Shown: in pieces, positions 1 to 64,000 of the stretch
Position numbering within the stretch: position 1 is the stretch's first letter
Layout of the letters: every line of letters begins with the position of its first letter
Made by a program: the position numbers and the translations under genes
Notes under the pieces: model-generated
Seen by the model: only the letters and a program-made list of their open reading frames with translations
Database searches by the model: none
Told to the model about the DNA's origin: nothing
NCBI GenBank assembly: GCA_031549965.1
Contig: JAVBPB010000003.1
Coordinates: 4,690 to 68,689 of the forward strand
Origin: Mobilisporobacter sp.
GTDB taxonomy: Bacteria; Bacillota; Clostridia; Lachnospirales; Lachnospiraceae
Reading direction: 5' to 3'
Length of the DNA stretch: 64,000 bases

Positions 1-1
1 A

Positions 2-1438
2 GCATTGGACAGTTTTCAAAATCTAAACATTTTTTGTAATAACATTAAAACTGAAAATGGTTCAGGCTCAGGTATATCAACCATTGATATAAACGCAACA
101 ACCATAGTGGCTGATGATCTTGAATTAAATGCAGGAAATTCATCAAAAGCCGAATCAGGAACAGATAATAACGTAAAAATATCAGGTTCATATTTGGGAT
201 ATAGCTATAATCACAATGCTGATGGTATAGAAGGAGAAGGAACAAACTATATAGACAGCAGTAGTAGTTCAATTATAGTAAACAGCCCTAATGCCAATTT
301 AGATTTAAGCGGATTATCCGATTTATATCTGGCGGGAGTGGCATACATTGACATCCCTAATACTGAAGGAATAATAACTGGTGAATCAATTGCAATAAAA
401 AGTAATCAAAATGTTTATTTAATACCAGCAAAAGATTTATTGGTAAATAATTTATCAGTTTCAAGTAATCCATTTAAAACAGAAGAAACTATTGAAGACA
501 GCGATTTAAAGGTATCAGATGATTTTATTAATAAAATTGAAGATAATGTGTGCATTGGTTTGGAAAGATTTGATGATATAATCGAACTTAAATCTTTTAA
601 TGTAGCTAATTTTTTTGTAGAAGATCAAACCTATTGTTATCTAAAATTTAAAAATACATATGCAGCAACAAGATTTATTAAATACATGGATGTTGAGGAA
701 AACATAGCACAAGAAGGCAATAAAAGATATAAAGGTGCAAATATAATATTACCAACTAATAATTTATACACTGGAGGCTTTGTATCAAACGTTACATATA
801 CTCCAAGTTCCTCAACCATTAATGCTTTTATACCAGATGGCTCATCCCTTATAGATGACGCTTTTAAGCTTAACATTGAAAATGAATATAAAGCTAAATT
901 CAATAATGCAATAAATATTTCAGAGTTCTATGATTTAAATAAAATAAATGAAATAAATGATGATTTATTAATTGCCATAAATGCGTCAGGAACTTCTGTT
1001 ATATATTTAGGCTCAACAGGAGGAGAAATTCCTGAATTTAATAATATAACTAAATTTATATATATTTCAAAAAGTGATTTAAACTCAGACAATGAATTAT
1101 GGAACAAACTTAGACAAAATCTTAAAAATGAGTTTAATGGAATAATAATATCCAAAGGAAATGTTGATTTGGATTTTGGCTTAAATAAAAAAATGAATGG
1201 AATGATATATACATCAAAGATTCTTAAAATAATTGGTTATACAACAATTAATAATGATTACAACAGTGTAAAAGATTTATTAAGCACATATGGCAATATA
1301 GAGTATAGAAATACTTCGTTAAATCGAGACAAAATCGTATATCTATTAAAAAACTATAATATAACCCCTGAGGGTTTAACTTTAGAAGAGCATAGTTACA
1401 AAGATTTTATATATTATGAAAACTGGCACAAAAAATAA
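2..1438 (+). CDS. Large hypothetical protein, 5'-truncated by the window edge; lies immediately upstream of two pseudopilin genes (possible pilus-associated component)
   Basis: Frame is open from nt 2 to the stop at 1436-1438. Asn/Ser/Ile-rich with no catalytic motif recognised. 26 nt upstream of a prepilin-type gene. Confidence 0.55.
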   Translation, partial: ALDSFQNLNIFCNNIKTENGSGSGISTIDINATTIVADDLELNAGNSSKAESGTDNNVKISGSYLGYSYNHNADGIEGEGTNYIDSSSSSIIVNSPNANLDLSGLSDLYLAGVAYIDIPNTEGIITGESIAIKSNQNVYLIPAKDLLVNNLSVSSNPFKTEETIEDSDLKVSDDFINKIEDNVCIGLERFDDIIELKSFNVANFFVEDQTYCYLKFKNTYAATRFIKYMDVEENIAQEGNKRYKGANIILPTNNLYTGGFVSNVTYTPSSSTINAFIPDGSSLIDDAFKLNIENEYKAKFNNAINISEFYDLNKINEINDDLLIAINASGTSVIYLGSTGGEIPEFNNITKFIYISKSDLNSDNELWNKLRQNLKNEFNGIIISKGNVDLDFGLNKKMNGMIYTSKILKIIGYTTINNDYNSVKDLLSTYGNIEYRNTSLNRDKIVYLLKNYNITPEGLTLEEHSYKDFIYYENWHKK

Positions 1439-1464
1439 ATTTAATAAAGAATTGGTGGTTTGCT

Positions 1465-2001
1465 ATGATTAAAAAAAATTTAAATGGTTTTTCGTTAGTT
1501 GAAATAATAATGGTTATGGCAATAGTAGCTATTTTAATTAGTGGCATAGCTGTTAGCACAAATATATTATTTAAAACTAGTGGAAAAAAATGTGCCAGTA
1601 TAATAAATGATTCCTTAACAAAACTAAGAACAGAATCTATGGCAAAAGAAGGCAGATTTGCTTTGAAAATAATAAGGGACGATACTGGCAATTATTCCAT
1701 AGAATTTTGCAAATATGATATAACAGAAAACAAATGGGTATCATATTTAGAACCAAAGAATCTAAAATTTAAAAATGACATAACCTATAAAGCATTAGAG
1801 ACTGGACAACAGCCAGATATTAGTGATGCTGAAATTATGGCTGGAATTATAATAACAAAAAACAAGCCTATTTTAATCGAATTTGACAAATCATCAGGTT
1901 CAGTAATTTCAGGAGCCGGAGAATATAAAGTACATAGTTCAAATGGCTCTGACTATACAATAAAACTGGTAAAATTAACTGGAACACATTACTTAGAGTA
2001 G
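1465..2001 (+). CDS. Type IV pilin-like protein (prepilin-type N-terminal cleavage/methylation domain)
   Basis: N-terminus MIKKNLNG/FSLVEIIMVMAIVAILISG shows the class III signal: Gly at -1, Phe at +1, Glu at +5, then a hydrophobic helix. Confidence 0.8.
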   Translation: MIKKNLNGFSLVEIIMVMAIVAILISGIAVSTNILFKTSGKKCASIINDSLTKLRTESMAKEGRFALKIIRDDTGNYSIEFCKYDITENKWVSYLEPKNLKFKNDITYKALETGQQPDISDAEIMAGIIITKNKPILIEFDKSSGSVISGAGEYKVHSSNGSDYTIKLVKLTGTHYLE

Positions 2002-2014
2002 GGAGTGAAAAACT

Positions 2015-2578
2015 TTGCTTAACAGAGTTAAAATAAATAATAAAGGAATCAGTCTGGTAGAAGTAGTAATTACAATGGGTATAGTTTCAATAATAATGTC
2101 CAGCTTATTTTTCTTTATATCAGTAGGCTCTAATGCAGTAAAAAACTCTACAATAGATGCAGACCTGCAAATTAATTCCCAGTCGGTATGTAACCAAATT
2201 CAAAAAGAAATTATGCAAGCAAAAACAATAGGAGTAATGTCAATGGATAATGGCAGTCTCTACGACCATATAACAGCACCTGCCGGACTTATTGACATAA
2301 AAGTACTATACATTGACAATCAACTTTTTATTTTTGATAGCACAACAAAAATAATATATTTTGCAAAAAGACTTACATCTAATCTAATAACATTAACAAC
2401 CGAAGAACTAGCCCCAATGATGACAGACAATAACATATTATCAAAAGACATCAGCCAATTTAAGATATCTCTTGATAAATTACAATCTTCAAAATATGTT
2501 CAATTATATATAAAATTTCAACACGGCAATAATCAAATTGAAACAAATACAAAAATTAAAGTCAGAAATTTTAAATAA
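2015..2578 (+). CDS. Second type IV pilin-like / minor pseudopilin protein
   Basis: TTG start 9 nt after GGGAG. NNKG/ISLVEVVITMGIVSIIMSSLF has Gly at -1 and Glu at +5 followed by a hydrophobic helix. Confidence 0.75.
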   Translation: MLNRVKINNKGISLVEVVITMGIVSIIMSSLFFFISVGSNAVKNSTIDADLQINSQSVCNQIQKEIMQAKTIGVMSMDNGSLYDHITAPAGLIDIKVLYIDNQLFIFDSTTKIIYFAKRLTSNLITLTTEELAPMMTDNNILSKDISQFKISLDKLQSSKYVQLYIKFQHGNNQIETNTKIKVRNFK

Positions 2579-2601
2579 ATTGAAAAGAAAGAGGACAAAA
2601 C

Positions 2602-3111
2602 ATGTTTAAAAAATTTTACCCTAGTGAATACTTAAACTCCACCTATGAAATAGACTTTAAAAAATTATACAAATCCGGATACCGTGGAATAATATTCGAT
2701 ATAGATAATACTTTGGTAGAACACGGAGCATCATCAGATAGCAAATCAAAAGAACTGTTTAAAACCTTAAAATCATTAGGCTTCAACGTATGCCTTCTAT
2801 CTAACAACAAACAAAAAAGAGTAGAAGACTTTAACAAAGAAATCGGAGTCAATATTATATATAATGCCCAAAAGCCAAAAATCAAAAACTATCTAAAAGC
2901 AATGAAAATTATGGAAACTAACCCTAAAAATACGATTTTTATAGGTGATCAAATCTTCACCGATATATTTGGAGCCAACCGTGCGGGAATAAAATCATAC
3001 TTAGTAAAGCCAATAGGTAAAAAAGAAGAAATACAAATAATACTAAAAAGGTACTTAGAAAAAATAGTATTATTTTTCTACAATAAACATTTAAAATCAA
3101 ACAAAAAATAA
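2602..3111 (+). CDS. yqeG: YqeG-family HAD-IIIA phosphatase
   Basis: DIDNTLV (HAD motif I), LSNN (motif II) and GDQIFTDIFGANRAG (motif III). Overall collinear with B. subtilis YqeG as I recall it. Confidence 0.75.
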   Translation: MFKKFYPSEYLNSTYEIDFKKLYKSGYRGIIFDIDNTLVEHGASSDSKSKELFKTLKSLGFNVCLLSNNKQKRVEDFNKEIGVNIIYNAQKPKIKNYLKAMKIMETNPKNTIFIGDQIFTDIFGANRAGIKSYLVKPIGKKEEIQIILKRYLEKIVLFFYNKHLKSNKK

Positions 3112-3124
3112 GGAGGTTTAGAAC

Positions 3125-6100
3125 ATGAAAAAAATTCTAAAAGCATTTTCAATATTGATATTAACCACAGTCTTAATATCAATTCTAACCAGTGTATTTG
3201 GAGGATATGCCGGAGAAGAAATAAATGTTCAAAACAATCTTAATTTGAATAAACTAAAATCCAGAGGAGATACCATAAGAATCCTTGAAATAGTACCTCA
3301 TAAGGCAAAAACAACCCTGTCCTATATGATTAAAGGATATGAGCCTGTAAAAGCAAGAGACATTGTAGGTACACAACTAATAGACCTTGAGGACATATAT
3401 GGATATTATTCCGATGGAACTTATGTACCTAGTTCAACAGATGTTATAGATGCAACTCATAATGCTATGTATTATGAAAGACTTTATTACATGACAGATG
3501 TTTTTAAAAGATCTCTATTTGGTGCAACAGCAAAAATAGAATTAACAGTAGCTACACCAAGTATGCTAAATGCTGATTTATCATTAATAAGTACTGCCGA
3601 TTTAATATATATATCAGATACAGGATACGAAAAGGCAGAATATTTATATGTAAATAAAGTATTAGGTATTACAGATTCTAATTTAGCTGACCAAGAGGTA
3701 GAAAAAATAAAAAACACTACATTTAAATCAGATAACAATGATTTAACATGGAATACGGTAAAAAAATTATACGAATATGTAGCTATAAATGAATATCCTA
3801 TTATACTTAGCTCATCTATATATGATGGTAATAATACAACAAATAATGTAGATAAATTAATTATAATGCTTTGTCAGGTTAGAGATTTTAAAGATGTATT
3901 AGCATCATATATTAATTGGAACACTGGAGAATATAAACATGCAGGTGTATTTACAAATGAGTGGGATCATAAATGGACTATTGATGATACAAACCATTCT
4001 ATTAATTCATATTTTATTCCACCTGGTGGTGATGTTACAACATACCTAAATGCAGTTATAAATAAGAATATAATGTTATTTAATGGTAACGATGTGATTA
4101 CAGATGGAAATAATACAAGGATTACAGGGAATGCATTTAATAAATTAGTTAATGAAGAATATAGGGCATATGATGGTATAGTTGAAGATTCACAGGACGG
4201 AAAGGATATTTGCGATGTACCGGAAGATATGAAATATATTGATGTTGTAAAATATATAATAGGTCATGGAAAAATCAAGGAAGTTATAAAAAGTACAGAT
4301 ACTATAAGTACTATTAAGCCATTTAAAATATTAGAAGTTGAACCATGTAAATCATTTAAAGTTAAGAGTATAATAGAAGCAGCAGGATATTCTGTAAATA
4401 GGCCAGATTCTAAATTCCATGTTGTGGAAATGACATCACATTCATTTAATACAATTCATGAAGATTTAGTTTCGGATTATGATTTGATTATAATGGGATT
4501 GACGACTGGAAATATGAATGTATATTCAGGTTCAGGTAAAACTCAATATAATGACATTAGTTTAGATGGTAAAATATATTTACACATTGGTGATCTTGTA
4601 AGAGCTACTGTACATATATATCCAAAGCAGGAGGAGGTAAATGGAAACACTTATAAAGTTGATTCCGCTGGGTATACAAGATATAATGGTAATGATATTA
4701 CAAATTTAAAAAGAGCACAATTGGATAATTTTATAGAAAAGGGATTGAGAATTATCGTTGATGAAAATATGTTTTTAAATAATAATGTTAATTCACAATT
4801 AATTGATAATAGCTCGGTAATTTTTAAATTCTTAAATGAAAACATAAGCAAAGCTAATTTAAAAAAATACAACTACAATAACTTGTTTTCAGAAATAACT
4901 AAAGCAATGTTTTCAGAAAGTCCAAAACCTAAATTGGAAATGTTAGAATCACCAATTGAATATGTTGATTTTAATTCACAAGTACCAAGTAGGGTTGTTA
5001 ATGAAGATATTATTTCAACTTTAAAATACAAGTTTAGAGTTGGAGATCAAACAGACGAAACATATTCATATAAATTAATATTGGATGTTGATGGTGATGG
5101 AAGATTTGATGATACAAAAAAGGATTCGAAGGACATAAATATTGGGGCAGTAGTTGTAGAAAGCTCTAGCAGTCCTATTAAGCCAGGTAGTCTTTGTAAT
5201 ATTAGCTATGATGTTCAAAGAAATTACACAGGTTTAATAACATGGAAAATCGAAGTAACAAGTAGCAATGGTTTAACCTCATACAAAGTAGGGCATTGTG
5301 CTATAATGGGGAAAAAGCAAAAAGTGAGAGTATTGCAAATTATTCCAGATGCTACCCAGCTAAATTTTGAAACAAATCTTAATAGCCTAATTACAGGAAT
5401 ACCAGGTTTTGATTTTGATGTAAAAGTTGTATCAATTTCAACATTTAATGGGTGGTATGTAGGTAAACCTTATAAAAGAGATAATATAAACTCAGATCAA
5501 TTAATGAAAAATTATGATATGATAATTTTAGGATTTTGGGATTCATTTAATGGCAAAGACATAGCTAATACTAATGGTGAATTAGATAATTTAGAAGAGT
5601 ATATTGAATCACAAAGAATTGTTTTATTTTCTCATGATACTACAGGGTTTTATGTAAAATCAGGAAGCTTTGCAAAAAATATAACAGATAGATTTAGAAA
5701 CATATTAGGAATGGATAGATTTGGTTTGCATAAAGTATGGAAAGCAGGAGAAAGCCCAAATGATTCAGTGAGAGAAAGTGATAAGAATTATATAACTTCT
5801 ACTAGAAGCGGAAAAATTAGTACCGCAATAGAGGCTATTACGGATACATTTTTACTTAGATATCCAGCCTATGGAGCAAATGAAAGTAAACAATTGGCAC
5901 CATTTTTAGGACAGATTAATAGAGGTGATACATCAAATACTAGCTATGATTATAATGAGAATATAGTTACGACTAAAGCGGCAAAAGTAAATGAAGGTGT
6001 TATCTCAATATATCCATATAAAATTAGCTTTGATTTAGACAACTTTTTGGGAATAGCATCAACTCATGCACAATACTTTGCATTAGACATGGAAGATGAT

Positions 6101-6754
6101 GATATAACGGTTTGGTATACCCTAGCAGGAGATAAAACAAAGGTAGTAAGAGATACATATAAAGGCGAGATATATGATCAAACACAATATGATGGTAGAA
6201 GCAATTATTATATTTATACAAAAGGAAGCATTACCTACTCTGGGGCAGGTCATAGCGAACTAACTGGGAGTAGTAATATTGAAGAAAGGAAATTATTTGT
6301 TAACACAACAATTGCAGCACTTGCTAATGCTAATCATGCTCCTTATATTGAACTTAGTAATGTAAATGAATCAGCAACAGGAAAAATAAAGTATATTTCT
6401 GAAGTAGATACTATGTTTGATTTTAATATGCGTATTGCAGATATTGATTTTAAAGATGTGCTTTTTGAAAAAGTAATAGTTTATGTAGATAAGGATATGG
6501 ATAAAGTATATAATGAGAGTGTGGACTACTTAATTTCAATATATGATGGAAAGACTAAATATAATGATGTGATTAAAGCTAAAATTGTTAATAATGTATG
6601 GAATACTCAAGTAGTTGAAAATATTCAAAATTCATGGTTTAATTCTGACAATAAGTTTAATATAGTAATCGAAGTTACAGATGCCAGATCAGAGAGTATA
6701 AAAGAAAAGGAAGTATTAACAGTTGTTCAGCGTAAATTATTTAATTTAAAATAG
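3125..6754 (+). CDS. Large secreted/membrane-anchored protein with three repeated Rossmann-like (GATase1/ThuA-like, DUF5057-like) modules
   Basis: N-terminal signal/anchor MKKILKAFSILILTTVLISILTSVFG. Three modules begin RILEIVP, KILEVEP and RVLQIIP; each is followed about 60-100 aa later by ADLIYISD, YDLIIMGL or YDMIILGF. RBS GGAGG precedes the start. Confidence 0.7.
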   Translation: MKKILKAFSILILTTVLISILTSVFGGYAGEEINVQNNLNLNKLKSRGDTIRILEIVPHKAKTTLSYMIKGYEPVKARDIVGTQLIDLEDIYGYYSDGTYVPSSTDVIDATHNAMYYERLYYMTDVFKRSLFGATAKIELTVATPSMLNADLSLISTADLIYISDTGYEKAEYLYVNKVLGITDSNLADQEVEKIKNTTFKSDNNDLTWNTVKKLYEYVAINEYPIILSSSIYDGNNTTNNVDKLIIMLCQVRDFKDVLASYINWNTGEYKHAGVFTNEWDHKWTIDDTNHSINSYFIPPGGDVTTYLNAVINKNIMLFNGNDVITDGNNTRITGNAFNKLVNEEYRAYDGIVEDSQDGKDICDVPEDMKYIDVVKYIIGHGKIKEVIKSTDTISTIKPFKILEVEPCKSFKVKSIIEAAGYSVNRPDSKFHVVEMTSHSFNTIHEDLVSDYDLIIMGLTTGNMNVYSGSGKTQYNDISLDGKIYLHIGDLVRATVHIYPKQEEVNGNTYKVDSAGYTRYNGNDITNLKRAQLDNFIEKGLRIIVDENMFLNNNVNSQLIDNSSVIFKFLNENISKANLKKYNYNNLFSEITKAMFSESPKPKLEMLESPIEYVDFNSQVPSRVVNEDIISTLKYKFRVGDQTDETYSYKLILDVDGDGRFDDTKKDSKDINIGAVVVESSSSPIKPGSLCNISYDVQRNYTGLITWKIEVTSSNGLTSYKVGHCAIMGKKQKVRVLQIIPDATQLNFETNLNSLITGIPGFDFDVKVVSISTFNGWYVGKPYKRDNINSDQLMKNYDMIILGFWDSFNGKDIANTNGELDNLEEYIESQRIVLFSHDTTGFYVKSGSFAKNITDRFRNILGMDRFGLHKVWKAGESPNDSVRESDKNYITSTRSGKISTAIEAITDTFLLRYPAYGANESKQLAPFLGQINRGDTSNTSYDYNENIVTTKAAKVNEGVISIYPYKISFDLDNFLGIASTHAQYFALDMEDDDITVWYTLAGDKTKVVRDTYKGEIYDQTQYDGRSNYYIYTKGSITYSGAGHSELTGSSNIEERKLFVNTTIAALANANHAPYIELSNVNESATGKIKYISEVDTMFDFNMRIADIDFKDVLFEKVIVYVDKDMDKVYNESVDYLISIYDGKTKYNDVIKAKIVNNVWNTQVVENIQNSWFNSDNKFNIVIEVTDARSESIKEKEVLTVVQRKLFNLK

Positions 6755-6767
6755 GAACCAACGAATT

Positions 6768-6802
6768 ATAGAGATGCCAATTTATAAAATTGGCATCTCT
6801 AT
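6768..6802. terminator. Bidirectional hairpin between the convergent 1209-aa gene and hydF
   Basis: Perfect 15-bp inverted repeat ATAGAGATGCCAATT / AATTGGCATCTCTAT with a 5-nt loop. Confidence 0.6.
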
Positions 6803-6854
6803 ATAGGTTGATGGTTATATATATTAATATATAGTACAGTACTATTTTGATTTT

Positions 6855-8063
6855 CTAACCAAATATTTCTATATTTTTCTCAAGAATATCTTGAAGGTAA
6901 GCCATTAATACTCCATAGTTAACTATAGGAATATTAGAGAGTTTAGCTATCTCAATTCTATGTTTCATTTCTTTTAAATTAAGAGTACATCCACCGCAAT
7001 GTATTATTAAAGCATATTTTTCTATATCCTTTGGATAGGATAAACCACTACAAGTTTCAAAAATTAATTTTTTTCCAGTCTTTTTAGTAAGCATATTTGG
7101 TATCTTAACAGTGCCGATATCATTACATTGCCTGTGGTGAGTACAGCCCTCAGCTATAAGAATTTTATCCATATCTTTTAAATTATTAATAGCTTTCGCA
7201 CCATTAACAAGTTCATCCAAATTACCCTTGTGTCTTGCAAAAAGAATAGAAAATGAAGTAAGAAATACATCCTTTGGAGTCATTTCATATACTTTTTTAA
7301 ATACTTGAGAATCTGTAATAATTAGTTTGGGCTTTTTAGACAGACTGGACAGTGTTTTAGCCAAACCATCATCTTTAGTTACAATAGCAGTAGCTCCCAC
7401 ATCTAAAATTTCTCTTATTGTTTGTTGCTGAGGTAAAATTAATCTTCCCTTAGGTGCTGATTCATCGATAGGTACAACCAATACCACCACATCATCAGAT
7501 GTGATTAAATCAGAGACAATAGGAGGATTATTTAAATGCTCAGGAGCAAGTTTTGAAAGCTCAGTTTTTAACGTATGAATCCCTTCACTTGATAAAGTTG
7601 AAACAGCTAATATATTTTTTCCGGCTTTATTTTTCAAATTGTTAACGTATTGGGTTCTATCATCTAATTCCAACATATCTATTTTATTTAAGATAATAAG
7701 ATATGGTATGTTTTTTTCTTTAATTGCATTTAATAATTTTTCTTCGGTATCATCCAAAAAAGAATTAGTTGTTACAAACAAAGCAATATCTGTTCGATTT
7801 AAAACATCAATTGACTTTAATACTCTTTGTGCTCCAAGGGTTCCAGTGTCATCAAGACCTGGTGTATCAATAATTACAACAGGTCCAATAGGAAGAAGTT
7901 CCATTGATTTTTGAACAGGATCAGTAGTAGTGCCCTTTATATCGGAAACAATAGCAATATCTTGATTAGTAAGAGCGTTTATCAAGCTAGATTTTCCAAC
8001 ATTTCTATTACCAAATATTGCAATGTGAACACGTTCACCAATAGGGGTAGAATTTAAACTCAT
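6855..8063 (-). CDS. hydF: [FeFe]-hydrogenase H-cluster maturation GTPase HydF
   Basis: G1 motif GNRNVGKSS, DTPG and NKID GTPase motifs. C-terminal FeS motif CTH...(about 50 aa)...HCGGC. Confidence 0.85.
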   Translation of the reverse strand: MSLNSTPIGERVHIAIFGNRNVGKSSLINALTNQDIAIVSDIKGTTTDPVQKSMELLPIGPVVIIDTPGLDDTGTLGAQRVLKSIDVLNRTDIALFVTTNSFLDDTEEKLLNAIKEKNIPYLIILNKIDMLELDDRTQYVNNLKNKAGKNILAVSTLSSEGIHTLKTELSKLAPEHLNNPPIVSDLITSDDVVVLVVPIDESAPKGRLILPQQQTIREILDVGATAIVTKDDGLAKTLSSLSKKPKLIITDSQVFKKVYEMTPKDVFLTSFSILFARHKGNLDELVNGAKAINNLKDMDKILIAEGCTHHRQCNDIGTVKIPNMLTKKTGKKLIFETCSGLSYPKDIEKYALIIHCGGCTLNLKEMKHRIEIAKLSNIPIVNYGVLMAYLQDILEKNIEIFG

Positions 8064-8223
8064 AAAATCATCCTTTCGTCAGGTGTATTCTTTATATTAA
8101 TCTACACTTAATATAAAGAAAAAAGTAGAGCCTGTCAATGGTTTTAGAGAATAACTTAACTAAAAAGATTATTATTAAATTTAATTATTTTTAAGAACAA
8201 AAAATTGTTACCAAACAAATAAG

Positions 8224-8252
8224 TTGAAATAAAATGAATACTATGTTAAAAT
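8224..8252 (+). promoter_or_regulatory. Candidate sigma-A promoter for aroQ
   Basis: TTGAAA, 17-nt spacer, TAAAAT, about 35 nt upstream of the aroQ start. Confidence 0.4.
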
Positions 8253-8286
8253 TTTATTGAATATTAAAAAAGAAAAGGGATTAAGC

Positions 8287-8727
8287 ATGAAATTACTGGT
8301 AATAAATGGACCCAATATTAATTTTTTGGGAATAAGAGAAAAAGGCATATACGGCTCAAAAGGATACAATGAATTGATAGAAATGATTAATCAAAAAGCT
8401 GATAATGCAGGTATTACTATAGAAATATTTCAAAATAATTGTGAAGGCAAAATTATTGATAGATTACAAGAAGCATATGAAGATGGAACGGACTCAGTTA
8501 TAATAAATCCTGGTGCATTCACCCATTATAGTTATGCAATAAGAGATGCAATAGCATCTATAGAAAAACCTGTAATTGAAGTACATATCTCAAACGTACA
8601 TAAAAGAGAAGAATTTAGACATACTTCTGTAACAGCAGAGGTTTGTACAGGTCAAATTGTAGGACTTGGGCTTTATGGATACATTTTAGCAATAGATGCA
8701 TTAATAGAGCAGTACGACTCATTTTAA
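8287..8727 (+). CDS. aroQ: Type II 3-dehydroquinate dehydratase
   Basis: MKLLVINGPNINFLGIRE..., NPGAFTHYS, HISNVHKREEFR. ATG at 8287 follows AAAAGGGA; the ORF-track start at 8257 is probably an N-terminal over-extension. Confidence 0.9.
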   Translation: MKLLVINGPNINFLGIREKGIYGSKGYNELIEMINQKADNAGITIEIFQNNCEGKIIDRLQEAYEDGTDSVIINPGAFTHYSYAIRDAIASIEKPVIEVHISNVHKREEFRHTSVTAEVCTGQIVGLGLYGYILAIDALIEQYDSF

Positions 8728-8794
8728 CTACAAAACATATACCTATAATAATGTCGATTCGCAAAAAACAAAACAACACCAAAGGAAAGCAAAT

Positions 8795-9862
8795 ATGGAT
8801 AAAATTAAAAAAGTAGAAGAACTACTAGAAAATGAAAGTGTAGATGTAATTCTAGTAGTTGATGGAAATAATATGAGATATTTAAGCGGATTTACTGGAG
8901 CTACAGGATATCTTTATATATCTAAAACTAAAAAAATTATTTTAACAGATTTTAGATATATTGTACAAGCCAACAAAGAAAGCATTGGATTTGAAGTAGT
9001 TGAAGTATTTAAAGGAAAATACATTGAAGCAATTAACGATTTATTAAGTAGTGAAGATAATAAGATAGTTGGTTTTGAAGATTATGTACTTAATTATAAT
9101 GAGTACATGGAATTTGAAAATCAAGGCATAATGACAAAACTTATGCCACTTGGGGAAAAGCTTAACAATCTAAGAAGCATAAAAACTGAAGATGAACTAT
9201 CAAATATAAGTAAAGCTGTAGATATTGGAGATTTAGCCTTTACTAAAATTTTAGACATAATAAAGCCAGGAATGACAGAATTAGAAATCGCAATGGAACT
9301 GGAATATATTATGAAAAAAAATGGAGCAGAAAAGTTAAGTTTCGAATCAATTATTGCATCTGGAATAAATGCTTCAATGCCTCATGCGACTCCAAGCAAT
9401 AAAAAAATAGAACTAGGGGATTTTTTGACTTTAGATTTTGGATGTGTATATAATGGTTATTGTTCAGATATGACAAGAACTGTAGTAATAGGAAAAGCCA
9501 CCCAAACCCAAAAGCATATTTACTATGTTGTCTTAGAAGCTCAAAAAAGAGCACTGGAAGGGTTAAAAGCAGGAGTGAAAGGTTGTGATGTAGACAAGAT
9601 AGCAAGAGACTATATTAATGAATCAGGATATGAAGGCTATTTTGGACATGGGCTTGGTCATAGTGTAGGGCTTTATATACATGAAAATCCAAGATTATCT
9701 CAAACAGACCAAACAGTCATACAAGCTAATATGACCGAAACAGTAGAACCGGGTATTTATATTCCAAAATTTGGAGGAGTTAGAATAGAAGATCTGGTAG
9801 TAGTTAAGGAAGATGGTTATATTAACTTTACCCATTCAGACAAAAACTTAATTGAATTATAA
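8795..9862 (+). CDS. M24 family Xaa-Pro aminopeptidase (YqhT/PepP-like)
   Basis: Creatinase-like N-domain plus M24 metal ligands (DFG...D, HGLGHSVGLYIHE, EPGIY, RIED). Sits in the conserved position between aroQ and efp. Confidence 0.85.
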   Translation: MDKIKKVEELLENESVDVILVVDGNNMRYLSGFTGATGYLYISKTKKIILTDFRYIVQANKESIGFEVVEVFKGKYIEAINDLLSSEDNKIVGFEDYVLNYNEYMEFENQGIMTKLMPLGEKLNNLRSIKTEDELSNISKAVDIGDLAFTKILDIIKPGMTELEIAMELEYIMKKNGAEKLSFESIIASGINASMPHATPSNKKIELGDFLTLDFGCVYNGYCSDMTRTVVIGKATQTQKHIYYVVLEAQKRALEGLKAGVKGCDVDKIARDYINESGYEGYFGHGLGHSVGLYIHENPRLSQTDQTVIQANMTETVEPGIYIPKFGGVRIEDLVVVKEDGYINFTHSDKNLIEL

Positions 9863-9890
9863 AAAAATAAACATTTTATGAAAATAATGG

Positions 9891-9919
9891 TTGAAAAAAG
9901 AACAAAATTAGTATAAACT
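9891..9919 (+). promoter_or_regulatory. Candidate sigma-A promoter for efp
   Basis: TTGAAA, 17-nt spacer, TAAACT, about 30 nt upstream of the efp RBS. Confidence 0.4.
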
Positions 9920-9951
9920 TATAAAGAACTATTTTAAGGAGGAATATCATT

Positions 9952-10509
9952 ATGGTATCAGCAGGCGATTTTAGAAATGGATTAACAATTGAAATTGAAA
10001 ATAACATTTTTCAAGTAATAGAATTTCAACATGTAAAACCTGGAAAAGGTGCAGCATTTGTTAGAACAAAATTAAGAAACATTAAGAGTGGCGGAGTTAT
10101 TGAAAAAACTTTCAGACCAACTGAAAAATACCCACAAGCTCACATTGACAGAAGTGATATGCAGTATTTATATTCAGATGGAGATTTATTCCATTTCATG
10201 GATGTAGAAACATATGAGCAAATCGCATTGAATGAAGATTCAATCGGTGATGCACTTAAATATGTTAAAGAAAACGATATGGTAAAAATGCTTTCACATA
10301 ACAAGCAGGTATTTGCAATAGAACCACCATTGTTTGTTGAACTTATAATCACAGAAACTGAACCGGGATTTAAAGGTGACACAGCTCAAGGAGCTACTAA
10401 ACCAGCTACTGTTGAAACCGGAGCAATTGTTTATGTTCCTCTATTTGTGGAACAAGGAGAAAAGATTAAAATTGATACCAGATCAGGAGAATATCTATCT
10501 CGTGCGTAG
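9952..10509 (+). CDS. efp: Elongation factor P
   Basis: 185 aa with ...[19 protein letters not shown]..., the typical EF-P KPGKG loop. Confidence 0.95.
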
Positions 10510-10607
10510 GGATTGATTTTTGATGAAATGTTGGTTTTGCTATATCTATTTTAAGTGGCTAATAACTATTATTTTGGTTTTATTTTACAGATCATATACA
10601 AATTTTT

Positions 10608-10651
10608 AAACGATTGTGATATAATTTTATTTATAGCACAATCGTTTTTTT
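10608..10651 (+). terminator. Rho-independent terminator-like hairpin downstream of efp
   Basis: 11-bp stem AAACGATTGTG / CACAATCGTTT followed by a T-run. The loop is rather large (18 nt). Confidence 0.5.
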
Positions 10652-10712
10652 GCTTGAGGTAGATTAATATTAAGAAAACTGTGTATTTACATAATGGAAG
10701 GACTTATAAGAT

Positions 10713-11081
10713 ATGGATATTGAACGATTAGCGACGACGGCAATTATAGAGCGTAAAAGTTCAACCAATTCTTTTAATTTTAGCGTGGACATTTCTGACC
10801 TTAAGAACTATGATGTGGCTAATATTTTGATTAATAAAGAACCTATATCAATAATAAACAGATTGCAAGCAATTAAGCGCCAACGACCTTTGTCAAATGA
10901 TGAAATCGCAAGTTTAGTCATTTTACGAAACAAAAAAAATCAGAATAAACTTATAAAATGTGCCATTGCTATTCTACTGGAAGAAACTGAAAATGCTAAA
11001 AAGCTACTTGACGAGCTACCCAAAGATGAAAGAAAATTAATAACGGATTATCCGTTATATTCTTTTTTTAAGCCGGAATAG
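10713..11081 (+). CDS. Hypothetical protein (122 aa), no recognisable family
   Basis: ORF with GGAAGGA RBS about 10 nt upstream. Lies in a non-syntenic islet between efp and spoIIIAA. Confidence 0.5.
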   Translation: MDIERLATTAIIERKSSTNSFNFSVDISDLKNYDVANILINKEPISIINRLQAIKRQRPLSNDEIASLVILRNKKNQNKLIKCAIAILLEETENAKKLLDELPKDERKLITDYPLYSFFKPE

Positions 11082-11236
11082 TAAAGTTATTAATTTACAA
11101 TATTTTGCAAATTTGTTTTAAAGTATGAGCTTTGACAACTGAATGGAAAGTATCATTGAGGGTGATATTTTAGAAAACTGCTGCCATAGAAAAATGCATA
11201 TGCAGCAGTATACACCTTAATAATTATGAATGAGTA

Positions 11237-11461
11237 TTAATTCCAGTCAATATCGTTGTGACTTACTGTTTCACCATTACTATACTCATATTCAGATTGA
11301 ATAATACTTGCTTTTTCAGTGTCTGACAAATCATCAAAGGACAGTTTTTCAATAATTAATGTGTCATTTGATAACATGTACAATAATGGTTTGATGGCAA
11401 TCAGTTTTTCATCTGAAATAATGTTTATATAGTTGATTAGTTCATTTTTTAATGCAGACAT
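11237..11461 (-). CDS. Small acidic protein, putative antitoxin/partner of the upstream RelE-like toxin
   Basis: 74 aa, acidic C-terminus (...DDLSDTEKASIIQSEYEYSNGETVSHNDIDW). Starts 14 nt after the toxin stop and is co-oriented with it. Confidence 0.45.
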   Translation of the reverse strand: MSALKNELINYINIISDEKLIAIKPLLYMLSNDTLIIEKLSFDDLSDTEKASIIQSEYEYSNGETVSHNDIDWN

Positions 11462-11475
11462 AATTTATCATCCTT

Positions 11476-11727
11476 TCACATATAGGCTTCTCCACGAGGA
11501 ACAATTTCATTTACTATTATTATACCAGTATTTTCATTAATTGAGAATAGAATTCTTAAATCTCCAACACGAAGTCTATATATGTTTCTCTGACCCTTTA
11601 AAGGCTTTATATCACCTTGTGGAGGATCACTTGATAGTTTTTCAAAGGCATTTTTTAAGTGTTGTTTTGCGGGAGTACCTAGCTTGGAAATATATTTTAC
11701 CGCTTGTTTGGAATATTCTATTTGCAT
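11476..11727 (-). CDS. Type II toxin-antitoxin system RelE/ParE-family toxin
   Basis: 83 aa with ...DIKPLKGQRNIYRLRVGDLRILFSINENTGIIIVNEIVPRGEAY, the typical RelE/ParE core and C-terminal RGxxY. Confidence 0.8.
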   Translation of the reverse strand: MQIEYSKQAVKYISKLGTPAKQHLKNAFEKLSSDPPQGDIKPLKGQRNIYRLRVGDLRILFSINENTGIIIVNEIVPRGEAYM

Positions 11728-11942
11728 TTATTCACCATCCTTTATATCATCAGGAATGTATTCAGTGAGATCTCCTGGTTGGCAGTTACGAATTTGGCAA
11801 AGCTTTGTTATAGTAAACATGTCAATATTTTCATCTCTAATACATAATGATTTATTATTATTGTACGTCTAGGCAGGCAAAATGTCAAATAGAAACCATC
11901 TAAATAAGCGTACAAAACATCTGCCTGAGTTAAATCAACCAT
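11728..11942 (-). pseudogene. Degenerate small Cro/XRE-type HTH gene (frameshifted and stopped) abutting the toxin start
   Basis: My minus-strand translation gives MVDLTQADVL... in one frame. After a frame change and stop it gives ...YNNNKSLCIRDENIDMFTITKLCQIRNCQPGDLTEYIPDD*, the C-terminal signature of short XRE regulators (...LxKICxALxCQPGDLLEY). Its stop TAA (11728-11730) touches the toxin ATG (11727). Confidence 0.4.
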
Positions 11943-12081
11943 CTAATGATTATCCTTTATTATTTTACCCAATCAATCTAACCCCTCCTCCCTTCACCCT
12001 CTCAAAATAATCCCTCCCCCCAATAAAAAAATAGAATAAAAACCATTCTAAAACATATATTGTTCTAAGAAGGTGAATAAG

Positions 12082-13026
12082 ATGAATAAAAAAGACGAGC
12101 TAATAAAGATATTTTCAACAAATCTTAGAAATATAATATCTAAGATAAAACTAAACTACGAAATGATCCAAGAAATAAGACTAAGAGTAAACGCTCCATT
12201 AATAATAATTTATAACAACAATGAATTTTTTATTACAAAAAAAGGTGAAGTCAACAATAACATTGAAGAAGCATACATAGTATCCAAAAACGAAATAAGG
12301 GAAACCATGGAATACATAAGCAACTATTCAATGTATGCATTTGAAGATGAGATCAAACAAGGATTTATAACAATACAGGGAGGCCATCGTGTGGGAATTG
12401 CTGGAAAGACCATTATAGAAAACGATAGTATAAAAAGCATAAAGCACATTTCCTTTATAAATATCAGACTATCACACCAAGTAAAGGGCTGTGCTAATAA
12501 GGTTATGCCATTTATACAAAGTGGGGATGACATCTATCATACCTTAATAATCTCCCCTCCCAGATGTGGAAAAACCACCTTACTAAGAGATGTCATAAGA
12601 CAATTATCAAACGGAAATGGGATCAACAACGGCATTACCGTTGGAGTAATAGACGAACGTTCAGAAATAGGAGCCTGCTACATGGGTGAACCCCAAAATG
12701 AATTAGGAATCAGAACAGATATACTAGACTGCTGTCCAAAAGCAAGCGGAATGATGATGATGATTCGTTCAATGTCACCAAGAATTATTGCAGTTGATGA
12801 GGTAGGGCAGCGGGAAGATATAGACGCCATAGAATATGTAATTAACTGTGGATGTAAAATAATAGCAACAGTTCATGGAAGCACCATTGACGACATAAAA
12901 AACAAGCCGGTACTTTCAAAATTGGTTAGAGAAAAAATATTTGAAAGATACATTATACTTAACAATCATAAATCAGTAGGAAATATTGGAGAAATATATG
13001 ATGCAAGAGGAACAAGATTATATTAA
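12082..13026 (+). CDS. spoIIIAA: Stage III sporulation protein AA (ATPase)
   Basis: Walker A SPPRCGKTTLLRD, Walker B IIAVDEVG. First gene of an 8-gene spoIIIA array. ATG at 12082 is 8 nt after AAGAAGG. Confidence 0.9.
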   Translation: MNKKDELIKIFSTNLRNIISKIKLNYEMIQEIRLRVNAPLIIIYNNNEFFITKKGEVNNNIEEAYIVSKNEIRETMEYISNYSMYAFEDEIKQGFITIQGGHRVGIAGKTIIENDSIKSIKHISFINIRLSHQVKGCANKVMPFIQSGDDIYHTLIISPPRCGKTTLLRDVIRQLSNGNGINNGITVGVIDERSEIGACYMGEPQNELGIRTDILDCCPKASGMMMMIRSMSPRIIAVDEVGQREDIDAIEYVINCGCKIIATVHGSTIDDIKNKPVLSKLVREKIFERYIILNNHKSVGNIGEIYDARGTRLY

Positions 13027-13031
13027 AGAGG

Positions 13032-13565
13032 GTGTATAAATTGATAGGTATAAAACTTATAGGTGCTATTCTTATAATTACATCATCAACACTTTTAGGC
13101 TTTTACAAAAGCAATGGTTTAAAAACAAGAATAGAAGATTTAAATATTTTAAAAAAACTAATAATCATGCTAAAAGGAGAAATCAGGTATGCACGAACAC
13201 CTTTGCCCGAAGCACTTAATCATATTGGAAGAAAACAGACAGGTACATATAAAGATTTTCTGCTAAATTTATCAAAATCCATGGAAGACTTAGAGGGTAT
13301 TCCATTTAATGAATTATGGATAAAGAATATAGACACATATCTAATAAAAACAAATCTAAATAATAATGACAAAGAAGAATTAAAACAGCTTGGCAATAAT
13401 CTGGGATACCTAGATGCCCAGATGCAAATAAATACAATGGATTTATACTTATCTTCACTTGAAATACACATTAAAGAACTAGAGATTGGTTATAAGGAAA
13501 AAAGCCGATTATTTAACCTCCTTGGAATAATGGGAGGTGTATTCGTAACAATAATTATAATTTAA
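13032..13565 (+). CDS. spoIIIAB: Stage III sporulation protein AB
   Basis: Position and size (about 175 aa), N- and C-terminal TM helices. TTG at 13041 is an alternative start. Confidence 0.85.
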   Translation: MYKLIGIKLIGAILIITSSTLLGFYKSNGLKTRIEDLNILKKLIIMLKGEIRYARTPLPEALNHIGRKQTGTYKDFLLNLSKSMEDLEGIPFNELWIKNIDTYLIKTNLNNNDKEELKQLGNNLGYLDAQMQINTMDLYLSSLEIHIKELEIGYKEKSRLFNLLGIMGGVFVTIIII

Positions 13566-13573
13566 TAAACGGG

Positions 13574-13777
13574 GTGAGAAAATTGACAATTAATTTAATC
13601 TTTAAAATTGCAGCAGTAGGAATACTGGTATCAGTATTAGGACAGGTTCTAAAACATTCCGGAAGAGAGGAACATGCTTTTTTAACAAGCCTTGCAGGAC
13701 TTATTCTGGTTTTATCATGGGTATTACCATACATATATCAACTATTTGATACAATTAAAAACTTATTTTCATTATAG
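13574..13777 (+). CDS. spoIIIAC: Stage III sporulation protein AC
   Basis: 67 aa, two TM helices, ...IFKIAAVGILVSVLGQVLKHSGREEHAFL..., the typical SpoIIIAC motif. Confidence 0.9.
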   Translation: MRKLTINLIFKIAAVGILVSVLGQVLKHSGREEHAFLTSLAGLILVLSWVLPYIYQLFDTIKNLFSL

Positions 13778-13788
13778 GAGGTATACTT

Positions 13789-14175
13789 ATGCAGATAATG
13801 AAAATAGCAATACTTGGAATAGCAGCAATACTAATAGCCATTCAATTTAAAAGCAATAAATCAGAATATGGTATTTATATTAGTCTGGTAGCAGCAATTA
13901 TTATATTCTATTTTGGTATAACTAAGCTTGATATGATTTTAGAGACAATTAATAAAATAAGCGGATACATTTCAATAAATCAAAAATTTATTGCCATACT
14001 AATTAAAATTATTGGAATAACATACATCTGTGAATTTGCTTCAAGCTTATGTAAAGATGCCGGATATTCAGCAATAGCTTCACAAATAGAAGTTGTGGGA
14101 AAGCTTTCAATACTTGCAATTAGTATGCCGGTATTATTAGCACTATTAGAAACTGTAAACAGCTTTTTAGGATAG
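13789..14175 (+). CDS. spoIIIAD: Stage III sporulation protein AD
   Basis: 128 aa polytopic membrane protein in the conserved operon position. Confidence 0.88.
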   Translation: MQIMKIAILGIAAILIAIQFKSNKSEYGIYISLVAAIIIFYFGITKLDMILETINKISGYISINQKFIAILIKIIGITYICEFASSLCKDAGYSAIASQIEVVGKLSILAISMPVLLALLETVNSFLG

Positions 14176-14188
14176 ATGAGGTAAGAAT

Positions 14189-15310
14189 ATGCTAAAGAGG
14201 GGAATATTAATATGCTTTGTTTTAGTATTGCTATTTGGTACTAAAGCTTATGCCAGTGAAGGCATAGATGTTGATTATACAGATATAGAAAATGTACTTG
14301 GTGACATATTACAAAATGACAGTTTTAGCTTCAAACAATATGTAACAGATTTAATAACAGGAAAAGAAAGCTTTAGTCTTAAATCAATCCTAAACACTAT
14401 AAAAAACAGTGTTTTAAATGAACTTCAAAATAGTAAGAAAGTAATTTTTCAAATAATTGCCATAGGAATAATAGCGGCAGTATTTACTAATTTTTCAAAT
14501 ATATTTACTAATAATCAAATAGCTGAAACAGGTTTTTTTATAACATATTTACTTTTATTCACAATACTGACAAGCTCTTTTATAAGCATGTCCCATATGG
14601 CAGCAAACACCATAAGTTCAGTAATTAACTTTATGAATGCATTAATACCTACATATTTTTTAGCCATTGCTTTTAGTGCAGGAGCAAGAACTTCTTTAGT
14701 CTATTACGAATTAACAATTATAATAATAACCGTTGCAAATATGCTTTTGCTAAAAATTGTCATTCCATTAATAAATATGCACATGATTATCTCAGTCTCA
14801 AATAACCTGTCAAAAGAACCATTACTAACTAAACTGGCAGATTTTATAAAATTAATAATAGAATGGTCACTTAAAGCATTACTTACATTTGTAATAGGAT
14901 TTAATACCATTCAAGGACTTATAGTACCTATTGCGGACGGACTTAAAGGGACTGCAATTAATAAAGTGGCAAGCTTAATTCCAGGGGCAGGTGATGCTTA
15001 TAATACAGTAACAAAAACAATACTAGGTTCAGGTGCATTAGTTAAAAATGCAATGGGGGTAGCCGGATTAGTTGCGATAATAATTATATGTGCGGCACCG
15101 GTATTAAAAATTATTGTATTTATTATTATTTATGAAATATCAGCAAGTCTGATTCAGCCAATATCAGACAAAAGATTAATAAATTGTATAAATGCAGCTT
15201 CAGAATCAGGAAAATTATTACTAAAGCTTGTTTTCATAGGCTCATTACTATTTATAATTACAATTGCTATAATTTCTGCAACTACCAACGCCAGACTATA
15301 TATGGGATAA
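14189..15310 (+). CDS. spoIIIAE: Stage III sporulation protein AE
   Basis: 373 aa with signal peptide and multiple TM helices, in the conserved operon position. Confidence 0.88.
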   Translation: MLKRGILICFVLVLLFGTKAYASEGIDVDYTDIENVLGDILQNDSFSFKQYVTDLITGKESFSLKSILNTIKNSVLNELQNSKKVIFQIIAIGIIAAVFTNFSNIFTNNQIAETGFFITYLLLFTILTSSFISMSHMAANTISSVINFMNALIPTYFLAIAFSAGARTSLVYYELTIIIITVANMLLLKIVIPLINMHMIISVSNNLSKEPLLTKLADFIKLIIEWSLKALLTFVIGFNTIQGLIVPIADGLKGTAINKVASLIPGAGDAYNTVTKTILGSGALVKNAMGVAGLVAIIIICAAPVLKIIVFIIIYEISASLIQPISDKRLINCINAASESGKLLLKLVFIGSLLFIITIAIISATTNARLYMG

Positions 15311-15324
15311 AATGGAGGGGTAAA

Positions 15325-15924
15325 ATGGAATACATATATACATGGGTAAAAAATATAATTATATTCTTAATTTTGGTAAATATACTGTCTAATTTGGTTC
15401 AATCCGCAAACTATAAAAAATACACTAAAATATTTACAGGAATGGTTTTAATTATTATAGTTATTGCTCCAATATCTAAGATACTGAATTTAGGAAATAA
15501 GCTCGACTTTAATTTTAATTCTGAGCTGGTAAAATTAGATACTCGCTTATCAGATATAGACTTTGGGGATATAGAAAATAAGAAAAATGAGTTAATACTA
15601 AATGAATATAAAGATGAAATAACTAATCAAATCAAAGATTTTGCATTAAAAGAAGGATTAAATGTAAAATCAGTAGACCTAAAAATTAATGAAGAAACTT
15701 CAGATAATAATTATGGGAAGATTGAAAACATCAATATTATTTTAACAAAAAATTTAAGTGATAGCCAAATTAAAGTTGAAAAGGTTAAAAAAATTAATAT
15801 TAAAGATAAAACAAGCAAAAATAACAATCTAAATGAAAGTATTTCTGAAATAAACATAAAAAAAGCTTTATCGGACTTCTATAATATATCAACCAATAAT
15901 ATAAATATTAGTACACAGGAGTGA
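15325..15924 (+). CDS. spoIIIAF: Stage III sporulation protein AF
   Basis: ATG at 15325 is preceded by GGAGGGG. MEYIYTWVKNIIIFLILVNIL... matches the typical SpoIIIAF N-terminus. The ORF-track start at 15184 overlaps spoIIIAE and is rejected. Confidence 0.85.
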   Translation: MEYIYTWVKNIIIFLILVNILSNLVQSANYKKYTKIFTGMVLIIIVIAPISKILNLGNKLDFNFNSELVKLDTRLSDIDFGDIENKKNELILNEYKDEITNQIKDFALKEGLNVKSVDLKINEETSDNNYGKIENINIILTKNLSDSQIKVEKVKKINIKDKTSKNNNLNESISEINIKKALSDFYNISTNNINISTQE

Positions 15925-15928
15925 GACT

Positions 15929-16525
15929 ATGGAGAAAAAGAAAATAACTTTAAAAGAAATTGGGCCAAAGAATCTTATTATTATGTTCTTAGCAGGGGTA
16001 TTTCTTATTCTAGCCTCATTTGACTTTAATATACTTAATTCAGATAATAATAACAAACAATCAGTACAAGATGATGATAAAACATTAGAAAGTACATATG
16101 AAAAAGATGATACCAGTAAGTACATTGAAGAAAATGAAGGAAAATTAAAGGAGGCGTTAACAAAAGTTTTTGGCGTTGGGGCAGTTGAGGTAATGATTAC
16201 AGTTAACACTTCAAAAGAAACAGTAACATTACAAGATAAACCATATTCAAAAGAGACAATTAATGAATCAGATGGAGAGGGAACAAACAGGCAAAGTACT
16301 TCTATAACAAATAATGAAAATACGGTTATTATAAACGATGACAGCGGAAAGAATATACCATATATAATTAAGGAAATCGAACCTAAGATAGAGGGCGTAT
16401 TAGTAATTGCTGAGGGCGGAGGAGATCCTTTAGTTGTAAATGAAATTACAAGTGCCATTGAGGTATTATTTGGTGTGCCAGTACATAAAATTAAAGTAGT
16501 AAAAATGAATATATCAGGAGGTTAA
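15929..16525 (+). CDS. spoIIIAG: Stage III sporulation protein AG
   Basis: 198 aa with N-terminal TM helix and C-terminal ring-building motif region (...IEGVLVIAEGGGDP...VHKIKVVKM). Confidence 0.88.
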   Translation: MEKKKITLKEIGPKNLIIMFLAGVFLILASFDFNILNSDNNNKQSVQDDDKTLESTYEKDDTSKYIEENEGKLKEALTKVFGVGAVEVMITVNTSKETVTLQDKPYSKETINESDGEGTNRQSTSITNNENTVIINDDSGKNIPYIIKEIEPKIEGVLVIAEGGGDPLVVNEITSAIEVLFGVPVHKIKVVKMNISGG

Positions 16526-16527
16526 GT

Positions 16528-17394
16528 ATGAAAAGTATATTTAAAAAAAATCAGGTAATAATAACATCACTTGCAATAATGATAGCTATTGCAGGATACT
16601 TGCAATTCACAGGAGGAGATCCATTAGATCAAACTACCATAACTCAAAGTGAAGATCAAAATAGTGATGAATTTGCTGATATTAGCGATGATTCTCTTAG
16701 TATGGAAGAAGCTCTTGATGCAGAAAACATGGCGGCTGTAGTTAATTTAGAAAGTGGAGAAGAATATGAAAGCGAACTTGTTGAAAAAGTAGATTCTGAT
16801 GAAGCTAAAAAAACAACTAAAGAATCAGATAAAGATACAAAGGAAACAGATAAAGACACAAAAAGCAATAAGGATACAAAAGATAGTAAGGACTCAAAAG
16901 ACAGTAAGGATACAAAAGATAGTAAAGACAGCACAAAAGATGCAAAAGACTCAGCAAGTAACGAAGACTCAAAAGAAGTAGCAAGCAGTGAAGAGGACTC
17001 AACTCCAGGTGAAGCTGTTTTAACAGGAAGCTCAAATGTAGTAAGCTTTGCAGCATCAGCAAAACTTAGCCGTGAACAGACAAGGGCAAAAAACAAGGAA
17101 GTACTAATGGATTTAATAAATAATGAGAACATTTCTGAAGCACAAAAACAAGATGCAATCAACAATATGATAGAATTAACTTCAATTGCAGAAAAAGAAA
17201 CTGCAACAGAAACTTTATTATCAGCTAAGGGCTATGAAGGTGCTATTGTAAGTATAATTGATGATATGGTAGATGTAGTAATAAATAAAGAAAAATTAGA
17301 AGCAGCAGATGTTGCTAAAATTGAAGACATAGTAACCAGAAATACTGGTGTTGAAGTTAAGAACATAGTTATTACAACCATGAAAAATAAATAA
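16528..17394 (+). CDS. spoIIIAH: Stage III sporulation protein AH (with expanded low-complexity linker)
   Basis: N-terminal TM helix, acidic/Lys-rich linker, C-terminal YscJ/FliF-like part (...REQTRAKNKE...LLSAKGYEGAIVSI...). Last gene of the array. Confidence 0.85.
   Translation: MKSIFKKNQVIITSLAIMIAIAGYLQFTGGDPLDQTTITQSEDQNSDEFADISDDSLSMEEALDAENMAAVVNLESGEEYESELVEKVDSDEAKKTTKESDKDTKETDKDTKSNKDTKDSKDSKDSKDTKDSKDSTKDAKDSASNEDSKEVASSEEDSTPGEAVLTGSSNVVSFAASAKLSREQTRAKNKEVLMDLINNENISEAQKQDAINNMIELTSIAEKETATETLLSAKGYEGAIVSIIDDMVDVVINKEKLEAADVAKIEDIVTRNTGVEVKNIVITTMKNK
16828..16950 (+). repeat. Imperfect in-frame tandem repeats encoding (D/S)K(D/E)(T/S)K units inside spoIIIAH
   Basis: DKDTKETDKDTKSNKDTKDSKDSKDSKDTKDSKDSTKDAKD, with reiterated GATAAAGA(T/C)ACAAA / GATAGTAAGGA units at nucleotide level. 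Confidence 0.8.
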
Positions 17395-17417
17395 ATTGAA
17401 AGTTTTGAAAAAATAAA

Positions 17418-17445
17418 TTGCAAATCTTTTTAAGTTTGCTATAAT
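17418..17445 (+). promoter_or_regulatory. Candidate strong sigma-A promoter (extended -10) for the asp23-family gene
   Basis: TTGCAA, 16-nt spacer, then TGC-TATAAT (TGn extended -10). Confidence 0.55.
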
Positions 17446-17478
17446 AGAGTTATATATTGCAATTAGGAGGGAACAAAA

Positions 17479-17868
17479 TTGGAAAAAACACAAGACAATA
17501 GAAATACGTATAAGATACATGAGAATGGAAAAGTAGGAGAAGTACAAATTGCCGATGAGGTAGTTGCCATTATTGCAGGTCTAGCAGCAACTGAAGTTGA
17601 AGGGGTGGCTTCAATGGCTGGCAATATTACTAACGAATTAGTTGGTAAACTTGGAATGAAGAATCTGTCTAAGGGCGTAGAAGTAGAAGTAGGCCCTGAA
17701 TCTGTGTCTGCAAGCCTTGCTCTTACTCTTGAATATGGTTATAGTATACCAAAAGTATCCCAACAGGTACAAGAAAGAGTTAAATCAGCAATTGAGAATA
17801 TGACTGGCTTAAAAGTATCAGAAGTAAATGTAAGAATTGCAGGAGTTAATATCGAAAAAGGCAAATAA
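17479..17868 (+). CDS. Asp23/Gls24-family alkaline-shock/envelope-stress protein (YqhY-like)
   Basis: TTG start 7 nt after AGGAGGG. ...IADEVVAIIAGLAATEVEGVASM... is typical of Asp23. Conserved position after spoIIIAH. Confidence 0.85.
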   Translation: MEKTQDNRNTYKIHENGKVGEVQIADEVVAIIAGLAATEVEGVASMAGNITNELVGKLGMKNLSKGVEVEVGPESVSASLALTLEYGYSIPKVSQQVQERVKSAIENMTGLKVSEVNVRIAGVNIEKGK

Positions 17869-17888
17869 GCTTTCTTAATGTTAAATAA

Positions 17889-17919
17889 AAACCCTTAAAC
17901 ACTTGCTTTAAGGGTTTTT
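17889..17919 (+). terminator. Rho-independent terminator
   Basis: AACCCTTAAA / TTTAAGGGTT stem followed by TTT(A). Confidence 0.7.
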
Positions 17920-17942
17920 ATATGAATTTATTGGAGGATAAT

Positions 17943-18341
17943 ATGAATCGAAGAATAAGAAGAGAGCATTTATTTAGATTGCTTTTTAGATTAGAATTTC
18001 ATGAGGAAAACGAATATTTAGAACAAATTGAATTATACTTAGATAATATTAGTACAGAACATAATGAAGAAGATGATTTGTATTTAAAAGATACTTTTTT
18101 AAAGATTAAAGATTTAATCAATGAGATTGATACCAATATAAGTGAAGCTTCAGAAGGCTGGAAGATTGAACGTATGGGAAAAGTAGATCTAACAATTTTA
18201 AGAATAGCTTTTTACGAAATGAAATATGATGAAGATATACCTGATAGGGTAGCAATTAATGAGGCAGTGGAAATTGCCAAAAAATATGGACAGGACGAAT
18301 CGGGAAGCTTTATTAACGGTATTTTAGCAAAGCTTATATAA
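17943..18341 (+). CDS. nusB: Transcription antitermination factor NusB
   Basis: [15 protein letters not shown]..., ...[13 protein letters not shown]...[14 protein letters not shown] at 17943 follows GGAGGA. Confidence 0.9.
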
Positions 18342-18350
18342 AGGTGATGT

Positions 18351-19559
18351 ATGGATAAAGTATATTCTGTAGCACAAATAAACGCATATATAAAAAATGT
18401 ATTTGCAAATGATTACGCACTAAATAATATAAATATTAAAGGTGAGATATCTAATTGTAAGTATCACACATCAGGTCACATTTATTTTACCCTTAAGGAT
18501 ACTAAGAGTGTGTTATCTTGCGTAATGTTTGCGAGTCAAAGCAGCACTCTGCCCTTTAAATTAAAAGAAGGTCTTTTAGTAATAGCTTCTGGAAGTGTAG
18601 GAGTATATGAAAGAGACGGAAAATATCAGCTTTATGTAAATAATATTAAGCAAGCTGGTCTTGGAAATCTATATGAGCAATTTGAAGAATTAAAAAATAA
18701 ACTTGAAAAAGAAGGCATTTTTAGTCAAAACAATAAAAAATCAATTCCCAAATATCCGAAGCAAGTTGGAATTGTAACTGCAAAAACAGGAGCAGTTATT
18801 AAGGATATAGTTAATGTATCCACCAGAAGGAATCCGTATGTGCAGTTGATATTGTATCCTGCCGTAGTACAGGGAGATGAGGCACCTGAAAGTATAATAG
18901 AAGGTATTAAAACATTGGATGCAATGAATCTGGATACAATAATAATTGGCAGAGGTGGAGGTTCAATTGAAGATTTATGGGCTTTTAATAATGAAAAGGT
19001 TGTAAGGGAAATCTTTAATTGTAAAACACCAATTATATCTGCTGTAGGGCATGAAACAGATATAACTTTGGCTGATTTTGTAAGTGATCTTAGGGCTCCT
19101 ACCCCTTCAGCGGCAGCAGAGCTTTGTATAAATGACATAAAGCAATTAGAGGAAGACTTAAAAATATATAATACCACATTGAATAAAATACTAAAAGGAT
19201 GTATAATAATATATAAAAAGGACTTGGAAAAATTAGCAATAAAGCTTAGTCACAATAGTCCTGAGTTTAAAATTAGGGAAAAAAAGCAATATATTATTGA
19301 TCTGGAAGAAAAAATAAATAATTTAATTAATAATAAGCTTAACAATAACAAATATACATTGGCGTTACTGATTGAAAAATTAAATGGTTTGTCTCCTCTT
19401 AATAAATTGCAAAAAGGTTACGCTCTCATTACAAACGATGATAATAAAATAATTAAAACAGAAAAAGATATTAATGTTTCAGATACAATAAAAATACATA
19501 TTATGGACGGAGAACTAACGGCAATTGTAAAAGATAAGAATAACAGGAGGCGATGCTAA
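18351..19559 (+). CDS. xseA: Exodeoxyribonuclease VII large subunit
   Basis: OB-fold N-terminus (...INIKGEISNCKYHTSGHIYFTLKD), GRGGGSIEDLWAFN, HETD. Confidence 0.92.
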   Translation: MDKVYSVAQINAYIKNVFANDYALNNINIKGEISNCKYHTSGHIYFTLKDTKSVLSCVMFASQSSTLPFKLKEGLLVIASGSVGVYERDGKYQLYVNNIKQAGLGNLYEQFEELKNKLEKEGIFSQNNKKSIPKYPKQVGIVTAKTGAVIKDIVNVSTRRNPYVQLILYPAVVQGDEAPESIIEGIKTLDAMNLDTIIIGRGGGSIEDLWAFNNEKVVREIFNCKTPIISAVGHETDITLADFVSDLRAPTPSAAAELCINDIKQLEEDLKIYNTTLNKILKGCIIIYKKDLEKLAIKLSHNSPEFKIREKKQYIIDLEEKINNLINNKLNNNKYTLALLIEKLNGLSPLNKLQKGYALITNDDNKIIKTEKDINVSDTIKIHIMDGELTAIVKDKNNRRRC

Positions 19560-19769
19560 GTGGCCAAATCACATAAATCTTTAGAAGATGCAATAGGTGA
19601 ATTAAAAACAGTTATAGAAAAATTAGAAACTGATGAAACCAGCTTAGATAACTCATTTAAATTATATAATGAGGGATTAAAGTTAATTAAATATTGTAAT
19701 GAATCCATAGATAAAGTTGAAAAAAAACTTATAATCATAAATGAAGCAGGTGCTAATAATGAATTTTGA
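19560..19769 (+). CDS. xseB: Exodeoxyribonuclease VII small subunit
   Basis: GTG start 9 nt after AGGAGG. 69 aa with ...LEDAIGELKTVIEKLE...LDNSFKLYNEGLKL.... Confidence 0.88.
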   Translation: MAKSHKSLEDAIGELKTVIEKLETDETSLDNSFKLYNEGLKLIKYCNESIDKVEKKLIIINEAGANNEF

Positions 19770-20646
19770 AAAAGAACATGCAATAAGAATAGAAGAAATA
19801 GAAGATATAATAAAAGGATATATGCCAAAAGAGGAAGGTTTTCAAAAAACCATATTTGAGGCAATGAATTATAATTTAAACTCCGGCGGTAAAAGACTAA
19901 GACCCAATTTAATGAGAGAAACCTATAGATTATTTATGGGGAAAGAAAAGGTTATAGAGCCGTTTATGGCCGCCATTGAATTAATTCATACCTATTCATT
20001 AGTACATGATGATTTGCCTGCAATAGATAATGATGATTATAGAAGAGGAAGAAAGACCACCCATATTATCTATGGAGAAGGAATGGCTGTCCTTACAGGA
20101 GATGCACTTCTAAATTATGGTTTTGAGATTGCTACAACTGCATTTGGAGGAACATATAAAGACGTAATTATTGCAAGAGCACTTAAGGTTTTAGCATCTA
20201 AAGCAGGAGTTTTTGGTATGATTGGCGGACAAGTTGTGGATGTAGAATCATCAGGAATAGGAATTGATAAATCAAAGCTAGATTTTATCTATCAATTAAA
20301 AACAAGTGCCTTAATTGAGGCGTCAATGATGATTGGTGCTATTTTAGGCGGAGCTGATTTATCACAGGTAGCTTTAATAGAAACAATTGCAAGGGACATA
20401 GGACTTGCATTTCAAATACAAGATGATATATTAGATGTAACTAGCAGTACTGAAGTTTTAGGAAAACAGGTTGGAAGTGACGAAAAGAATCAAAAAACAA
20501 CCTTTGTAACACTAGAAGGCATTGATAATGCAAAACAACAAGTTATAGAATTATCAAATAGAGCAGTTAACGCTTTAATGGTTATTTCAAAAGAAAATGA
20601 ATATTTAATAGAACTTATTACCAACTTAATAAATAGAGAAAAGTAA
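19759..20646 (+). CDS. ispA: Polyprenyl (farnesyl/geranylgeranyl) diphosphate synthase
   Basis: FARM LVHDDLPAIDNDDYRRG and SARM FQIQDDILD. Overlaps the xseB 3' end. Confidence 0.9.
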   Translation: MNFEKEHAIRIEEIEDIIKGYMPKEEGFQKTIFEAMNYNLNSGGKRLRPNLMRETYRLFMGKEKVIEPFMAAIELIHTYSLVHDDLPAIDNDDYRRGRKTTHIIYGEGMAVLTGDALLNYGFEIATTAFGGTYKDVIIARALKVLASKAGVFGMIGGQVVDVESSGIGIDKSKLDFIYQLKTSALIEASMMIGAILGGADLSQVALIETIARDIGLAFQIQDDILDVTSSTEVLGKQVGSDEKNQKTTFVTLEGIDNAKQQVIELSNRAVNALMVISKENEYLIELITNLINREK

Positions 20647-20658
20647 GAGGTATAAAAT

Positions 20659-22548
20659 TTGTTTGAAATATTAAATAAAATTAACAATCCAAATGATATA
20701 AAAGATATTGAGCCTAATCAGTATGATAAGCTTGCAAAAGAAATCAGAAGATTTTTAATTACGAAAGTAAGCCAGACAGGCGGGCATTTGGCTTCTAATT
20801 TAGGTGTTGTAGAATTAACTATGGCATTACATCTTTTTTTGAATTTCCCAGAGGATAAACTTATTTGGGATGTGGGTCATCAGTCCTATACACATAAGTT
20901 ACTTACCGGAAGGAAAAACTTGTTTGACAGCTTAAGAACTTTTGAAGGATTAAGCGGATTTCCAAAGACTAAAGAAAGCTCTTGCGATGCATTTGATACA
21001 GGACATAGCTCTACATCTGTTTCTTTAGCACTTGGATTTACAAAGGCAAGAGATCTACAACTAAAAAATAATAAAGTTGTGGCAGTAATTGGTGATGGTG
21101 CATTATCAGGTGGAATGGCATATGAAGCTTTAAATAATGCGGCACGTCTAAAATCTAATATGATAATAGTATTAAATGATAATGATATGTCAATTTCTAA
21201 AAATGTAGGCGGTATGTCTAATTATTTGGGAAATTTAAGAACCACAGAATCTTACATTGGCTTAAAATCAGGAATAGAAAGAATACTTTCTAATATACCT
21301 AATGTAGGTAATACTTTAGTAAAAAAAATTAGAAAGTCCAAAGATTCAATAAAGCATTTACTTATTCCAGGAATGTTGTTTGAGGATATGGGGATAACTT
21401 ATATAGGTCCTATTGATGGGCATAATATAACTCAAATGTTGGAAGCATTTCATAATGCAAAAAGAAAAAAAAGTGCTGTATTAATTCATGTTATTACAAA
21501 AAAAGGAAAAGGCTATGCTCTTGCCGAACAAAATCCATCTAAATTTCATGGAGTGAATCCTTTTGATATAAAAACAGGTTCTTCAATAAATATAAAAACA
21601 GGTACCACTTATACAGAAGTATTTTCAAATGAAATGGTTAATATAGCAAAGGAAAATAATAAAGTTGTAGCAATAACAGCCGCCATGTCATCAGGCACAG
21701 GCCTTGAAGAGTTTCAAAAATTATATCCCCATAGATTTTTTGATGTTGGAATAGCAGAAGAACATGGGGTAACTTTTGCAGCAGGTATGGCAGCCGATGG
21801 CATAAAGCCTGTGGTTGCAATATATTCCTCATTTTTGCAAAGAGCATATGATCAAATACTTCACGATGTTTGCATACAAAAATTATCGGTTTTATTTGCA
21901 ATAGACAGATCAGGTATAGTTGGAAGCGATGGGGAAACTCATCAGGGAACTTTTGATATATCATATTTATCAAATATACCTAATATGACGATTATTTCAC
22001 CTAAAAATGGAATAGAATTATCAGCTATGTTAAAATTTGGTATTGACTTTAATGGGCCTATTGCCATAAAATATCCAAGAGGAGAAGTTAATACAGAATT
22101 AGATGAATTTAATATGCCTATAGAGCCGTTTAAATGTGAAATGATATATGAGGAAAAGGATATATTATTAATTGCAGTTGGAGATATGGTAAATATAGCC
22201 AATACAGTAAGAGCCTTATTAAAAGAAGATGGTTTTAGAAATATTAGTCTTATGAATGTAAGATTTATCAAGCCATTTGATGAGGAAAAGCTAAAAGAAC
22301 TTTCAACAAGTCATAGTATATTTATAACTATTGAAGACAATGTTATCATTGGAAGTTTTGGTCAGATAATTTCTTCGTTTATATGTACAAATAAATTAAA
22401 TGTTGAATTACTTAATTTTTCAGTTCCCGATGAATATATTCAACATGGAGACGTGAATATACTTAGAGATAAAATAGGATTAAGCCCACAAAAAATATTT
22501 GATAGAATAGTGGCTGAATATGGAGGACACTTTGAAAGAGAGACTTGA
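20659..22548 (+). CDS. dxs: 1-deoxy-D-xylulose-5-phosphate synthase
   Basis: TTG start. GGHLASNLGVVELT, GDGALSGGMAYEALNNA (ThDP motif). 629 aa. Confidence 0.93.
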   Translation: MFEILNKINNPNDIKDIEPNQYDKLAKEIRRFLITKVSQTGGHLASNLGVVELTMALHLFLNFPEDKLIWDVGHQSYTHKLLTGRKNLFDSLRTFEGLSGFPKTKESSCDAFDTGHSSTSVSLALGFTKARDLQLKNNKVVAVIGDGALSGGMAYEALNNAARLKSNMIIVLNDNDMSISKNVGGMSNYLGNLRTTESYIGLKSGIERILSNIPNVGNTLVKKIRKSKDSIKHLLIPGMLFEDMGITYIGPIDGHNITQMLEAFHNAKRKKSAVLIHVITKKGKGYALAEQNPSKFHGVNPFDIKTGSSINIKTGTTYTEVFSNEMVNIAKENNKVVAITAAMSSGTGLEEFQKLYPHRFFDVGIAEEHGVTFAAGMAADGIKPVVAIYSSFLQRAYDQILHDVCIQKLSVLFAIDRSGIVGSDGETHQGTFDISYLSNIPNMTIISPKNGIELSAMLKFGIDFNGPIAIKYPRGEVNTELDEFNMPIEPFKCEMIYEEKDILLIAVGDMVNIANTVRALLKEDGFRNISLMNVRFIKPFDEEKLKELSTSHSIFITIEDNVIIGSFGQIISSFICTNKLNVELLNFSVPDEYIQHGDVNILRDKIGLSPQKIFDRIVAEYGGHFERET

Positions 22549-23326
22549 CGTTTTACTGGTAAAAAGGAATTTAGCTGAATCCAGAGAAAAAGCCAAAGCT
22601 ATAATAATGTCTGGTGTTGTCTTTGTAAAAGGAGAAAGAGAAGATAAGTCTGGCAGTACATTTGAAGAAAATGTTATTATTGAAATAAAGGGGAATACAC
22701 AAAAATATGTAAGCCGTGGTGGTTTAAAGCTTGAAAAAGCCATAAATAATTTTAATATAGAATTAATTGATAAAATATGTATGGACATAGGAGCATCTAC
22801 AGGTGGTTTTACAGATTGTATGTTACAAAATGGAGCGAAAAAAGTTTATTCTGTAGATGTAGGTCATGGACAACTTGCATGGTCGTTAAGAAATAATGAA
22901 AAAGTAATATGTATGGAAAAAACTAATATTAGGTATATTTTACCAGAACATATTGAAGATATTATTGACTTTGCTTCAATTGATGTTTCTTTTATTTCTC
23001 TAACCAAAGTACTCCTTCCAATTAAAGCTTTACTAAGTAAAGATGCAATGATTGTTTGTCTTATAAAACCCCAATTTGAAGCCGGAAGAGAAAAGGTTGG
23101 AAAAAAGGGAGTGGTAAGGGATCCATTAGTGCATATTGAAGTAATTGAGAAAATAGTCGGATTTTCAAATGAGAATGGATTTGGTATAATAAATCTAGAT
23201 TTTTCTCCAATAAAAGGACCAGAAGGAAACATTGAATATCTATTAAACCTAAGTAATAATAAGGATTCTGAGAATAAATGTAAAAAAATAAAAGAAATAG
23301 TTGAAAGTGCACACAAAACAGTGTAA
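22520..23326 (+). CDS. tlyA: TlyA-family rRNA 2'-O-methyltransferase (hemolysin A-like, YqxC)
   Basis: S4 domain (RLDVLLVKRNLAESREKAKAII), FtsJ-like MTase (DIGASTGGFTD). Overlaps the dxs end by 29 nt. Confidence 0.88.
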   Translation: MEDTLKERLDVLLVKRNLAESREKAKAIIMSGVVFVKGEREDKSGSTFEENVIIEIKGNTQKYVSRGGLKLEKAINNFNIELIDKICMDIGASTGGFTDCMLQNGAKKVYSVDVGHGQLAWSLRNNEKVICMEKTNIRYILPEHIEDIIDFASIDVSFISLTKVLLPIKALLSKDAMIVCLIKPQFEAGREKVGKKGVVRDPLVHIEVIEKIVGFSNENGFGIINLDFSPIKGPEGNIEYLLNLSNNKDSENKCKKIKEIVESAHKTV

Positions 23327-23405
23327 TATATATTATATTGGTTTATGATAATTAAATACTTGATATTGATATTTAAACCAATTTATGGTGTGATTAGGTG
23401 AGACA

Positions 23406-24278
23406 ATGGACAAGTACTGTATTATTGCTAATAGTAACAAGGATGAGAACTTTGAGTTAACACAAATAATCAAAGACTATCTTGAAGAGCATAATAAGAT
23501 ATGTATTATCCCTAAAAGATGCGAGGATGTAAATAAAAAAGATTTTGGGTATGCTGATATTGATTCAATTCCAGATGAAGTTGAGTGTGCAATTGTTCTT
23601 GGAGGTGATGGTACAATAATACAGGCAGCCAGTAAATTGGCAACTAAGGATATTCCCATATTTGGAGTTAACTTAGGAACATTAGGATTCTTGGCAGAAA
23701 TAGAGAAGCATGATATAATAAAGTCACTGGATTGCTTAATGGAGGATAACTTATGGATTGAAAGGAGAATGATGCTTTCGGGGGTTGTAGAACATGAGGG
23801 AAAGAAAAGTTTTAAGGGACGTGCTTTAAATGATGTGGTTATTACAAGAAGTGGATTTTCAAGAATTATTAAAGTAATGATTTACATTAATGGAGAATTG
23901 GTTGATACATATAGAGGTGATGGAGTAATTATATCTACACCTACAGGTTCAACGGCTTACAATTTATCTGCAGGAGGTCCAATAGCAACACCAAGCTCAA
24001 ACACCATGATAATAACGCCAGTTTGTCCACATACACTTATATCAAGAAGTATAATTGTATCTGCTACAGATAAGATCGTTGTAGAAATTGGACTTAGCAA
24101 AAAAACGCAGAAGGAGGAGGCTATAGCGACCTTTGATGGAAACATAGGATTAGATCTAGAGACTGGAGACAGAATCGAGATATGCAAGACAAAAGAAGAA
24201 ACAAAATTAATAAAGATAAATAACATAAGCTTTTTCGAAATACTAAGAAATAAAATAGGATCAGACAAAGGGGAATGA
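23406..24278 (+). CDS. nadK: NAD+ kinase
   Basis: GGDGT motif (VLGGDGTIIQAA), NLGTLGFL, TPTGSTAYNLSAGGPI. Confidence 0.92.
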   Translation: MDKYCIIANSNKDENFELTQIIKDYLEEHNKICIIPKRCEDVNKKDFGYADIDSIPDEVECAIVLGGDGTIIQAASKLATKDIPIFGVNLGTLGFLAEIEKHDIIKSLDCLMEDNLWIERRMMLSGVVEHEGKKSFKGRALNDVVITRSGFSRIIKVMIYINGELVDTYRGDGVIISTPTGSTAYNLSAGGPIATPSSNTMIITPVCPHTLISRSIIVSATDKIVVEIGLSKKTQKEEAIATFDGNIGLDLETGDRIEICKTKEETKLIKINNISFFEILRNKIGSDKGE

Positions 24279-24772
24279 GAATGAAAATTGAGAGACAATC
24301 AAAAATAATCGAAATTGTTAGTAAAAACAATATTGAAACTCAGGATGAGATATCAGAATTACTTACTCAGGCAGGGTTCAATGTAACTCAAGCAACTATA
24401 TCAAGAGATATAAGAGAACTTAAACTTACGAAAGTCACTGTAGATGGAGGTAAACAAAAATACGCAGTACTTAAAAATCAAGAAGTTGGTTTAGGTGACA
24501 GATATGTTCGCATACTTAAGAATGCTTTTGTTTCTATGGATATAGCACAAAACATTTTAGTAATTAAAACTGTATCAGGAATGGCAATGGCAGTGGCAAC
24601 AGCCCTAGATGCTATGCATATAAGCGGAATTGTTGGATGTATAGCTGGAGATGATACAATTATGTGTGCAGTTCGCACTCAGGAAGATACTATAGATGTT
24701 ATGGACAAACTTAAAAAAATGTTAAATTCTAAACTTGGAGAAAATAACGACTACGAAGAATACGAGGAATAA
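24275..24772 (+). CDS. argR: Arginine repressor
   Basis: Winged-helix ...QATISRDIRELKLTK..., C-terminal GCIAGDDTI. ATGA overlap with the nadK stop. Confidence 0.9.
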   Translation: MRMKIERQSKIIEIVSKNNIETQDEISELLTQAGFNVTQATISRDIRELKLTKVTVDGGKQKYAVLKNQEVGLGDRYVRILKNAFVSMDIAQNILVIKTVSGMAMAVATALDAMHISGIVGCIAGDDTIMCAVRTQEDTIDVMDKLKKMLNSKLGENNDYEEYEE

Positions 24773-24796
24773 TTAAATATGGGTTATATATTAATG

Positions 24797-24826
24797 CATC
24801 GGTCAATATTAGTGACCGATGTTTTA
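24797..24826 (+). terminator. Rho-independent terminator after argR
   Basis: CATCGGTCA / TGACCGATG stem followed by TTTTATT. Confidence 0.7.
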
Positions 24827-24993
24827 TTCTTATAGGAAAAAATATCCTATAAGATTAAATACATAAAAAGGTTACATAACTTTATTAATAAAATTGAAAA
24901 AAAACTAAGGTTTTGTAAAAACTTAGACGATATATATTTCAAAGCTATCTATACAATGTGACTACTAGTTTGATTATTGAGGAGGCAATTAAA

Positions 24994-27900
24994 ATGAAGA
25001 AACTAAGAAAAATATTAGCAATACTAATGTGTATTACGCTAATAGCACCCCTGTTACCCAGTGATTTAGGGAAAGTATTTGCGGCTGAAATAACTGGTCT
25101 CAGGCTCTATGACAGAGAACTTACCGCCCCAACAGCGAATATTACAGTAGATCCTATGCCTGGTGAAGATTTAACAGGTTATACTTTTACATGGAATGTT
25201 CCTTCAGAAGATCAGGGAGTAATAACATGTTCTGGTTCAACAAGTCAGACTGTTACAGTTACCAGAATGGGTACAGGAAGAGCGACTCTTAATGTAACTG
25301 CAACAAACGGTGTAACCACACAGACAACAAGTATGATTATTACCGTTCCGGCTGTATTTGATGCAATTTCAACAACACCTACAGATAAAGATAGCAATGG
25401 CAGGCCAACTGCAATCTATTTATATACGCCAGAAGATCCAGAATATTTAGCAGATCCAGTACAAAAAGCAAAGGAAATTACACTTAACTTAACATATGGG
25501 CTTAGTGATCAGGTAAAATTTAGTTCAACAAATGAGAATGTTGTAACAATAGATGAGACAGGGCTTATTAAGGCAGTTGGTGCAGGTAATGCCAAGATAG
25601 ATGTGTCTTATGGTAATGATACAACAGGTAAGACATCAAGAAGTGTAAATATAGTTGTTGCAGCTAAAGTTATATTTAACTCAACTTTAAGAAAAGAATT
25701 TAAGATTCCAACAGTTTCCCCGGATCCACAATTTCACTTAAAACAATTTGAAGAATATACTATAGTAACTAATACAAAGCCAGAATCATCAGAAGGCAAC
25801 AAAAATCTATTATGGTCGTCTTCACGTACGAAAGTTGCAACAGTAGTAGATGGTAAGTTATCAGTACATAGTGCAGGTGAAACAGAAATTACGATTAAAC
25901 CAAAAGATGGTATAAACTCAATTTATAATGCAAAAATCTCTCTTGTTGTTGATTTTGCTTTAAGCAAGGAATCAGTAATAATGAATAAGGGAGATAAATT
26001 TAATATAGGTACCAATGCAGTTTCAGATGGTATTCAATATTCCTCTTCAAATCCAAGTGTTGTTTCAGTTAACGAAATAACCGGTCTAGTTACTGCTAAT
26101 TCGTCTGGTACAGCAGATATAAAGGTTACATTAACAGATTCAGGACTTTTTGGTGAAAAAGATCAGGCAAGCAGTACAAAAATTTTATATTGTCATGTTA
26201 CAGTAGTAGATGGTATAGGACTTGATCGTACTCAAGTAAGTATAAATAAAGACACTTCATTAAAGTTAGTAGCAATTGCAACAAGCTCAAATGAAATAAA
26301 ATGGACATCAAGTAATAACAGTATTGTAACAGTTGACAGTGATGGTACTATTAAAGGGGTAAAAAGCGGTGTCACTACAGTAACAGCTACACAAGTTGTT
26401 AATGGCATAACCAAAAGTGCTTCATGTGAAGTTACAGTATTAGTTCCAGTTGGAAAGGTAATTCTTAATAAAACATCTGCTGAGATTAAAAACATACAAG
26501 GTGAAGTTGTTTCAGTAGCAGTAGAAAAATTTGAGCCAGATGACGTAAGCCAGATATATAAAGTAATAAATTGGGAATCATCAAGACCAGATTTACTAAA
26601 AATCAAAGAAATATCGGGAACAACTCAATATGCAGAATATGAAGTAACAGGAAAAGGTTCCGGTTATGTTGTACTTTCTGCGGTAACCACCAATAACGTT
26701 GTAATTGCATCTTGTACAGTACTAATAAAAGAGCCTGTAAAAAGTATTACTATACCTGCGGCTTATCAAGACTTAGTTATGAATTTTAATGATAAAAAGA
26801 TTCAACTATTAGCAGAAATATTACCAGTTAATGCTACAGATAAAACAATAAAGTGGAAATCCGGTGATGAAAGGAAAGCTACAGTTGATGAAACAACTGG
26901 TATGGTGAATTTTGTAAGTACTGGCGAAGTAATGATAATGGCTTATTCTGTTGAAAATAAAGAAATATTTAGTGCTACAACAATAACAATTCAGCTTCCG
27001 GTAAAATCAATTGAACTAGATGTTTCAGAATTTTCAGTAGCAAAAAATGGAAAATATAGGCTTACAAGTCTTATACTTCCTAATAATGCAAGTAACAAAA
27101 AAGTAACATGGATTTCATCAGATCCAAAAATTGCATCTGTTGATCAGGAAGGTTTGGTAACGGGTGTAAGTTCAGGTAAATGTATGATAACAGTAAGAAC
27201 TGAAGATGGTGGTCATATAGCAACAGCAACCTGTTCAGTAGTTCAAGAAGTAGAAGGAATTACCCTTGATGTAAAAGAATTAGAGATTAGTAAAGGAGAT
27301 TACTATTTCCTACAAGCAACAGTGCTACCTCTTAACTCTACAGATAAAAACATTCAATGGACCTCAAGTAATCCAAGCATTGCAACTGTAAACAGCTCAG
27401 GTAAAGTAGTAGCTTTAAAAGTTGGAACTACAGTTATTACAGCTAGATCATCAAAGGGTTCTATGTCACAATGTACTGTATATGTAAAACAGCCGGTTAC
27501 TTTAGTTAAAATGAATGTTACAACCAAAGAAATAACTGTTGGGAACTCATTTAAACTATCACCGACAGTGTATCCAAGTGATGCATCAACCAAAACCCTT
27601 GCATGGACATCAAGTGACACTAGTGTCGCAACGGTAGATAAAAATGGAAAGATAAAAGCCTTAAAAGGTGGTAAAACAATAGTATCTGCTAAAGCATCAA
27701 GTGGTGCATGGGATTTATGTACAATTACCGTAATAGAAAAAGTTGCAAGTATTAAATTAAATCATACTTCAGGAATTTTATATTATGGATATACATTTAA
27801 GTTAACAGCTAAAATTACTAACTCAACAGCTTCAAATAAAGGAGTAACATGGTCATCAAGTAATAAAAAGATCGCAACTGTTGATAGTAAGGGTAATGTA

Positions 27901-28716
27901 ATTGCTGTGGGAACAGGAAAGGTTACTATAACCTGTACAGCTAAAGATGGAAGTGGTAAAAAAGCTACATGCAAATTACAGGTAGTATCTCCTGTTACCA
28001 GCGTAAAACTTAACCGAAAAAGTTTCTCAATTATTGAAGGAAAAACAACCAAGCTTACCTCTTCGGTATTCCCTTCAACTGCAAGTATAAAGAAACTAAA
28101 CTGGTCATCAGATGATGAAAGTATTGTAAAAGTTTCCTCAAATGGAACTGTTTCGGCAATTTCACCAGGTGTTGCCACAATAACAATAACATCTACAGAC
28201 GGAACCAATAAAAAAGCCACATGTCTAGTTACAGTAAAAAAATCAATACCGACTACAAGTATAAATGTTTTAACAAATGCAAAAGGTGCTACATTACTAG
28301 TTGGAGAAACAACTACAATTCAAGTTAAAGTTTCACCAACCAACGCTAATGATAAAATTAAATTTACTTCAAATAACAAGGCAGTAGCAACAGTAGATCA
28401 AACAACTGGAAAAGTAGTTGCAAAATCTCCTGGAACAGCAATTATTGATATAACATCAGATAACGGAGTTACCTCATCATGTACAGTATCAGTTATTGGA
28501 TTTGAAAGAACAAGTTTAACATTAGAACAGTATTCTTCCCACACCCTTGTTGTTTTTGGTGCCAGTGAAGGTATAACTTGGGACATTCAAAATCCTGAAA
28601 TAGCTGTTGTAAAAAATGGAAAAGTTGATGCTAAAAAGATTGGTACAACTTATGTAATTGCATCTTTAAACGGCAAGAAAATATATTGTAAGTTAACAGT
28701 AACCAAAATAAGTTAA
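24994..28716 (+). CDS. Secreted protein built of about a dozen bacterial Ig-like group 2 (Big_2) domains
   Basis: ATG at 24994 follows GAGGAGG. Signal peptide MKKLRKILAILMCITLIAPLL...VFAAE. Reiterated Big_2 signature about every 85 aa (...W(S/T)SSNxxIATVDxxGxVxAxxxGxxxITA...). No LPXTG, SLH or choline-binding tail seen. Confidence 0.8.
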   Translation: MKKLRKILAILMCITLIAPLLPSDLGKVFAAEITGLRLYDRELTAPTANITVDPMPGEDLTGYTFTWNVPSEDQGVITCSGSTSQTVTVTRMGTGRATLNVTATNGVTTQTTSMIITVPAVFDAISTTPTDKDSNGRPTAIYLYTPEDPEYLADPVQKAKEITLNLTYGLSDQVKFSSTNENVVTIDETGLIKAVGAGNAKIDVSYGNDTTGKTSRSVNIVVAAKVIFNSTLRKEFKIPTVSPDPQFHLKQFEEYTIVTNTKPESSEGNKNLLWSSSRTKVATVVDGKLSVHSAGETEITIKPKDGINSIYNAKISLVVDFALSKESVIMNKGDKFNIGTNAVSDGIQYSSSNPSVVSVNEITGLVTANSSGTADIKVTLTDSGLFGEKDQASSTKILYCHVTVVDGIGLDRTQVSINKDTSLKLVAIATSSNEIKWTSSNNSIVTVDSDGTIKGVKSGVTTVTATQVVNGITKSASCEVTVLVPVGKVILNKTSAEIKNIQGEVVSVAVEKFEPDDVSQIYKVINWESSRPDLLKIKEISGTTQYAEYEVTGKGSGYVVLSAVTTNNVVIASCTVLIKEPVKSITIPAAYQDLVMNFNDKKIQLLAEILPVNATDKTIKWKSGDERKATVDETTGMVNFVSTGEVMIMAYSVENKEIFSATTITIQLPVKSIELDVSEFSVAKNGKYRLTSLILPNNASNKKVTWISSDPKIASVDQEGLVTGVSSGKCMITVRTEDGGHIATATCSVVQEVEGITLDVKELEISKGDYYFLQATVLPLNSTDKNIQWTSSNPSIATVNSSGKVVALKVGTTVITARSSKGSMSQCTVYVKQPVTLVKMNVTTKEITVGNSFKLSPTVYPSDASTKTLAWTSSDTSVATVDKNGKIKALKGGKTIVSAKASSGAWDLCTITVIEKVASIKLNHTSGILYYGYTFKLTAKITNSTASNKGVTWSSSNKKIATVDSKGNVIAVGTGKVTITCTAKDGSGKKATCKLQVVSPVTSVKLNRKSFSIIEGKTTKLTSSVFPSTASIKKLNWSSDDESIVKVSSNGTVSAISPGVATITITSTDGTNKKATCLVTVKKSIPTTSINVLTNAKGATLLVGETTTIQVKVSPTNANDKIKFTSNNKAVATVDQTTGKVVAKSPGTAIIDITSDNGVTSSCTVSVIGFERTSLTLEQYSSHTLVVFGASEGITWDIQNPEIAVVKNGKVDAKKIGTTYVIASLNGKKIYCKLTVTKIS

Positions 28717-28781
28717 TTCATAAGTTTTAAGATTTCTAAAGTACTGAACAAGTCGTTTATTACAGTAAATTAATTTCTTAA

Positions 28782-28823
28782 AAGATGGTTGTATAATTAG
28801 AAGACTAATTATACAACCATCTT
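28782..28823 (+). terminator. Long perfect hairpin after the Big_2 gene
   Basis: 19-bp stem AAGATGGTTGTATAATTAG / CTAATTATACAACCATCTT. The trailing T-run is weak. Confidence 0.55.
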
Positions 28824-28910
28824 CATATAAAATTCAATATCTATATCAATGGCTTTTCAATACCCTGAATTCTTTGCATTTCTTTAGAAAAATAAAATAG
28901 AGGTGAGTAA

Positions 28911-30596
28911 ATGCTCTTAAATCTACATGTTAAAAATTTAGCACTAATAGATGAAGTAGAAGTATATTTTAAAGATCATCTAAACATATTAACAGGTGAA
29001 ACTGGTGCGGGAAAATCAATAATAATTGGATCAATAAATGCAGCACTTGGAGGAAAGGTTTCAAAAGAGATAATTAGAAAAGGTGCAGATTATGCATTAA
29101 TAGAATTAGTATTTCAAATAGAAGATAATAATATTATAGAAGAAATAAAAAACCTTGATATTCCAATCGAAGAAGATGGACAAGTTATAGTAACTAAAAA
29201 AATAATGAATGGAAGAAATATTAGTAAAATAAATGGTGAAAATGTAACTTCTGCAATTTTAAAACAAGTATCCGGACTGTTAATTGATATACATGGTCAG
29301 CATGAGCACCAATCCCTATTGTATAAAAGCAAACATTTAGAAATACTTGATAGATTTTCAAAGGATTTTATTGGTGATTTAAAAGAAAAATTATCTTCTA
29401 TATATTACGAATATATAAAGACAAAAGAAAAATTAGATGAATCAGTTATGGATGAAGAAAAAAGACTTAGAGAAATTTCATTTTTGGAATTTGAAGTTAA
29501 TGAAATAACCCAGGCTAAACTAATAATTGGTGAAGATGAAGACTTATCAATCAGGTATAAAAAACTTAAAAATTCCAACAATATAATGGAGGGTCTTACA
29601 GAAATTTATGAAAAAACAGGATATAATAATAATACATCGGCTGGTGACTCTATAGGAAGAACAATAAAAATAATTTCTAAAATTCAAGATTTTGATGAAG
29701 AAGTACTTAATTTTAAATTACAATTAGAAGAAATTGATTCACTTCTTAATGATTTTAACCGAGATATATCCAATTACATGGCTAATATGAATTTTGACGA
29801 AGAAGAGTTTAAGATAATTGAAGATAGAATAAGTTTAATTAATAATTTAAAATCAAAATATGGCAATTCAATTAATAACATACTTGAATACAAAAAGCGA
29901 AGTGAGGAAAAACTCCAACAGCTAATTGAACATGATGAATATGTAGATAAATTAAAAGCGGAAGTTAATTTATTAGAAGGAAAATTAAAACAAATATCAC
30001 AAGAACTATCTAATATAAGAAAAAAGGAAGCAGTTGAGTTAACAAAAAAAATAAAAGAAGCTTTAATTGAATTAAATTTTTTAGATGTAAAATTTGAAAT
30101 GCAATTTGAAAATCTTTTAAAGTATTCAAGAAATGGTTTTGATGAAGCAGAATTTATTATATCAACTAATCCTGGTGAAGAATTAAAACCTTTGTCTAAG
30201 GTTGCCTCAGGCGGAGAACTTTCAAGAATTATGTTAGCTATAAAATCTATACTGGCGGATAATGATTCTATTGATACACTAATATTCGACGAAATTGATG
30301 TTGGAATAAGTGGAAGAACAGCCCAAAAGGTTTCTGAAAGATTAGCAGTAATTGCAAAAAATCATCAAATCATTTGTATAACTCATTTAGCTCAAATAGC
30401 GGCAATGGCTGATGAACACTTTATTATAGAAAAAACAGCTACAATGGATTCTACAGTTACTTCAATTAGGGAATTAAATGAAATACAAGTAATAGATGAA
30501 ATAGCAAGAATACTTGGAGGTGCTAAAATAACTGACAGTATTTTAGAAAGTGCAAAGGAAATGAAGGAATTGGCAAAAAGCACAAAAATATACTAG
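28911..30596 (+). CDS. recN: DNA repair protein RecN
   Basis: Walker A GETGAGKS, SMC-like coiled coil, signature SGGELSRIMLAIK, Walker B LIFDEID. Confidence 0.93.
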   Translation: MLLNLHVKNLALIDEVEVYFKDHLNILTGETGAGKSIIIGSINAALGGKVSKEIIRKGADYALIELVFQIEDNNIIEEIKNLDIPIEEDGQVIVTKKIMNGRNISKINGENVTSAILKQVSGLLIDIHGQHEHQSLLYKSKHLEILDRFSKDFIGDLKEKLSSIYYEYIKTKEKLDESVMDEEKRLREISFLEFEVNEITQAKLIIGEDEDLSIRYKKLKNSNNIMEGLTEIYEKTGYNNNTSAGDSIGRTIKIISKIQDFDEEVLNFKLQLEEIDSLLNDFNRDISNYMANMNFDEEEFKIIEDRISLINNLKSKYGNSINNILEYKKRSEEKLQQLIEHDEYVDKLKAEVNLLEGKLKQISQELSNIRKKEAVELTKKIKEALIELNFLDVKFEMQFENLLKYSRNGFDEAEFIISTNPGEELKPLSKVASGGELSRIMLAIKSILADNDSIDTLIFDEIDVGISGRTAQKVSERLAVIAKNHQIICITHLAQIAAMADEHFIIEKTATMDSTVTSIRELNEIQVIDEIARILGGAKITDSILESAKEMKELAKSTKIY

Positions 30597-30626
30597 ATTT
30601 AAAAGAAAATAAAAACACATACTAAG

Positions 30627-30665
30627 AAGGATATACAAGGAAATACGTTGTATATTCTTTTTTTA
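30627..30665 (+). terminator. Rho-independent terminator after recN
   Basis: 12-bp stem AAGGATATACAA / TTGTATATTCTT (one G:U pair) followed by TTTTTT. Confidence 0.7.
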
Positions 30666-30694
30666 TTGATTAATTTAAGGAAGGATGTGTTTTT

Positions 30695-31972
30695 ATGAGT
30701 AGAAAAAATTTATACAAAAGATTTTTATTAATATTTTTAGCACTTGACTTTTTTGCAATAATTGGTTTGGGATATTCAAATTTAAATTCATTAATACCTA
30801 ATGAATTAAAGCTTACAGTAGATAATGCTGAAAAAATAAATTTAAACCTTCCTTTAGATTTTAAAATATATACTAAAGATGTTGATGTATTAAGCATTGA
30901 TTCTAAAAAGCTAAGTGAAAATCAAATAAACAAAAATAATTCCTTTATTATCGAATCCTCTGAAAAGGGAAGTTATAGTATTGATTTAAAATTATTTGGA
31001 CTAATTCATTTAAAAAGAATATCTTTAGATGTGGTAGACACAGTTGAACTTATTCCATGTGGGTTTCCTATTGGTATATATGTAGAAACTGATGGTATAT
31101 TAGTTCTTGGAACAAGTGCAATAACATGTATTGATGGATTAAACTATGATCCTTCTAACAAAGTTTTAAAATCAGGAGATTACATTGTAAGTATAAATAG
31201 TAAAAGCGTTAATGATAAATATGAATTTATCGAAGAACTTAAAAACTGTCAAGGGAAAGAAATAATACTTGGTATAAGAAGAAACGATAAAAATATAATA
31301 ACCAAAGTACAACCTGTTAAGACATCACAAAATGAATATAAGATTGGTGTTTGGATTAGAGATAATACTCAGGGAGTAGGGACACTAACCTTTACAGATA
31401 AAAATGGCAATTTTGGTGCATTAGGGCATGGCATAAATGATATTGATACAAGTATGTTAATGGATATAAATAGGGGAAATATTTATAGTGCAGAGATTTT
31501 GTCGATTGTAAAAGGAAAAAATGGAACACCAGGTGAATTAATTGGCTTATTTAATTATGCTAAGAGCATCAAAATTGGAAGCATAGTAAAAAATACACAG
31601 CAAGGTGTCTTTGGTGTTATAAATGAGAATTTTAAGGATTATGAATTTAGTCAGCCTATGAAAGTTGGCTTTAAACAAGATGTAAAATTGGGAAAAGCTC
31701 TATTAAGATGTAGTGTTAATGGTAAAATTAAAGATTATAACATTGAAATTGAAAAAATAGATATAAGCGATTCTAAACATGGCAAAGGTATGGTAGTAAA
31801 AATAACAGATGAAGAACTGCTTGGATTAACAAATGGAATAGTACAAGGAATGAGCGGAAGCCCTATAATACAAGATAATAAGATTATTGGTGCAATAACA
31901 CATGTTTTTGTACAAGATTCAACAAAAGGTTATGCTACTTTTATTGAGAATATGATAAAGGCAATTAATTAG
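30695..31972 (+). CDS. spoIVB: SpoIVB peptidase (S55 family, PDZ-containing sporulation signalling protease)
   Basis: N-terminal TM helix, PDZ region (LKSGDYIVSINSKSV), catalytic region ...GIVQGMSGSPII.... Conserved position between recN and spo0A. Confidence 0.9.
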   Translation: MSRKNLYKRFLLIFLALDFFAIIGLGYSNLNSLIPNELKLTVDNAEKINLNLPLDFKIYTKDVDVLSIDSKKLSENQINKNNSFIIESSEKGSYSIDLKLFGLIHLKRISLDVVDTVELIPCGFPIGIYVETDGILVLGTSAITCIDGLNYDPSNKVLKSGDYIVSINSKSVNDKYEFIEELKNCQGKEIILGIRRNDKNIITKVQPVKTSQNEYKIGVWIRDNTQGVGTLTFTDKNGNFGALGHGINDIDTSMLMDINRGNIYSAEILSIVKGKNGTPGELIGLFNYAKSIKIGSIVKNTQQGVFGVINENFKDYEFSQPMKVGFKQDVKLGKALLRCSVNGKIKDYNIEIEKIDISDSKHGKGMVVKITDEELLGLTNGIVQGMSGSPIIQDNKIIGAITHVFVQDSTKGYATFIENMIKAIN

Positions 31973-32005
31973 ATAAATGAAAAGTTGAAATATGGAAAAC
32001 AAATA

Positions 32006-32012
32006 TTCGACA
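32006..32012 (-). promoter_or_regulatory. Perfect 0A box (TGTCGAA) upstream of spo0A
   Basis: The + strand reads TTCGACA, the complement of the consensus TGNCGAA. Confidence 0.4.
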
Positions 32013-32131
32013 GCACATTATATAAAAAAATGAAATAGTATATTTTATGATTTCAAGAAAAAATAAAATAAAATCATTTTAGACAAAAACATTTATCATA
32101 TTCAATTTAGCACTTTAACGCTGCATTATAC

Positions 32132-32138
32132 CGTCGAA
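32132..32138 (+). promoter_or_regulatory. 0A-box-like heptamer (CGTCGAA, 6/7)
   Basis: Read directly from the sequence, within the 500-nt AT-rich spo0A leader region. Confidence 0.3.
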
Positions 32139-32474
32139 TATTGCGATAAAAATAGATTGAACAAACATTATAAGACTATTATAATACAAATAAGTTCTAA
32201 AAAAGAACTAACCAAGAAAATTATGCATAATCTTATTGGAAAAAAAATAATAATGTCAATGTAAAAGAAAAATAGAATATATTTTTGTTTAATTAATTAT
32301 TTTAAATTATTAAAATATTAATTGTAATAAAATATGGAAAAATCATATCATATGAAAAATATTTATGAGTATTTTGCCTAAAAATAATTTATTTAATAAA
32401 AATATTGCTCTATAATCTAATAATTAGTATAATGTAATAGATTATACGGGAAGATGATATTAAGAGGAGGAAAT

Positions 32475-33278
32475 ATGGATAAAATTAATGTGGCAATTAT
32501 TGACGACAACGAAAGAATGGTAAACTTATTAGATGGTATTTTAAGAAGTGACGATGATATTGAAGTAGTTGCAAAAGGGGATAATGGATTGGCAGCACTG
32601 GATATAATTAAAGAAAAGCAACCGGATGTAGTTTTATTAGATTTAATTATGCCTAAGCTTGATGGGCTTGGAGTAATGGAAAAGGTAAGAAAAGATCCTG
32701 ATATGAAAAAATCTCCTGCATTTATAATTGTAACAGCAATTGGACAAGAAGTTATAACAGAGAATGCATTTGAATTAGGTGCAAATTATTATATAATGAA
32801 ACCTTTTGATAATAATATGATTTTAAATAGAATTAAACAGATAAAAAAAGACAAAAGCAACAGACTACTTGATAATAAAAAAATGAATATAATAGAAAAT
32901 AAAGCAACTGCTTACATAGAAAGAAACTTAGAAGCAGATGTAACAAATATAATTCATGATATTGGGGTACCTGCACATATAAAGGGATATCAATATTTAA
33001 GAGATGCAATTATTTTAGCAGTGAATGAACCGGATGTATTAAATTCAATAACAAAATTATTATATCCAACAGTTGCTAAGCAGCAACAAACAACGCCAAG
33101 CAGAGTAGAAAGAGCAATTAGACATGCAATTGAAGTGGCATGGAGTAGGGGAAAAGTTGATACAATAAATGATTTATTTGGATATACTGTTAATACAGGA
33201 AAAGGAAAACCAACAAATTCAGAATTTGTTGCATTAATTGCGGATAAAATTAGGTTAGAGTATAAGATGAGAGGATAA
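32475..33278 (+). CDS. spo0A: Sporulation master regulator Spo0A
   Basis: ATG at 32475 follows AGAGGAGG. Receiver domain (DD...D56-like [11 protein letters not shown]). C-terminal Spo0A-specific HTH (...[20 protein letters not shown]...[10 protein letters not shown]...[17 protein letters not shown]). Confidence 0.95.
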
Positions 33279-33294
33279 ATATAATATAGATTAA

Positions 33295-33324
33295 AAAAGG
33301 ATAATCAAAAGATTATCCTTTTTT
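33295..33324 (+). terminator. Rho-independent terminator after spo0A
   Basis: AAAAGGATAATC / GATTATCCTTTT stem with T-run. Confidence 0.75.
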
Positions 33325-33405
33325 ATATAATATTTTATACCTATTATGCCGAAATATATATAAAGTAGAAATTAATTGAAAAAACAATAAGATGGAGGAA
33401 AGATT

Positions 33406-35208
33406 ATGAAAAGAAAGTTTATACAAAAAATAATAGTTTTTGTAGGTGCGATTTTAATTGTTTTAGGATTTAGTTCAACAGTTTTGGCAGATACATATAC
33501 CACAGATATACCCATTGTTGTTAATAAAACCTATAATGGAATGACAAACATAATTAATTCAAGTGAAACGGAAATAAAAAGATATACAATTAATCTAACT
33601 AGTTATGCAAGAGTATATGCTGAATTTATTTCTGATGACGGATTTTTATATGCAAGACTTATAGATGGTTCTACTGGAAAAGAATTAGCTTTATATAGTC
33701 CTAAAACATATGGCGAAGTTTGGTATTCAAAAGGTTTTGATTTATCAGTTGGAACATATTATTTTGAAGTAGAGAGAAAAGTTAATTCAAGTGTTCAATT
33801 AAATTATTCATTTACAATTCATTCAACAATGTATGGTTTAGATATTGCCAAAGAAGATTATTCTTGTGACTTAGCATTAAACAAAAACTATACTCAGTCA
33901 AGATATATTGATGATTACTCTAAAACATCATTTAAGCGTACATTCGCAGTATTAGAAGATGGTATAGTAGATATTGAATTTATTAATAATTCAAATGGGT
34001 ATGGTGATATTACAATATTTACAGCTTCGGGAGTTCCTATTAGCAGCGAATCATATATGCCAAATGGAAAAGCTACATTGAAAAATAATTATTTGACAAA
34101 AGGCAACTATTATGTGCAAATAGAAAATGTTTTTACAGGTATAGTTTTTCAATATGATATTTGTATAAATCATAACAAAGCAATGATTCTTGATCATATT
34201 AATAACGATAAAAGTGAAAAAATATATGTAGGAGACGCAAAAAAGTTTTACTTTGAGAACGTTATATTTGAAGGTGCAACATGGAAGTCCTCAAACACAA
34301 GTGTTGTTTCAATTTCGGGATTTGGTGTTGCAACAGCAATTAAAGAAGGTACTGCAGTTATATCATTAGTAAGTTCAGACAACAATGTTATATATACATA
34401 TAATTTAATTGTTGTAACTAAGGATAATTATACAATACAAAAATTAAGCTTTAATATAGCAAATAAACTTTTAAATTCAGGAGATCAATTTAATTTAAAG
34501 CCAATATATTTACCTGCTGATGTAACTAATAAAAACTTGTATTGGGAAACAACAGATAAAGATGTTGCAACAGTTAGTCAAGGTGGTATAGTTACAGCAA
34601 TAGGTTCAGGTACAGCAATTATTACAGTAACTGATAAGATTACCGGAAAAGTTGCAGCTTGCGAAGTATTTATAGATACACAAGGAACTGACTTGGAAAG
34701 AATAATAATTAATGAAGGTGAATACTATATAGAACATGGAGATGAAATTCAATTAGAAGCAAAACCGTATCCATCAGGAGCTTTACTTGGAGATATAATT
34801 TGGTATTCAGCAGATCCAAGTATCGTTACAGTTAATTCCGATGGTATTGCTGAGGGAGTAGCACCAGGAGACGCCACAATAATAGCCTATACAGCAAAAA
34901 ATTTAGATAGTGGTGAAAGTATGGCTTATTGTACAGTACATGTAGAAAATGTTTATTTTGTAGAAAAGGTTTCTCTAAATCTTACTAAAAAGACACTTCA
35001 AAGAGGAAAAACATTTACATTAAAAGCAACAGTATCTCCGTCTAATGCCGGAATAAAAACTGTTTCGTATAAATCTTCCAATACAAAAGTTGCTACTGTT
35101 AACAGTAAAGGTGTTGTTACCGGAATTAAGCCAGGAACAGCAGTAATAACAGTTAAATCTAATGATAAGTTTGGAAAAAGTACTAAATGTACGGTTACTG
35201 TAAAATAA
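33406..35208 (+). CDS. Secreted protein: two PPC-like (pre-peptidase C-terminal-like) modules plus four Big_2 domains
   Basis: Signal peptide. Two internally similar about 110-aa modules (...NKTYxG...RYTINL...GTYYFEVE...YSFTI and ...NKNYTQ...RTFAVL...GNYYVQIE...YDICI). These are followed by Big_2 signatures (WKSSNTSVVSI..., WETTDKDVATVSQGG..., etc.). Confidence 0.7.
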   Translation: MKRKFIQKIIVFVGAILIVLGFSSTVLADTYTTDIPIVVNKTYNGMTNIINSSETEIKRYTINLTSYARVYAEFISDDGFLYARLIDGSTGKELALYSPKTYGEVWYSKGFDLSVGTYYFEVERKVNSSVQLNYSFTIHSTMYGLDIAKEDYSCDLALNKNYTQSRYIDDYSKTSFKRTFAVLEDGIVDIEFINNSNGYGDITIFTASGVPISSESYMPNGKATLKNNYLTKGNYYVQIENVFTGIVFQYDICINHNKAMILDHINNDKSEKIYVGDAKKFYFENVIFEGATWKSSNTSVVSISGFGVATAIKEGTAVISLVSSDNNVIYTYNLIVVTKDNYTIQKLSFNIANKLLNSGDQFNLKPIYLPADVTNKNLYWETTDKDVATVSQGGIVTAIGSGTAIITVTDKITGKVAACEVFIDTQGTDLERIIINEGEYYIEHGDEIQLEAKPYPSGALLGDIIWYSADPSIVTVNSDGIAEGVAPGDATIIAYTAKNLDSGESMAYCTVHVENVYFVEKVSLNLTKKTLQRGKTFTLKATVSPSNAGIKTVSYKSSNTKVATVNSKGVVTGIKPGTAVITVKSNDKFGKSTKCTVTVK

Positions 35209-35299
35209 TTTAGAAAAATCTTTTATTTATTAAAGAATTAAGGTATAATGTACTTATGTAATTGTATAGTAAATTATTACCATAGGAGGTTTTCTTGAA

Positions 35300-36736
35300 A
35301 TGAAAAAAATATTATTTGTAGCATCCGAATCAGTTCCATTTATTAAAACAGGAGGTTTAGCAGATGTTGTAGGTTCATTACCAAAGTGTTTTAATAAGGA
35401 AGAATATGACGTTAGAGTGATGCTTCCAAAATATATGGCAATTTCTGAAGAATTTAAAAAACAAATGGAATATAAAACTCATTTTTATATGGATTTGGCA
35501 TGGAGAAGTCAATACGTTGGAATAAATGAATTAGTTTATGATGGAGTTACATTTTATTTTATAGACAATGAATATTATTTTGCAGGATTTAGTCCATATG
35601 GAAATATTTATGAAGACATCGAAAAATTTGCTTTCTTTTGCAAAGCTTCACTTTCTGCATTACCAATTATTGATTTTAGACCAGATATTATTCACTGCCA
35701 TGATTGGCAGACAGGACTTTTGCCAGTATATTTAAAGGATAGATTTTCTCAAGGAGACTTCTTTAGAGGAATTAAAACAATTATTACAATCCATAATTTA
35801 AAATTTCAAGGTGTATGGGATGTAAAAACAGTTAGAGATATTACAGGACTATCCCAGTATTATTTTGCACCAGACAAATTAGAAGCATATGGTGATGCTA
35901 ATTACTTAAAAGGCGGTATTGTATATTCTGATTATGTTACAACTGTTAGTGACACATATGCAGAGGAAATCAAAATGCCTTTTTATGGCGAAGGACTTGA
36001 TGGACTAATAAGAGCCAGAAGTAATTCATTGATGGGTATTGTTAATGGTATAGATTATGATGAATATAATCCAGAAACTGATAAATTGATATTTAATAAT
36101 TATACAATAAAGAATTTTAGAAAAGAAAAGGCTAAAAATAAAAAGAGCTTACAACAAGAGTTAGGGCTTGAAGTAAATGATAAAAAATTTATGATTGGAA
36201 TAGTATCACGTCTTACCGATCAAAAAGGATTTGATTTAATTGATTATGTAATAGAAGAAATATGTTCTGAGGATACTCAGCTAGTTGTACTAGGAACAGG
36301 TCAAGATAAATATGAAAACTTGTTTAGGCATTTTGCTTGGAAATACCCTGAAAGAGTATCAGCTAATATTTTCTATTCCAATGAAAGATCTCATAAAATA
36401 TATGCAGCATGTGATGCATTCTTAATGCCATCACTATTTGAACCATGTGGTCTTAGTCAACTTATGAGTTTAAGGTATGGAACTGTTCCAATTGTAAGAG
36501 AAACAGGTGGATTAAAAGATACTGTTGAACCATATAATGAATTTGATAATTCTGGTACAGGGTTTAGCTTTAAAAATTATAATGCCCATGAAATGCTTAA
36601 TTCCATAAGATATGCTAAAAATATTTTTTATAGTAAGAAACGTGATTGGAATAAGATAATAGACAGAGGAATGTCAACAGATTTTTCATGGAATAATTCA
36701 GCCAAGAAATATGAAGACCTATATAACAAAATGTAA
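35300..36736 (+). CDS. glgA: Glycogen synthase (ADP-glucose type, GT5)
   Basis: N-terminal KTGGLADVVGSLP, C-terminal ...SLFEPCGLSQLMSLRYGTVPIVRETGGLKDTV. Confidence 0.92.
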   Translation: MKKILFVASESVPFIKTGGLADVVGSLPKCFNKEEYDVRVMLPKYMAISEEFKKQMEYKTHFYMDLAWRSQYVGINELVYDGVTFYFIDNEYYFAGFSPYGNIYEDIEKFAFFCKASLSALPIIDFRPDIIHCHDWQTGLLPVYLKDRFSQGDFFRGIKTIITIHNLKFQGVWDVKTVRDITGLSQYYFAPDKLEAYGDANYLKGGIVYSDYVTTVSDTYAEEIKMPFYGEGLDGLIRARSNSLMGIVNGIDYDEYNPETDKLIFNNYTIKNFRKEKAKNKKSLQQELGLEVNDKKFMIGIVSRLTDQKGFDLIDYVIEEICSEDTQLVVLGTGQDKYENLFRHFAWKYPERVSANIFYSNERSHKIYAACDAFLMPSLFEPCGLSQLMSLRYGTVPIVRETGGLKDTVEPYNEFDNSGTGFSFKNYNAHEMLNSIRYAKNIFYSKKRDWNKIIDRGMSTDFSWNNSAKKYEDLYNKM

Positions 36737-36816
36737 AAAAAATTAAAAATATAATGCATAATATCCTCCTTTTTAGTAATAATACTATTGTATATTATTA
36801 AAAGGAGGAATTTTTT

Positions 36817-37002
36817 ATGTCAGTATTAAACGAAATGGAACTACAAAATTTAAGACATCTAATTGGAGCACATGAAACAGCTTACAGTAAGTTATCAGCG
36901 TACGCAGAAAGCTCAACAGATTCTAATGTGAAGCAGTATTTTCAAAAATCTGCACAATCAGCACAACAGACAAAACAACAATTAATTCAATTTTTACAGT
37001 AG
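36817..37002 (+). CDS. Small spore-coat-protein-F-like (CotF family) protein
   Basis: 61 aa, ...ELQNLRHLIGAHETAYSKL...QYFQKSAQSAQQTKQQLIQFL. Paired with the next gene, as CotF-like pairs usually are. Confidence 0.55.
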   Translation: MSVLNEMELQNLRHLIGAHETAYSKLSAYAESSTDSNVKQYFQKSAQSAQQTKQQLIQFLQ

Positions 37003-37014
37003 GAGGGTATTTAG

Positions 37015-37272
37015 ATGGAAGAAAAAGCAATGGTAGTTGACGCATTACAGTCAATAAATGCTAGTTTAAAATCATATGGAGATATGATATCACAAACAGA
37101 AAATCAACAATTAAGACAAAAATTACAGCAGTTAAGAAATGATTGTGAAACATCACAATATGAGCTGTTTTGTATAGCTAAAGATAAAGATTATTATAGA
37201 CCTGCTAAACAAGCAGAACAAGATGACATTATGGATGTAAAAAATTTCTTTACTAATGGACAAGCTAAATAA
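37015..37272 (+). CDS. Spore coat protein F-like (CotF family) protein
   Basis: 85 aa, ...DALQSINASLKSYGDMISQTENQQLRQKLQQLRNDCETSQYELFCIAKDKDYYRPA..., a CotF-type helical signature. Confidence 0.6.
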   Translation: MEEKAMVVDALQSINASLKSYGDMISQTENQQLRQKLQQLRNDCETSQYELFCIAKDKDYYRPAKQAEQDDIMDVKNFFTNGQAK

Positions 37273-37419
37273 GTTATTTAATGGGATGTATAAATTGTAC
37301 ATCCCTTATACATAGTTGAGATTAATATTAATATTTAAATTTTACTTGTAATATTTGCTAATATTATGTTATTATATGATATAATGTGTATAATTGAAGA
37401 ATAATTTAGGAGGTTTTTT

Positions 37420-39078
37420 ATGTCTATAAAAAGTTTAGAGACATTATTTCAATTTATTGGCGGACTAGGCATGTTTCTATATGGAATGAATATTATGGCA
37501 GATGGTCTTCAAAAATCAGCAGGCAAAAAAATGAAACAACTGCTTGGCTTTTTAACAAATAACAGACTAATTGCAGTAATAGTAGGTGCTTTGGTTACAG
37601 GAATAATTCAAAGCAGTTCGGCTACTACAGTTATGGTTGTTGGTTTTGTAAATGCAGGTATAATTAACCTTACACAGGCTGTAGGAGTAATAATGGGGGC
37701 AAATATTGGAACTACTATTACAAGTTGGCTTGTTTCTATGAGTGAATGGGGAGAAATGTTAAAACCTGAATTTATTGCCCCATTATTTATTGGTATAGGT
37801 GCATTTATTATTTTATTTGCTAAAAAGGCTAGAAAAAAGGAAATTGGTGAAATTTTAGTAGGTTTTGGTATTTTATTTATTGGATTAAGTTTTATGTCTA
37901 ATTCTATTAAACCATATAAGGATTCACAAATTTTTGTAGATGCATTTACTATATTAGGAAGAAATCCTTTGTTGGGAATTTTAGCCGGTGCTGTAGTAAC
38001 AGGTATAATACAAAGTTCTTCTGCTTCAGTTGGAATTTTGCAAACCCTTGCAATGAATGGAATTGTAAATTGGAAATCAGCAATATTTATTACACTTGGA
38101 CAAAATATCGGAACTTGTGTAACTGCTATTTTATCATGTGCAGGTGCTAATAAAACAGCTAAAAGGGCGGCGGCAATACATCTGCTTTTTAATACTATTG
38201 GTGCTGTACTTTTTGGAATACTAATGTATATTATATTTTTATTTAATAAAGAACTTGCAGCCTCTTCAATAACAAGTACCCAAATATCTATTTTCCACAC
38301 TATATTCAACGTAACCAATACAATTATTTTATTTCCTTTTGCTAATCTTCTTGTTAAGGCATCAGCTTTACTTGTTAGAGGAAAAGACGAAGGTGATGAA
38401 AAAGATGAGGTTAAGGTTTTACTTAGACATTTAGATGAGAGAATTTTAGAAACACCATCATTTGCAGTAGAAAATGCAATTAAAGAAGTAGTGCACATGG
38501 GCGAAGTTGCAAAGGAAAATGTAAATTTGGCAATAAAAGCGGTGTTAACTAATAATATGGATAAAGCAATAAAAGTTATTGAAAATGAAAGTGTTATAAA
38601 CAATATGGAAGCTATTATCACTGAATATTTAGTAAAAATCAGCAATCTTTCATTAACGGAAAAACAACATGAAACAATTAATCATTTATTTTATACAATA
38701 AGTGATATTGAAAGAGTTGGTGATCATTGCGAAAATATTGCTGAGTTTGCAGTATATAAAATTAATAATGATTTAAAATTTTCAGAAATAGCAATTAGTG
38801 AATTAGAGGAAATTACATCTAAAGTATATGAATCATTTTCTAATGCTATTGATGCAAGAAAATTTGAGAATGTAGAATTTATTAGAAATGTAGTTAAGCT
38901 AGAAGATATGGTTGATGAATTAGAAGAGGACTTAAGAGAAAAACACATTCAACGCTTAAGTCTAAATCAATGCGATCCTAAGTCTGGAATAGTATTTTTA
39001 GATTTAATAAGTAATTTGGAAAGAATTTCAGATCATTCCCAAAATATCGCTAATTATATTAGGGATGAGCTTGATTAA
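37420..39078 (+). CDS. Na+/phosphate cotransporter family protein with C-terminal PhoU-like domains
   Basis: Duplicated GIIQSSSA(T/S) motifs of the NptA/YjbB family. C-terminal PhoU repeats (...ISDIERVGDHCENIA..., ...LERISDHSQNIA). Confidence 0.88.
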   Translation: MSIKSLETLFQFIGGLGMFLYGMNIMADGLQKSAGKKMKQLLGFLTNNRLIAVIVGALVTGIIQSSSATTVMVVGFVNAGIINLTQAVGVIMGANIGTTITSWLVSMSEWGEMLKPEFIAPLFIGIGAFIILFAKKARKKEIGEILVGFGILFIGLSFMSNSIKPYKDSQIFVDAFTILGRNPLLGILAGAVVTGIIQSSSASVGILQTLAMNGIVNWKSAIFITLGQNIGTCVTAILSCAGANKTAKRAAAIHLLFNTIGAVLFGILMYIIFLFNKELAASSITSTQISIFHTIFNVTNTIILFPFANLLVKASALLVRGKDEGDEKDEVKVLLRHLDERILETPSFAVENAIKEVVHMGEVAKENVNLAIKAVLTNNMDKAIKVIENESVINNMEAIITEYLVKISNLSLTEKQHETINHLFYTISDIERVGDHCENIAEFAVYKINNDLKFSEIAISELEEITSKVYESFSNAIDARKFENVEFIRNVVKLEDMVDELEEDLREKHIQRLSLNQCDPKSGIVFLDLISNLERISDHSQNIANYIRDELD

Positions 39079-39182
39079 CAAGTTAATAATAATTAAGAAT
39101 ATAAAAATATATACAATAAACCATTCTCTTTTTTATCCAAAATGATTAAATTGTATATTATCATATAATTAACAAATTCTAC

Positions 39183-39211
39183 TTGATATTTTTACCAGAA
39201 TTGGGTAAAAT
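39183..39211 (+). promoter_or_regulatory. Candidate sigma-A promoter of the gap operon
   Basis: TTGATA, 17-nt spacer, TAAAAT. Followed by an 8-bp palindrome AGCTTGTC-N8-GACAAGCT at 39236-39259. Confidence 0.4.
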
Positions 39212-39293
39212 AGAACTGTAAATAATTTAGTAAATAGCTTGTCAAAAATAAGACAAGCTTATTATAAAAAAATTTTTTTAGGAGGATTTTATC

Positions 39294-40304
39294 ATGGCAG
39301 TAAAAGTAGCAATTAATGGTTTTGGACGTATTGGACGTCTTGCATTCAGACAAATGTTCGGGGCAGAAGGATATGAAATCGTAGCAATCAATGATTTAAC
39401 TAATCCAAAGATGTTAGCACACTTATTAAAATATGACTCAGCTCAAGGCAGATATGCTAAAGGTGATACAGTAGAAGCAAAAGAAGATTCAATCGTGGTA
39501 GATGGAAAAGAAATCAAAATCTACGCTCAAAGAGATCCTAAAGACCTTCCATGGGGAGAATTAGGAGTAGATGTAGTTTTAGAATGTACTGGATTCTTCG
39601 TAACTAAAGCTAAATCACAAGCACACATTGATGCAGGTGCTAAAAAAGTTGTTATTTCAGCTCCAGCAGGAGATGATCTTCCAACAGTTGTTTTCAGCGT
39701 AAATCATGATATATTAAAAGCAGAAGACACTATTATTTCAGCAGCTTCTTGTACAACTAACTGTTTAGCACCAATGGCAGATACATTAAACAAATTAGCA
39801 GCAGTTGAAAAAGGATTTATGACTACAATTCATGCATACACAGGAGATCAAATGACTCTTGACGGACCACATCCAAAAGGAGATTTAAGAAGAGCAAGAG
39901 CAGCAGCAGCAAACATCGTTCCTAACTCAACAGGTGCAGCTAAAGCAATCGGCTTAGTAGTTCCAGATTTAGCAGGAAAATTAGACGGAGCAGCTCAAAG
40001 AGTTCCAGTTCCAACAGGATCTTTAACTGAATTAGTAGCAGTAGTTAACGGTAAAGTTACAAAAGCAGACATTAATGCAGCTATGAAAGCAGCAGCTTCA
40101 GATTCATTTGGATATACAGAAGAAGAATTAGTTTCTTCAGATATCGTTGGAATTACTTATGGTTCATTATTTGATGCAACTCAAACAAAAGTAACAGATT
40201 TAGGAGACAAAACTTTAGTTAAAGTTGTTGCTTGGTATGATAATGAAAACTCATACACTAGCCAAATGGTTAGAACAATCAAATACTTTGCTGAATTAGC
40301 TTAA
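39294..40304 (+). CDS. gap: Type I glyceraldehyde-3-phosphate dehydrogenase
   Basis: INGFGRIGR, active site SCTTNCLAP. 336 aa. Confidence 0.96.
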
Positions 40305-40325
40305 TTAAAATAAATAGATCCAAGT

Positions 40326-40375
40326 AATGGGTCCGGTCTTGTAGGTTAGACTTATAGGGCCGGCCCCATTTTTAT
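40326..40375 (+). terminator. GC-rich hairpin with T-run between gap and pgk (partial terminator or processing/stability element)
   Basis: AATGGGTCCGG...CCGGCCCCATT followed by TTTTTATTT. Confidence 0.55.
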
Positions 40376-40397
40376 TTATATAGAAAGGGGCATAACC

Positions 40398-41591
40398 ATG
40401 CTAAATAAAAAATCAGTAGATGATATTAATGTAAAAGGTCAAAGAGTATTAGTTAGATGTGACTTTAATGTTCCACTAAAAGAAGGACAAATTACCGATG
40501 AAAACCGTTTAGTAGCAGCACTTCCAACACTTAAGAAATTAATTAATGATGGCGGAAAACTTATCCTTTGCTCTCACCTTGGAAAACCAAAAGGAGAACC
40601 AAAACCAGAATTATCTCTTGCACCAGTTGCAAAAAGATTAGCTGAATTATTAGGTCAGGAAGTAAAGTTTGCTAAAGATGATAACGTTGTTGGAGATAAT
40701 GCTAAAGCGGCAGTAGAAGCAATGAACGACGGTGATGTTATTTTACTTGAGAATACACGTTACAGAGCAGAAGAAACTAAGAATGTAGATGCATTTAGCG
40801 AAGATTTGGCTTCTTTAGCTGATGTATTTGTAAATGATGCATTTGGAACAGCTCACAGAGCACATTGTTCTAATGTTGGTGTTACTAAATATGTTAAAAC
40901 AGCAGTAGTTGGATACTTAATGCAAAAAGAAATTGATTTCTTAGGTAATGCAGTTAACAATCCAGAAAGACCATTTGTAGCTATACTTGGCGGTTCAAAG
41001 GTTTCAAGTAAAATTTCTGTAATCAATAACCTTCTTGATAAAGTTGATACATTAATTATTGGCGGAGGTATGGCTTATACTTTCATGAAAGCTAACGGAG
41101 AAGAAGTTGGTATTTCAATGGTAGAAGCAGATTATCTTGATTATGCAAAAGATATGATGGTTAAAGCAAAAGAAAAGAATGTTAAATTTTTAATTCCAAT
41201 TGATTCAGTAGTTGCAAAAGAATTTTCAAATGATGCAGAATTTAAAACAGTTAACGAAGGTGAAATGGAAGAAGGATGGATGGGTCTTGATATTGGACCA
41301 AAATCACAAGCTCTTTATGCTGACGCTGTTAAAGATGCTAAAACAGTTGTTTGGAACGGACCTATGGGTGTATTTGAAATGTCAAATTATGCAGCAGGAA
41401 CAGTTGCAGTTGCTAAAGCTTTAGCTGAAATTAGTGCTACTACAATTATTGGTGGTGGAGATTCAGCAGCAGCAGTTAACATTTTAGGATTTGGCGATAA
41501 GATGACTCATATTTCAACTGGCGGCGGTGCATCTTTAGAATTCTTAGAAGGAAAAGAACTTCCAGGTGTTGCAGCAGCTAACGATAAATAA
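40398..41591 (+). CDS. pgk: Phosphoglycerate kinase
   Basis: [23 protein letters not shown]. Confidence 0.96.
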
Positions 41592-41611
41592 TTAAGTGAA
41601 AGAGGTTTAAT

Positions 41612-42358
41612 ATGCGTAAAATTATAGTAGCAGGAAATTGGAAGATGAACAAGACTCCAAAAGAAACTCTTGCATTAATAGAAGAATTAAAACCATTAGT
41701 AGTTTCTGATGATGTAGAAGTTGTATTTTGTACACCTTTTGTATCTTTAACAACTGCAATTGAAGCTGCGAAAGGCACAAACATTGGAATTGGTGCTCAA
41801 AACATGTATTTTGAAGAAAATGGTGCATTTACAGGAGAAGTTTCTCCAAAGATGCTTACTGAAATCGGAGTAAAATACGTAGTTTTAGGACATTCTGAAA
41901 GAAGACAATACTTTGGAGAAACTGATGAAACAGTTAATAAAAAAGTATTAAAAGCACTAGAACATGGTTTAGTTCCAATTGTTTGCTGTGGTGAATCATT
42001 AACACAAAGAGAACAGGGAATTACAATAGACCTTGTTCGCCAGCAGATAAAAATAGCATTTTTAAACGTATCAAAAGAAGATGCTAAAAAATCAGTTATT
42101 GCTTACGAACCAATCTGGGCTATAGGAACTGGTAAGGTTGCAACAACACAACAAGCTCAGGAAGTATGTGCTGCAATTCGTCAGGTGATTAAAGAAATCT
42201 ATGACGTAGAAGTTTCAGATGCAATCCGTATACAATACGGCGGAAGTGTTACTGCTGACAGTGCAAAAGAATTGTTTGAACAAGCAGATATTGACGGCGG
42301 ATTAGTTGGCGGTGCAAGCTTAAAAGCAGATTTTGGTAAAATTGTTAATTACAAATAA
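41612..42358 (+). CDS. tpiA: Triose-phosphate isomerase
   Basis: [31 protein letters not shown]. Confidence 0.96.
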
Positions 42359-42379
42359 TATAAATGTACTTATTAACAT

Positions 42380-42416
42380 ACTTTAGGTGAGGTGAGAAAC
42401 CTCATCTAAAGTTTTA
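42380..42416 (+). terminator. Hairpin with T-run after tpiA
   Basis: 12-bp stem CTTTAGGTGAGG / CCTCATCTAAAG followed by TTTT. Confidence 0.6.
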
Positions 42417-42444
42417 TATATTTAATTTAAAAGGAGTAAATTCA

Positions 42445-43983
42445 ATGAGTAAAAAACCTACAGTTTTAATGATATTAGATGGTTATGGACTAAATGAAAA
42501 ATCAGAAGGTAATGCAATTGCTAATGCAAAAACTCCTGTTATTGATAAATTAATGGCAGAATGTCCATTTGTTGAAGGAAATGCAAGTGGTATGGCTGTT
42601 GGACTTCCTGAAGGTCAAATGGGACATTCAGAAGTAGGACATATTAATATGGGTGCAGGAAGAATTGTATACCAAGAGCTTACAAGAATTACAAAAGAAA
42701 TAAATGATGGAGATTTTTTTAAGAACGAAGTACTATTATCTGCAATTGAAAACTGTAAGAATAATAACTCAGATCTTCATCTGTATGGCTTAGTTTCAGA
42801 TGGAGGAGTTCATAGCCACAACACACATTTATATGCTATCTTAGAACTTGCTAAGCAGCAAGGATTTAATAATGTGTATGTACATGCATTTTTAGATGGA
42901 AGAGATACAGCTCCAACATCTGGTAAAGGTTTTGTTGAGGATTTAGTTAAAAAGATGGACGAAATTGGAGTAGGTAAAGTAGCTACCGTAATGGGTCGTT
43001 ACTATGCAATGGATAGAGATAACAGATGGGACAGAGTTGAAAAGGCATATTTAGCACTTACAAAAGGTGAGGGAGAAACAGCAGATTGTCCTGTATGTGC
43101 AATTCAAAATTCATACGAATCTGGTAATAATGATGAGTTTGTTCTACCAACTATTATTTTAAATAATGGAAAACCAACTGCAATAATTAAAGAAAAAGAT
43201 TCAGTTATATTCTTTAACTTTAGGCCAGACCGTGCAAGAGAAATAACAAGAGCTTTTTGTGATGAAGAATTTAATGGATTTAAAAGAACATTTATAAAAC
43301 TTACTTATGTATGTTTCTCTGAATATGATTTAACAATTCCTAATAAGACAGTTGCATTTAATAAAATTTCAATAAATGATACATTTGGAGAATTTCTTTC
43401 GGCAAACAATAAAACTCAATTAAGACTTGCTGAAACTGAAAAATATGCTCATGTTACTTTCTTTTTCAATGCAGGAGTTGAAGTTCCAAACAAAGGTGAA
43501 GAAAGAATATTAGTTAATTCTCCTAAGGTTGCTACTTACGATTTACAGCCTGAAATGAGTGCTTTAAAAGTAGCTGAAAATCTTGTTGAAGCTATTAAAT
43601 CAGAAAAGTATGACGTTATTGTTGTAAACTTTGCTAATCCGGATATGGTTGGTCATACTGGAATGGAAAATGCAGCAATAAAAGCAATTGAAACGGTTGA
43701 TAATTGTGTAGGAATGGCAGTAGAAGCATTAAAATCTGTAGATGGACAGATGTTTATTTGTGCAGATCATGGCAATGCAGAACAATTAGTTGACTATGTA
43801 ACGGGTGAAAGCTTTACAGCACATACAATAAATCCTGTGCCATTTATTTTAGTTAATTATGATGAAGCTTTTGGTTTAAGAGAAGGTGGATGTCTTGCAG
43901 ATATTGCACCAACATTAATTGAAATGATGGGTATGACTAAGCCTGAAGCTATGACTGGGAAATCATTATTACTTAAAAAATAA
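42445..43983 (+). CDS. gpmI: 2,3-bisphosphoglycerate-independent phosphoglycerate mutase
   Basis: ILDGYG, the catalytic Ser region reads GQMGHSEVGHINMGAGR, ...ADHGNAE. Confidence 0.95.
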   Translation: MSKKPTVLMILDGYGLNEKSEGNAIANAKTPVIDKLMAECPFVEGNASGMAVGLPEGQMGHSEVGHINMGAGRIVYQELTRITKEINDGDFFKNEVLLSAIENCKNNNSDLHLYGLVSDGGVHSHNTHLYAILELAKQQGFNNVYVHAFLDGRDTAPTSGKGFVEDLVKKMDEIGVGKVATVMGRYYAMDRDNRWDRVEKAYLALTKGEGETADCPVCAIQNSYESGNNDEFVLPTIILNNGKPTAIIKEKDSVIFFNFRPDRAREITRAFCDEEFNGFKRTFIKLTYVCFSEYDLTIPNKTVAFNKISINDTFGEFLSANNKTQLRLAETEKYAHVTFFFNAGVEVPNKGEERILVNSPKVATYDLQPEMSALKVAENLVEAIKSEKYDVIVVNFANPDMVGHTGMENAAIKAIETVDNCVGMAVEALKSVDGQMFICADHGNAEQLVDYVTGESFTAHTINPVPFILVNYDEAFGLREGGCLADIAPTLIEMMGMTKPEAMTGKSLLLKK

Positions 43984-44058
43984 ATAATTTTATTGTAATA
44001 GTTTGAAAGATATGATAGAATAGTGAAAGCTAAGTTAAGATTATAGGAGGTGTATGAA

Positions 44059-44298
44059 TTGGTAGTACTTAGAATAATTGCAACAATTATATTTGTTATT
44101 GCTTGTATAGCATTAACTATTTTGGTATTATTACAAGAAGGTAAATCAGCAGGTTTATCTGGAACAATCAATGGTATGGCAGACACTTATTGGGGTAAGA
44201 ATAAAGGGCGTTCTATGGAAGGTGCTCTTGTAAAAGCTACAAAAATCTTAGGTTTCGTGTTTGTTGTTGGAGCATTAGTACTTAATTTAAATTGGTAA
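44059..44298 (+). CDS. secG: Preprotein translocase subunit SecG
   Basis: ...VLLQEGKSAGLSG... is the SecG signature; two TM helices. TTG at 44059 is 8 nt after AGGAGG. GTG at 44050 (ORF-track start) is the alternative. Confidence 0.85.
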   Translation: MVVLRIIATIIFVIACIALTILVLLQEGKSAGLSGTINGMADTYWGKNKGRSMEGALVKATKILGFVFVVGALVLNLNW

Positions 44299-44304
44299 TA
44301 ATTT

Positions 44305-44330
44305 AAGAGTGCCTTATGGGCACTCTTTTT
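44305..44330 (+). terminator. Rho-independent terminator after secG
   Basis: AAGAGTGCC / GGCACTCTT stem followed by TTT. Confidence 0.75.
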
Positions 44331-44434
44331 AATCCTTATAAAAAGTAAAACCCTAAAAAGAAGTATACTAATTTATAATTTTTGTGCTATACTATTTATA
44401 TTATGAATAATTTTTAGATAGGAGTTTGATCTTT

Positions 44435-46573
44435 ATGGATAGAGAAAGTATGGGACAAAAAAAGAAAATAGTTTATGATGTAATATATAGTAATGAATAT
44501 GAGCCTTTAAAGTTTAAAGAATTATCAATGTTATTGAGGGTTCCAAAAGAAGAAAAAGATGATCTGCGAATTGTATTGGAAGAACTTATATTAGAAGGAA
44601 AAATAGTTTTAAAACCAAATGGCAGATATGTAAAAGCAGATGGCAATATAGTAGTTGGAGTTTTTGAAGGAACACAAAGAGGTTTTGGATTTGTGACTGT
44701 TGAAGGTTTGGAAGAAGATATATTCATATCTGAAAGTGATGTTAAGGGTGCAATGCATAAAGACATAGTTCAGGTTAGAATCAGCACAAAGCAAACCGGC
44801 AAAAGAAAAGAAGGAGAAATAATTCAAGTTCTTGAAAGATCAACTACTCAGGTTGTAGGAACCTATGAAAAGAGTAAAAATTTTGGTTTTGTTATATGTG
44901 ATAATCAAAAGTTTGGAAAAGATATATTTATACCAAAAGGAGTGGATAAGGGCGCAGTTACAGGTCATAAGGTAGTTGTAAAAATTACTGATTTTGGTTC
45001 AAAAGATAAGAAGCCAGAGGGTAAAATTGTAGAAATAATAGGTCATATAAATGATCCGGGGACTGATATTATGTCCATAATAAAAGCATTTAATTTGCCT
45101 GTAGAATTTCCAAAACCTGTGCTAAGACAATTAGATAATATCCCTGATACTGTTGACGGTAAAGATTTTTCTGGAAGGCTTGATCTTAGACATTTGCAAA
45201 CAGTTACAATTGATGGTGAAGATGCAAAAGATTTAGATGATGCAATAACCATTTCAAAAGAAGGAGATATTTATAAATTAGGTGTTCATATAGCCGATGT
45301 AACAAATTATGTAACGGAAGACTCCCCACTTGATGAAGAAGCATTAAAAAGAGGTACCAGTGTTTACTTAGTAGATAGGGTTATTCCTATGTTGCCTCAT
45401 AAATTATCTAATGGAATATGTTCTTTAAATGCAGGTGAAGACAGACTTTCTTTAAGCTGTATAATGGATATAGACAAAAAAGGAGTTGTAGTGGGTCATA
45501 AATTAGCCGAAACAATAATAAACGTTGACCGAAGAATGACCTACACAAGTGTTAAAAAGATTTTAGAAGATCATGATGAAGAAGAATGCAAAGAATATAA
45601 AGAATTTGCTCCAATGTTTGAATTAATGCTTGAGTTGGCAACAATATTAAAAGAAAAAAGAAAACAGCGTGGTGCTATAGATTTTGATTTTCCAGAAAGC
45701 AAAATAATTCTTGACAAAAAGGGTCATCCAATAGAAATAAAACCATATGAAAGAAATAAGGCAACAAAGATTATAGAAGATTTTATGCTAATTGCCAATG
45801 AAACCGTTGCCGAAGATATGTTTTGGCAGGAACTGCCTTTTGTATATAGAACCCATGATACCCCAGATCCTGAAAAAATAGAAAAACTTTCAATGTTCAT
45901 TAATAATTTCGGATACACAATGAGAACAGGAAATGACGATATACACCCTAAAGAATTACAAAAGCTTTTATTTAAAATTGAGGATACTCCTGAAGAAGCA
46001 CTTATAAGCAGATTAACACTTAGATCTATGAAACAGGCAAGATACAAACACATTTGTGAAGGTCACTTTGGACTTTCAACCAAATATTATTGCCATTTTA
46101 CTTCACCAATAAGACGTTATCCGGATTTACAAATCCATAGAATAATTAAGGAAAACCTAAGAGGCGGATTAAATGAAAAAAGAGTTAAACACTATGAAAA
46201 AGTAGTTCCTGATGTTTCACTTAAGTCTAGTACCACTGAAAGAAGGGCTGAGGAATCAGAGAGAGAAGTGGTAAAACTTAAAAAGGTTGAATTTATGGAA
46301 GATTACATTGGGAAAGTATTTGAAGGTGTAATATCTTCTGTAACTAATTGGGGTATGTATGTGGAGCTTCCAAATACTGTAGAAGGAATGATACATGTTA
46401 CCAGCTTAAAAGATGATTATTATTTCTTTGACGAAGAACATTACATGTTAGTTGGTGAACACACTCATAAACAATATAAGTTAGGTGAAAAAATTAAGAT
46501 TGTAGTTATAAAAACTGATAAGATTACAAGAACAATAGATTTTGAATTGGCAGAAGAAGAAACTGAGGATTAA
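44435..46573 (+). CDS. rnr: Ribonuclease R
   Basis: Cold-shock/OB N-terminal domains, RNB catalytic domain ([13 protein letters not shown]), C-terminal S1 domain. ATG at 44435 is 10 nt after GGAG. Confidence 0.93.
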
Positions 46574-46590
46574 CAAATTTTTTAAAGGGG

Positions 46591-47067
46591 ATGAAAAAGT
46601 TGTCTAAAGATAGTGTTAAAATGGTTGCAAATAACAAAAAAGCAAGATTTGATTATTTTATAGAAGATACATTTGAAGTTGGAATTGTATTACATGGTAC
46701 GGAAGTTAAATCACTTAGAATGGGAAAATGTAGCGTAAAAGAATCTTTTATAAGAGCTGACAAAGGTGAACTATTCATTTATAATATGCACATAAGTCCA
46801 TATGAAAAAGGAAATATATTTAATAAAGATCCACTTAGAACCAGAAAATTACTTCTTCACAAATATGAGATAAACAAAATATTGGGTCAAGTCGCTCAAA
46901 AAGGTTTTACCATAGTTCCTTTAAATGTATATTTTAGAGGAAGCCTTTGCAAGATGGAGATAGGATTAGCAAGAGGTAAGAAATTATATGATAAAAGGCA
47001 GGATATTGCTAAAAAAGATCAAAAACGAGAAGCAGAAAAAGAATTTAAAGTAAAAAATCTTATGTAA
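46591..47067 (+). CDS. smpB: SsrA-binding protein SmpB
   Basis: ...[29 protein letters not shown].... The exact start is uncertain (ATG 46591, TTG 46600 or ATG 46621). Confidence 0.92.
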
Positions 47068-47073
47068 TAAAGA

Positions 47074-47115
47074 TTCATTCTGTAACTATGCTTATATTTG
47101 CATTTACAGAATGAA
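47074..47115 (+). other. 12-bp perfect stem-loop in the 68-nt smpB-hisS spacer, no U-tract
   Basis: TTCATTCTGTAA...TTACAGAATGAA, followed by CTCAAAAAGGAGG (the hisS RBS). Confidence 0.6.
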
Positions 47116-47135
47116 CTCAAAAAGGAGGATATGTA

Positions 47136-48404
47136 ATGAAAATTAATCCTGTAAAAGGAACCAATGATTTTCTGCCTGAAGAAATGGAACTAAGGGATAA
47201 TATGCAGGACAGAATTCTTAAAGTATATAGAAGTAATGGTTTTGAAAGAGTTTCAACACCGATTATTGAATCACTTGAAAACCTTAATAAAAGTGATGGG
47301 GGAGAAAATTTAAATCTTATTTTCAACGTATTAAAAAGAGGAGATAAATTTAAGAGGGCAGTTGAAAATATAAAAAATTTAATTGAAAATGAAGGAACGG
47401 CTAACGAACTTTCAGACATTGGCTTAAGATACGATCTTACATTACCATTAAGCAGATATTTTGTAAATAATAGAAATAACCTTAAGCCGCCATATAAGTT
47501 TATTCAAATTGATCGTGTTTATAGAGCTGAAAAGCCTCAAAGAGGAAGAAACAGAGAATTTATGCAATGCGACATAGATATGATAGGCATTGATTCCCCT
47601 AATGCAGAAATTGAATTAATACTTACAACAGGAAAAGCTTTGGAATCAGTAGGAATAACCGATTATTGTATTAGAATAAATGACAGAAGAATTCTTAGAG
47701 GATTTCTGATTTCAATAGGATTTAATGAGGACATGCTTGATGGTGTTTGTATAACAATTGACAAGGCTGATAAGGTTAGCACTAATGATATGTGTTTTGA
47801 ACTTCTTGAAAAAGGATGCAGTGAAAAAGCAGTTGAATTATTAAAAGAAGTGATTAATACACAAAATCCAAGTCTTAAACAAATAACTGAAAATATTGAT
47901 AATGAAGAATATACTAAAAATTTGGAATATATCATTGACTCCATAGATGCTATATCAAATGGAGCTGTAAAAGTAGTATTTGACTGGAAACTGGTAAGAG
48001 GACAGGGATATTATACAGGAATAGTATTTGAGATTGAAAGCAGTGAATTTGGTGGAACTATAGGCGGTGGAGGAAGATACGACAATATGATTGGAAAATT
48101 TGCAAATGAAAATTTATCCGCTGTAGGATTTTCCATAGGATTTGAACGTATATACACAATACTAAAAGAAAAAGGATATAGATTTGAGGATTCACAGAAG
48201 AAAGCTGTTGTAATATATGAAAAAAATTCCTTTACAAAAGCCTATAAAGAAGCTGAAAAATTAAGATTAGAATATCAAGTTAAGATGTGTGAAAAACCTA
48301 AAAAATTAGGAAATTTATTAAACGCATTTGAATCAACTGGATATAAAGGATTTGTATTAGTTGACAATAATAATGAACCACAGTTCAAAGAATTTAAAAA
48401 CTAG
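47136..48404 (+). CDS. hisS: Histidine--tRNA ligase, archaeal/eukaryote-like subtype
   Basis: Class II motif 2 (YRAEKPQRGRNREFMQCDIDMIG), motif 3 region GGGGRYD. The HisA-box region reads GLRYDLTLPLSRY, the eukaryotic/archaeal LRYDLTVPFARY type. C-terminal anticodon-binding-like domain is present. Confidence 0.85.
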   Translation: MKINPVKGTNDFLPEEMELRDNMQDRILKVYRSNGFERVSTPIIESLENLNKSDGGENLNLIFNVLKRGDKFKRAVENIKNLIENEGTANELSDIGLRYDLTLPLSRYFVNNRNNLKPPYKFIQIDRVYRAEKPQRGRNREFMQCDIDMIGIDSPNAEIELILTTGKALESVGITDYCIRINDRRILRGFLISIGFNEDMLDGVCITIDKADKVSTNDMCFELLEKGCSEKAVELLKEVINTQNPSLKQITENIDNEEYTKNLEYIIDSIDAISNGAVKVVFDWKLVRGQGYYTGIVFEIESSEFGGTIGGGGRYDNMIGKFANENLSAVGFSIGFERIYTILKEKGYRFEDSQKKAVVIYEKNSFTKAYKEAEKLRLEYQVKMCEKPKKLGNLLNAFESTGYKGFVLVDNNNEPQFKEFKN

Positions 48405-48443
48405 AATCTTATAGGTATTTAGTGAGCTCATGATATCCGAGGC

Positions 48444-48595
48444 ACACCTAATTTTATAAATCCTCATATACTTAACACATGTTATTTGCACCATAAATGA
48501 GTTTGCCGTTAGTCAGAGAGGATACCACTCCAATCTTTCTATCGCCTTACCCAGGTATATAACTGATGTCAAGTATATAAGGATTTACTGGGTGT
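48444..48595 (+). other. About 150-nt element closed by a 17-bp (16/17) long-range inverted repeat; candidate structured ncRNA (6S-like?) or MITE-like remnant
   Basis: TAAATCCTCATATACTT (48457-48473) pairs with AAGTATATAAGGATTTA (48571-48587). Outer ACACC (48444-48448) pairs with GGTGT (48591-48595). Inner hairpin AGAGAGG...ATCTTTCT. No ORF. Confidence 0.35.
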
Positions 48596-48596
48596 A

Positions 48597-49724
48597 TTAG
48601 TATCTAAAAAGGGTCTTTATGTTACCGGAAGCAGTTTGAGCAAGTAATTTATATTCAGGGTTTATTCCTACTGTAGCATTAGCATGATTTCCTTTTTTAT
48701 TATAAAAACATTCAAATTCAGACTTAATAGAACCAGAATGGCATCTACACTCAAAATTAAAACTAATATTTTTAGATACATAAATAACAACATTACCAGA
48801 TGTAGCCGAAAACTCACAATCCCCTGAAAGGGTGCAAAGTTCAATTTTATTATTTCCCGAAAAGGTCTCAATAAACCCTGAACCATTAAAACTTGATATA
48901 TTAGTGTTACCAGAGGTTACTTTTGCATTAATTTTCCCAGTCATATCTCGAATCTTTAGATTACCGGATGTAAGCTTAAAATTATGTAAAGTACCAAAAA
49001 TTTTGTCAATAGTAATATTTCCAGAGGTACACTTCATAGAGCCATCGCCTATTAATACATCAATATTAATATTCCCAGAAACACTATTTAGTGCATAACT
49101 ATTACATTTAATATTTGTCATTTCAATATTCCCAGAGATAGCCTTAAAACCAAGATAATTAAAAGTAGCTTCATGTGATATATTAATTTTACCTGAAAAA
49201 CTGTTAACATCAAGGTTTCCATTATAATTTACCGGAAGATAAACCTCAAGTCTCTCAAAAAGAGTTAAAAATGGAATAAACCAATTAGGTCTTTCCTGTT
49301 TGATAATTAATTCATCTCCAACTCTTTCAGTAGTTATAGTGCTTCTAATTTGTTTTTTATATCTGGTTGTTACAACCTTTGCTTCGATAGTATTATTAGA
49401 TGGAAAAAATACAACATCAAGACTAAATACATTAATCTTAATAGTATTAACTAATTGCACAGATTGTTCTTCATTATTTTCAATATTTATTTTTTCAGTA
49501 GCCTCATTAATTTGAGCATTAATATATTTAATCAATTCTTCAGGATCACCAATACCATCAATAACCATTTCATATGCAGTACCTTCATCTTTTCCAATAT
49601 CTATTAAATCATTAAACTTTTCAACAAGGTTAACAATAATTTCTTCTTTTAAATCAATAGTAAATTCGCTTTCAGGAATCGATTTAAAAATATCATTTAT
49701 ATATTCGGTTATTTTTCCAGTCAT
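48597..49724 (-). CDS. HAAS/DUF1700-like N-terminal domain fused to a DUF4097 beta-strand-repeat domain
   Basis: N-terminus ...ITEYINDIFKSIPES...LVEKFNDLIDIGKDEGTAYEMVIDGIGDPEELI (DUF1700-like). The C-terminal half has about nine (S/T)SGN(I/L/V)x(I/M) repeats typical of DUF4097. ATG at 49724 is preferred over the TTG at 49757. Confidence 0.7.
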   Translation of the reverse strand: MTGKITEYINDIFKSIPESEFTIDLKEEIIVNLVEKFNDLIDIGKDEGTAYEMVIDGIGDPEELIKYINAQINEATEKINIENNEEQSVQLVNTIKINVFSLDVVFFPSNNTIEAKVVTTRYKKQIRSTITTERVGDELIIKQERPNWFIPFLTLFERLEVYLPVNYNGNLDVNSFSGKINISHEATFNYLGFKAISGNIEMTNIKCNSYALNSVSGNINIDVLIGDGSMKCTSGNITIDKIFGTLHNFKLTSGNLKIRDMTGKINAKVTSGNTNISSFNGSGFIETFSGNNKIELCTLSGDCEFSATSGNVVIYVSKNISFNFECRCHSGSIKSEFECFYNKKGNHANATVGINPEYKLLAQTASGNIKTLFRY

Positions 49725-49746
49725 AATTATTAATTCCTTTCTAAAT

Positions 49747-50073
49747 TTATTCTTCAATCAACAAATCGATCATATTTTTAGTTTCCTGCCATTCTTCCAC
49801 ATTTTTAAAAAATGAATTTTTTCCTAACTCAGTTATTCTATAATACTTTCTTCTTGCCCCTCTATCTTCATCTCCCCAATAAGACTCTATAAATTGAGCA
49901 GTTTCAAGTCTTCTAAAAGCAGTATACAAAGTTGCCTCTTTAATCTCATAGCCACCATTAGTTTTTTTAATAACAGACTTATTAATTTGGTAACCATAGC
50001 TATCTTTTTTCAAAAGCTGAGCTAAAATTATAGTTTCAGTATGACCACGTATCAAATCTGATGTAATTGACAT
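49747..50073 (-). CDS. PadR-family transcriptional regulator
   Basis: ...ILAQLLKKDSYGYQINK...EATLYTAFRRLETAQFIESYWGDE..GARRKYYRITELGK, the canonical PadR winged helix. Confidence 0.9.
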   Translation of the reverse strand: MSITSDLIRGHTETIILAQLLKKDSYGYQINKSVIKKTNGGYEIKEATLYTAFRRLETAQFIESYWGDEDRGARRKYYRITELGKNSFFKNVEEWQETKNMIDLLIEE

Positions 50074-50394
50074 CTTATCACCTCACTTGCATATTAAATA
50101 TATTATAATTAAACATACATCGCCTGTCAAGGTATATTTAATTGTAATGTATATTAAATTGTAAAAAAGCTCATTTTAGTCTTTCTAACAAAGTAAAACA
50201 AGGCATTTACACTTCCAAAAGAATATCGAGTCATAATATCAAAACTTCCTCATATATGTAACCAAATTGTCTAATATGTATACAATAAATTAAAGCAAGT
50301 ATTTATCTTATTGGTAAAAAATTACAACTACTTTTGTACTACTTGCTTTTATATGTAAGATGGAAAGGAAATGTCTCGAGTGAGGAGAAATTAT

Positions 50395-51597
50395 ATGAAT
50401 TCACAAGAAATATGTGACAGTAATAGCTACAATTCTCAAGAATGCAATAGATGTTGCTATAGAGGACCTAAGGGAGACAAAGGCGAAAAAGGAGATCAAG
50501 GTCTACAAGGCTGTCCAGGTTCCCAAGGTTTACCCGGTCCAAAAGGAGATAAAGGAGATCCCGGAGAACGAGGTTATCAAGGAATTCCCGGTCCACAGGG
50601 TTCAAAGGGAGATTCTGGATGCAGAGGCCCCCAAGGTGAACGTGGCCCAAGAGGTCCACAAGGCTTTCAAGGCCCAGAAGGTCCAAGAGGATGCAAAGGT
50701 GAAATGGGTCCCCAAGGTTGCCAAGGTGCAAGAGGTCCAAAGGGTGAACAAGGACCGCCAGGCCCAAAAGGAGAACCAGGAGTGCAGGGAATCCCCGGAA
50801 AAGCAGGTTGCCCTGGACCCCAAGGTCCTCAAGGATGTCATGGTACTCAAGGTCCAAAAGGAGAACAAGGACCCCCAGGTCCAAAAGGAGAAACAGGAGA
50901 TTGTGGTCCATCAGGTCCTCAGGGAATACAAGGACCTCAAGGTATAAAAGGAGAAAAAGGTTGCCCAGGTCCAAAAGGAGAACCGGGAGATATGGGAGAA
51001 CAAGGCCCAAAAGGAAATCAAGGACCTCCAGGTCCAAAAGGAGATCCAGGTTTAAGAGGTCCAAAAGGAGATAAAGGAGAATGTGGACAGCCAGGTCCAA
51101 GGGGATGTAAAGGTCCAAGAGGTCCAAAAGGTCCACAGGGAGAAAAGGGTGAAAGAGGAGAAGCAAAAATTATGGCTTTTGGCTCTCTTTATCAGCCTTG
51201 TATGTGCGAAGAAAGATACAAAAATATCGAATTTATGGAAACTGGGCCTTGCTATGGAGTGAGAGTGGATACGCAAGATAGTAGTTTTACAATATGCGAA
51301 GAAGGGACATATAGTATTAACTTTTCTTTAACTCTCATTCTTGAAAGGTGTAAAGCAGTAAATAAAGCCTTTGGTTTATTTATTAATGAAAATTTAATTG
51401 AAAATTCCATTATAGAACAGATGTTAGTGCCTATTCAAAGTTGTAAATGTAGATATTATGCAATTGCAACTACAGGAAAATCAATACAAATGTTTTTGTA
51501 TCATGGTGACACTTTAACATTAAGATTTTTAGATGAAAGAGAAGAAGATGGAATTATGTATAGTCATGCAGCATTTAATATTTTGCAGCTGATGTAA
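50395..51597 (+). CDS. Collagen-like protein 1: Cys-rich N-terminus, 78 Gly-X-Y triplets (10 Cys inside the helix), C1q/BclA-like C-terminal domain
   Basis: ATG at 50395 is 7 nt after GAGGAG. I counted the triplets by hand (nt 50464-51165). The 143-aa C-terminus shows a jelly-roll-like pattern (...[14 protein letters not shown]...GDTLTLRF...). Confidence 0.85.
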
Positions 51598-51650
51598 CTA
51601 AGCAGAAAAGGCTGTTGTAAACAGTTAATTTATTGAAAGGGTTGAAAGTT

Positions 51651-53243
51651 ATGGCAAGAAATGATCAAAATGAACATCTTGATTACAGAAATAACGATAA
51701 AAAATGTTATTGTAATGACTTTATAGATGAAATTTATAAAAAGGAATGCTGGGAAGAGGAGGATGAACAACATAAATGTAAGGACTGTAATATTGATGAA
51801 TGTATAGGGCCAGTAGGACCAAAAGGAGATACTGGAGCAAAAGGTAAACAAGGTCCTACTGGAAAAAAAGGTCCAAGAGGTTTAAAGGGAGAAACAGGAG
51901 ATAGGGGAGAACCAGGTTGCCCTGGACCACAAGGACCACAAGGACCAAAGGGTGCTACCGGATTAAAAGGGCCAAAAGGTGATGTAGGGGTAGCGGGTCC
52001 AAGAGGAATAAGAGGAATATTAGGAGCACAAGGACCAAAAGGAACTCCAGGTTTAGAAGGTCCAAGGGGCCCAATGGGAATTGCAGGACCAAAAGGTCCA
52101 AAGGGAGATATAGGATCACAAGGCCCTCAAGGAGAAACAGGTCCACAAGGTGATAAAGGTGATATAGGAATAAGAGGTCAAAAAGGTGAAATGGGATGTA
52201 TAGGAGAAACTGGAGATAAAGGAGAAAGAGGATTAAGAGGTCCGACAGGAGAAAGAGGTTGTTTAGGTCCAAAAGGTTCAGAGGGAATGAAAGGCCCTAC
52301 AGGTGATAAAGGTCCAAAAGGCCCAAAGGGTGATAAAGGTGAAGTAGGACCAGACGGTCCAAAAGGTCCAAAAGGAGATACAGGATCTCAAGGCCCAAAA
52401 GGTGATAAAGGAGATATAGGTCCTCAAGGAGAACAAGGTGATAGAGGAGACAGAGGAATACAAGGTGACCAAGGTGATAGAGGAGTAGAAGGCATTCAAG
52501 GAGAAAAGGGAGATATAGGACCTCAAGGTGAACAAGGAGATGTAGGACCAAGAGGTAATACAGGACCAAAAGGAGATATGGGAGCACAAGGCTATCAAGG
52601 AGAAGCAGGAGATATTGGTTTAGATGGAGAAAGAGGAGAACCGGGAGAAGATGGTATTATGGGTCCACAAGGTCAAAAAGGGGATACAGGACCAGAAGGA
52701 CCGGCAGGAGATAGGGGACTGGATGGAATTGATGGAGTAGATGGAGAAACGGGAGAAATAGGTGAAAAAGGAGACAAAGGTCTTAAAGGAAGAGATGGAG
52801 TAGTAATTCCTGTATCAATTTATAATGGAAAATTAGATGCACCTATTTCACCACCATATGATACATTAACTAAATTAAGCATACATGAAACTTTGGCTGG
52901 TGAGTTTACAATAATTGATGAGAATACAATAAGTGTAATAAAGGCGGGAGTATATTATTTTGAAACATCTGCAACTACAACATTTGTTACAGAGGGAAGT
53001 AATTATAATATCTGTACATTTACCATGAAACTTAACAATAATCTTGTTCAAGAAAGTATAATTAAATCTGTATTTAGATTGGCTGAAGTTACAGATGATT
53101 TGGAATTAAGTTATAATTATACAAAGATGTATCAAGTAAGTCTTTCAGAGGGTGATACAATCTATTTTGATTATATTTTAAATACAGGAAACCAACGTGA
53201 CATTTTGGATTTTAATGTGAGTATTTATAAAATTTCCATGTAA
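51651..53243 (+). CDS. Collagen-like protein 2: Cys-rich N-terminus, 111 Gly-X-Y triplets, C1q/BclA-like C-terminal domain
   Basis: Uninterrupted GXY from GPV (nt 51807) to GVV (nt 52805). C-terminus ...[15 protein letters not shown]...EGDTIYFDY.... Confidence 0.85.
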
Positions 53244-53268
53244 ATACACGATGAAAGGATGATCTTGA

Positions 53269-54825
53269 ATGAAAAGAAATAGAAATGAAAATGAACACGA
53301 TTATGATGATTATTGTTTGGAAGATTTGGAATGTGAACAAAAAATATGTAGGGATAAGGATATTGAAATTGGAGAAAGAGGACCAAAAGGACCAAAAGGT
53401 TATAAGGGCCCACGTGGAGATATAGGGTGTGTAGGTTTACAAGGAGAAGTTGGCTTTAAAGGTGAATGGGGATTACAAGGTGAGAAGGGACCACAAGGTC
53501 CAAGAGGTTTTGAAGGTGTTGAAGGAGATCAAGGTCAGCAAGGTGACAGGGGAGAAAAAGGTCCACAAGGTCCAATTGGACCAATGGGATATCAAGGCCC
53601 AAAAGGTGAAAAAGGAGATCAAGGTCCGGAAGGAGCACAAGGCCCACAAGGTTTGCAAGGCCCACAAGGCTCAAAAGGAGACAGAGGCCCACAGGGAATT
53701 ATAGGTTGCACTGGACCAAAGGGGCTTAGAGGAGATGATGGCCCAAAAGGACCAAAAGGAGATCCAGGTCTGCAAGGATGTAAAGGACCAAAAGGAGATC
53801 CAGGACCACAAGGTTTACAAGGTCCAACAGGTTATGCAGGCCCACAGGGATTAGAAGGTCCAAGAGGAGCACAAGGACCTAAGGGCGATCCGGGCGATCC
53901 GGGTGAACGTGGAGAACAAGGTGTAATGGGTTCTCAAGGAGATAAAGGTAACACAGGGCCACAAGGTCCAGATGGTATAACCGGAGAAATGGGACCACAA
54001 GGTGAGCAAGGTGAAAAAGGTCCAAAAGGGCTTGAAGGGTTAGCAGGAGAAATGGGACCACAAGGCATTCAAGGGCCAAAAGGAGACATAGGTCCGGATG
54101 GAGTAGAAGGAGACCCGGGTCCTCAGGGATATCAGGGAATAAAAGGAGATATAGGACCGGATGGTTTACAAGGACTTCAAGGAATGCAAGGGAGAAAAGG
54201 AGATAGAGGTTCAGATGGTGCAAATGGCCCTCAAGGTCCAAAGGGCGATGAAGGAGATCAAGGCCCAAAAGGACCAAACGGGTTAGCTGGTTTAGATGGC
54301 AAAGATGGAGCAAAAGGTGCAAAAGGATTGACAGGTGAAGATGGAGAGTCAGGAGACCGAGGAGACGATGCATTAGTAACAGGAAGTTATTTTGGAATGA
54401 AAAGTACAGTTCCTCACACCGGTGCAGTAGTTGTCGGAGCTAAACTTAATTTGGGTTCGGGTCAAATGAGTGGATTTATTCCTATGTCAACAGATGGAAA
54501 TACTACAGCCATACAATGTAATGGAAGCGGGCTATTTATGGTAACAGTTTCAGCTAGTATTCAATTATTGGTTGATGGTAGTTCTGGATACTATACTTGC
54601 AATACTGAAATAGGTATTTATGTTGGAGATACGCTTGTAGATAAATTAAAATGTGGTTTGGGATTTGTTGAAACACCTGATAGAAGAATCATAGGACATT
54701 ATGCAAATCAAAAAACTCTTATTCTTTCTATTGCCCCTAATAATGAATTAAATTTAAGATTTGTATCAGCTGATAAAGGTACTGCTTGCGGTAATTTGGT
54801 ATTTTCTGCTATACAATTGATATGA
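53269..54825 (+). CDS. Collagen-like protein 3: Cys-containing N-terminus, 111 Gly-X-Y triplets, C1q/BclA-like C-terminal domain
   Basis: Uninterrupted GXY from GER (nt 53371) to GDD (nt 54369). 151-aa C-terminus ...[13 protein letters not shown]...NNELNLRFV.... Confidence 0.85.
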
Positions 54826-54841
54826 TACGAGGTGAACAAGT

Positions 54842-56344
54842 ATGAAACATGAATATGAATATTGTAAAAAAGATAATTTTAAGTGTGGAATCTGTCCAGG
54901 TCCAACAGGACCCAAGGGTGATGTAGGGGATATGGGAGATATGGGGCCTGAGGGTCCACAAGGTCCACAAGGTCCAAAGGGTCCAAGTGGAGAAAAAGGT
55001 GCTAGAGGAGAAGATGGTATAGTTGGACCAAGAGGGAAAAAAGGAAATACAGGTTTGCAAGGACCAAAGGGAGAAACAGGTGAGGTTGGTCCACAAGGTC
55101 CACAAGGTCCCGAAGGCCCACAAGGTGTTACAGGAGATAAAGGAGATCAAGGCGTTAGAGGGCCACAAGGAGCACAAGGAGCACAAGGAGCAAAAGGAAT
55201 AGTTGGAGATATAGGTTCAAAAGGTTACATGGGTCCAAAAGGACCAAAAGGAGAAAAGGGTGGACCAGGAATTCAAGGAGATAAGGGTGCTACAGGACCA
55301 AAAGGAGAAAAGGGAGATCAGGGTTGTATTGGAATAAAAGGTGAAATTGGATGTCAAGGTCCAATTGGAATAAAAGGTCCAGCTGGTCCAAAAGGTCCGA
55401 CAGGAGATGAGGGAGATAAGGGACCAAAAGGAGAAGCAGGACCGGCCGGAGTGCAAGGACCAAAAGGAGAAACCGGAGAAATGGGTCCAAAGGGAGAAAA
55501 AGGAACTACTGGTGCCCCAGGACTAAAAGGATTAAAAGGAGAAACAGGAGATAAAGGAGACAAAGGAAGAACAGGAGAAATGGGACCACAAGGCTTAAGA
55601 GGAGAAACAGGAGATCAAGGAGTGAAGGGACCAGCCGGCCCAAGCGGTCATGAAGGTTCAAAGGGAGAAAGAGGTGACCGTGGAGCAGATGGTCCTAAGG
55701 GCATACAAGGTCTTCAAGGAGAAAAGGGAGAGCAAGGAGCAGCAGGACTTTCAGGGCCACAAGGTCCAAATGGAGAACCAGGCTCTATAGGACAAAAAGG
55801 AGAAAATGGAGAACCAGGTAAAAACGGAAATCCTGGCCCGACAGGTGACCAAGGAGATAAAGGTGCACAAGGGATAATCGGAGATTCGGGAGACGATGCA
55901 TATATGATAAATTCATATGGTTCAATGTATGGTGAAAATGAATCAAGAATGTCATACGCATCAATTGTTCTTTACGATAAGGAATCTGTTCCTGCATCAA
56001 ATGTAAATTGTCAGCCATTAATTGGAAAGATAACAATTAATAAAGCTGGAGTATATGCAGTTAGTTTTTCTACAACACTTAAGTTAACCAATCTTCCTGG
56101 TGCAATTGCGGCATATGTAAGATTAGAATTATATCTTAACGGAGTAACCACAGGTGATATCTTTGTGGATCACGGGCACGACAATGTTCAGCCGGATACT
56201 GATTTTATAACTGAATTTACTACTGGTAAATCTGTTATAAGAAACCTTAAGGAAGGTGATGTACTTGAAATTGCTTGTGTATCTTTAGCAGGTGAAGCTT
56301 TTTATAGTAATTCAAGTTTTAATATTGTTGGTGTTAATATTTAA
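54842..56344 (+). CDS. Collagen-like protein 4: Cys-containing N-terminus, 111 Gly-X-Y triplets, C1q/BclA-like C-terminal domain
   Basis: Uninterrupted GXY from GPT (nt 54899) to GDD (nt 55897). 148-aa C-terminus ...ITINKAGVYAVSFST...EGDVLEIAC.... Confidence 0.85.
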   Translation: MKHEYEYCKKDNFKCGICPGPTGPKGDVGDMGDMGPEGPQGPQGPKGPSGEKGARGEDGIVGPRGKKGNTGLQGPKGETGEVGPQGPQGPEGPQGVTGDKGDQGVRGPQGAQGAQGAKGIVGDIGSKGYMGPKGPKGEKGGPGIQGDKGATGPKGEKGDQGCIGIKGEIGCQGPIGIKGPAGPKGPTGDEGDKGPKGEAGPAGVQGPKGETGEMGPKGEKGTTGAPGLKGLKGETGDKGDKGRTGEMGPQGLRGETGDQGVKGPAGPSGHEGSKGERGDRGADGPKGIQGLQGEKGEQGAAGLSGPQGPNGEPGSIGQKGENGEPGKNGNPGPTGDQGDKGAQGIIGDSGDDAYMINSYGSMYGENESRMSYASIVLYDKESVPASNVNCQPLIGKITINKAGVYAVSFSTTLKLTNLPGAIAAYVRLELYLNGVTTGDIFVDHGHDNVQPDTDFITEFTTGKSVIRNLKEGDVLEIACVSLAGEAFYSNSSFNIVGVNI

Positions 56345-56370
56345 TATTATTAAATTAAGTCATTTATTAA

Positions 56371-56399
56371 GGGGGAATATACTGGATGTATATTCCCTT
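56371..56399 (+). terminator. Hairpin after the collagen-like gene array
   Basis: GGGGGAATATA / TATATTCCCTT stem with a 7-nt loop. The trailing T-run is weak. Confidence 0.5.
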
Positions 56400-56449
56400 A
56401 TCATTTCATTTTGATTAAAAAGCAGAAATATAAATGTTAAAAATTTACA

Positions 56450-56478
56450 TTGACATTATTCTTAATACAATATATAAT
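56450..56478 (+). promoter_or_regulatory. Consensus sigma-A promoter of ssrA
   Basis: TTGACA, 17-nt spacer, TATAAT (both hexamers perfect), about 40 nt upstream of the mature tmRNA 5' end. Confidence 0.75.
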
Positions 56479-56519
56479 AACTGATATGTCTGTTAACCAA
56501 TCAATTCATAATCTAATTA

Positions 56520-56863
56520 GGGGTTGTACTGGTTTCGACGGGGGTATTGAAATTATGGAAGCCATTCGTGGTCTGGGTCCACGTAAAAACCTGGAATTAA
56601 ATATAAACGCAGACGAAAATTTAGCGTACGCTGCCTAGTGGCAGCTGTCGACTCTAAGCAACTTGCGGCTTAGATGTTCGGCATCAACTTAGCAAGGCAC
56701 TTTGTTTTCAAAGCTTTGAGGAAATAAAAGAATTTATGAAGCTACTAAAGTCTTAAGCCTGTCATTGGGCGTAAGATAGAGGGAATGTTAAATTAATGAC
56801 TGTAATGGGAGATGCTACAATGGATAGACTTTCGGACAGGGGTTCGATTCCCCTCAGCTCCAC
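56520..56863 (+). ncRNA. ssrA: tmRNA (SsrA)
   Basis: 5' GGGGUUGUACUGGUUUCGACGGGGG. The 3' T-arm GGUUCGAUUCCCC is followed by the acceptor strand CAGCUCC pairing with GGGGUUG (G3:U pair) and discriminator A. Tag ORF GCA GAC GAA AAT TTA GCG TAC GCT GCC TAG = ADENLAYAA* (56609-56638). The CCA end is not fully encoded. Confidence 0.93.
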
Positions 56864-56880
56864 TAAAAAGGTAGAAATAA

Positions 56881-56938
56881 AAGTCTAAGATATAGGGTGT
56901 TTACACCTATAATCTTAGACTTTTTCTTTTCTTTTTTT
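56881..56938 (+). terminator. Rho-independent terminator of ssrA
   Basis: About 17-bp stem AGTCTAAGATATAGGGTG / CACCTATAATCTTAGACT followed by TTTTTCTTTTCTTTTTTT. Confidence 0.8.
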
Positions 56939-56976
56939 ATTTTTGGGTACTATTTGGGTACTGATATTAATTTTTA

Positions 56977-57192
56977 TTATTTATCCTCATTATTAGAACT
57001 AAATTTCGGATAAAATTTATCCATTTTATTAGCAGCTTGTTTTTCTTTACTCTTTATTAAGTGAGAATAAACATTAAGAGTGACATTCCTATCACTGTGA
57101 CCTAATCTGCTGCTTAAAGTTACAATATCTGTTTTTTCTGAAATAAGTAGACTAGCATTTGTATGACGCAGATAATGTGATGAAATTCGACA
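56977..57192 (-). pseudogene. C-terminal fragment (about 70 aa) of a tyrosine recombinase/integrase
   Basis: RISSHYLRHTNASLLISEKTDIVTLSSRLGHSDRNVTLNVYSHL... covers box II (HxLRH), LGH and the catalytic Tyr. The N-terminal about 380 aa are absent and the upstream frame has stops. Confidence 0.8.
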
Positions 57193-57515
57193 AAATAACA
57201 ACATAAACGATAAGGAACGCTGTCGAAGAACGGAAAGTAATAAGAATCAGTAATAGAAAGGCTACGATAAAAGTATTTTTGTGGTCTTTTTATTCTTAAA
57301 AAGCAAGTTAGAGTTGCATCTGAAAATCTATTATAGATTCTATAATCCTTTGTAAATAGATAAATTTTGGGTTAGTAATGTACGTTTGAAAAGCCAAGAA
57401 AGAGATTTACTTTTGATTGCAAATGAGCGATAATAAAAGCAAAGTAAATTAAGATATTCTAACAAAAAAATGCAATATTTGATTGCTTTGAAAGAATATC
57501 TCGGAGGTGATAATT

Positions 57516-60500
57516 ATGTTTGATGTCAAATGGGACACATTTAGTATAAAAAACAAAAATAAAGAAGATGCTTTTGAAACAATGTGTAGGCATCTGTTTT
57601 TTAGAAAGTTTAGTATTGATGGATACGGGTTTCAATCGAACTATAATCAAACAGGATTAGAAACACAGCCAATTAAATTCAATAATGAATGGTATGGGTT
57701 TCAATGTAAGTTTTCAAGCAGTAACAACAATGATGCCTTATACAAAGAGGTTTACACATCGCTAAATAAGGCCTACAAATGTTTTCCTAATTCAATTAAT
57801 CATATTTATATTTATACAAATGCAGATATTCAACCTATTTGCACTGATGACGAAATTAAAAATGCAAAAAAGATTAGCAATAGGATGAATATACAAATTG
57901 AAGCAAAAAAATATAATGTAGAACTGCATTGGATAAAAACAGAAAATTTCAACTCCATTTTGAATGAGCATTCCAATCTTGATATATATAAACTATATTT
58001 TTCTTCGCAGAATGAGTTAGCCTTTCTTGATGACTCAATTTCATTGCAGGATAGAACATTTTTAAATTCTAGTACTTTCTTGGATCTACACATAAATGGT
58101 AAAAGTTTTAATGGAACTATTGATGAAATTTTTAAAAATAAGTTGAGCCTAATAATAGGTAATGCCGGAACGGGTAAAACAGAACTTCTAAAAAAATTGT
58201 ATGTTTACTCATCTGATAGGTTTTTAGATACATATAAAAATGTATCTGTTGACATAGGGGTGTTACCCATTTTTTTGAGACTGAGAGAATGTGTACATGG
58301 TGATGTTGAAGGATTACTCAAACAAAGATTAATTGATTATAAAATCAATATTATCGATTGCACGTATGAACTTATATACTTTTTTGATGGGCTTGATGAA
58401 ATCTCTAATGCAGATATAGATAAAGTAATTTCATTTGTTAACTACTTATCGCAAAAAAGGAATACAAGATCTGTTCTTATATCATCTCGAAAAAGTACAC
58501 CTAATCTTCAGTATTTACATACCTTGATTGAGGTGGCACACTACGAGATTGATAAATTAAATATTGATTTCATAGATTTATATTTTTCTAATCGCAACGA
58601 TGGAACAAAATTGGATTTCTACCAATCAATAAAATCAGAAGTTGAATATTTATTATCTGAAATAGATGATATATTCTCGGTCAATCTACTTTGGCAGACA
58701 ATAGAATCTTTAGATGCTAATACTACAAAAATTGAATTAATTCAAAACTATGTTAATAAATTAATGTATACATCACATAGTATAAAATTATTGCCATTAC
58801 CAGAAATAAAGAGTGATAAAATTGAAGATATTTGTAGTGAGGTTGCTTTTTTCATGCAAGAAACGAATAGACTAAATATTGATTTAAGTGAATTACAAAA
58901 TATTTCTTTCGAACTATTCAAAAAGCTTTCATACACGGATATAGATAAAGTTATATTGTGTATTTCTGGAATGTTCTTTGATATTACTAATAAAAAAAGT
59001 CAACGTATATACTCATTTAAGCATCGAAGATATCAAGAGTATTTTCTATATAAAAAAATATCAAGCCTCTTTTTTGAAAATCCATTTATAATAAGAGAAT
59101 TGGGATTGCTGCCAAACAAGGATTTTGTATTAAGAATATTCCTAAAGCAATCTTTAAAAGATGCGCTAAGTAAAGGGGAGATGATTAAAGTCCTATCGCT
59201 TAGATTTTTTGAGGCATATCTAGGCTCAGATTATTGGTATGACTACAAAGATTCATTAATTGGTGTTAGGAGTGATTATGGTGTTGGCGATGAATCTTAT
59301 TTAAGTTCAAATGAAATATTAATCACACTTGCTATTAGGCCACTAGAAGAACTATGTTTGCTGCTAGAAAATGAAGCCTTTTCATTAAAGAATTTTCTTT
59401 CAGAAGACAATTATTGGAATTTTGTAAAAGAATACTACCGCTTTAATAAATGTGATGTTAGACAAACCTTGTTGAAGTATTACAAATTAGATAGTGATGT
59501 CATAAAAAAATCCATAAATAAAGCACCATGTGAATATTGGTACTGTGTTTGTCAATTAGACAAATATGATCCAAAAGATATTTTAGAAGACACAATAAAA
59601 AAGCTGCAATTTGATAAATTAAATTTTGATTTTATAGCCTTTTCGAAGGAAAATTTATCAATTGCGTCAGGTTATTTCAAAATGCTTTTGGATATAAATT
59701 ATAATCTGATTCCTGACATTATTGATATGATTAGTGTTGAACTTTTGGAAATCTTTAGCTTTGATATTTTACGAAATGGTAATATCCGCTATTTATTTGA
59801 TGAGAGTCCATTGAATAAATCTATACATGAAAAACTCATTCTTAGGATAGATACCAACCCCGATGTTGATTACCAAGTCAATACTTTAGCCTTATATGCA
59901 ATTTTATCCAAGAAAATAATAAGACAAGAACTCCTTGAGGCTAGGTTTTCAAAAGTTAATAAAAATCATCATATAACATGGGAGCAAAACATTGAATTAA
60001 ACTGCCATATTGTGAATCTATTGGGAGTAGATCAAAATTTGTACTCTATTGATTGCCTTCTTGGTTGTGAGATAAGAAAAATCGTTTTGGAACTTTACCC
60101 CCAAAACAAAGATAAAGTTCTTGATTCAATTATCGACGCAGTAAAAAAATACAATTTACTATATGAAAATTGGTTTTTGGTAGACAATTCAAAATTAATA
60201 GGGGCGATTGTTGCCCAACTAAGTTTTAATGACAATTTATTAAAAGAATTTGTAAGCAAACTATATAATTATCAAAGTGTTATATCGTTGACTATTGTTC
60301 TTGAATACATCTTGGTTAATAATCAAGAATTGTTTCTACTTTTAGTTAATGAGAATTTGCTAAAGAAATTAAATATAGAGGCAATAAAGCAACTCGGCTA
60401 TTATGAATATAACTCAGATACTGACTTTATATTTTCTACAATGTTCTCGAAGATTAATAAAGCCGAGAGTTACAAATGTTTAATCAGAGGAATAAACAAT

Positions 60501-61616
60501 AGTATTTATCGACCTGCGTTTAGAAAGGAAGATGTGGTCGATTCAGTTTTGCCAGAATGTTTATTACTTTCTAGTCAAAATCATTGGTACTCTGAAATAG
60601 AACTAGAATCCATGTCGTATAGAATTTATAGCTTGCTTAAGATTATGACTGAAACTACTGATAAAGGGTCATGTATGGCATATTTTAAGTATGTTTTAGA
60701 GGCTTGTTTACCCCAATCTAGTATTTTGGATGATTTGTATGATGAAGCACCTTATAATCCGCTCCCCAAAAATAATATAAAAGAAAATACCCGAAATTGC
60801 GATTTTAAACAAATAGATAAGGAAAGCATTACTGATTATTATGAATGTAAAATTTCGGAAGCGCCTTACTATAATTTAGGCTTTTGGAAAGAACTAATTA
60901 GTATAGAGAAAGCTTTCGATGATGATCTTCATTCTCTATTTTCTGTTCTTCAAGAAAACCACTACCCAGAACCATACGGCGGAAAAATAAATGAGTATTT
61001 TCCAATTATAACGGCGGCATTGCTATCTGATACTCACTTGTCTGACATAAGTACTAGATTTATTTTAAAACAAGGAGGGCGTTCAGGATTAATTAACATG
61101 ATAAAAAGCTTTTCTTTAATGGGCGATTCTGAAAATGCCAGTCTTTATATAAATCAAATTTTCAAATTGACAGAAGCACTGGTATTCCAAAACGAAACAA
61201 TATATAATTCTCAACAATATAAGTATTCTATATCTTCTGAAACATTGGACTTAGTATTTAACAGTAAAAAAGACGACTGGATTACACATGAATCAGAGCA
61301 GAAAAAAACTCATAAAAATAACCCTCGCGTCAAAATAATTAAAGATGATATAGGTGAACTTGAGGGGTTTCATGAAAAATGGGCAATCGAACATATAAAT
61401 CCTGAGGCTTATAAAGTAAATATAGGCATTTATCATGATGACAATTTATTAATGACTTTGATACTAATATACGTTGATGGATATAGAGCATTGCTTCCGA
61501 TTCCTATGAATGGAAGTAGTGTTATTCAGAGAAAAATGTATAATTTTGCGTTGTTGTTTAATGATGAAAAAACTTTAAACTCATATATTAGAGCATCTAA
61601 ATTGCTAGTAGATTAA
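57516..61616 (+). CDS. STAND/NACHT-type P-loop NTPase with N-terminal Mrr-like PD-(D/E)xK nuclease domain and about 1070-aa C-terminal helical region (NLR-like; candidate antiphage sensor)
   Basis: ATG at 57516 is 8 nt after GGAGG. N-terminus EDAFETMCRHLF...QTGLETQP...WYGFQCKF...IYIYTNADI (Mrr-like D/E...QxK). Walker A GNAGTGKT (58158-58181). NACHT-type Walker B LIYFFDGLDE (58371-58400). No repeats recognised in the remainder. Confidence 0.75.
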   Translation: MFDVKWDTFSIKNKNKEDAFETMCRHLFFRKFSIDGYGFQSNYNQTGLETQPIKFNNEWYGFQCKFSSSNNNDALYKEVYTSLNKAYKCFPNSINHIYIYTNADIQPICTDDEIKNAKKISNRMNIQIEAKKYNVELHWIKTENFNSILNEHSNLDIYKLYFSSQNELAFLDDSISLQDRTFLNSSTFLDLHINGKSFNGTIDEIFKNKLSLIIGNAGTGKTELLKKLYVYSSDRFLDTYKNVSVDIGVLPIFLRLRECVHGDVEGLLKQRLIDYKINIIDCTYELIYFFDGLDEISNADIDKVISFVNYLSQKRNTRSVLISSRKSTPNLQYLHTLIEVAHYEIDKLNIDFIDLYFSNRNDGTKLDFYQSIKSEVEYLLSEIDDIFSVNLLWQTIESLDANTTKIELIQNYVNKLMYTSHSIKLLPLPEIKSDKIEDICSEVAFFMQETNRLNIDLSELQNISFELFKKLSYTDIDKVILCISGMFFDITNKKSQRIYSFKHRRYQEYFLYKKISSLFFENPFIIRELGLLPNKDFVLRIFLKQSLKDALSKGEMIKVLSLRFFEAYLGSDYWYDYKDSLIGVRSDYGVGDESYLSSNEILITLAIRPLEELCLLLENEAFSLKNFLSEDNYWNFVKEYYRFNKCDVRQTLLKYYKLDSDVIKKSINKAPCEYWYCVCQLDKYDPKDILEDTIKKLQFDKLNFDFIAFSKENLSIASGYFKMLLDINYNLIPDIIDMISVELLEIFSFDILRNGNIRYLFDESPLNKSIHEKLILRIDTNPDVDYQVNTLALYAILSKKIIRQELLEARFSKVNKNHHITWEQNIELNCHIVNLLGVDQNLYSIDCLLGCEIRKIVLELYPQNKDKVLDSIIDAVKKYNLLYENWFLVDNSKLIGAIVAQLSFNDNLLKEFVSKLYNYQSVISLTIVLEYILVNNQELFLLLVNENLLKKLNIEAIKQLGYYEYNSDTDFIFSTMFSKINKAESYKCLIRGINNSIYRPAFRKEDVVDSVLPECLLLSSQNHWYSEIELESMSYRIYSLLKIMTETTDKGSCMAYFKYVLEACLPQSSILDDLYDEAPYNPLPKNNIKENTRNCDFKQIDKESITDYYECKISEAPYYNLGFWKELISIEKAFDDDLHSLFSVLQENHYPEPYGGKINEYFPIITAALLSDTHLSDISTRFILKQGGRSGLINMIKSFSLMGDSENASLYINQIFKLTEALVFQNETIYNSQQYKYSISSETLDLVFNSKKDDWITHESEQKKTHKNNPRVKIIKDDIGELEGFHEKWAIEHINPEAYKVNIGIYHDDNLLMTLILIYVDGYRALLPIPMNGSSVIQRKMYNFALLFNDEKTLNSYIRASKLLVD

Positions 61617-61695
61617 ATGTTCCTTCAGATATAGAAGATTATTTAAGGGCTATCAATAAATTTTGCGGAAATAATAATCCTTTTTAGAATTATAG

Positions 61696-61736
61696 GTCTA
61701 TCAGAAGCCAAAGGTGACTTTTGATAGACTTGTTTA
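61696..61736 (+). terminator. Terminator-like hairpin after the STAND gene
   Basis: GTCTATCAGAAG / CTTTTGATAGAC (one G:U pair), 10-nt loop, followed by TTGTTTAATAATT. Confidence 0.55.
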
Positions 61737-61785
61737 ATAATTAATAAAAAGTTGAATAATTTTTTAGTGTGTGCTTGACATACGG

Positions 61786-62997
61786 GTGTCTTAATCCATG
61801 AAAAGTTAATTTTGGTAAATTATTTTGTTTTATAAAATCAGTAAACCATTGATAGGGTCTTGATGGTGACATAGGTTCACCTGATTCATGCCTAAAAACA
61901 TAAATACTTTCTATAAAAGAATCTCCTAATTTTTCTTTACATTCATCAAGATACAGTTTATATTCTTTTAAAATATTAATAACAGTTGGTGATAAGGTAA
62001 TGGTTCTAAGCCCATTTTCTGTTTTAGGCTCATTAACAATAATACTACCATACTCCTTAGCAACACGCTGACGTTGTTGTGTTACTTGTAATGTCCCATT
62101 TTCTAAATTAATGTGATTGTTTTCTAGACCTGCAATTTCACTAATTCGTAGACCAGAGTCTATAGTAAGGTAAATAATTGTTTTGTATTTTTTTGGTGCA
62201 GTTTCAAGAGCTTTAAACAAATTATTTAATTGAATTTCATCATAGTACATTGGCTTTGTCTTTTTTACTTTTGGGACTCTAACACGTTCAGCAGGATTGC
62301 TTAAAATTAAATTATTTCTTTTAGCTTCTGATAGAATTGTTGAAATTATATCATGATGATGTTTAATTGTTTTGTCAGAAAGTTTTTCTTGTCTATGCTC
62401 TAAAATAAATGATTTGCTTAATGATAATTCAAAGTGCTCACATATTTTTGTAGCTGTTTTTAAATCTGTTCGTTCCCCATTTCTAATTCTTATAAATGTT
62501 TTAGATGTTATACCAATTTCAGAATTGGATTTTGATGTTTTAACACCTTTTAATAAATTAATAACAATTTCGTTTGGTTTGTAGTAATTATCTAATCTCG
62601 CTCCTTCCTCAGAAAGATAATTGTAAAAGCCCTCTAAATGATGTGGCTGAATTTGAGATAGTTTTAAATGTCCAATTTCTGGAATGATTCTTTCTTTTAA
62701 TCTCACTTCATAATTGGGAAGAGTTGATTTTGCAAGTTGCTTTTTAGCATAATCATTGAACCACTTAAGAGCAAATTCTCTGAAAGTTATATTTTCACCA
62801 TCTAAGTATGTGCCTTTTTGTACTTCTTCTTCAAAAATTATTTTTTGACGTTCCAATTCTTTTTGAAGCTGTTTTTGAGTCAATTTGATATCAATTTTAA
62901 TTGTTTTCTTCTTATATTTTTTACGTCCTTTTTCATCATAACCACAACTTACAGTTAGACGGTAAGTATCATTACAACGTTTTTCAATACTTGCCAT
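61786..62997 (-). pseudogene. Tyrosine integrase lacking its C-terminal catalytic end (truncated right after box II HGLRH)
   Basis: Arm-binding-type N-terminus (MASIEKRCNDTYRLTVSCGYDEKGRKKYKK...), core-binding and catalytic Arg region (...DSGLRISEI...). Homology ends at ...LTFHGLRH, followed by 14 unrelated codons (PYVKHTLKNYSTFY) and a stop at 61741. No LGH...Y is present. Confidence 0.75.
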
Positions 62998-63074
62998 TAT
63001 TATATGCTCCTTTCTTAAATTAAAGTATAAAGGTCAATAACCTAGCGGTAGTTTACGAGTTATGAAGTAAAAGT

Positions 63075-63107
63075 GCTGCAAATCCGCTTGTACAGCGGAT
63101 TTGCAGC
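63075..63107. repeat. GC-rich perfect 13-bp inverted repeat just 3' of the transposase stop (IS-internal terminator or terminal structure)
   Basis: GCTGCAAATCCGC-TTGTACA-GCGGATTTGCAGC. Confidence 0.7.
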
Positions 63108-63122
63108 AGCTACTAAAACTAC

Positions 63123-64000
63123 CTAACTCTTTTTTTCATACATTTTTAGCCCTAACGCATCCATCAGATTTTCGGTTTGTTCACAGGGCATAGATACGGA
63201 ATATCCTTCTTTCAGCTTACGCTTCTGTTGATAATAGTGTACATATTGCTTTTTCTTTCCAAGTGTTTCAAGCATATCATTTATTCCGATCTGTATTCCT
63301 TGAGCGGCTAATTCTTTTTTCAATAGATAACATAAGCGAACTGCCATTACGCAACAGAATAGATGTACCCGAATTTTCTGATCTGTCCAACAAAAAAGTG
63401 GACGAACTGTCAGATAATCTGCATCCTTCATTTGCCGGAAGGTGTGTTCAAGCCTCCAGGCACTACGATATGCTTTGATAATCTCTTCACTTTCCCATTC
63501 CGACTGGTCTGTAAAAAGCACTGTCTTTCCCAACTCATGTTCTTTGAGCCAGTCCAATTCCTCTTTGTTGTATCTCCATTCCAGTACTGGAATACCATCT
63601 TCTCCGTCCCTTACTTCATAATGAAATAGAGTTTTTATATATTCAATAGACAAAATTTTGTCCATATTTTTCTTAATACTTTCTACGGTAGGCTTCTTTC
63701 CGCCTTTGACCTGACTACTACGGCGTTTTTCTAACCGTTCTTCTAAATCTCTGATCTTTTCTATGCACTGAGTTTCGTTTTTGACGATTCCCTGCAACTG
63801 CCCATCTAAGAGAGCAGGATTTCTTGTTGAAATAATCGTATGTTCTTTCCCATACACTTCTCCTTTGGTACGATAGTACGTCATTCCAGACAACTCTTTT
63901 GAACGAGCTTCTTGATACTGAGAGTCGGGTACTTCAAAGAGTTCTTTACACTGATTTTTCTTTAAGCCACCTACATAACAGAACGTATTTTCTGTTTCTG
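63123..64000 (-). mobile_element. IS4-superfamily (IS1634-like) transposase, C-terminal part; the ORF runs off the window end
   Basis: The minus-strand frame is open from 64000 to the stop at 63123. ...TVLFTDQSEWESEEIIKAYRSAWRLEHTFRQMKDADYLTVRPLFCWTDQKIRVHLFCCVMA... shows the YREK-type region of DDE transposases. Visibly more GC-rich than its surroundings. Confidence 0.7.

What the first reader, a model, noticed from the sequence alone, without database searches (positions are those of the whole stretch)
51651..56344. Three consecutive collagen-like/C1q-like genes each encode exactly 111 uninterrupted Gly-X-Y triplets: a register-matched, C1q-style heterotrimer?
Seen in sequence, by hand counts cross-checked against total protein lengths. 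Gene 2 has 58 aa (counted from the ORF-track TTG at 51633; 52 aa from the ATG at 51651 preferred in the features) + 333 aa GXY + 145 aa. Gene 3 has 34 + 333 + 151. Gene 4 has 19 + 333 + 148. The X/Y residues are highly diverged between the three genes, yet helix length is identical to the residue and there is not one interruption. Genes 3 and 4 both end the helix with GDD-A. Spacers are only 25 and 16 nt, so they are likely co-transcribed. Cysteines inside the helices fall at triplets 13/44/51 (gene 2), 7/38/46 (gene 3) and 48/51 (gene 4). Triplet 51 therefore coincides in genes 2 and 4. Established knowledge: collagen chains must match in register to form a triple helix. Vertebrate C1q is a heterotrimer of three tandemly encoded chains with equal collagen stalks and gC1q heads. 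Bacillus and Clostridioides BclA exosporium filaments are homotrimers with a C1q-like head, and filament length follows the triplet number. Inference: length conservation despite sequence divergence argues for selection on co-assembly into an obligate A/B/C heterotrimeric fibre. At about 0.29 nm per residue the stalk would be about 95 nm. I am not aware that this has been described for bacterial collagen-like proteins.
Basis: partly seen in the sequence, partly recalled or inferred. Interest (0 to 1): 0.85.

Follow-up and report, generated by a model that had tools for sequence, protein, structure and literature searches.

The report
Bacterial three-gene collagen heterotrimer fibre
Three neighbouring genes of a spore-forming gut-type bacterium encode collagen-like chains of exactly equal length whose charges fit together only as one mixed A-B-C triple helix, which would be the first natural heterotrimeric collagen seen in bacteria.

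Summary
Genes at 51651-53243, 53269-54825 and 54842-56344 each encode exactly 111 uninterrupted Gly-X-Y triplets. Each also has a Cys-rich N-terminus and a TNF/C1q/BclA-like head. A fourth gene upstream (50371-51597) has 78 triplets.

I scored inter-chain salt bridges with standard one-residue-stagger geometry. The blunt, in-register trimer gene3(leading)-gene4(middle)-gene2(trailing) scores 130 net favourable pairs. That is z = 9.6 against triplet-shuffled chains; the best of 20,000 shuffles was 82. It is also the global maximum of 18,496 chain and offset combinations. The opposite chain order and the three homotrimers sit near background (z 0.4-2.3). Typical collagen-like proteins, and gene 1 itself, carry a clear homotrimer signature (median z 4.3; gene 1 z 4.75).

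The host is an unnamed endospore-forming Lachnospiraceae. The proteins have no signal peptide, so a spore-surface fibre about 95 nm long is the likeliest role, but this is inferred.

No orthologous cluster exists in any searched collection, so triplet co-variation could not be tested. All evidence is computational.

Closest known: vertebrate C1q, BclA, Pasteuria collagen gene triplets, and designed ABC collagen peptides. This is a new variant of a known kind and of high interest.

The parts
50371..51597 (+). Gene 1: collagen-like protein of 408 aa. Cys-rich N-terminus 50371-50463; 78 Gly-X-Y triplets 50464-51165 with 10 Cys; TNF/BclA_C-like head 51166-51594. Probably a separate homotrimer.
   Evidence: Homotrimer salt-bridge score 85, z 4.75; in-register is its best offset. 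Intrachain [KR]G[DE] observed/expected 1.89. The head is 48% identical to P0001.
51651..53243 (+). Gene 2: 530 aa. N-terminus with 6 Cys 51651-51806; 111 triplets 51807-52805; TNF-like head 52806-53240. Predicted trailing (C) chain.
   Evidence: AAAGGG ribosome-binding site 9 nt before the ATG. AF2 model of the head pLDDT 70.5; best Foldseek hit BxpB. hhalign against the gene-1-head family gives 94.7% probability. Y(g2) to X(g3) peaks at d = 2 and 1.
53269..54825 (+). Gene 3: 518 aa. N-terminus with 3 Cys 53269-53370; 111 triplets 53371-54369; head 54370-54822. Predicted leading (A) chain.
   Evidence: hhalign 93.1% probability. Y(g3) to X(g4) peaks at d = 0 and 1.
54842..56344 (+). Gene 4: 500 aa. 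N-terminus with 3 Cys 54842-54898; 111 triplets 54899-55897; head 55898-56341. Predicted middle (B) chain.
   Evidence: Pfam BclA_C is weak (E 8e-3, below cut-off). AF2 pLDDT 72; Foldseek hits EDA-A1, ExsFA, BxpB, C1QL and BclA at E about 1e-8. hhalign 98.8% probability. Y(g4) to X(g2) peaks at d = 1.
53244..53268 (+). 25-nt spacer between genes 2 and 3 with an AAAGGA ribosome-binding site and no hairpin. Suggests co-transcription and coupled translation.
54826..54841 (+). 16-nt spacer between genes 3 and 4 with a GAGGTGA ribosome-binding site and no hairpin.
56371..56412 (+). Intrinsic-terminator-like element after gene 4: hairpin with a 12-bp stem (-17.4 kcal/mol) followed by a U-rich tract. 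Likely end of the transcription unit.
   Evidence: The simple terminator scan did not list it.
50074..50370 (+). Upstream region of gene 1. No sigma-70-like promoter (>=9 of 12 consensus matches) lies in the last 230 nt. Three ATATGTA copies at 50254, 50274 and 50351. Promoter type unknown; a sporulation sigma factor is suspected but not shown.

Best explanation
Genes 2, 3 and 4 are probably co-transcribed and encode the three different chains of one ABC collagen-like heterotrimer.

Proposed assembly (inferred, by analogy with BclA, C1q and collagen folding):
1. The three TNF/C1q-like C-terminal heads associate and nucleate folding.
2. The 111-triplet stalks zip up towards the N-terminus with blunt ends.
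3. The Cys-rich N-termini then lock or anchor the fibre.

Chain register (shown in silico) is fixed by a cyclic code of inter-chain salt bridges. Lys or Arg in Y of gene 3 pairs with Asp or Glu in X of gene 4. Gene 4 pairs with gene 2 in the same way. Gene 2 pairs back to gene 3 one triplet further on. Under the standard one-residue stagger this makes gene 3 the leading chain, gene 4 the middle chain and gene 2 the trailing chain.

The product would be a rod of about 95 nm (333 residues at about 0.29 nm each) with a heterotrimeric globular head.

The proteins have no signal peptide. Their heads resemble exosporium proteins, and the host carries spoIIIA, spoIVB and spo0A. The fibre is therefore most likely assembled in the mother cell onto the spore surface; this is inferred, not shown.

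Gene 1 (78 triplets) carries a normal homotrimer code and is probably a separate, shorter, highly cross-linked homotrimer in the same structure.
For: (1) Equal length. All three helices have 111 uninterrupted triplets although X/Y identity is near background and the flanking domains differ in length.

(2) Salt-bridge score.
- g3-g4-g2 scores a net 130: 78 favourable and 3 repulsive axial pairs, 60 favourable and 5 repulsive lateral pairs. 51 of the axial pairs are Lys-Asp.
- z = 9.6 against triplet shuffles; the maximum of 20,000 shuffles was 82.
- z = 8.5-9.5 against local shuffles that keep regional composition.

(3) Global search. This trimer is the maximum of 18,496 chain-triple and offset combinations, gene 1 included.

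(4) Pairwise offset profiles over -25 to +25 triplets peak exactly where geometry requires.
- g3 to g4: d = 0 and 1 (z 3.7, 4.2)
- g4 to g2: d = 1 (z 4.3)
- g2 to g3: d = 2 and 1 (z 4.6, 2.1)
- Reverse and self pairs show no such peaks.

(5) Partner coverage. 101 of 111 acidic X residues and 94 of 117 basic Y residues have a partner.

(6) Calibration. 121 collagen runs from unrelated proteins have a median homotrimer z of 4.3 and a maximum of 8.4. Gene 1 has 4.75. Genes 2, 3 and 4 as homotrimers have 0.7, 2.0 and 2.0.

(7) Contact convention. My contact definitions reproduce the published pair counts for the TRX3 homotrimer. Lys-Asp axial pairs are the established way to set register in designed ABC heterotrimers.

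(8) Heads. Both modelled heads have the TNF/C1q/BclA/ExsFA-BxpB fold. All four heads are homologous by profile comparison.

(9) Operon-like layout. Spacers of 16 and 25 nt have ribosome-binding sites and no hairpins, and a strong terminator-like hairpin follows gene 4.

(10) Spore context. The N-termini are not hydrophobic, and sporulation genes lie in the window.
Against: - All evidence is computational and comes from one strain. The only other contigs are 100% identical.
- No orthologous cluster was found, so co-variation of length cannot be checked.
In collagens the heads, not the helix, usually select the chains.
- Mixed 2:1 trimers (g4-g2-g2 at 111, g4-g4-g2 at 105) score second and third, so they may compete.
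- Characterised bacterial collagen-like proteins are homotrimers. AF3 predicts only homotrimers for C. difficile BclA1-3.
- No promoter was identified, there are no expression data, and spore localisation is only inferred.
- The simple charge count ignores other determinants of stability.
Confidence: 0.7

Rival explanations
1. Three separate homotrimeric fibres. Their equal length is selected because they share one layer, for example a nap of uniform height or a spacer between two spore layers. They do not co-assemble.
For: BclA-type proteins and all characterised prokaryotic collagens are homotrimers. Each gene has its own complete head that could trimerise alone. Gene 3 has a weak self axial signal (z 2.2).
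Against: Homotrimer salt-bridge z is only 0.7-2.0, against a median of 4.3 in 121 reference runs and 4.75 for gene 1. Homotrimers have 8-14 repulsive axial pairs against 3 in the ABC trimer. This model does not explain the directional, offset-exact cross-chain pairing.
Confidence: 0.12
2. Promiscuous mixing. The chains form several compositions (A2B, AB2, ABC), giving combinatorial diversity of heads rather than one obligate ABC species.
For: g4-g2-g2 (111) and g4-g4-g2 (105) are the next best scores. Combinatorial heterotrimers have been suggested for Pasteuria PCLs.
Against: ABC is 19 points better. All three inter-chain interfaces, not only g4 to g2, carry about 1.8-2.0-fold enrichment of axial pairs. 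This points to selection on the complete cycle.
Confidence: 0.1
3. The fibre is not on the spore. It is a cell-surface, phage-derived or tailocin-type fibre, whatever its chain composition.
For: The gene 4 head weakly matches the C-terminus of a phage minor tail protein family (phrog_746, E 5e-5). Foldseek also hits cyanophage and mycobacteriophage fibre heads. The cluster sits in a variable smpB-ssrA interval next to an integrase island.
Against: No phage structural genes are adjacent. There are no hits in phage or viral collections. There is no signal peptide or cell-wall anchor for surface export. The closest structural matches include the exosporium proteins BxpB, ExsFA and BclA.
Confidence: 0.12
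4. Coincidence or neutral inheritance. The three paralogues simply kept the ancestral length, and the pairing signal is a by-product of residual homology plus intrachain KGD/KGE motifs.
For: The paralogues keep faint in-register similarity (g3-g4 z 2.8, g2-g4 z 2.0; g2-g3 is best at +1 triplet). KGD and KGE motifs are common in all collagens.
Against: Intrachain [KR]G[DE] enrichment in genes 2-4 (1.17-1.54) is lower than the cross-chain enrichment (1.83-1.99) and cannot generate it. The signal is directional and absent in the reverse order. The heads and N-termini accumulated indels while the helix did not.
Confidence: 0.03

Closest known systems
Vertebrate complement C1q (A, B and C chains) and related C1q/TNF-head collagens
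   Same: Three tandem genes. Collagen stalks of matched length. A C-terminal jelly-roll head of the TNF/C1q fold on each chain (weak adiponectin gC1q sequence hit, E 1.4e-3). Cysteines N-terminal to the helix. One ABC heterotrimer as the predicted product.
   Different: No Pfam C1q hit. The stalk is about four times longer and has no interruption or kink. There is no evidence for a bouquet of six trimers. Bacterial, with no signal peptide. Almost certainly convergent or only very distantly related. (The C1q features are from my own knowledge.)
BclA-type exosporium collagen-like proteins (Bacillus BclA; C. difficile BclA1-3) and the TNF-like exosporium proteins ExsFA/BxpB
   Same: Endospore-forming Bacillota. 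Architecture of N-terminal domain, collagen region and TNF-like trimerising head. No signal peptide. Structural matches to BclA (1wck, 3tyj, 2z5w), BxpB (8d02) and ExsFA (7r1m).
   Different: BclA proteins are homotrimers. From my own knowledge, they have repetitive, Thr-rich, length-polymorphic collagen regions and are single genes. Here the helices are non-repetitive, charge-rich and fixed at 111 triplets, and they carry a heterotrimer code. Pfam BclA_C scores below its cut-off.
Pasteuria ramosa PCL gene triplets (groups 1, 2 and 3 in fixed order)
   Same: Tandem triplets of diverged collagen-like genes in one orientation, in a spore-forming Bacillota. Heterotrimers have been mentioned as a possibility.
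   Different: No assembly evidence, register analysis or length matching for the Pasteuria triplets appeared in the papers read here. X/Y there is typically Pro/Thr (my own recollection of McElroy 2011). Homology to the present genes was not testable, because no sequences were held.
Designed ABC collagen-mimetic heterotrimers (Hartgerink-type axial Lys-Asp design, SCEPTTr)
   Same: The same physical principle. Axial and lateral Y(Lys/Arg)-X(Asp/Glu) pairs placed A to B, B to C and C to A select composition and register. 51 of the 78 axial pairs here are Lys-Asp.
   Different: The designed molecules are synthetic peptides of about 30 residues with hydroxyproline. Here the principle appears in a natural 333-residue helix with globular heads and no Hyp.

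Membership tests
Collagen triple-helix repeat proteins (Pfam PF01391) | Long uninterrupted Gly-X-Y repeat | tested here: met
   111, 111, 111 and 78 triplets. PF01391 E-values 1e-40 to 1e-56.
BclA-type exosporium collagen-like protein | C-terminal TNF/C1q-like trimerisation domain (Pfam BclA_C, PF18573) | tested here: inconclusive
   Fold match to BclA, BxpB and ExsFA. Pfam BclA_C scores only 16.5-17.4 bits against a cut-off of 38, for genes 4 and 1, with no hit for genes 2 and 3.
BclA-type exosporium collagen-like protein | Repetitive, Thr-rich (GPT-type), length-polymorphic collagen region | tested here: not met
   Non-repetitive DNA. Y positions are mostly Lys, Gln and Arg, with Thr in 5-12 of 111. 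Polymorphism is unknown because only one strain is available.
BclA-type exosporium collagen-like protein | Homotrimeric assembly | tested here: not met
   Homotrimer salt-bridge z 0.7-2.0 against 9.6 for the ABC trimer. In silico only.
BclA-type exosporium collagen-like protein | Location on the spore surface; expression in the mother cell | not testable with these tools
   Only indirect: no signal peptide, sporulation genes in the window, and no sigma-70-like promoter before gene 1.
C1q-like heterotrimer | Three tandem genes for three distinct chains with matched collagen stalks | tested here: met
C1q-like heterotrimer | gC1q head domain (Pfam PF00386) | tested here: inconclusive
   No Pfam C1q hit. 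The profile of the four heads hits adiponectin gC1q at E 1.4e-3. Foldseek hits C1QL and Cbln1 among many TNF-family members.
C1q-like heterotrimer | Sequence signature of a single-register ABC triple helix | tested here: met
C1q-like heterotrimer | Physical 1:1:1 assembly with inter-chain disulfides at the N-terminal end | not testable with these tools
   Cysteines lie 2-13 residues before the first Gly in all three chains. Bonding was not determinable.
C1q-like heterotrimer | Interrupted (kinked) stalk and bouquet of six trimers | tested here: not met
   There is no interruption in any chain. Higher-order assembly is unknown.
Pasteuria PCL triplets | Three collagen-like genes from three sequence groups, fixed order, same orientation | tested here: met
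   The arrangement is met; the definition is.
Pasteuria PCL triplets | Sequence homology to PCL groups 1-3 | not tested
Searches with the heads returned no named relatives.

The most novel reading that the evidence does not exclude
This is a natural, genetically encoded ABC collagen heterotrimer in a bacterium. Composition and register (gene 3 leading, gene 4 middle, gene 2 trailing) are written as a cyclic Lys/Arg(Y)-to-Asp/Glu(X) salt-bridge code along a 111-triplet helix capped by a heterotrimeric TNF/C1q-like head. It would be a convergent, C1q-like spore-surface fibre. It would overturn the working rule that prokaryotic collagens are homotrimers, and it suggests that other tandem collagen gene triplets, such as those of Pasteuria, are heterotrimers too.
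Probability: 0.6. Interest if true: 0.88.

Novelty: new variant of a known kind. Interest (0 to 1): 0.8.

Why it matters
- **The homotrimer rule.** A 2022 review of prokaryotic collagens states that they are homotrimers. A natural bacterial ABC heterotrimer would break that rule.
- **Nature and design converge.** Nature would be using the same axial Lys-Asp register code that peptide chemists devised for designed heterotrimers, but over 333 residues.
- **Biomaterials.** It would offer a ready template for producing long, register-defined heterotrimeric recombinant collagens in bacteria without hydroxyproline. The review describes this as an open difficulty in the field.
- **Evolution.** It would be a striking convergence with vertebrate C1q.
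- **Microbiology.** It would define a new type of spore-surface fibre, in Lachnospiraceae. It also gives a concrete, testable hypothesis for the unexplained collagen gene triplets of Pasteuria.
- **Method.** The cross-chain salt-bridge scan used here can be applied genome-wide to find more cases.

Tried and rejected
**Searches for orthologues, which led nowhere**
- Heads of genes 3, 2 and 1 and full-length gene 4 against the 5.8-billion protein set. The full-length gene 4 search returned only generic or phage-fibre collagens.
- A profile of the four heads against 1.84 billion cluster representatives. The best hit was an 84-bit relative of the gene 1 head that has no collagen region.
- Genome, metagenome and viral contig scans. 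An eight-sequence alignment was too divergent to scan with.
- tblastn against phages.
- Exact cluster look-up: the proteins are not in the collection.

**Synteny route**
- 80 smpB loci from related Lachnospiraceae hold no such cluster.

**Other dead ends**
- Two Cys-rich collagen hits (P0102, next to SipL, and P0124) are single genes.

**Ideas rejected**
- Recent duplication or gene conversion: there is no high-identity DNA repeat.
- Residual homology plus intrachain KGD motifs as the source of the pairing signal.
- Shared regional composition as the source (local shuffles and reverse order).

**Inconclusive**
- I looked for sigma-E or sigma-K type promoters by eye upstream of gene 1 and found nothing convincing.

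Full report
**1. The observation**

ORF listing and a script count confirm four tandem plus-strand collagen-like genes. Layouts are N-terminus aa + Gly-X-Y triplets + head aa.

| Gene | Coordinates | Layout |
|---|---|---|
| 1 | 50371-51597 | 31 + 78 + 143 |
| 2 | 51651-53243 (ATG; TTG at 51633) | 52 + 111 + 145 |
| 3 | 53269-54825 | 34 + 111 + 151 |
| 4 | 54842-56344 | 19 + 111 + 148 |

- Each helix is a single uninterrupted run.
- The helices are not tandem-repeat arrays. DNA repeats are only the generic 60-70% collagen periodicity, apart from short repeats within gene 2.
- In-register X/Y identity is 17-23% against a background of 15.5% (sd 2.7).
- The heads are 17-26% identical to each other and differ in length, as do the N-termini. 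Only the helix kept its length.
- In a panel of 124 unrelated collagen-like proteins, three equal longest runs occur with probability about 4e-4. Only four proteins have an uninterrupted run of 111 or more triplets.

**2. What the parts are**

- Pfam sees only the collagen repeat plus sub-threshold BclA_C matches for genes 1 and 4.
- AlphaFold2 models of the gene 4 and gene 2 heads (pLDDT 72 and 70.5) are all-beta.
- By Foldseek they match the TNF/C1q jelly-roll superfamily. Hits include EDA-A1, 4-1BBL, C1QL and Cbln1, and the exosporium proteins ExsFA, BxpB and BclA.
- A profile of the four heads weakly hits adiponectin gC1q (E 1.4e-3).
- Profile comparison shows all heads are homologous to the gene 1 head family: 98.8%, 94.7% and 93.1% probability.
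- The N-termini are charged and Cys-rich, with no hydrophobic segment, so there is no signal peptide.

**3. Context**

- Gene order is gap-pgk-tpi-pgm, rnr, smpB, a hisS-like gene, DUF4097 and PadR (minus strand), genes 1-4, then the tmRNA gene ssrA at 56520-56865.
- Beyond ssrA lies an island with an Avs4-like ORF and an integrase.
- The window also carries spoIIIAA, spoIIIAB, spoIIIAE and spoIIIAH, plus spoIVB and spo0A. The host is therefore an endospore former.
- SmpB is at most 85% identical to Anaeromicropila, Anaerocolumna and Anaerosporobacter, so the host is an unnamed Lachnospiraceae.
- None of 80 related smpB loci has such a cluster.
- The smpB-ssrA distance in relatives is 0.1-8 kb, against 9.4 kb here. 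The cluster is therefore accessory DNA in a variable interval.
- The only other contigs carrying these genes (Logan SRR23967707 and SRR23967709) are 100% identical to the window.
- The gene 2-3 and gene 3-4 spacers have ribosome-binding sites and no structure.
- A hairpin with a 12-bp stem (-17.4 kcal/mol) plus a U-tract follows gene 4. The gene 1-2 spacer has only a weak hairpin.
- No sigma-70-like promoter lies within 230 nt of gene 1, whereas PadR and ssrA have perfect ones.

**4. Test of the heterotrimer idea**

In a collagen triple helix the chains are staggered by one residue. The contacts between a Y residue and an X residue of the next chain are:
- lateral: Y(A,n)-X(B,n), Y(B,n)-X(C,n), Y(C,n)-X(A,n+1)
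- axial: the same pairs, one triplet further on.

This convention reproduces the published counts for the TRX3 homotrimer, six axial and three lateral pairs. Axial Lys-Asp pairs are the established way to fix composition and register in designed ABC heterotrimers.

I counted opposite-charge minus like-charge contacts for all 27 ordered trimers of genes 2-4.

| Trimer | Net score | z vs triplet shuffles |
|---|---|---|
| g3-g4-g2 | 130 | 9.6 |
| g2-g3-g4 and g4-g2-g3 (blunt, same cyclic order) | 102 and 95 | 6.2 and 5.3 |
| Opposite cyclic order (three trimers) | 54-70 | 0.4-2.3 |
| g2 homotrimer | 82 | 0.7 |
| g3 homotrimer | 56 | 2.0 |
| g4 homotrimer | 77 | 2.0 |

- The g3-g4-g2 score is made of 78 favourable and 3 repulsive axial pairs and 60 favourable and 5 repulsive lateral pairs.
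- The best of 20,000 triplet-shuffled trimers reached 82.
- Local shuffles that keep regional composition give z = 8.5-9.5 for g3-g4-g2 and about 1 for the reverse order.
- I searched 18,496 combinations: 64 chain triples including gene 1, times offsets of -8 to +8 triplets for two chains. The blunt in-register g3-g4-g2 trimer is the global maximum.
- Pairwise profiles over offsets -25 to +25 peak exactly where geometry predicts. Y(g3) to X(g4) peaks at d = 0 and 1 (z 3.7, 4.2). Y(g4) to X(g2) peaks at d = 1 (z 4.3; d = 0 gives 1.6). Y(g2) to X(g3) peaks at d = 2 and 1 (z 4.6, 2.1).
- Reverse and self pairs have no comparable peaks.
- 51 of the 78 axial pairs are Lys-Asp. 101 of 111 acidic X residues and 94 of 117 basic Y residues have a partner.

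**5. Controls**

- KGD and KGE motifs within one chain are the usual homotrimer code in collagens.
- Their observed/expected ratio is 1.89 in gene 1 but only 1.17-1.54 in genes 2-4.
- The cross-chain axial ratio in the g3 to g4 to g2 to g3 direction is 1.83-1.99. In the reverse direction it is 0.85-1.39.
- Residual homology plus intrachain motifs therefore cannot produce the signal.
- 121 uninterrupted collagen runs from unrelated proteins have a median homotrimer z of 4.3; 76% exceed 3 and the maximum is 8.4.
- Gene 1 (z 4.75) is typical of that panel. Genes 2-4 as homotrimers are in its lower tail. The ABC trimer exceeds every panel member.

**6. Interpretation**

- Shown in silico: three equal-length chains whose charges are mutually complementary only as one blunt-ended ABC trimer in one register.
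- Inferred: the TNF-like heads nucleate and select the chains; folding proceeds from the C-terminus to the N-terminus; the N-terminal cysteines lock or anchor the fibre; the product is a spore-surface fibre of about 95 nm; gene 1 forms a separate 78-triplet homotrimer.
- Helix cysteines: only Cys51 of genes 4 and 2 are adjacent in the predicted register. An X-X disulfide in an undistorted helix is doubtful (my own knowledge), so most helix cysteines more likely serve inter-fibre cross-links.

**7. Comparison with the known**

- Reviews state that prokaryotic collagens are homotrimers.
- C. difficile BclA1-3 are predicted to be homotrimers only.
- Pasteuria ramosa has tandem PCL triplets, for which heterotrimers have merely been mentioned as possible.
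- Two further literature searches found no natural bacterial heterotrimeric collagen.
- The system works like C1q and obeys the rules of designed ABC peptides. By sequence it is a member of neither family.
- It shares its architecture with BclA but fails the homotrimer and repetitive-region criteria.

**8. Limits**

- There are no orthologues, so no co-variation test was possible.
- No multimer modelling of the heads could be run.
- There are no expression or localisation data.
- 2:1 trimers score next best (111 and 105).

**Verdict**

This is a new variant of a known kind and of high interest. Confidence in the ABC heterotrimer is about 0.7, somewhat lower for the exact register, and about 0.5-0.6 for spore-surface location.

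Noticed in passing
window 50371-51597: A fourth collagen-like gene lies directly upstream. It has 78 triplets, 10 cysteines inside the helix and a head 48% identical to a collagen-less, Cys/His-rich protein (P0001). It carries a normal homotrimer salt-bridge signature (z 4.75), unlike genes 2-4.
   Followed up: yes
window 56520-56865 and 57507-62997: The tmRNA gene (tag ADENLAYAA) has a perfect sigma-70 promoter at 56450-56478. It is followed by an island holding a 1369-aa P-loop ORF whose N-terminus matches Avs4 (PADLOC E 5e-26) and a tyrosine integrase on the minus strand. This looks like a defence island integrated at ssrA.
   Followed up: partly
window 50254, 50274, 50351: Three plus-strand copies of ATATGTA lie within 104 nt upstream of gene 1. 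The 7-mer occurs 36 times in the 64-kb window on both strands. It may be a regulatory or alternative-sigma element. Unexplained.
   Followed up: partly
window 47068-56519; loci L004-L049: The smpB-ssrA interval is 9.4 kb here, against 0.1-8 kb in related Lachnospiraceae. Besides the collagen genes it holds a second hisS-like gene (47136-48404) and a divergent PadR/DUF4097 pair (48597-50073).
   Followed up: partly
window 12073-17394, 30695-31972, 32454-33278: The spoIIIA operon (AA, AB, AE and AH recognised), spoIVB and spo0A are present, so the organism is an endospore former.
   Followed up: partly
window 51807-52805 vs 53371-54369: Residual X/Y similarity between the helices of genes 2 and 3 is best at a shift of +1 triplet (24%, z about 3.2), not at 0. 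This could mean compensating end indels that preserved the total of 111, or it could echo the trailing-to-leading chain offset. Marginal after multiple testing.
   Followed up: partly
window 24958-28716 and 33406-35208: Two large proteins with many Big_2 Ig-like repeats (1252 aa with nine Big_2 domains, and 600 aa with three). Probably surface proteins.
   Followed up: no
window 1465-2001 and 3125-6754: A small protein with a prepilin-type N-terminal methylation motif lies near a 1209-aa DUF5057 protein. Possibly a pilus or pseudopilus locus.
   Followed up: no
window 50414-51166, 51955-52598, 53879-54373, 54809-55186: Long alternative-frame and antisense ORFs lie inside the collagen genes. 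They translate to Leu/Lys/Val-rich low-complexity sequence and are by-products of the GGN-NNN-NNN periodicity, not genes.
   Followed up: no
locus L083 10001-13214: An unrelated Cys-rich collagen-like protein (P0102, 674 aa, GPKGDTG repeats) lies immediately upstream of a SipL-domain spore-morphogenesis gene in a metagenome contig. This is another hint that Cys-rich collagen-like proteins of Clostridia are spore-associated.
   Followed up: no

What the first reader, a model, noticed from the sequence alone, without database searches (positions are those of the whole stretch)
56977..62997. Two complementary integrase fragments, both broken at the box II HxLRH motif, bracket the NLR-like gene
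Seen in sequence, all on the minus strand: the 61786-62997 ORF is a normal tyrosine integrase up to ...KLTFHGLRH, then runs into 14 unrelated codons and a stop. It lacks LGH and the catalytic Tyr. The 56977-57192 fragment begins at RISSHYLRH and continues TNASLLISEK...RLGHSDRNVTLNVYSHL..., exactly the missing end. Together they would reconstitute a roughly 455-aa integrase, but about 4.6 kb (57193-61785) carrying the oppositely oriented STAND gene lies between them. Both fragments retain their own HxLRH, and the two copies differ at nucleotide level (cat tat ctg cgt cat versus cat gga tta aga cac). So this is not a simple insertion with a target duplication. I found no inverted or direct repeats at the two junctions. 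Inference: either two related integrases from tandem ssrA islands were each truncated at the same conserved block, through recombination at or near the motif plus cassette capture, or there is a cassette-exchange mechanism targeting integrase genes. In either case the islet is now integrase-dead and fixed.
Basis: partly seen in the sequence, partly recalled or inferred. Interest (0 to 1): 0.65.

Follow-up and report, generated by a model that had tools for sequence, protein, structure and literature searches.

The report
Defence cassette homed into integrase gene
One integrase gene of a small island beside the tmRNA gene has been cut in two by a 4.6-kb mobile cassette carrying an anti-phage gene. 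The cassette belongs to a very abundant family of serine-recombinase elements that insert at one codon of the catalytic HxLRH motif of other elements' integrase genes, and I found no description of that family.

Summary
Deleting window 57166-61786 plus one copy of a CA dinucleotide restores an intact 465-codon tyrosine integrase, and both breakpoints map to the same His codon. The second HxLRH does not come from a second integrase. It is encoded by the end of the insert.

The insert recurs elsewhere. Its other end (CCCGTATGTCAAGCACAC..., read as PYVKHT..) follows ...HxLRH in at least 240 public contigs, in at least 74 unrelated integrase clusters. 155 of those contigs carry large serine recombinase (LSR) genes inside the insert.

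- The junctions share only CA, as expected for a serine-recombinase crossover.
- A scan with the element end alone found HxLRH codons upstream in 112 of 118 junctions.
- Small family members carry defence genes: PifA, ThsA, an LmuB-like ATPase with a methyltransferase, a type IIG restriction enzyme and nuclease-NTPases.
- Several members have both junctions but no recombinase, as here.

The window's copy has one cargo gene (NACHT, Avs4-like N-terminus) and no LSR in the 70 kb examined.

Its "mechanism targeting integrase genes" idea is essentially right. This is a new variant of a known kind: LSR elements that target genes of other mobile elements.

The parts
56520..56863 (+). tmRNA gene (ssrA), tag ADENLAYAA. 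It is the integration target of the host islet.
   Evidence: ARAGORN.
56837..56866 (+). attL core of the ssrA islet. An exact 30-bp copy (attR) lies 9.7 kb away, beyond the window end, at L001 3634-3663.
   Evidence: blastn of the ssrA 3' end against the window plus the L001 extension.
56977..57165 (-). C-terminal part of the split tyrosine integrase (His405 to stop, 61 codons plus stop). It carries LGH and the catalytic Tyr. The called ORF runs on to 57204 through element DNA.
   Evidence: Pfam Phage_integrase profile positions 126-169. Nucleotide homology to L003 and L006 starts at 57165. 75-79% aa identity to P0002/P0003.
57164..57165 (-). Crossover dinucleotide CA, attR-side copy.
   Evidence: It is the only identity between the two junctions. 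The same CA occurs at every family junction.
57166..61786 (.). Inserted recombinase-less element, 4621 bp.
   Evidence: Its removal together with one CA restores a 1398-nt intact integrase ORF. No LSR gene is present.
57166..57189 (-). P arm of the element. Its 24 nt read RISSHYLR in frame with the integrase C-part (CAY nnn YTn MGn before CA) and so mimic the target motif.
   Evidence: The chance of such a match is 2-3e-4. Other family members have P arms reading RFHELR or RIHALR.
57516..61616 (+). Cargo gene. A NACHT (STAND) NTPase with an Avs4-like N-terminal nuclease domain, 1366 aa from ATG 57516 (the GTG at 57507 gives 1369 aa). A GGAGG box lies at 57504-57508. The gene is antisense to the integrase.
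   Evidence: Full-length homologues named NACHT domain-containing protein. PADLOC Avs4 E=5e-26 over residues 4-234. NCBIfam Avs4 E=2e-29, below the curated cutoff.
61692..61733 (+). Strong hairpin downstream of the cargo gene, inside the element. It is probably a terminator.
   Evidence: dG -19.9 kcal/mol, z = -5.4, 0 of 200 shuffles as stable.
61747..61786 (-). P' arm of the element (CCCGTATGTCAAGCACACACTAAAAAATTATTC...). It supplies the foreign tail PYVKHTLKNYSTFY* of the N-terminal ORF, which ends at 61741.
   Evidence: 26/31 identity with the L038 element end at the same position. 22.5-bit match to the family matrix at positions the search pattern did not fix, unique within the window.
61787..61788 (-). 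Crossover dinucleotide CA, attL-side copy.
61787..62997 (-). N-terminal part of the split tyrosine integrase, 404 codons ending ...KLTFHGLR + CA.
   Evidence: Pfam Phage_int_SAM_3 and Phage_integrase profile positions 5-137. 67.6% and 64.6% aa identity to P0002 and P0003.
63041..64000 (-). IS1634-family insertion sequence, 1958 bp with perfect 23-bp terminal inverted repeats. It runs off the window end and lies 44 bp upstream of the integrase start codon. It is part of the islet, not of the element.
   Evidence: Inverted repeats at L001 5221-5243 and 7156-7178. NCBIfam transpos_IS1634 E=2e-74.

Best explanation
A small genomic islet of about 9.7 kb sits in the 3' end of ssrA. Its single tyrosine-integrase gene was hit once by a mobile element of a large-serine-recombinase (LSR) family whose attachment site is the box II coding sequence of tyrosine recombinase genes.

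**Shown:**
- The insert is 4621 bp.
- The two junctions share only the dinucleotide CA, inside the last His codon of HxLRH.
- No target base is lost or gained.
- Excising the insert in silico restores the gene.
- The insert's P' end is a member of a family of element ends joined to ...HxLR-CA in hundreds of different integrase genes.
- Relatives carry one or three LSR genes inside the insert, always antisense to the integrase.
- The P end of the elements imitates the target (CAY nnn YTn MGn CA). This is why the downstream fragment seems to keep its own HxLRH.
- Other family members also have both junctions but no recombinase.

**Inferred:**
- A circular form carrying P-CA-P' recombined with the integrase's B-CA-B' through a 2-bp staggered cut and subunit rotation by an LSR. 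This gave B-CA-P' (61786/61787) and P-CA-B' (57165/57166).
- The window's copy has no LSR. Either it arrived as a recombinase-less cassette mobilised by an LSR supplied in trans, or it lost its LSR after arrival. I cannot separate these and rate them about equal.

**Consequence:** the islet's integrase is separated from its LGH and catalytic Tyr. Without a cognate LSR the islet and its anti-phage NACHT gene are locked in place.
For: **Single gene, single breakpoint**
- L003 3770-4986 matches window 62997-61787, and L003 4985-5142 matches window 57165-57008.
- The restored ORF has 465 codons and aligns end to end with P0002 and P0003.
- In L006 an intact relative lies directly beside an ssrA 3' end.

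**Recurrence**
- P0064 and P0112, which are 38-39% identical integrases, break at the same codon and continue PYVK...
- The L038 insert (7039 bp) has a 503-aa LSR (Resolvase + Recombinase + Zn_ribbon_recom) and both junctions.
- The junction pattern gave at least 120 hits in each of two collections; both scans were capped.
- 155 of 240 loci have LSR genes downstream.

**Mobility**
- Element ends at least 90% identical sit in up to 16 target clusters at 50% aa identity. There are 74 target clusters in all.

**Specificity**
- A scan with the P' end alone found full HxLRH codons upstream in 112 of 118 junctions. Four more had HDIRH or HETRH.

**Membership of the window copy**
- The P' arm matches the family matrix at unforced positions with 22.5 bits, 1 of 127,880 window positions.
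- Cargo orientation and spacing are the same as in L108, L103 and L141.

**Mimicry by the P arm**
-.

**Recombinase-less relatives with both junctions**
- L108 (4346 bp), L103 (5430 bp), L060, L072 and L057.
- L103 and L108 are 92% identical, share a P end, and lie in unrelated integrases.
- L141 has the same cargo plus an LSR.

**Not an artefact**
-.
Against: - No LSR gene or remnant lies in the insert or in the 70 kb examined. The recombinase step is therefore inferred from relatives, not seen here.
- The window's P arm shows no clear nucleotide homology to sampled P arms beyond the pseudo-codon pattern. An exact-match scan for it found nothing.
- No circular form, empty-site allele of this particular integrase, or second copy of this cassette was found. 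The nearest cargo homologue is 54% identical, and its homologues in 28 genomes are not inside integrases.
- No recombination has been shown experimentally for any member of this family.
- Some P arms are 1 nt shorter (L060, L103, L108). The mimicry is therefore not strictly codon-phased.
Confidence: 0.85

Rival explanations
1. An autonomous LSR element inserted here, and its recombinase gene was later deleted in place. On this reading the cassette never moved as a recombinase-less unit. This differs from the best explanation only in the order of events.
For: - L141 shows the expected ancestor type, cargo plus LSR.
- 340 bp of non-coding DNA lie between the P arm and the cargo gene start, where relatives have the LSR.
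- Only one genomic context of this cassette is known.
Against: - There is no LSR remnant even at E=10.
- The P arm and the exact junction are intact.
- Recombinase-less relatives L103 and L108 share an LSR-free P end yet sit in unrelated integrases. This argues that such cassettes do move.
Confidence: 0.4
2. Two related integrases of tandem ssrA islands were each truncated at box II, and the NACHT gene was captured between them.
For: - Both fragments appear to keep an HxLRH.
- Tandem arrays at tRNA and tmRNA sites are common (general knowledge).
Against: - The breakpoints coincide to the nucleotide, and the pieces restore one ORF.
- The upstream 24 nt of the C fragment are not integrase DNA: 9/24 nt identity against 19/24.
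- There is only one attL/attR pair.
- The same foreign tail occurs in hundreds of unrelated integrases.
Confidence: 0.02
3. Random illegitimate insertion of foreign DNA at a 2-bp microhomology that happened to fall in box II.
For: - Only 2 bp are shared at the junctions.
- There are no terminal repeats.
- No recombinase is present in the insert.
Against: - The insert end matches a family of element ends found at exactly this codon elsewhere.
- The P arm resembles the motif with p about 2-3e-4.
- The target is conserved to the base.
Confidence: 0.02
4. An assembly chimera at 57.2 or 61.8 kb.
For: None beyond the unusual structure.
Against: Two independent assemblies from other sequencing runs span both junctions at 99.99-100% identity. 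Independent contigs of other organisms show the same type of junction.
Confidence: 0.01

Closest known systems
Serine-integrase IMEs and ICEs of streptococci that integrate inside conserved genes of other ICEs (traG, maff2, snf2 of Tn5252-type ICEs): Coluzzi et al. 2017 (PMC5357655), Ambroset et al. 2016 (PMC4701971)
   Same: - Single or triple large serine integrases.
- Site-specific insertion inside and disruption of a gene of another mobile element.
- Very short (2-8 bp) repeats at the junctions.
- Fixed orientation relative to the target gene.
- Nested ("matryoshka") and tandem structures.
   Different: - The target here is the catalytic box II (HxLRH) codons of tyrosine recombinase genes. 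That target is absent from the target lists in those papers.
- The target is a protein-motif coding sequence shared by at least 74 unrelated gene clusters, not one orthologous gene.
- The small members carry defence genes rather than mobilisation genes.
- The window copy has no recombinase.
Tn1806-like ICEs with triple serine integrases that insert in hsdM, snf2 or Eco57I-type methyltransferase genes (PMC12942858)
   Same: - Three consecutive LSR genes at one end, as in L163, L234 and L042.
- Integration into several different genes that share a conserved family motif.
- Nested integration into a resident element, shown there by conjugation.
   Different: - A different target family and a different crossover sequence (4-bp TGGG/GGGA-type repeats there, CA here).
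- No experimental evidence exists for the family described here.
LSR transposons Tn4451/Tn4453 (TnpX) and Tn5397 (TndX), and the "multi-targeting" LSRs of Durrant et al. 2022 (PMC10083194)
   Same: - A 2-bp crossover dinucleotide at both ends.
- The joint of the excised circle resembles the target site (my own knowledge of TnpX and TndX).
- One LSR clade can enter many different genes. Durrant et al. note multi-targeting LSRs with complex target motifs.
   Different: - Those LSRs use a GA (TnpX, TndX) or TT (Durrant et al.'s example) core.
- Many of them carry DUF4368. The LSRs tested here have only Resolvase + Recombinase + Zn_ribbon_recom.
- Integrase genes are not named as targets in the main text or supplements of Durrant et al..
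Recombinase-less units mobilised in trans: CIMEs (att-flanked remnants of ICEs/IMEs, mentioned in PMC12084326) and integron gene cassettes
   Same: A cargo gene flanked by recombination sites without its own recombinase.
   Different: - Integron cassettes use a tyrosine recombinase (IntI) and folded attC sites, and are mostly promoterless.
- Here the sites are LSR-type arms, and the cargo is flanked by 340 bp of non-coding DNA upstream and a strong hairpin downstream.
- Trans-mobilisation is inferred only from L103 and L108.
LSR-excised intervening elements in host genes (skin in sigK, SPbeta in spsM, A118-type prophage in comK, XisF fdxN element)
   Same: - An LSR element splits a gene, and conservative excision would restore it exactly.
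- XisF is the best NCBIfam match of the L038 LSR, though below its cutoff.
   Different: - Those elements interrupt host developmental genes and encode their own recombinase.
- Here the interrupted gene is the integrase of another mobile element, and the window copy encodes no recombinase. A switch function is only speculation.

Membership tests
LSR (large serine recombinase) integrative element | Encodes a large serine recombinase (Resolvase + Recombinase + Zn ribbon domains) | tested here: not met
   tblastn with the L038 LSR found nothing in the insert or in the 70 kb examined, even at E=10. The feature is met in relatives: L038, L141, L117 and 155 of 240 loci.
LSR (large serine recombinase) integrative element | Junctions share only a short (2-bp) crossover sequence, and the target is neither lost nor duplicated | tested here: met
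   CA is the only identity between the junctions. Removing the insert plus one CA restores a 465-codon ORF.
LSR (large serine recombinase) integrative element | The ends (P and P' arms) are homologous to those of recombinase-bearing members, and lie at the same target position | tested here: met
   - P' arm: 26/31 identity with L038, and a 22.5-bit match to the family matrix at unforced positions.
- P arm: only the CAY nnn YTn MGn CA pattern is shared.
- The target position is identical to that in P0064, P0112 and 240 loci.
LSR (large serine recombinase) integrative element | Recombination between attP and attB is catalysed by the recombinase | not testable with these tools
   This needs an in vivo or in vitro recombination assay.
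Cis-mobilisable or non-autonomous cassette (att-flanked, recombinase supplied in trans) | Both recombination sites are intact, there is no recombinase gene, and copies occur at different target sites | tested here: inconclusive
   - Both junctions are intact and no LSR is present.
- Only one context of this cassette is known.
- Relatives L103 and L108 (92% identical, LSR-less) lie in unrelated integrases.
ssrA-targeting tyrosine-integrase genomic island (the host islet) | An integrase gene lies next to the 3' end of ssrA, and a direct repeat of the ssrA 3' end marks the far border | tested here: met
   - tmRNA at 56520-56863.
- A 30-bp exact repeat lies 9.7 kb away.
- The relative L006 has an intact integrase beside an ssrA 3' end.
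ssrA-targeting tyrosine-integrase genomic island (the host islet) | An intact catalytic domain (RKHRH pentad plus Tyr) in one polypeptide | tested here: not met
   The N-part ORF ends 14 codons after LRH. LGH and the catalytic Tyr are on the separate 56977-57165 piece.
Avs / antiviral STAND NTPase (the cargo) | N-terminal effector + STAND NTPase with Walker A + C-terminal sensor, with a full-length match to an Avs model | tested here: inconclusive
   - Only residues 4-234 match Avs4: PADLOC E=5e-26; NCBIfam 101 bits against a cutoff of 1500.
- A Walker A motif GNAGTGKT is present.
- Homologues are named NACHT domain-containing protein, and some carry PF05729.
- No Pfam hit for the window protein itself.
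IS or transposon with terminal inverted repeats and target-site duplication | Terminal inverted repeats and a duplicated target of 2-13 bp | tested here: not met
   No inverted or direct repeats at the insert ends. No transposase gene lies in the insert.
Integron gene cassette | An attC site (imperfect inverted repeat with R''/R' boxes) and insertion at G|TT by IntI | tested here: not met
   The junctions are at CA inside a coding motif. There is no attC-like structure at the ends.

The most novel reading that the evidence does not exclude
There is a large, so far undescribed family of serine-recombinase elements, abundant in gut Firmicutes and in viral contigs. The family ranges from triple-recombinase elements to 2-7 kb single-gene defence cassettes, some without any recombinase. 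Its members home into the His codon of the catalytic HxLRH motif of tyrosine recombinase genes of other mobile elements. They use an attachment site that imitates the invariant codon positions of that motif. In doing so they disable, and on excision could exactly restore, the mobility of prophages, ICEs and islands, while delivering anti-phage genes to them. The window holds a recombinase-less member of this family.
Probability: 0.45. Interest if true: 0.8.

Novelty: new variant of a known kind. Interest (0 to 1): 0.72.

Why it matters
Three points follow if the family-level reading holds.

1. It identifies a recombinase lineage that recognises the DNA encoding a protein catalytic motif. Any tyrosine-recombinase-bearing element then becomes a landing pad. 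This is conflict between mobile elements, aimed at the rival's mobility gene.
2. It gives a concrete route by which single-gene defence systems (NACHT/Avs-like, PifA, ThsA, type IIG restriction, nuclease-NTPases) are shuttled into prophages and islands. It may explain some of the "truncated" integrases in genome annotations.
3. Excision by a serine recombinase is conservative, so insertion could act as a reversible lock on the host element.

For this window, it explains why an ssrA islet with a defence gene is immobilised.

On the practical side, the junction motif (HxLRH followed by PYVK...) is a simple marker. It can be used to find these elements and to correct integrase pseudogene calls.

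Tried and rejected
- **Second recombinase relic.** I considered that joining the insert ends gives a mini-ORF (MLLFCRISSHYLRH-PYVKHTLKNYSTFY*) left over from a second, Xer-like recombinase. Pfam found nothing in the joined peptide, whereas the restored true sequence scored E=0.014. Three-frame translation of the insert flanks showed no further integrase homology. I replaced this idea with attP mimicry once relatives were seen.
- **Cargo gene generally inside integrases.** I looked at 28 genomic loci of NACHT homologues. Only two have any integrase nearby and none is split. Only L011 has LSR genes nearby.
- **Terminal repeats, group II intron ends, attC and IS features.** None found.
- **Copies of the insert elsewhere.**
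  - No exact protein record on other contexts.
  - No phage record.
  - No viral contig with the window's P arm.
  - One viral contig has a similar P' variant, but at a non-integrase site beside triple LSRs.
- **P-end homology to sampled P ends.** None was significant.
- **Annotated examples.** There is one unannotated phage record and no plasmid.
- **Promoter scan.** Uninformative in this AT-rich DNA.
- **Literature.** Eight full-text searches found LSR elements that target traG, maff2, snf2, hsdM and other genes. None named tyrosine-integrase box II as a target. This is absence in the held library only.

Full report
**What is in the window**

The tmRNA gene lies at 56520-56863 on the plus strand. 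Three ORFs follow it.

- A 75-aa minus-strand ORF at 56977-57204 matches only the last quarter of the Phage_integrase profile (positions 126-169 of 172).
- A 1369-aa plus-strand ORF lies at 57507-61616.
- A 418-aa minus-strand ORF at 61741-62997 matches the SAM-like domain and positions 5-137 of the same profile. It then runs into PYVKHTLKNYSTFY*.

An IS1634-family insertion sequence begins 44 bp upstream of the integrase start codon.

Two independent assemblies from other sequencing runs (L001, L002) carry the same arrangement at 99.99-100% identity. It is therefore not a chimera. L001 extends 6.2 kb past the window. It holds an exact 30-bp copy of window 56837-56866. The whole structure is thus a 9.7-kb islet integrated in the 3' end of ssrA, with one attL and one attR.

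The rest of the window is ordinary chromosome of an unnamed spore-forming Firmicute: gap-pgk-gpmI, RNase R and SpoIVB.

**One gene, one breakpoint**

The closest full-length integrases are P0002 (466 aa) and P0003 (468 aa).

BLASTN aligns L003 3770-4986 to window 62997-61787, and L003 4985-5142 to window 57165-57008. L006 behaves the same way, and there the integrase is followed by an ssrA 3' end. Both truncations therefore map to the same nucleotide of the homologue.

On the integrase sense strand the junctions read as follows:

- N side: TTT CAT GGA TTA AGA CA|C CCG TAT GTC AAG...
- C side: ...TCA CAT TAT CTG CGT CA|T ACA AAT GCT...

The only shared bases are CA. Deleting 57166-61786 plus one CA gives a 1398-nt ORF of 465 codons without a stop. 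That ORF is 67.6% and 64.6% identical to P0002 and P0003 before the break, and 75.0% and 78.7% identical after it. This rules out two independently truncated integrases.

The 24 nt upstream of the CA on the C side are not integrase DNA. They share 9/24 nt with L003, against 19/24 for the N fragment. They nevertheless encode RISSHYLR. A match that good to the family's motif occurs at only 2-3 in 10,000 positions of the window's six-frame translation or of composition-matched random 24-mers. That needed an explanation.

**The insert end recurs**

Among the 120 best integrase homologues, two distant ones (38-39% identical) also break right after LRH and continue with the same foreign peptide:

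- P0064: ...VTFHGLRH|PYVKHTTKKY...
- P0112: ...IHLHSLRH|PYVKLKLKNN...

On the P0112 contigs (L036, L038) the integrase N-part is followed by a 7039-bp insert. All of the insert's genes are antisense to the integrase. They include an LmuB-like SMC ATPase, a type II methyltransferase, an HTH protein and a 503-aa large serine recombinase. The recombinase's start lies about 100 nt from the far junction. Beyond that junction the integrase C-part resumes...CGC ATA CAC GCA CTT AGG CA|T ACA AAC GCC.

The first 31 nt of that insert match the window's insert at 26/31, at the same position. Nothing else is shared.

**A large family with a precise target**

- In almost all of the 240 loci, a very diverse tyrosine integrase reading frame ends ...HxLRH and runs into PYVK[HPL]TTK....
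- 155 loci have LSR genes downstream, antisense to the integrase. Most often there are three consecutive genes directly after the junction.
- All LSRs tested have the canonical Resolvase + Recombinase + Zn_ribbon_recom architecture.
- Element ends at least 90% identical over 200 nt lie next to many different integrases. For example, 38 copies fall in 16 target clusters at 50% aa identity. The 185 scorable loci fall into 74 target clusters. This is direct evidence of movement between targets.

To remove the bias of my own pattern, I scanned with the element end alone (CCCGTATGTCAAGCMCACGACAAAAA). 112 of 118 junctions had the full HxLRH coding upstream, and four more had HDIRH or HETRH.

The window's P' arm matches the family position matrix at positions +14 to +40, which the first pattern did not fix. 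The score is 22.5 bits. Only that site itself reaches this score among 127,880 positions of the window.

**Why the downstream fragment "keeps" HxLRH**

The other element end (the P arm) was seen at 13 loci: L038, L141, L117, L089, L155, L164, L198, L233, L238 and L318-L321.

- The commonest form is TTTTCCGCTTCCACGAGCTTAGG|CA, which reads FRFHELR|H.
- L038 has CGCATACACGCACTTAGG|CA.
- The window has TCATCACATTATCTGCGT|CA.

All of these follow CAY nnn YTn MGn CA. These are the positions that are invariant in any coding of H-x-L-R-H. The P' arm shares the corresponding constrained positions of the downstream codons only partly.

I infer that the recombinase reads those positions and that the element's own site has to present them too. 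This resembles what is known for TnpX and TndX, where the circle joint resembles the target (my knowledge). Some P arms are 1 nt shorter (L060, L103, L108), so the mimicry is not strictly in frame.

The mimicry also explains the P-CA-P' joints in L089, L155, L164, L198, L233, L238 and L321. An attR looks like an attB, so a second element can land beside the first.

**Recombinase-less relatives**

An HMM of integrase C-termini found further far junctions. Five elements have both junctions and no LSR:

| Locus | Size | Content |
|---|---|---|
| L108 | 4346 bp | one 1323-aa protein: DUF4297/LmuA-like nuclease plus P-loop NTPase |
| L103 | 5430 bp | the same cargo at 92% identity, plus three small ORFs |
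| L060 | 5117 bp | type IIG restriction-modification enzyme, plus a 380-aa ORF with a Fic-like HPFxxxNGxxGR motif (seen by eye, not scanned) |
| L072 | 2263 bp | small ORFs only |
| L057 | 448 bp | one short (103-aa) ORF |

L141/L053 (6112 bp) has the same cargo as L103 and L108 at 82-85% identity, plus a 523-aa LSR. L103 and L108 share their LSR-free P end (142 nt, 85% identical), yet they lie in unrelated integrases.

The window's element has the same plan. The P' arm comes first. About 170 nt further on is the 3' end of a single large antisense cargo gene. The gene's 5' end is followed by about 340 nt and then the P arm.

Other small members carry PifA (E=1.5e-65) or a ThsA Macro-domain protein (E=1.8e-40). 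Almost every cargo that I could name in the small elements is thus a known or candidate defence gene. Two small ORFs of L117 and two ORFs of L038 remain unnamed.

The window's cargo is a full-length NACHT protein with an Avs4-like N-terminal domain. It is followed by a strong hairpin.

**What is shown and what is inferred**

Shown:

- a single, exact, conservative insertion at CA in the His codon;
- membership of the insert's end in a family of ends found at that codon in hundreds of integrases;
- association of the family with LSR genes;
- movement among targets;
- the existence of recombinase-less members.

Inferred:

- catalysis by the LSRs through a 2-bp staggered cut;
- a circular intermediate;
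- recognition of the invariant codon positions;
- for the window, whether the cassette came without a recombinase or lost it afterwards.

No LSR or remnant is present in the 70 kb I could read. The rest of the genome is unknown.

**Comparison with what is known**

- Serine-integrase IMEs and ICEs that insert site-specifically inside genes of other ICEs (traG, maff2, snf2) are described. They carry single or triple integrases, give 2-8 bp repeats and keep a fixed orientation (PMC5357655, PMC4701971).
- Tn1806-like triple-integrase ICEs enter several methyltransferase genes and nest in resident ICEs (PMC12942858).
- Durrant et al. catalogued "multi-targeting" LSRs with complex motifs but do not name integrase genes as targets (PMC10083194).

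Eight full-text searches found no paper naming box II of tyrosine recombinases as an LSR target. That is absence in the held library, not proof of novelty. I therefore class the finding as a new variant of a known kind. The window's copy is a non-autonomous member.

**Verdict**

Its tandem-island reading is refuted. Its alternative, a mechanism aimed at integrase genes, is right in substance.

Noticed in passing
window 63041-64000 (continues to L001 5221): An IS1634-family insertion sequence of 1958 bp with perfect 23-bp terminal inverted repeats sits 44 bp upstream of the integrase start codon. The islet's integrase has therefore been hit twice: in its promoter region and in its coding region.
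   Followed up: partly
L001 3634-3663 (9.7 kb from window 56837-56866): An exact 30-bp direct repeat of the ssrA 3' end marks attR of the islet. Without the cassette and the IS, the islet is only about 3.1 kb: the integrase plus four small ORFs, one with a weak UPF0175 antitoxin hit.
   Followed up: partly
window 50371-56344: Several tandem genes encode collagen-like G-x-y repeat proteins with a non-repetitive C-terminal domain (for example 53269-54825 and 54842-56344). They lie just upstream of ssrA and show strong local GC and AT skew. They resemble exosporium BclA-type proteins. Not examined further.
   Followed up: no
L089 8253, L155 7722, L164 10339, L198 2598, L233/L238, L321: These are P-CA-P' joints, where the P end of one element is joined directly to the P' end of another. 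They indicate tandem accretion, or possibly circular forms, because an attR resembles an attB.
   Followed up: partly
L057 56-503: A 448-bp mini-element has a family P' end and an HDMR-coding P end, and lies between the two halves of an integrase box II. It holds only one short (103-aa) ORF and looks like a solo remnant or a MITE-like derivative.
   Followed up: no
L163 722-5526; L234, L042, L175: The commonest family members carry three consecutive large serine recombinase genes right after the P' junction. Their far ends and cargo lie beyond the fetched flanks, so their P arms and sizes are unknown.
   Followed up: partly
L322 around 3130: A closely similar P' variant (CTCGTATGTCAAGCACACACTAAAAA) lies beside a triple-LSR module, but it is not preceded by integrase coding sequence. 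It may be a secondary site or a different target specificity.
   Followed up: no
L003-L005 (P0002 loci): The closest intact integrase homologue (67% identical) is not beside ssrA. It is followed by a ParB_N gene and a RepB-like regulator, which suggests an episomal or differently targeted relative of the islet.
   Followed up: no
L011 125-3268 and 6001-10113: In one genome a NACHT homologue of the cargo gene (36% identical) lies about 2.7 kb from two LSR genes. It is the only such case among 28 loci, and no integrase fragments are present.
   Followed up: no

Follow-up and report, generated by a model that had tools for sequence, protein, structure and literature searches.

Genomic context of the NLR-like gene

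The gene of interest occupies positions 57516–61616 of the 64,000-nucleotide stretch of DNA that was analysed (the window), and consists of one intact open reading frame (ORF) of 1366 aa. It lies downstream of ssrA, among the following features:

56520–56863, + strand: ssrA (tmRNA), the island's integration target (ARAGORN; tag ADENLAYAA)
56837–56866, + strand: attL, the 30-bp CAGGGGTTCGATTCCCCTCAGCTCCACTAA copy at the 3' end of ssrA (two matches in 0 of 200 shuffles)
56977–57204, − strand: tyrosine-integrase C-terminal remnant, 75 aa, from ..SSHYLRHT.. to the end (Pfam Phage_integrase, profile positions 126–169 of 172)
57504–57510, + strand: ribosome-binding site GGAGGTG, 5 nt upstream of the ATG (read from the sequence)
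57516–61616, + strand: NLR-like gene, 1366 aa (full length against ~70 homologue clusters)
61695–61730, no strand assigned: hairpin separating the convergent NLR-like and integrase genes (RNA fold −30 kcal/mol, z = −2.7)
61741–62997, − strand: tyrosine-integrase N-terminal part, 418 aa, cut right after ..FHGLRH (Pfam Phage_integrase positions 5–137 of 172, plus SAM-like domains)
63123–64000, − strand: IS transposase within the island, cut by the window end (DDE_Tnp_1, weak)
~9.7 kb downstream, past the window end: attR, the second CAGGGGTTCGATTCCCCTCAGCTCCACTAA copy (positions 9722–9751 of contig L001)

In L001, an identical contig, the 30-bp direct repeat is found at positions 3–32 and 9722–9751, and core genes resume past attR. 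The region is thus an ssrA island of 9.7 kb, with an att repeat at both ends. It also carries a PIN-like gene, and its IS transposase is 569 aa long in L001. The island is clearly decaying: integrases are split or truncated, and an IS has been inserted. The original prediction placed the gene beside tmRNA in a mobile hotspot, transcribed in opposition to flanking integrase remnants. The tmRNA gene, the att repeat and the integrase pieces—which lie on both sides of the gene, all on the opposite strand—bear out both points.

Two start codons are candidates for the ORF, GTG at 57507 and ATG at 57516; homologues begin at the position equivalent to the ATG. The gene had been credited with its own ribosome-binding site and terminator. 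The former is present (GGAGG), while for the latter a consensus scan called no intrinsic terminator 3' of the gene; a strong hairpin is nevertheless in place, is directly followed by TTGTTTAAT, and is probably a bidirectional terminator. The ORF stays open for 4.1 kb of AT-rich DNA with its catalytic motifs all conserved, and every motif first read from the DNA could be placed at defined residues of the protein. Residues F20, E49, Q63, C64, K65, G215 to K221, D291, G292, D294 and E295 are invariant across 26 family members (25–54% identical), and hence the motifs are not a product of chance.

An Avs4-type nuclease domain precedes a NACHT-type NTPase

The protein divides into the following parts, all encoded on the + strand:

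57516–57965: Avs4-type Mrr-like PD-(D/E)xK nuclease domain, aa 1–150 (Avs4 profiles, 8DGF_A, model)
57966–58100: helical linker, aa 151–195 (within the Avs4 profile match; model)
58101–59120: NACHT-type STAND NTPase module (NBD, HD1, WHD), aa 196–535 (invariant columns, Pfam in homologues, Foldseek)
58158–58181: Walker A GNAGTGKT, aa 215–222
58371–58400: Walker B LIYFFDGLDE, aa 286–295
58482–58496: sensor-1 SSR (R325)
59016–59045: WHD H503, within FKHRRYQEYF
59133–61265: alpha-solenoid, putative sensor, ~710 aa, aa 540–1250 (AF2 model, all helical)
61266–61613: terminal alpha/beta domain, ~115 aa, aa 1251–1366 (profile search, Pfam/PADLOC on matches)

Over its ~230 N-terminal residues, the protein is a homologue of the EcAvs4 Mrr-like nuclease. 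The NCBIfam Avs4 model (NF041815) matches aa 6–231 at 2.3e-29, the PADLOC Avs4 model (PDLC02169) matches at 5.2e-26, and the sole significant match of the family profile in the PDB is EcAvs4 (8DGF_A, 3e-23). The nuclease motifs lie at aa 17–28 (EDAFETMCRHLF), 47–49 (GLE), 62–66 (FQCKF) and 97–105 (IYIYTNADI); the distance from E49 to Q63 is 14 residues, and not the 15 initially counted. The modelled secondary structure is alpha-beta-beta-beta-alpha-beta (helix 16–31, strands 53–55 and 58–65, helix 72–89, strand 96–101). Together with the invariance of E49, Q63 and K65 in 61 sequences, this identifies the core of an Mrr-type PD-(D/E)xK nuclease, with an acidic residue and a QxK motif. The putative catalytic residues are E21, E49 and Q63-x-K65. 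The motif has a Q where D/E would precede the K, as does EcAvs4; in the profile alignment with 8DGF_A, Q63-C-K65 stands opposite the EcAvs4 Q-S-K. Although the Pfam Mrr_cat models (PF04471, PF13156) gave no match at E≤1, such that kinship with Mrr is visible through the Avs4 models only, the proposed nuclease type is supported by the Avs4 profiles and by structure. EcAvs4 reportedly proved to be an active nuclease in the work of Gao et al. (2022). The label 'NA-iREase' is used by Kibby et al. for some NACHT-associated N-terminal REase domains; if the 'i' means inactive, and if NA-iREase is the same domain as that described here, the effector could be non-catalytic.

The adjoining module carries the motif set of the NACHT clade, namely a GxxGxGK[ST] Walker A, an hhhhDGhDE Walker B, a sensor-1 Arg and the conserved WHD histidine: all 61 sequences compared have G215 to K221, D291, G292, D294, E295, R325 and H503 unchanged. 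Pfam NACHT (PF05729) matches 15 of 26 homologues at E≤0.01 (best 3.1e-7). In Foldseek, the top structural match for aa 1–560 is EcAvs4 (1.7e-15); NLRC4 (4KXF) is found at 2.4e-11 (TMq 0.48, rmsd 5.2 over 404 columns), and NLRP3, NOD2 and NAIP5 are also returned, consistent with an NBD-HD1-WHD fold like that of animal NLRs. The NTPase has classic NACHT motifs, and its resemblance to animal NLRs is nearly as close as that to EcAvs4. The motifs, the homologues and the structural matches support its designation as a NACHT-like NTPase; the 1366-aa protein itself scores 14 bits, below the Pfam gathering threshold of 26.7.

The C-terminal region comprises a helical solenoid and a terminal alpha/beta domain

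Since HD1 and WHD, the latter with the invariant H503, take the NACHT module to ~aa 535, the uncharacterised C-terminal region amounts to ~830 aa, rather than the ~1070 aa proposed at the outset. The AF2 model (pLDDT 88, pTM 0.78) is of a long helical-repeat solenoid. The absence of TPR, WD40 or LRR periodicity, noted in the original prediction, stands at the level of Pfam, but the model is built of helical repeats. Searches of Pfam, PDB and BFVD gave no significant match for the region; Foldseek with the solenoid model gave none at E≤0.001 in PDB or BFVD (best E 0.03, generic solenoids). The solenoid is the least conserved part of the protein (mean pairwise identity 0.31, versus 0.41–0.45 in the N-terminal domains), a degree of sequence divergence that would, as expected, fit a sensor in an arms race.

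These features bear on whether the protein is simply an Avs4 orthologue—that is, a portal-protein sensor of divergent sequence. Avs4 is an Mrr nuclease that is activated by portal binding and tetramerisation (10.64898/2026.08.25.746987; PMC12236752). It provides the best profile and structure matches, and shares with the present protein (i) a homologous Mrr-like nuclease, including its Q-x-K motif, and linker (2e-29 to 3e-23), (ii) a STAND NTPase, (iii) a single-gene effector-NTPase-sensor layout of Mrr, STAND and long helical C-terminus (1366 versus ~1580 aa), and, presumably, (iv) an activation logic of trigger binding, ATP-dependent tetramer formation and DNA degradation. However, no sequence or structural similarity is seen past ~aa 560. 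The Avs4 models align to aa 1–231 only; NF041815, for which the equivalog cutoff is 1500 bits, reaches 101 (profile positions 2–228 of 1579), and the 50 best Foldseek matches of the C-terminal model do not include 8DGF. The present sensor has a different solenoid and an extra terminal alpha/beta domain, which falls outside the Avs4 match, and so the protein is not Avs4 proper. The hosts differ too (Firmicutes here, Proteobacteria for Avs4). Orthology is largely refuted by these endpoints, and we regard it as very unlikely. Furthermore, since different sensors can converge on the portal (Avs11, Lee et al.; PMC13581612), the target is not deducible from the effector.

The terminal domain has the motif W..HPD..A...VDGYRALLPxP (more loosely, VDGxRA.LPxP), with invariant residues W1255, W1289, A1298, V1320, D1321 and P1328, and is the most conserved C-terminal part (mean pairwise identity 0.41, versus 0.31 for the solenoid). 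A search with a profile made solely from NLR C-termini recovered the domain (E 1e-20 to 1e-34) from ~100 of the best 150 representatives; these ~100 are either stand-alone proteins of ~130 aa or fusions in which it is the sole non-effector domain. Its fusion partners are TIR_2, SEFIR/bSEFIR, CAP12/Pycsar-type TIR, DUF4062, PNP_UDP_1 and Pkinase. Hundreds of stand-alone 130-aa proteins carry the domain, and such copies occur on small mobilizable ColE1-like plasmids. It has no match in PDB, Pfam, NCBIfam or PHROG, but is part of the PADLOC candidate PDC-S50 (profile positions ~170–297, E 1e-5 to 1e-10 for stand-alone members); the 1366-aa protein itself falls short of the PDC-S50 model in a PADLOC scan. 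PDC-S50 and the bSEFIR/TIR single-gene candidates share this terminal domain of ~115–125 aa, and differ from the present protein in being 130–460 aa long, in lacking a STAND NTPase and solenoid, and in that their effectors are of NADase or other types where the present protein has a nuclease. Among NLRs, the nearest relatives that share the nuclease-NTPase chassis of the present protein (P0082, P0075) do not have the domain, indicating that it was acquired specifically.

We tentatively suggest, as a possibility short of a probable one, that the terminal domain may be an undescribed, portable infection-sensing or gating module, plugged onto varied effectors or encoded alone. If so, and if a single conserved cue is what it recognises, the NLR family would have two stacked sensors, and short single-gene defence proteins with the domain (PDC-S50-like) would form a new class. 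A related reading, which we consider doubtful, is that sensing of the trigger or gating is performed by the terminal domain, or by it jointly with the solenoid, the latter being mainly a scaffold or autoinhibitory arm; the cue would then be a common infection signal (a phage protein, host factor or small molecule). The invariant W, VD and P residues of this best-conserved C-terminal part, its occurrence alone, in PDC-S50 or beside varied effectors, and its specific acquisition argue for such a role. Yet in the solved Avs structures (8DGC, 8DGF) it is the helical-repeat domain that binds the phage protein (Lee et al. 2026; PMC13581612). In addition, a domain with no fold or ligand match could be an oligomerisation or autoinhibitory cap, and the copies on ColE1-like plasmids have no obvious fit to a sensor.

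Homologues are associated with defence genes

Homologues of the full-length protein form ~70 clusters of constant length and architecture. The family is mostly restricted to Clostridia, Lachnospiraceae and Paenibacillus, with a patchy distribution linked to mobile elements. Recognised defence genes lie within 10 kb at six of eight homologue loci, including Gabija GajA/GajB, PifA, dGTPase, PDC-M62, PDC-S06 and type I R-M. Across the homologue loci examined, there is no conserved partner gene, in agreement with the stand-alone nature first ascribed to the gene. The neighbourhoods are, as anticipated, defence islands or mobile elements and not conserved housekeeping contexts, with the exception of one Paenibacillus homologue (L004), which sits alone among housekeeping genes.

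That exception, together with the decay of the island and the many non-defence STAND clades (PMC13581612), would suit a gene with no immune function: a non-defence STAND (a regulator or housekeeping nuclease), an inert passenger, or a decaying relic. Set against the intact ORF with its conserved motifs, the uniformity of the homologue clusters, the defence-type nuclease effector, and the defence-rich, mobile neighbourhoods, this is highly improbable.

The gene is likely to encode a single-gene antiphage sensor

Animal and plant NLRs have their prokaryotic counterparts in the bacterial NLR-like sensors (Avs, bNACHT), and any further sensor type could add a rule to those by which cells recognise viruses. 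The NLR-like gene, cargo of the 9.7-kb ssrA island, is likely to encode an antiphage pattern-recognition receptor that consists of one polypeptide and is of the Avs/bacterial-NACHT kind. It is probably a functional sensor. Profile, structure and neighbourhood, named in the original prediction as the decisive checks on a defence NLR, were all favourable.

By homology with EcAvs4 and the bNACHT proteins, the gene is predicted to have antiphage activity: its product would bind a trigger, oligomerise, cleave DNA and confer resistance to phages. At rest, the NACHT would be ADP-locked via the WHD His503, and the nuclease kept inactive. The trigger, of phage origin and most likely a conserved protein, would bind the solenoid and terminal alpha/beta domain. 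This would lift autoinhibition and lead to ATP-dependent NACHT oligomerisation; as for Avs3, Avs4 and Avs7, the product would probably be a tetramer. The Avs4-type Mrr-like nuclease domains would thereby be united as active dimers, which may degrade double-stranded DNA indiscriminately and abort the infection.

Two further comparisons are of interest. Firstly, bNACHT25 and bNACHT32 (clade 6 of Kibby et al.) are likewise single-gene defences with an Mrr-like REase, a NACHT and a helical C-terminal domain. H503 is the counterpart of a conserved WHD histidine at which mutation makes bNACHT25 hyperactive: mutating the H443-equivalent residue of this REase-NACHT protein results in nuclease-dependent toxicity (10.1101/2022.07.19.500537). 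In contrast to the present protein and its ~830-aa C-terminus, bNACHT25 is ~750 aa long with a short NCH1 (REase 2–178, NACHT 185–558, NCH1 575–747), and PADLOC, NCBIfam and Pfam scans detected no similarity between its REase and the Avs4-type domain.

Secondly, this kind of gene is already catalogued among antiphage sensors. The defence STAND catalogue of Lee, Koonin, Gao et al. (2026) covers Avs7–Avs24, 589 clades and 684 sensor clusters, and includes a close homologue of the present protein as seed 336 (WP_092333664.1, NTPase 193–391; PMC13581612). This D. hippei protein is 54% identical and has the same architecture. The suggestion that the sensor may be new thus holds in that Pfam, PDB and BFVD yield no significant match, but is weaker than it sounds, given that so similar a homologue is a published survey seed. 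The general finding of that survey, that most sensors consist of TPR-like helical repeats and recognise core phage proteins by their folds, applies here as well (PMC13581612). Its families with assigned triggers are all from Proteobacteria, unlike the present family, for which the text covered reports no trigger or phenotype. Known-trigger families in general are almost all from Proteobacteria; since the present family is mainly from Clostridia, Lachnospiraceae and Paenibacillus, its trigger would put phages of gut and soil Firmicutes on the map as well.

The gene is compact and self-contained, and its architecture is a textbook one that will not surprise specialists. Modular evolution is clear: no fewer than three different C-termini (the present family, the Colwellia/USBA-49 type, and Avs4) are found on the Avs4-type nuclease-NTPase chassis, and the last domain is common to non-STAND defence candidates.

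An Avs4-type nuclease joined to a NACHT module

The NLR gene (+ strand, ending at 61616) is a single long open reading frame with two candidate start codons, GTG 57507 and ATG 57516. The latter is the likely start, because it is preceded by GGAGGTG at a 5-nt spacing and because homologues in ~70 clusters begin at the equivalent residue; the product is 1366 aa long. Directly upstream of the ribosome-binding site lies an imperfect 25+25-nt palindrome (57452–57501; 76% complementary, no spacer), which may serve as an operator or form a hairpin in the 5' UTR. All of the motifs quoted in the original prediction were found in place:

Sequence motifs of the NLR protein
aa 17–28: EDAFETMCRHLF
aa 47–49: GLE
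aa 62–66: FQCKF
aa 97–105: IYIYTNADI
aa 215–222: GNAGTGKT
aa 286–295: LIYFFDGLDE

Across 26 aligned full-length relatives (25–54% identical), the invariant positions include F20, E49, Q63, C64 and K65, together with the Walker A glycines and lysine, D291, G292, D294 and E295. Extending the alignment by 12 more distant relatives leaves most of these positions invariant. Judged by this conservation, the quoted motifs are not chance strings.

The N-terminal domain, which had been read as an Mrr-type nuclease, is of the Avs4 subtype of Mrr-like nucleases. Three lines of evidence bear out the earlier reading. Firstly, two independent Avs4 models match: NCBIfam NF041815 (AVAST type 4 nuclease Avs4; aa 6–231, 2.3e-29) and the PADLOC Avs4 model (aa 1–231, 5.2e-26). 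Secondly, a profile of the family finds EcAvs4 (8DGF_A) as its sole significant PDB sequence (3e-23, residues 1–240), aligning GFQCKY over GWQSKF and GLEiePv over GIETNPI; 8DGF was reached by the family profile only, and phmmer with the whole protein gave no match in PDB. Thirdly, an AlphaFold model of aa 1–560 (pLDDT 88.9, pTM 0.76) places helices at 16–31 and 72–89 and strands at ~53–55, 58–65 and 96–101. The modelled order is that of the alpha-beta-beta-beta-alpha-beta core in PD-(D/E)xK enzymes, and E49 and Q63-x-K65 lie on its strands. Pfam does not recognise the N-terminus, and Mrr_cat was without a match in any scan. Avs8/PD-lambda-4 (Mrr plus P-loop) was also considered, and was rejected when the PADLOC scan returned no match to it.

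Secondary accounts state that Avs4 acts through an Mrr nuclease, that it senses the phage portal, and that it assembles into tetramers whose active sites are built from nuclease dimers (10.64898/2026.08.25.746987; PMC12236752). Table S1 of Kibby et al. (10.1101/2022.07.19.500537) lists, in NACHT clade 15, "NA-iREase2 + NACHT/nSTAND4" proteins with a ~120-aa N-terminal REase-like domain positioned as in the NLR protein. If NA-iREase2 is the Avs4-type nuclease, and if the "i" stands for inactive, the two literatures conflict over catalysis.

Homologue matches, motifs and fold support the reading of the NTPase as a NACHT. A Pfam scan of the window protein itself yields only sub-threshold P-loop matches (NACHT, 14 bits against a threshold of 26.7), while PF05729 matches 15 of 26 homologues (best 3.1e-7) and NPHP3_N or nSTAND3 matches others. 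Besides Walker A and the DGxDE Walker B, the family is invariant for an SSR sensor-1 (R325) and for H503 within F-K-H-R-R-x-Q-E-Y-F; H503 is the WHD histidine by which NACHT modules are defined, mutation of which hyperactivates NLRC4 and bNACHT25 (10.1101/2022.07.19.500537). Foldseek with the aa 1–560 model ranks EcAvs4 first (1.7e-15, ~600 aligned columns), then NLRC4 (2.4e-11, TMq 0.48, rmsd 5.2 over 404 columns), and also returns NLRP3, NOD2 and NAIP5.

Against the Avs4 family as a whole, the protein matches in the effector only (101 bits versus a cutoff of 1500), and it carries both the motifs and the fold of the NACHT clade. For these reasons we regard it as combining an Avs4-type nuclease with a NACHT chassis and a family-specific sensor.

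A divergent C-terminal solenoid

The uncharacterised C-terminal region had been put at ~1070 aa. Because the NACHT module (NBD, HD1 and WHD) extends to ~aa 535, it is instead ~830 aa long. A confident model of aa 540–1366, built with 48 homologues (pLDDT 88.0, pTM 0.78), has ~710 residues of paired helices that form a solenoid; a compact alpha/beta domain, ~115 residues long, comes after it. Foldseek searches of this model against PDB and BFVD gave nothing at E<=0.001, and EcAvs4 was missing from the top 50 matches; the sensor is thus distinct from that of Avs4 and matches no solved structure. At E 0.03–0.3 the list holds generic HEAT/ARM/karyopherin-like solenoids (karyopherins, FANCI/D2, catenins and designed toroids). 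SeAvs3 (8DGC; E 0.039, TMq 0.36) is also listed, which was not taken as a sign of homology. Mean pairwise identity within the family is lowest in the solenoid (0.31–0.32, versus 0.45 for the nuclease and 0.41 for both the NBD and the terminal domain), as one would predict for a surface that faces a ligand.

A portable terminal domain

A C-terminal profile, built from 11 family members only, was searched against 1.84 billion representatives. Among the matches listed, the complete C-terminus occurs only in the ~1365-aa family (~15 representative clusters plus fragments), and relatives of 1370–1440 aa carry parts of the solenoid. Profile positions 700–825 alone match ~100 of the best 150 representatives (E 1e-20 to 1e-34). 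Within these best 150, ~60 of the ~100 are stand-alone proteins of 104–150 aa, and ~40 are proteins of 160–710 aa in which the terminal domain is usually C-terminal. The terminal alpha/beta domain is a portable module, found with the following partners:

Partners of the terminal domain
TIR_2
SEFIR (PADLOC bSEFIR, 2e-70 to 2e-76)
CAP12/Pycsar-type TIR
DUF4062
PNP_UDP_1 nucleosidase (PADLOC PDC-M60C / PN-superfamily effector)
Ser/Thr kinase with a PDC-S65-like C-terminal region

Because it is repeatedly the sole companion of death effectors, a sensing or gating role is suggested. The stand-alone proteins match the middle of the PADLOC candidate defence system PDC-S50, are without a match in Pfam, NCBIfam, PHROG or PDB, and are all annotated as hypothetical. 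One match of the terminal-domain profile in PDB, to a lipoyl domain (0.0018), was dismissed as spurious, no stretch passing on its own. The domain is missing from the nearest same-chassis NLRs, proteins P0082 (Clostridium sp. USBA 49) and P0075 (Colwellia), at hhalign probabilities <1%, and is therefore an acquisition specific to this NLR family.

Stand-alone copies, ~45% identical to protein P0127, lie on plasmid locus L088 (NZ_CP042491.1, 304–795) and on 47 other plasmids. The plasmids, from Enterobacter, Klebsiella, Serratia and Citrobacter, are ColE1-like, mobilizable and 4.85 kb in size, and the gene is among their few cargo genes. A tblastn search of INPHARED with a stand-alone member gave zero matches in 50,697 phage records.

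Homologue loci and relatives of the chassis

Eight other homologue loci were inspected, and the neighbouring genes scanned with PADLOC:

Neighbours of NLR homologues
D. hippei: type I R-M, PDC-M62A/B, HD proteins
C. paraputrificum: Gabija GajA (2e-205) and GajB (1e-210), 3.5 kb downstream
Two metagenomic Clostridia: PifA-like KAP NTPase immediately downstream (3e-72, 8e-75), IS elements; in one of the two, a dGTPase (4e-79)
P. sordellii: PDC-S06 (8e-155), RadC
Another MAG: mad3/mad8-like ATPase (3e-74), reverse-transcriptase fragments
C. perfringens: primase/PolA mobile element
Paenibacillus: lone insertion between nrd and flavin reductase

Recognised defence genes are present at six of the eight loci, so the homologues are not found mainly in conserved housekeeping contexts. 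Neighbouring genes are not conserved between the loci, and the NLR gene therefore acts on its own. The gene for the PifA-like NTPase (~730–750 aa) lies on the same strand, directly 3' of the NLR gene, at 14320–16566 of locus L083 and 14126–16306 of L084; it is absent from the window. The two genes could be a recurrent arrangement within one sub-branch of the family.

The nuclease–NTPase chassis (query aa 1 to ~630, 25–32% identity) also occurs with other C-termini (loci L014–L022, proteins P0074–P0085), in Colwellia, Virgibacillus, Halalkalibacter, Chloracidobacterium, Saccharibacteria and Kaiserbacteria. One of these, P0077, scores above the window protein with the Avs4 nuclease model (4.5e-51). 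This suggests a conserved chassis with swapped sensors.

A probable antiphage receptor of the Avs/bNACHT type

The NLR gene encodes a single-chain receptor of the Avs/bNACHT type, and in our assessment the protein is probably a STAND that acts against phages through a nuclease effector. If it works like its homologues EcAvs4, SeAvs3/7 and bNACHT25, its action would comprise (i) an ADP-bound, autoinhibited resting state stabilised by H503, (ii) binding of a phage component by the C-terminal region, (iii) ATP-dependent oligomerisation of the NACHT modules, and (iv) juxtaposition of the Mrr-like domains, which would cut DNA and kill the infected cell.

This kind of protein, a REase-NACHT receptor, is well known. 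Defence has been shown for the REase-NACHT proteins bNACHT25 and bNACHT32 (10.1101/2022.07.19.500537), and several members of the family are already labelled "NACHT domain-containing protein" by NCBI. In the survey of Lee et al. 2026 (PMC13581612), the 54% identical D. hippei homologue (WP_092333664.1) appears as seed 336, and triggers were assigned to proteobacterial families only. Accessions of the family are absent from those tables of Kibby et al. (10.1101/2022.07.19.500537) that were searched. The literature searched describes neither what triggers this Firmicute family nor what the terminal alpha/beta domain is; of the two, the domain is the more novel lead.

A 9.7-kb island at ssrA

The original prediction had placed the gene in an ssrA islet, which is confirmed and can now be delimited. 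An identical 13.4-kb contig, L001, runs beyond the window end. A 30-bp sequence from the ssrA 3' end is repeated exactly and in direct orientation, with copies at 56837–56866 and at L001 9722–9751 (~66556–66585 in window coordinates). These repeats bound a 9.7-kb island, beyond which core genes start again. The island contains, in order:

Genes of the ssrA island
56977–57204, - strand: 75-aa integrase C-terminal remnant
57516–61616, + strand: NLR gene
61741–62997, - strand: 418-aa integrase without its C-terminus
63123 to beyond the window end, - strand: IS transposase, 569 aa
a few small ORFs, among them: PIN-like (151 aa), 72 aa, UPF0175-like fragment

These small ORFs include a possible toxin-antitoxin pair. 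The idea that a 4.5-kb NLR cassette (57205–61740) is a discrete insertion in one integrase gene was also tested. The flanking pieces are complementary, one stopping just past ..LTFHGLRH and the other beginning ..ISSHYLRHT, and when concatenated they align colinearly (1–462) with phage integrases. Each retains an HxLRH motif, for which the two use different DNA sequences, and a search for direct or inverted terminal repeats around the cassette found none. The pieces may thus be one split gene, or two integrases each truncated at the same motif; a scan of the genome found no relatives of the 418-aa integrase.

Upstream lie the housekeeping genes gpmI, rnr, smpB, a HisZ-like gene and DUF4097, then four collagen-repeat genes, then ssrA. 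These four consecutive genes (50371–56344, + strand; local G+C 0.41–0.49 versus ~0.29), directly upstream of ssrA, encode G-x-y repeat proteins of 408–536 aa with globular C-termini, which resemble BclA-type exosporium or surface proteins. No protein in a 5.8-billion-cluster collection is more than 75% identical to RNase R (44426–46570), and among named genera Mobilisporobacter, Anaeromicropila and Anaerocolumna come closest; the host therefore appears, from this sequence comparison, to be an undescribed Lachnospiraceae lineage.
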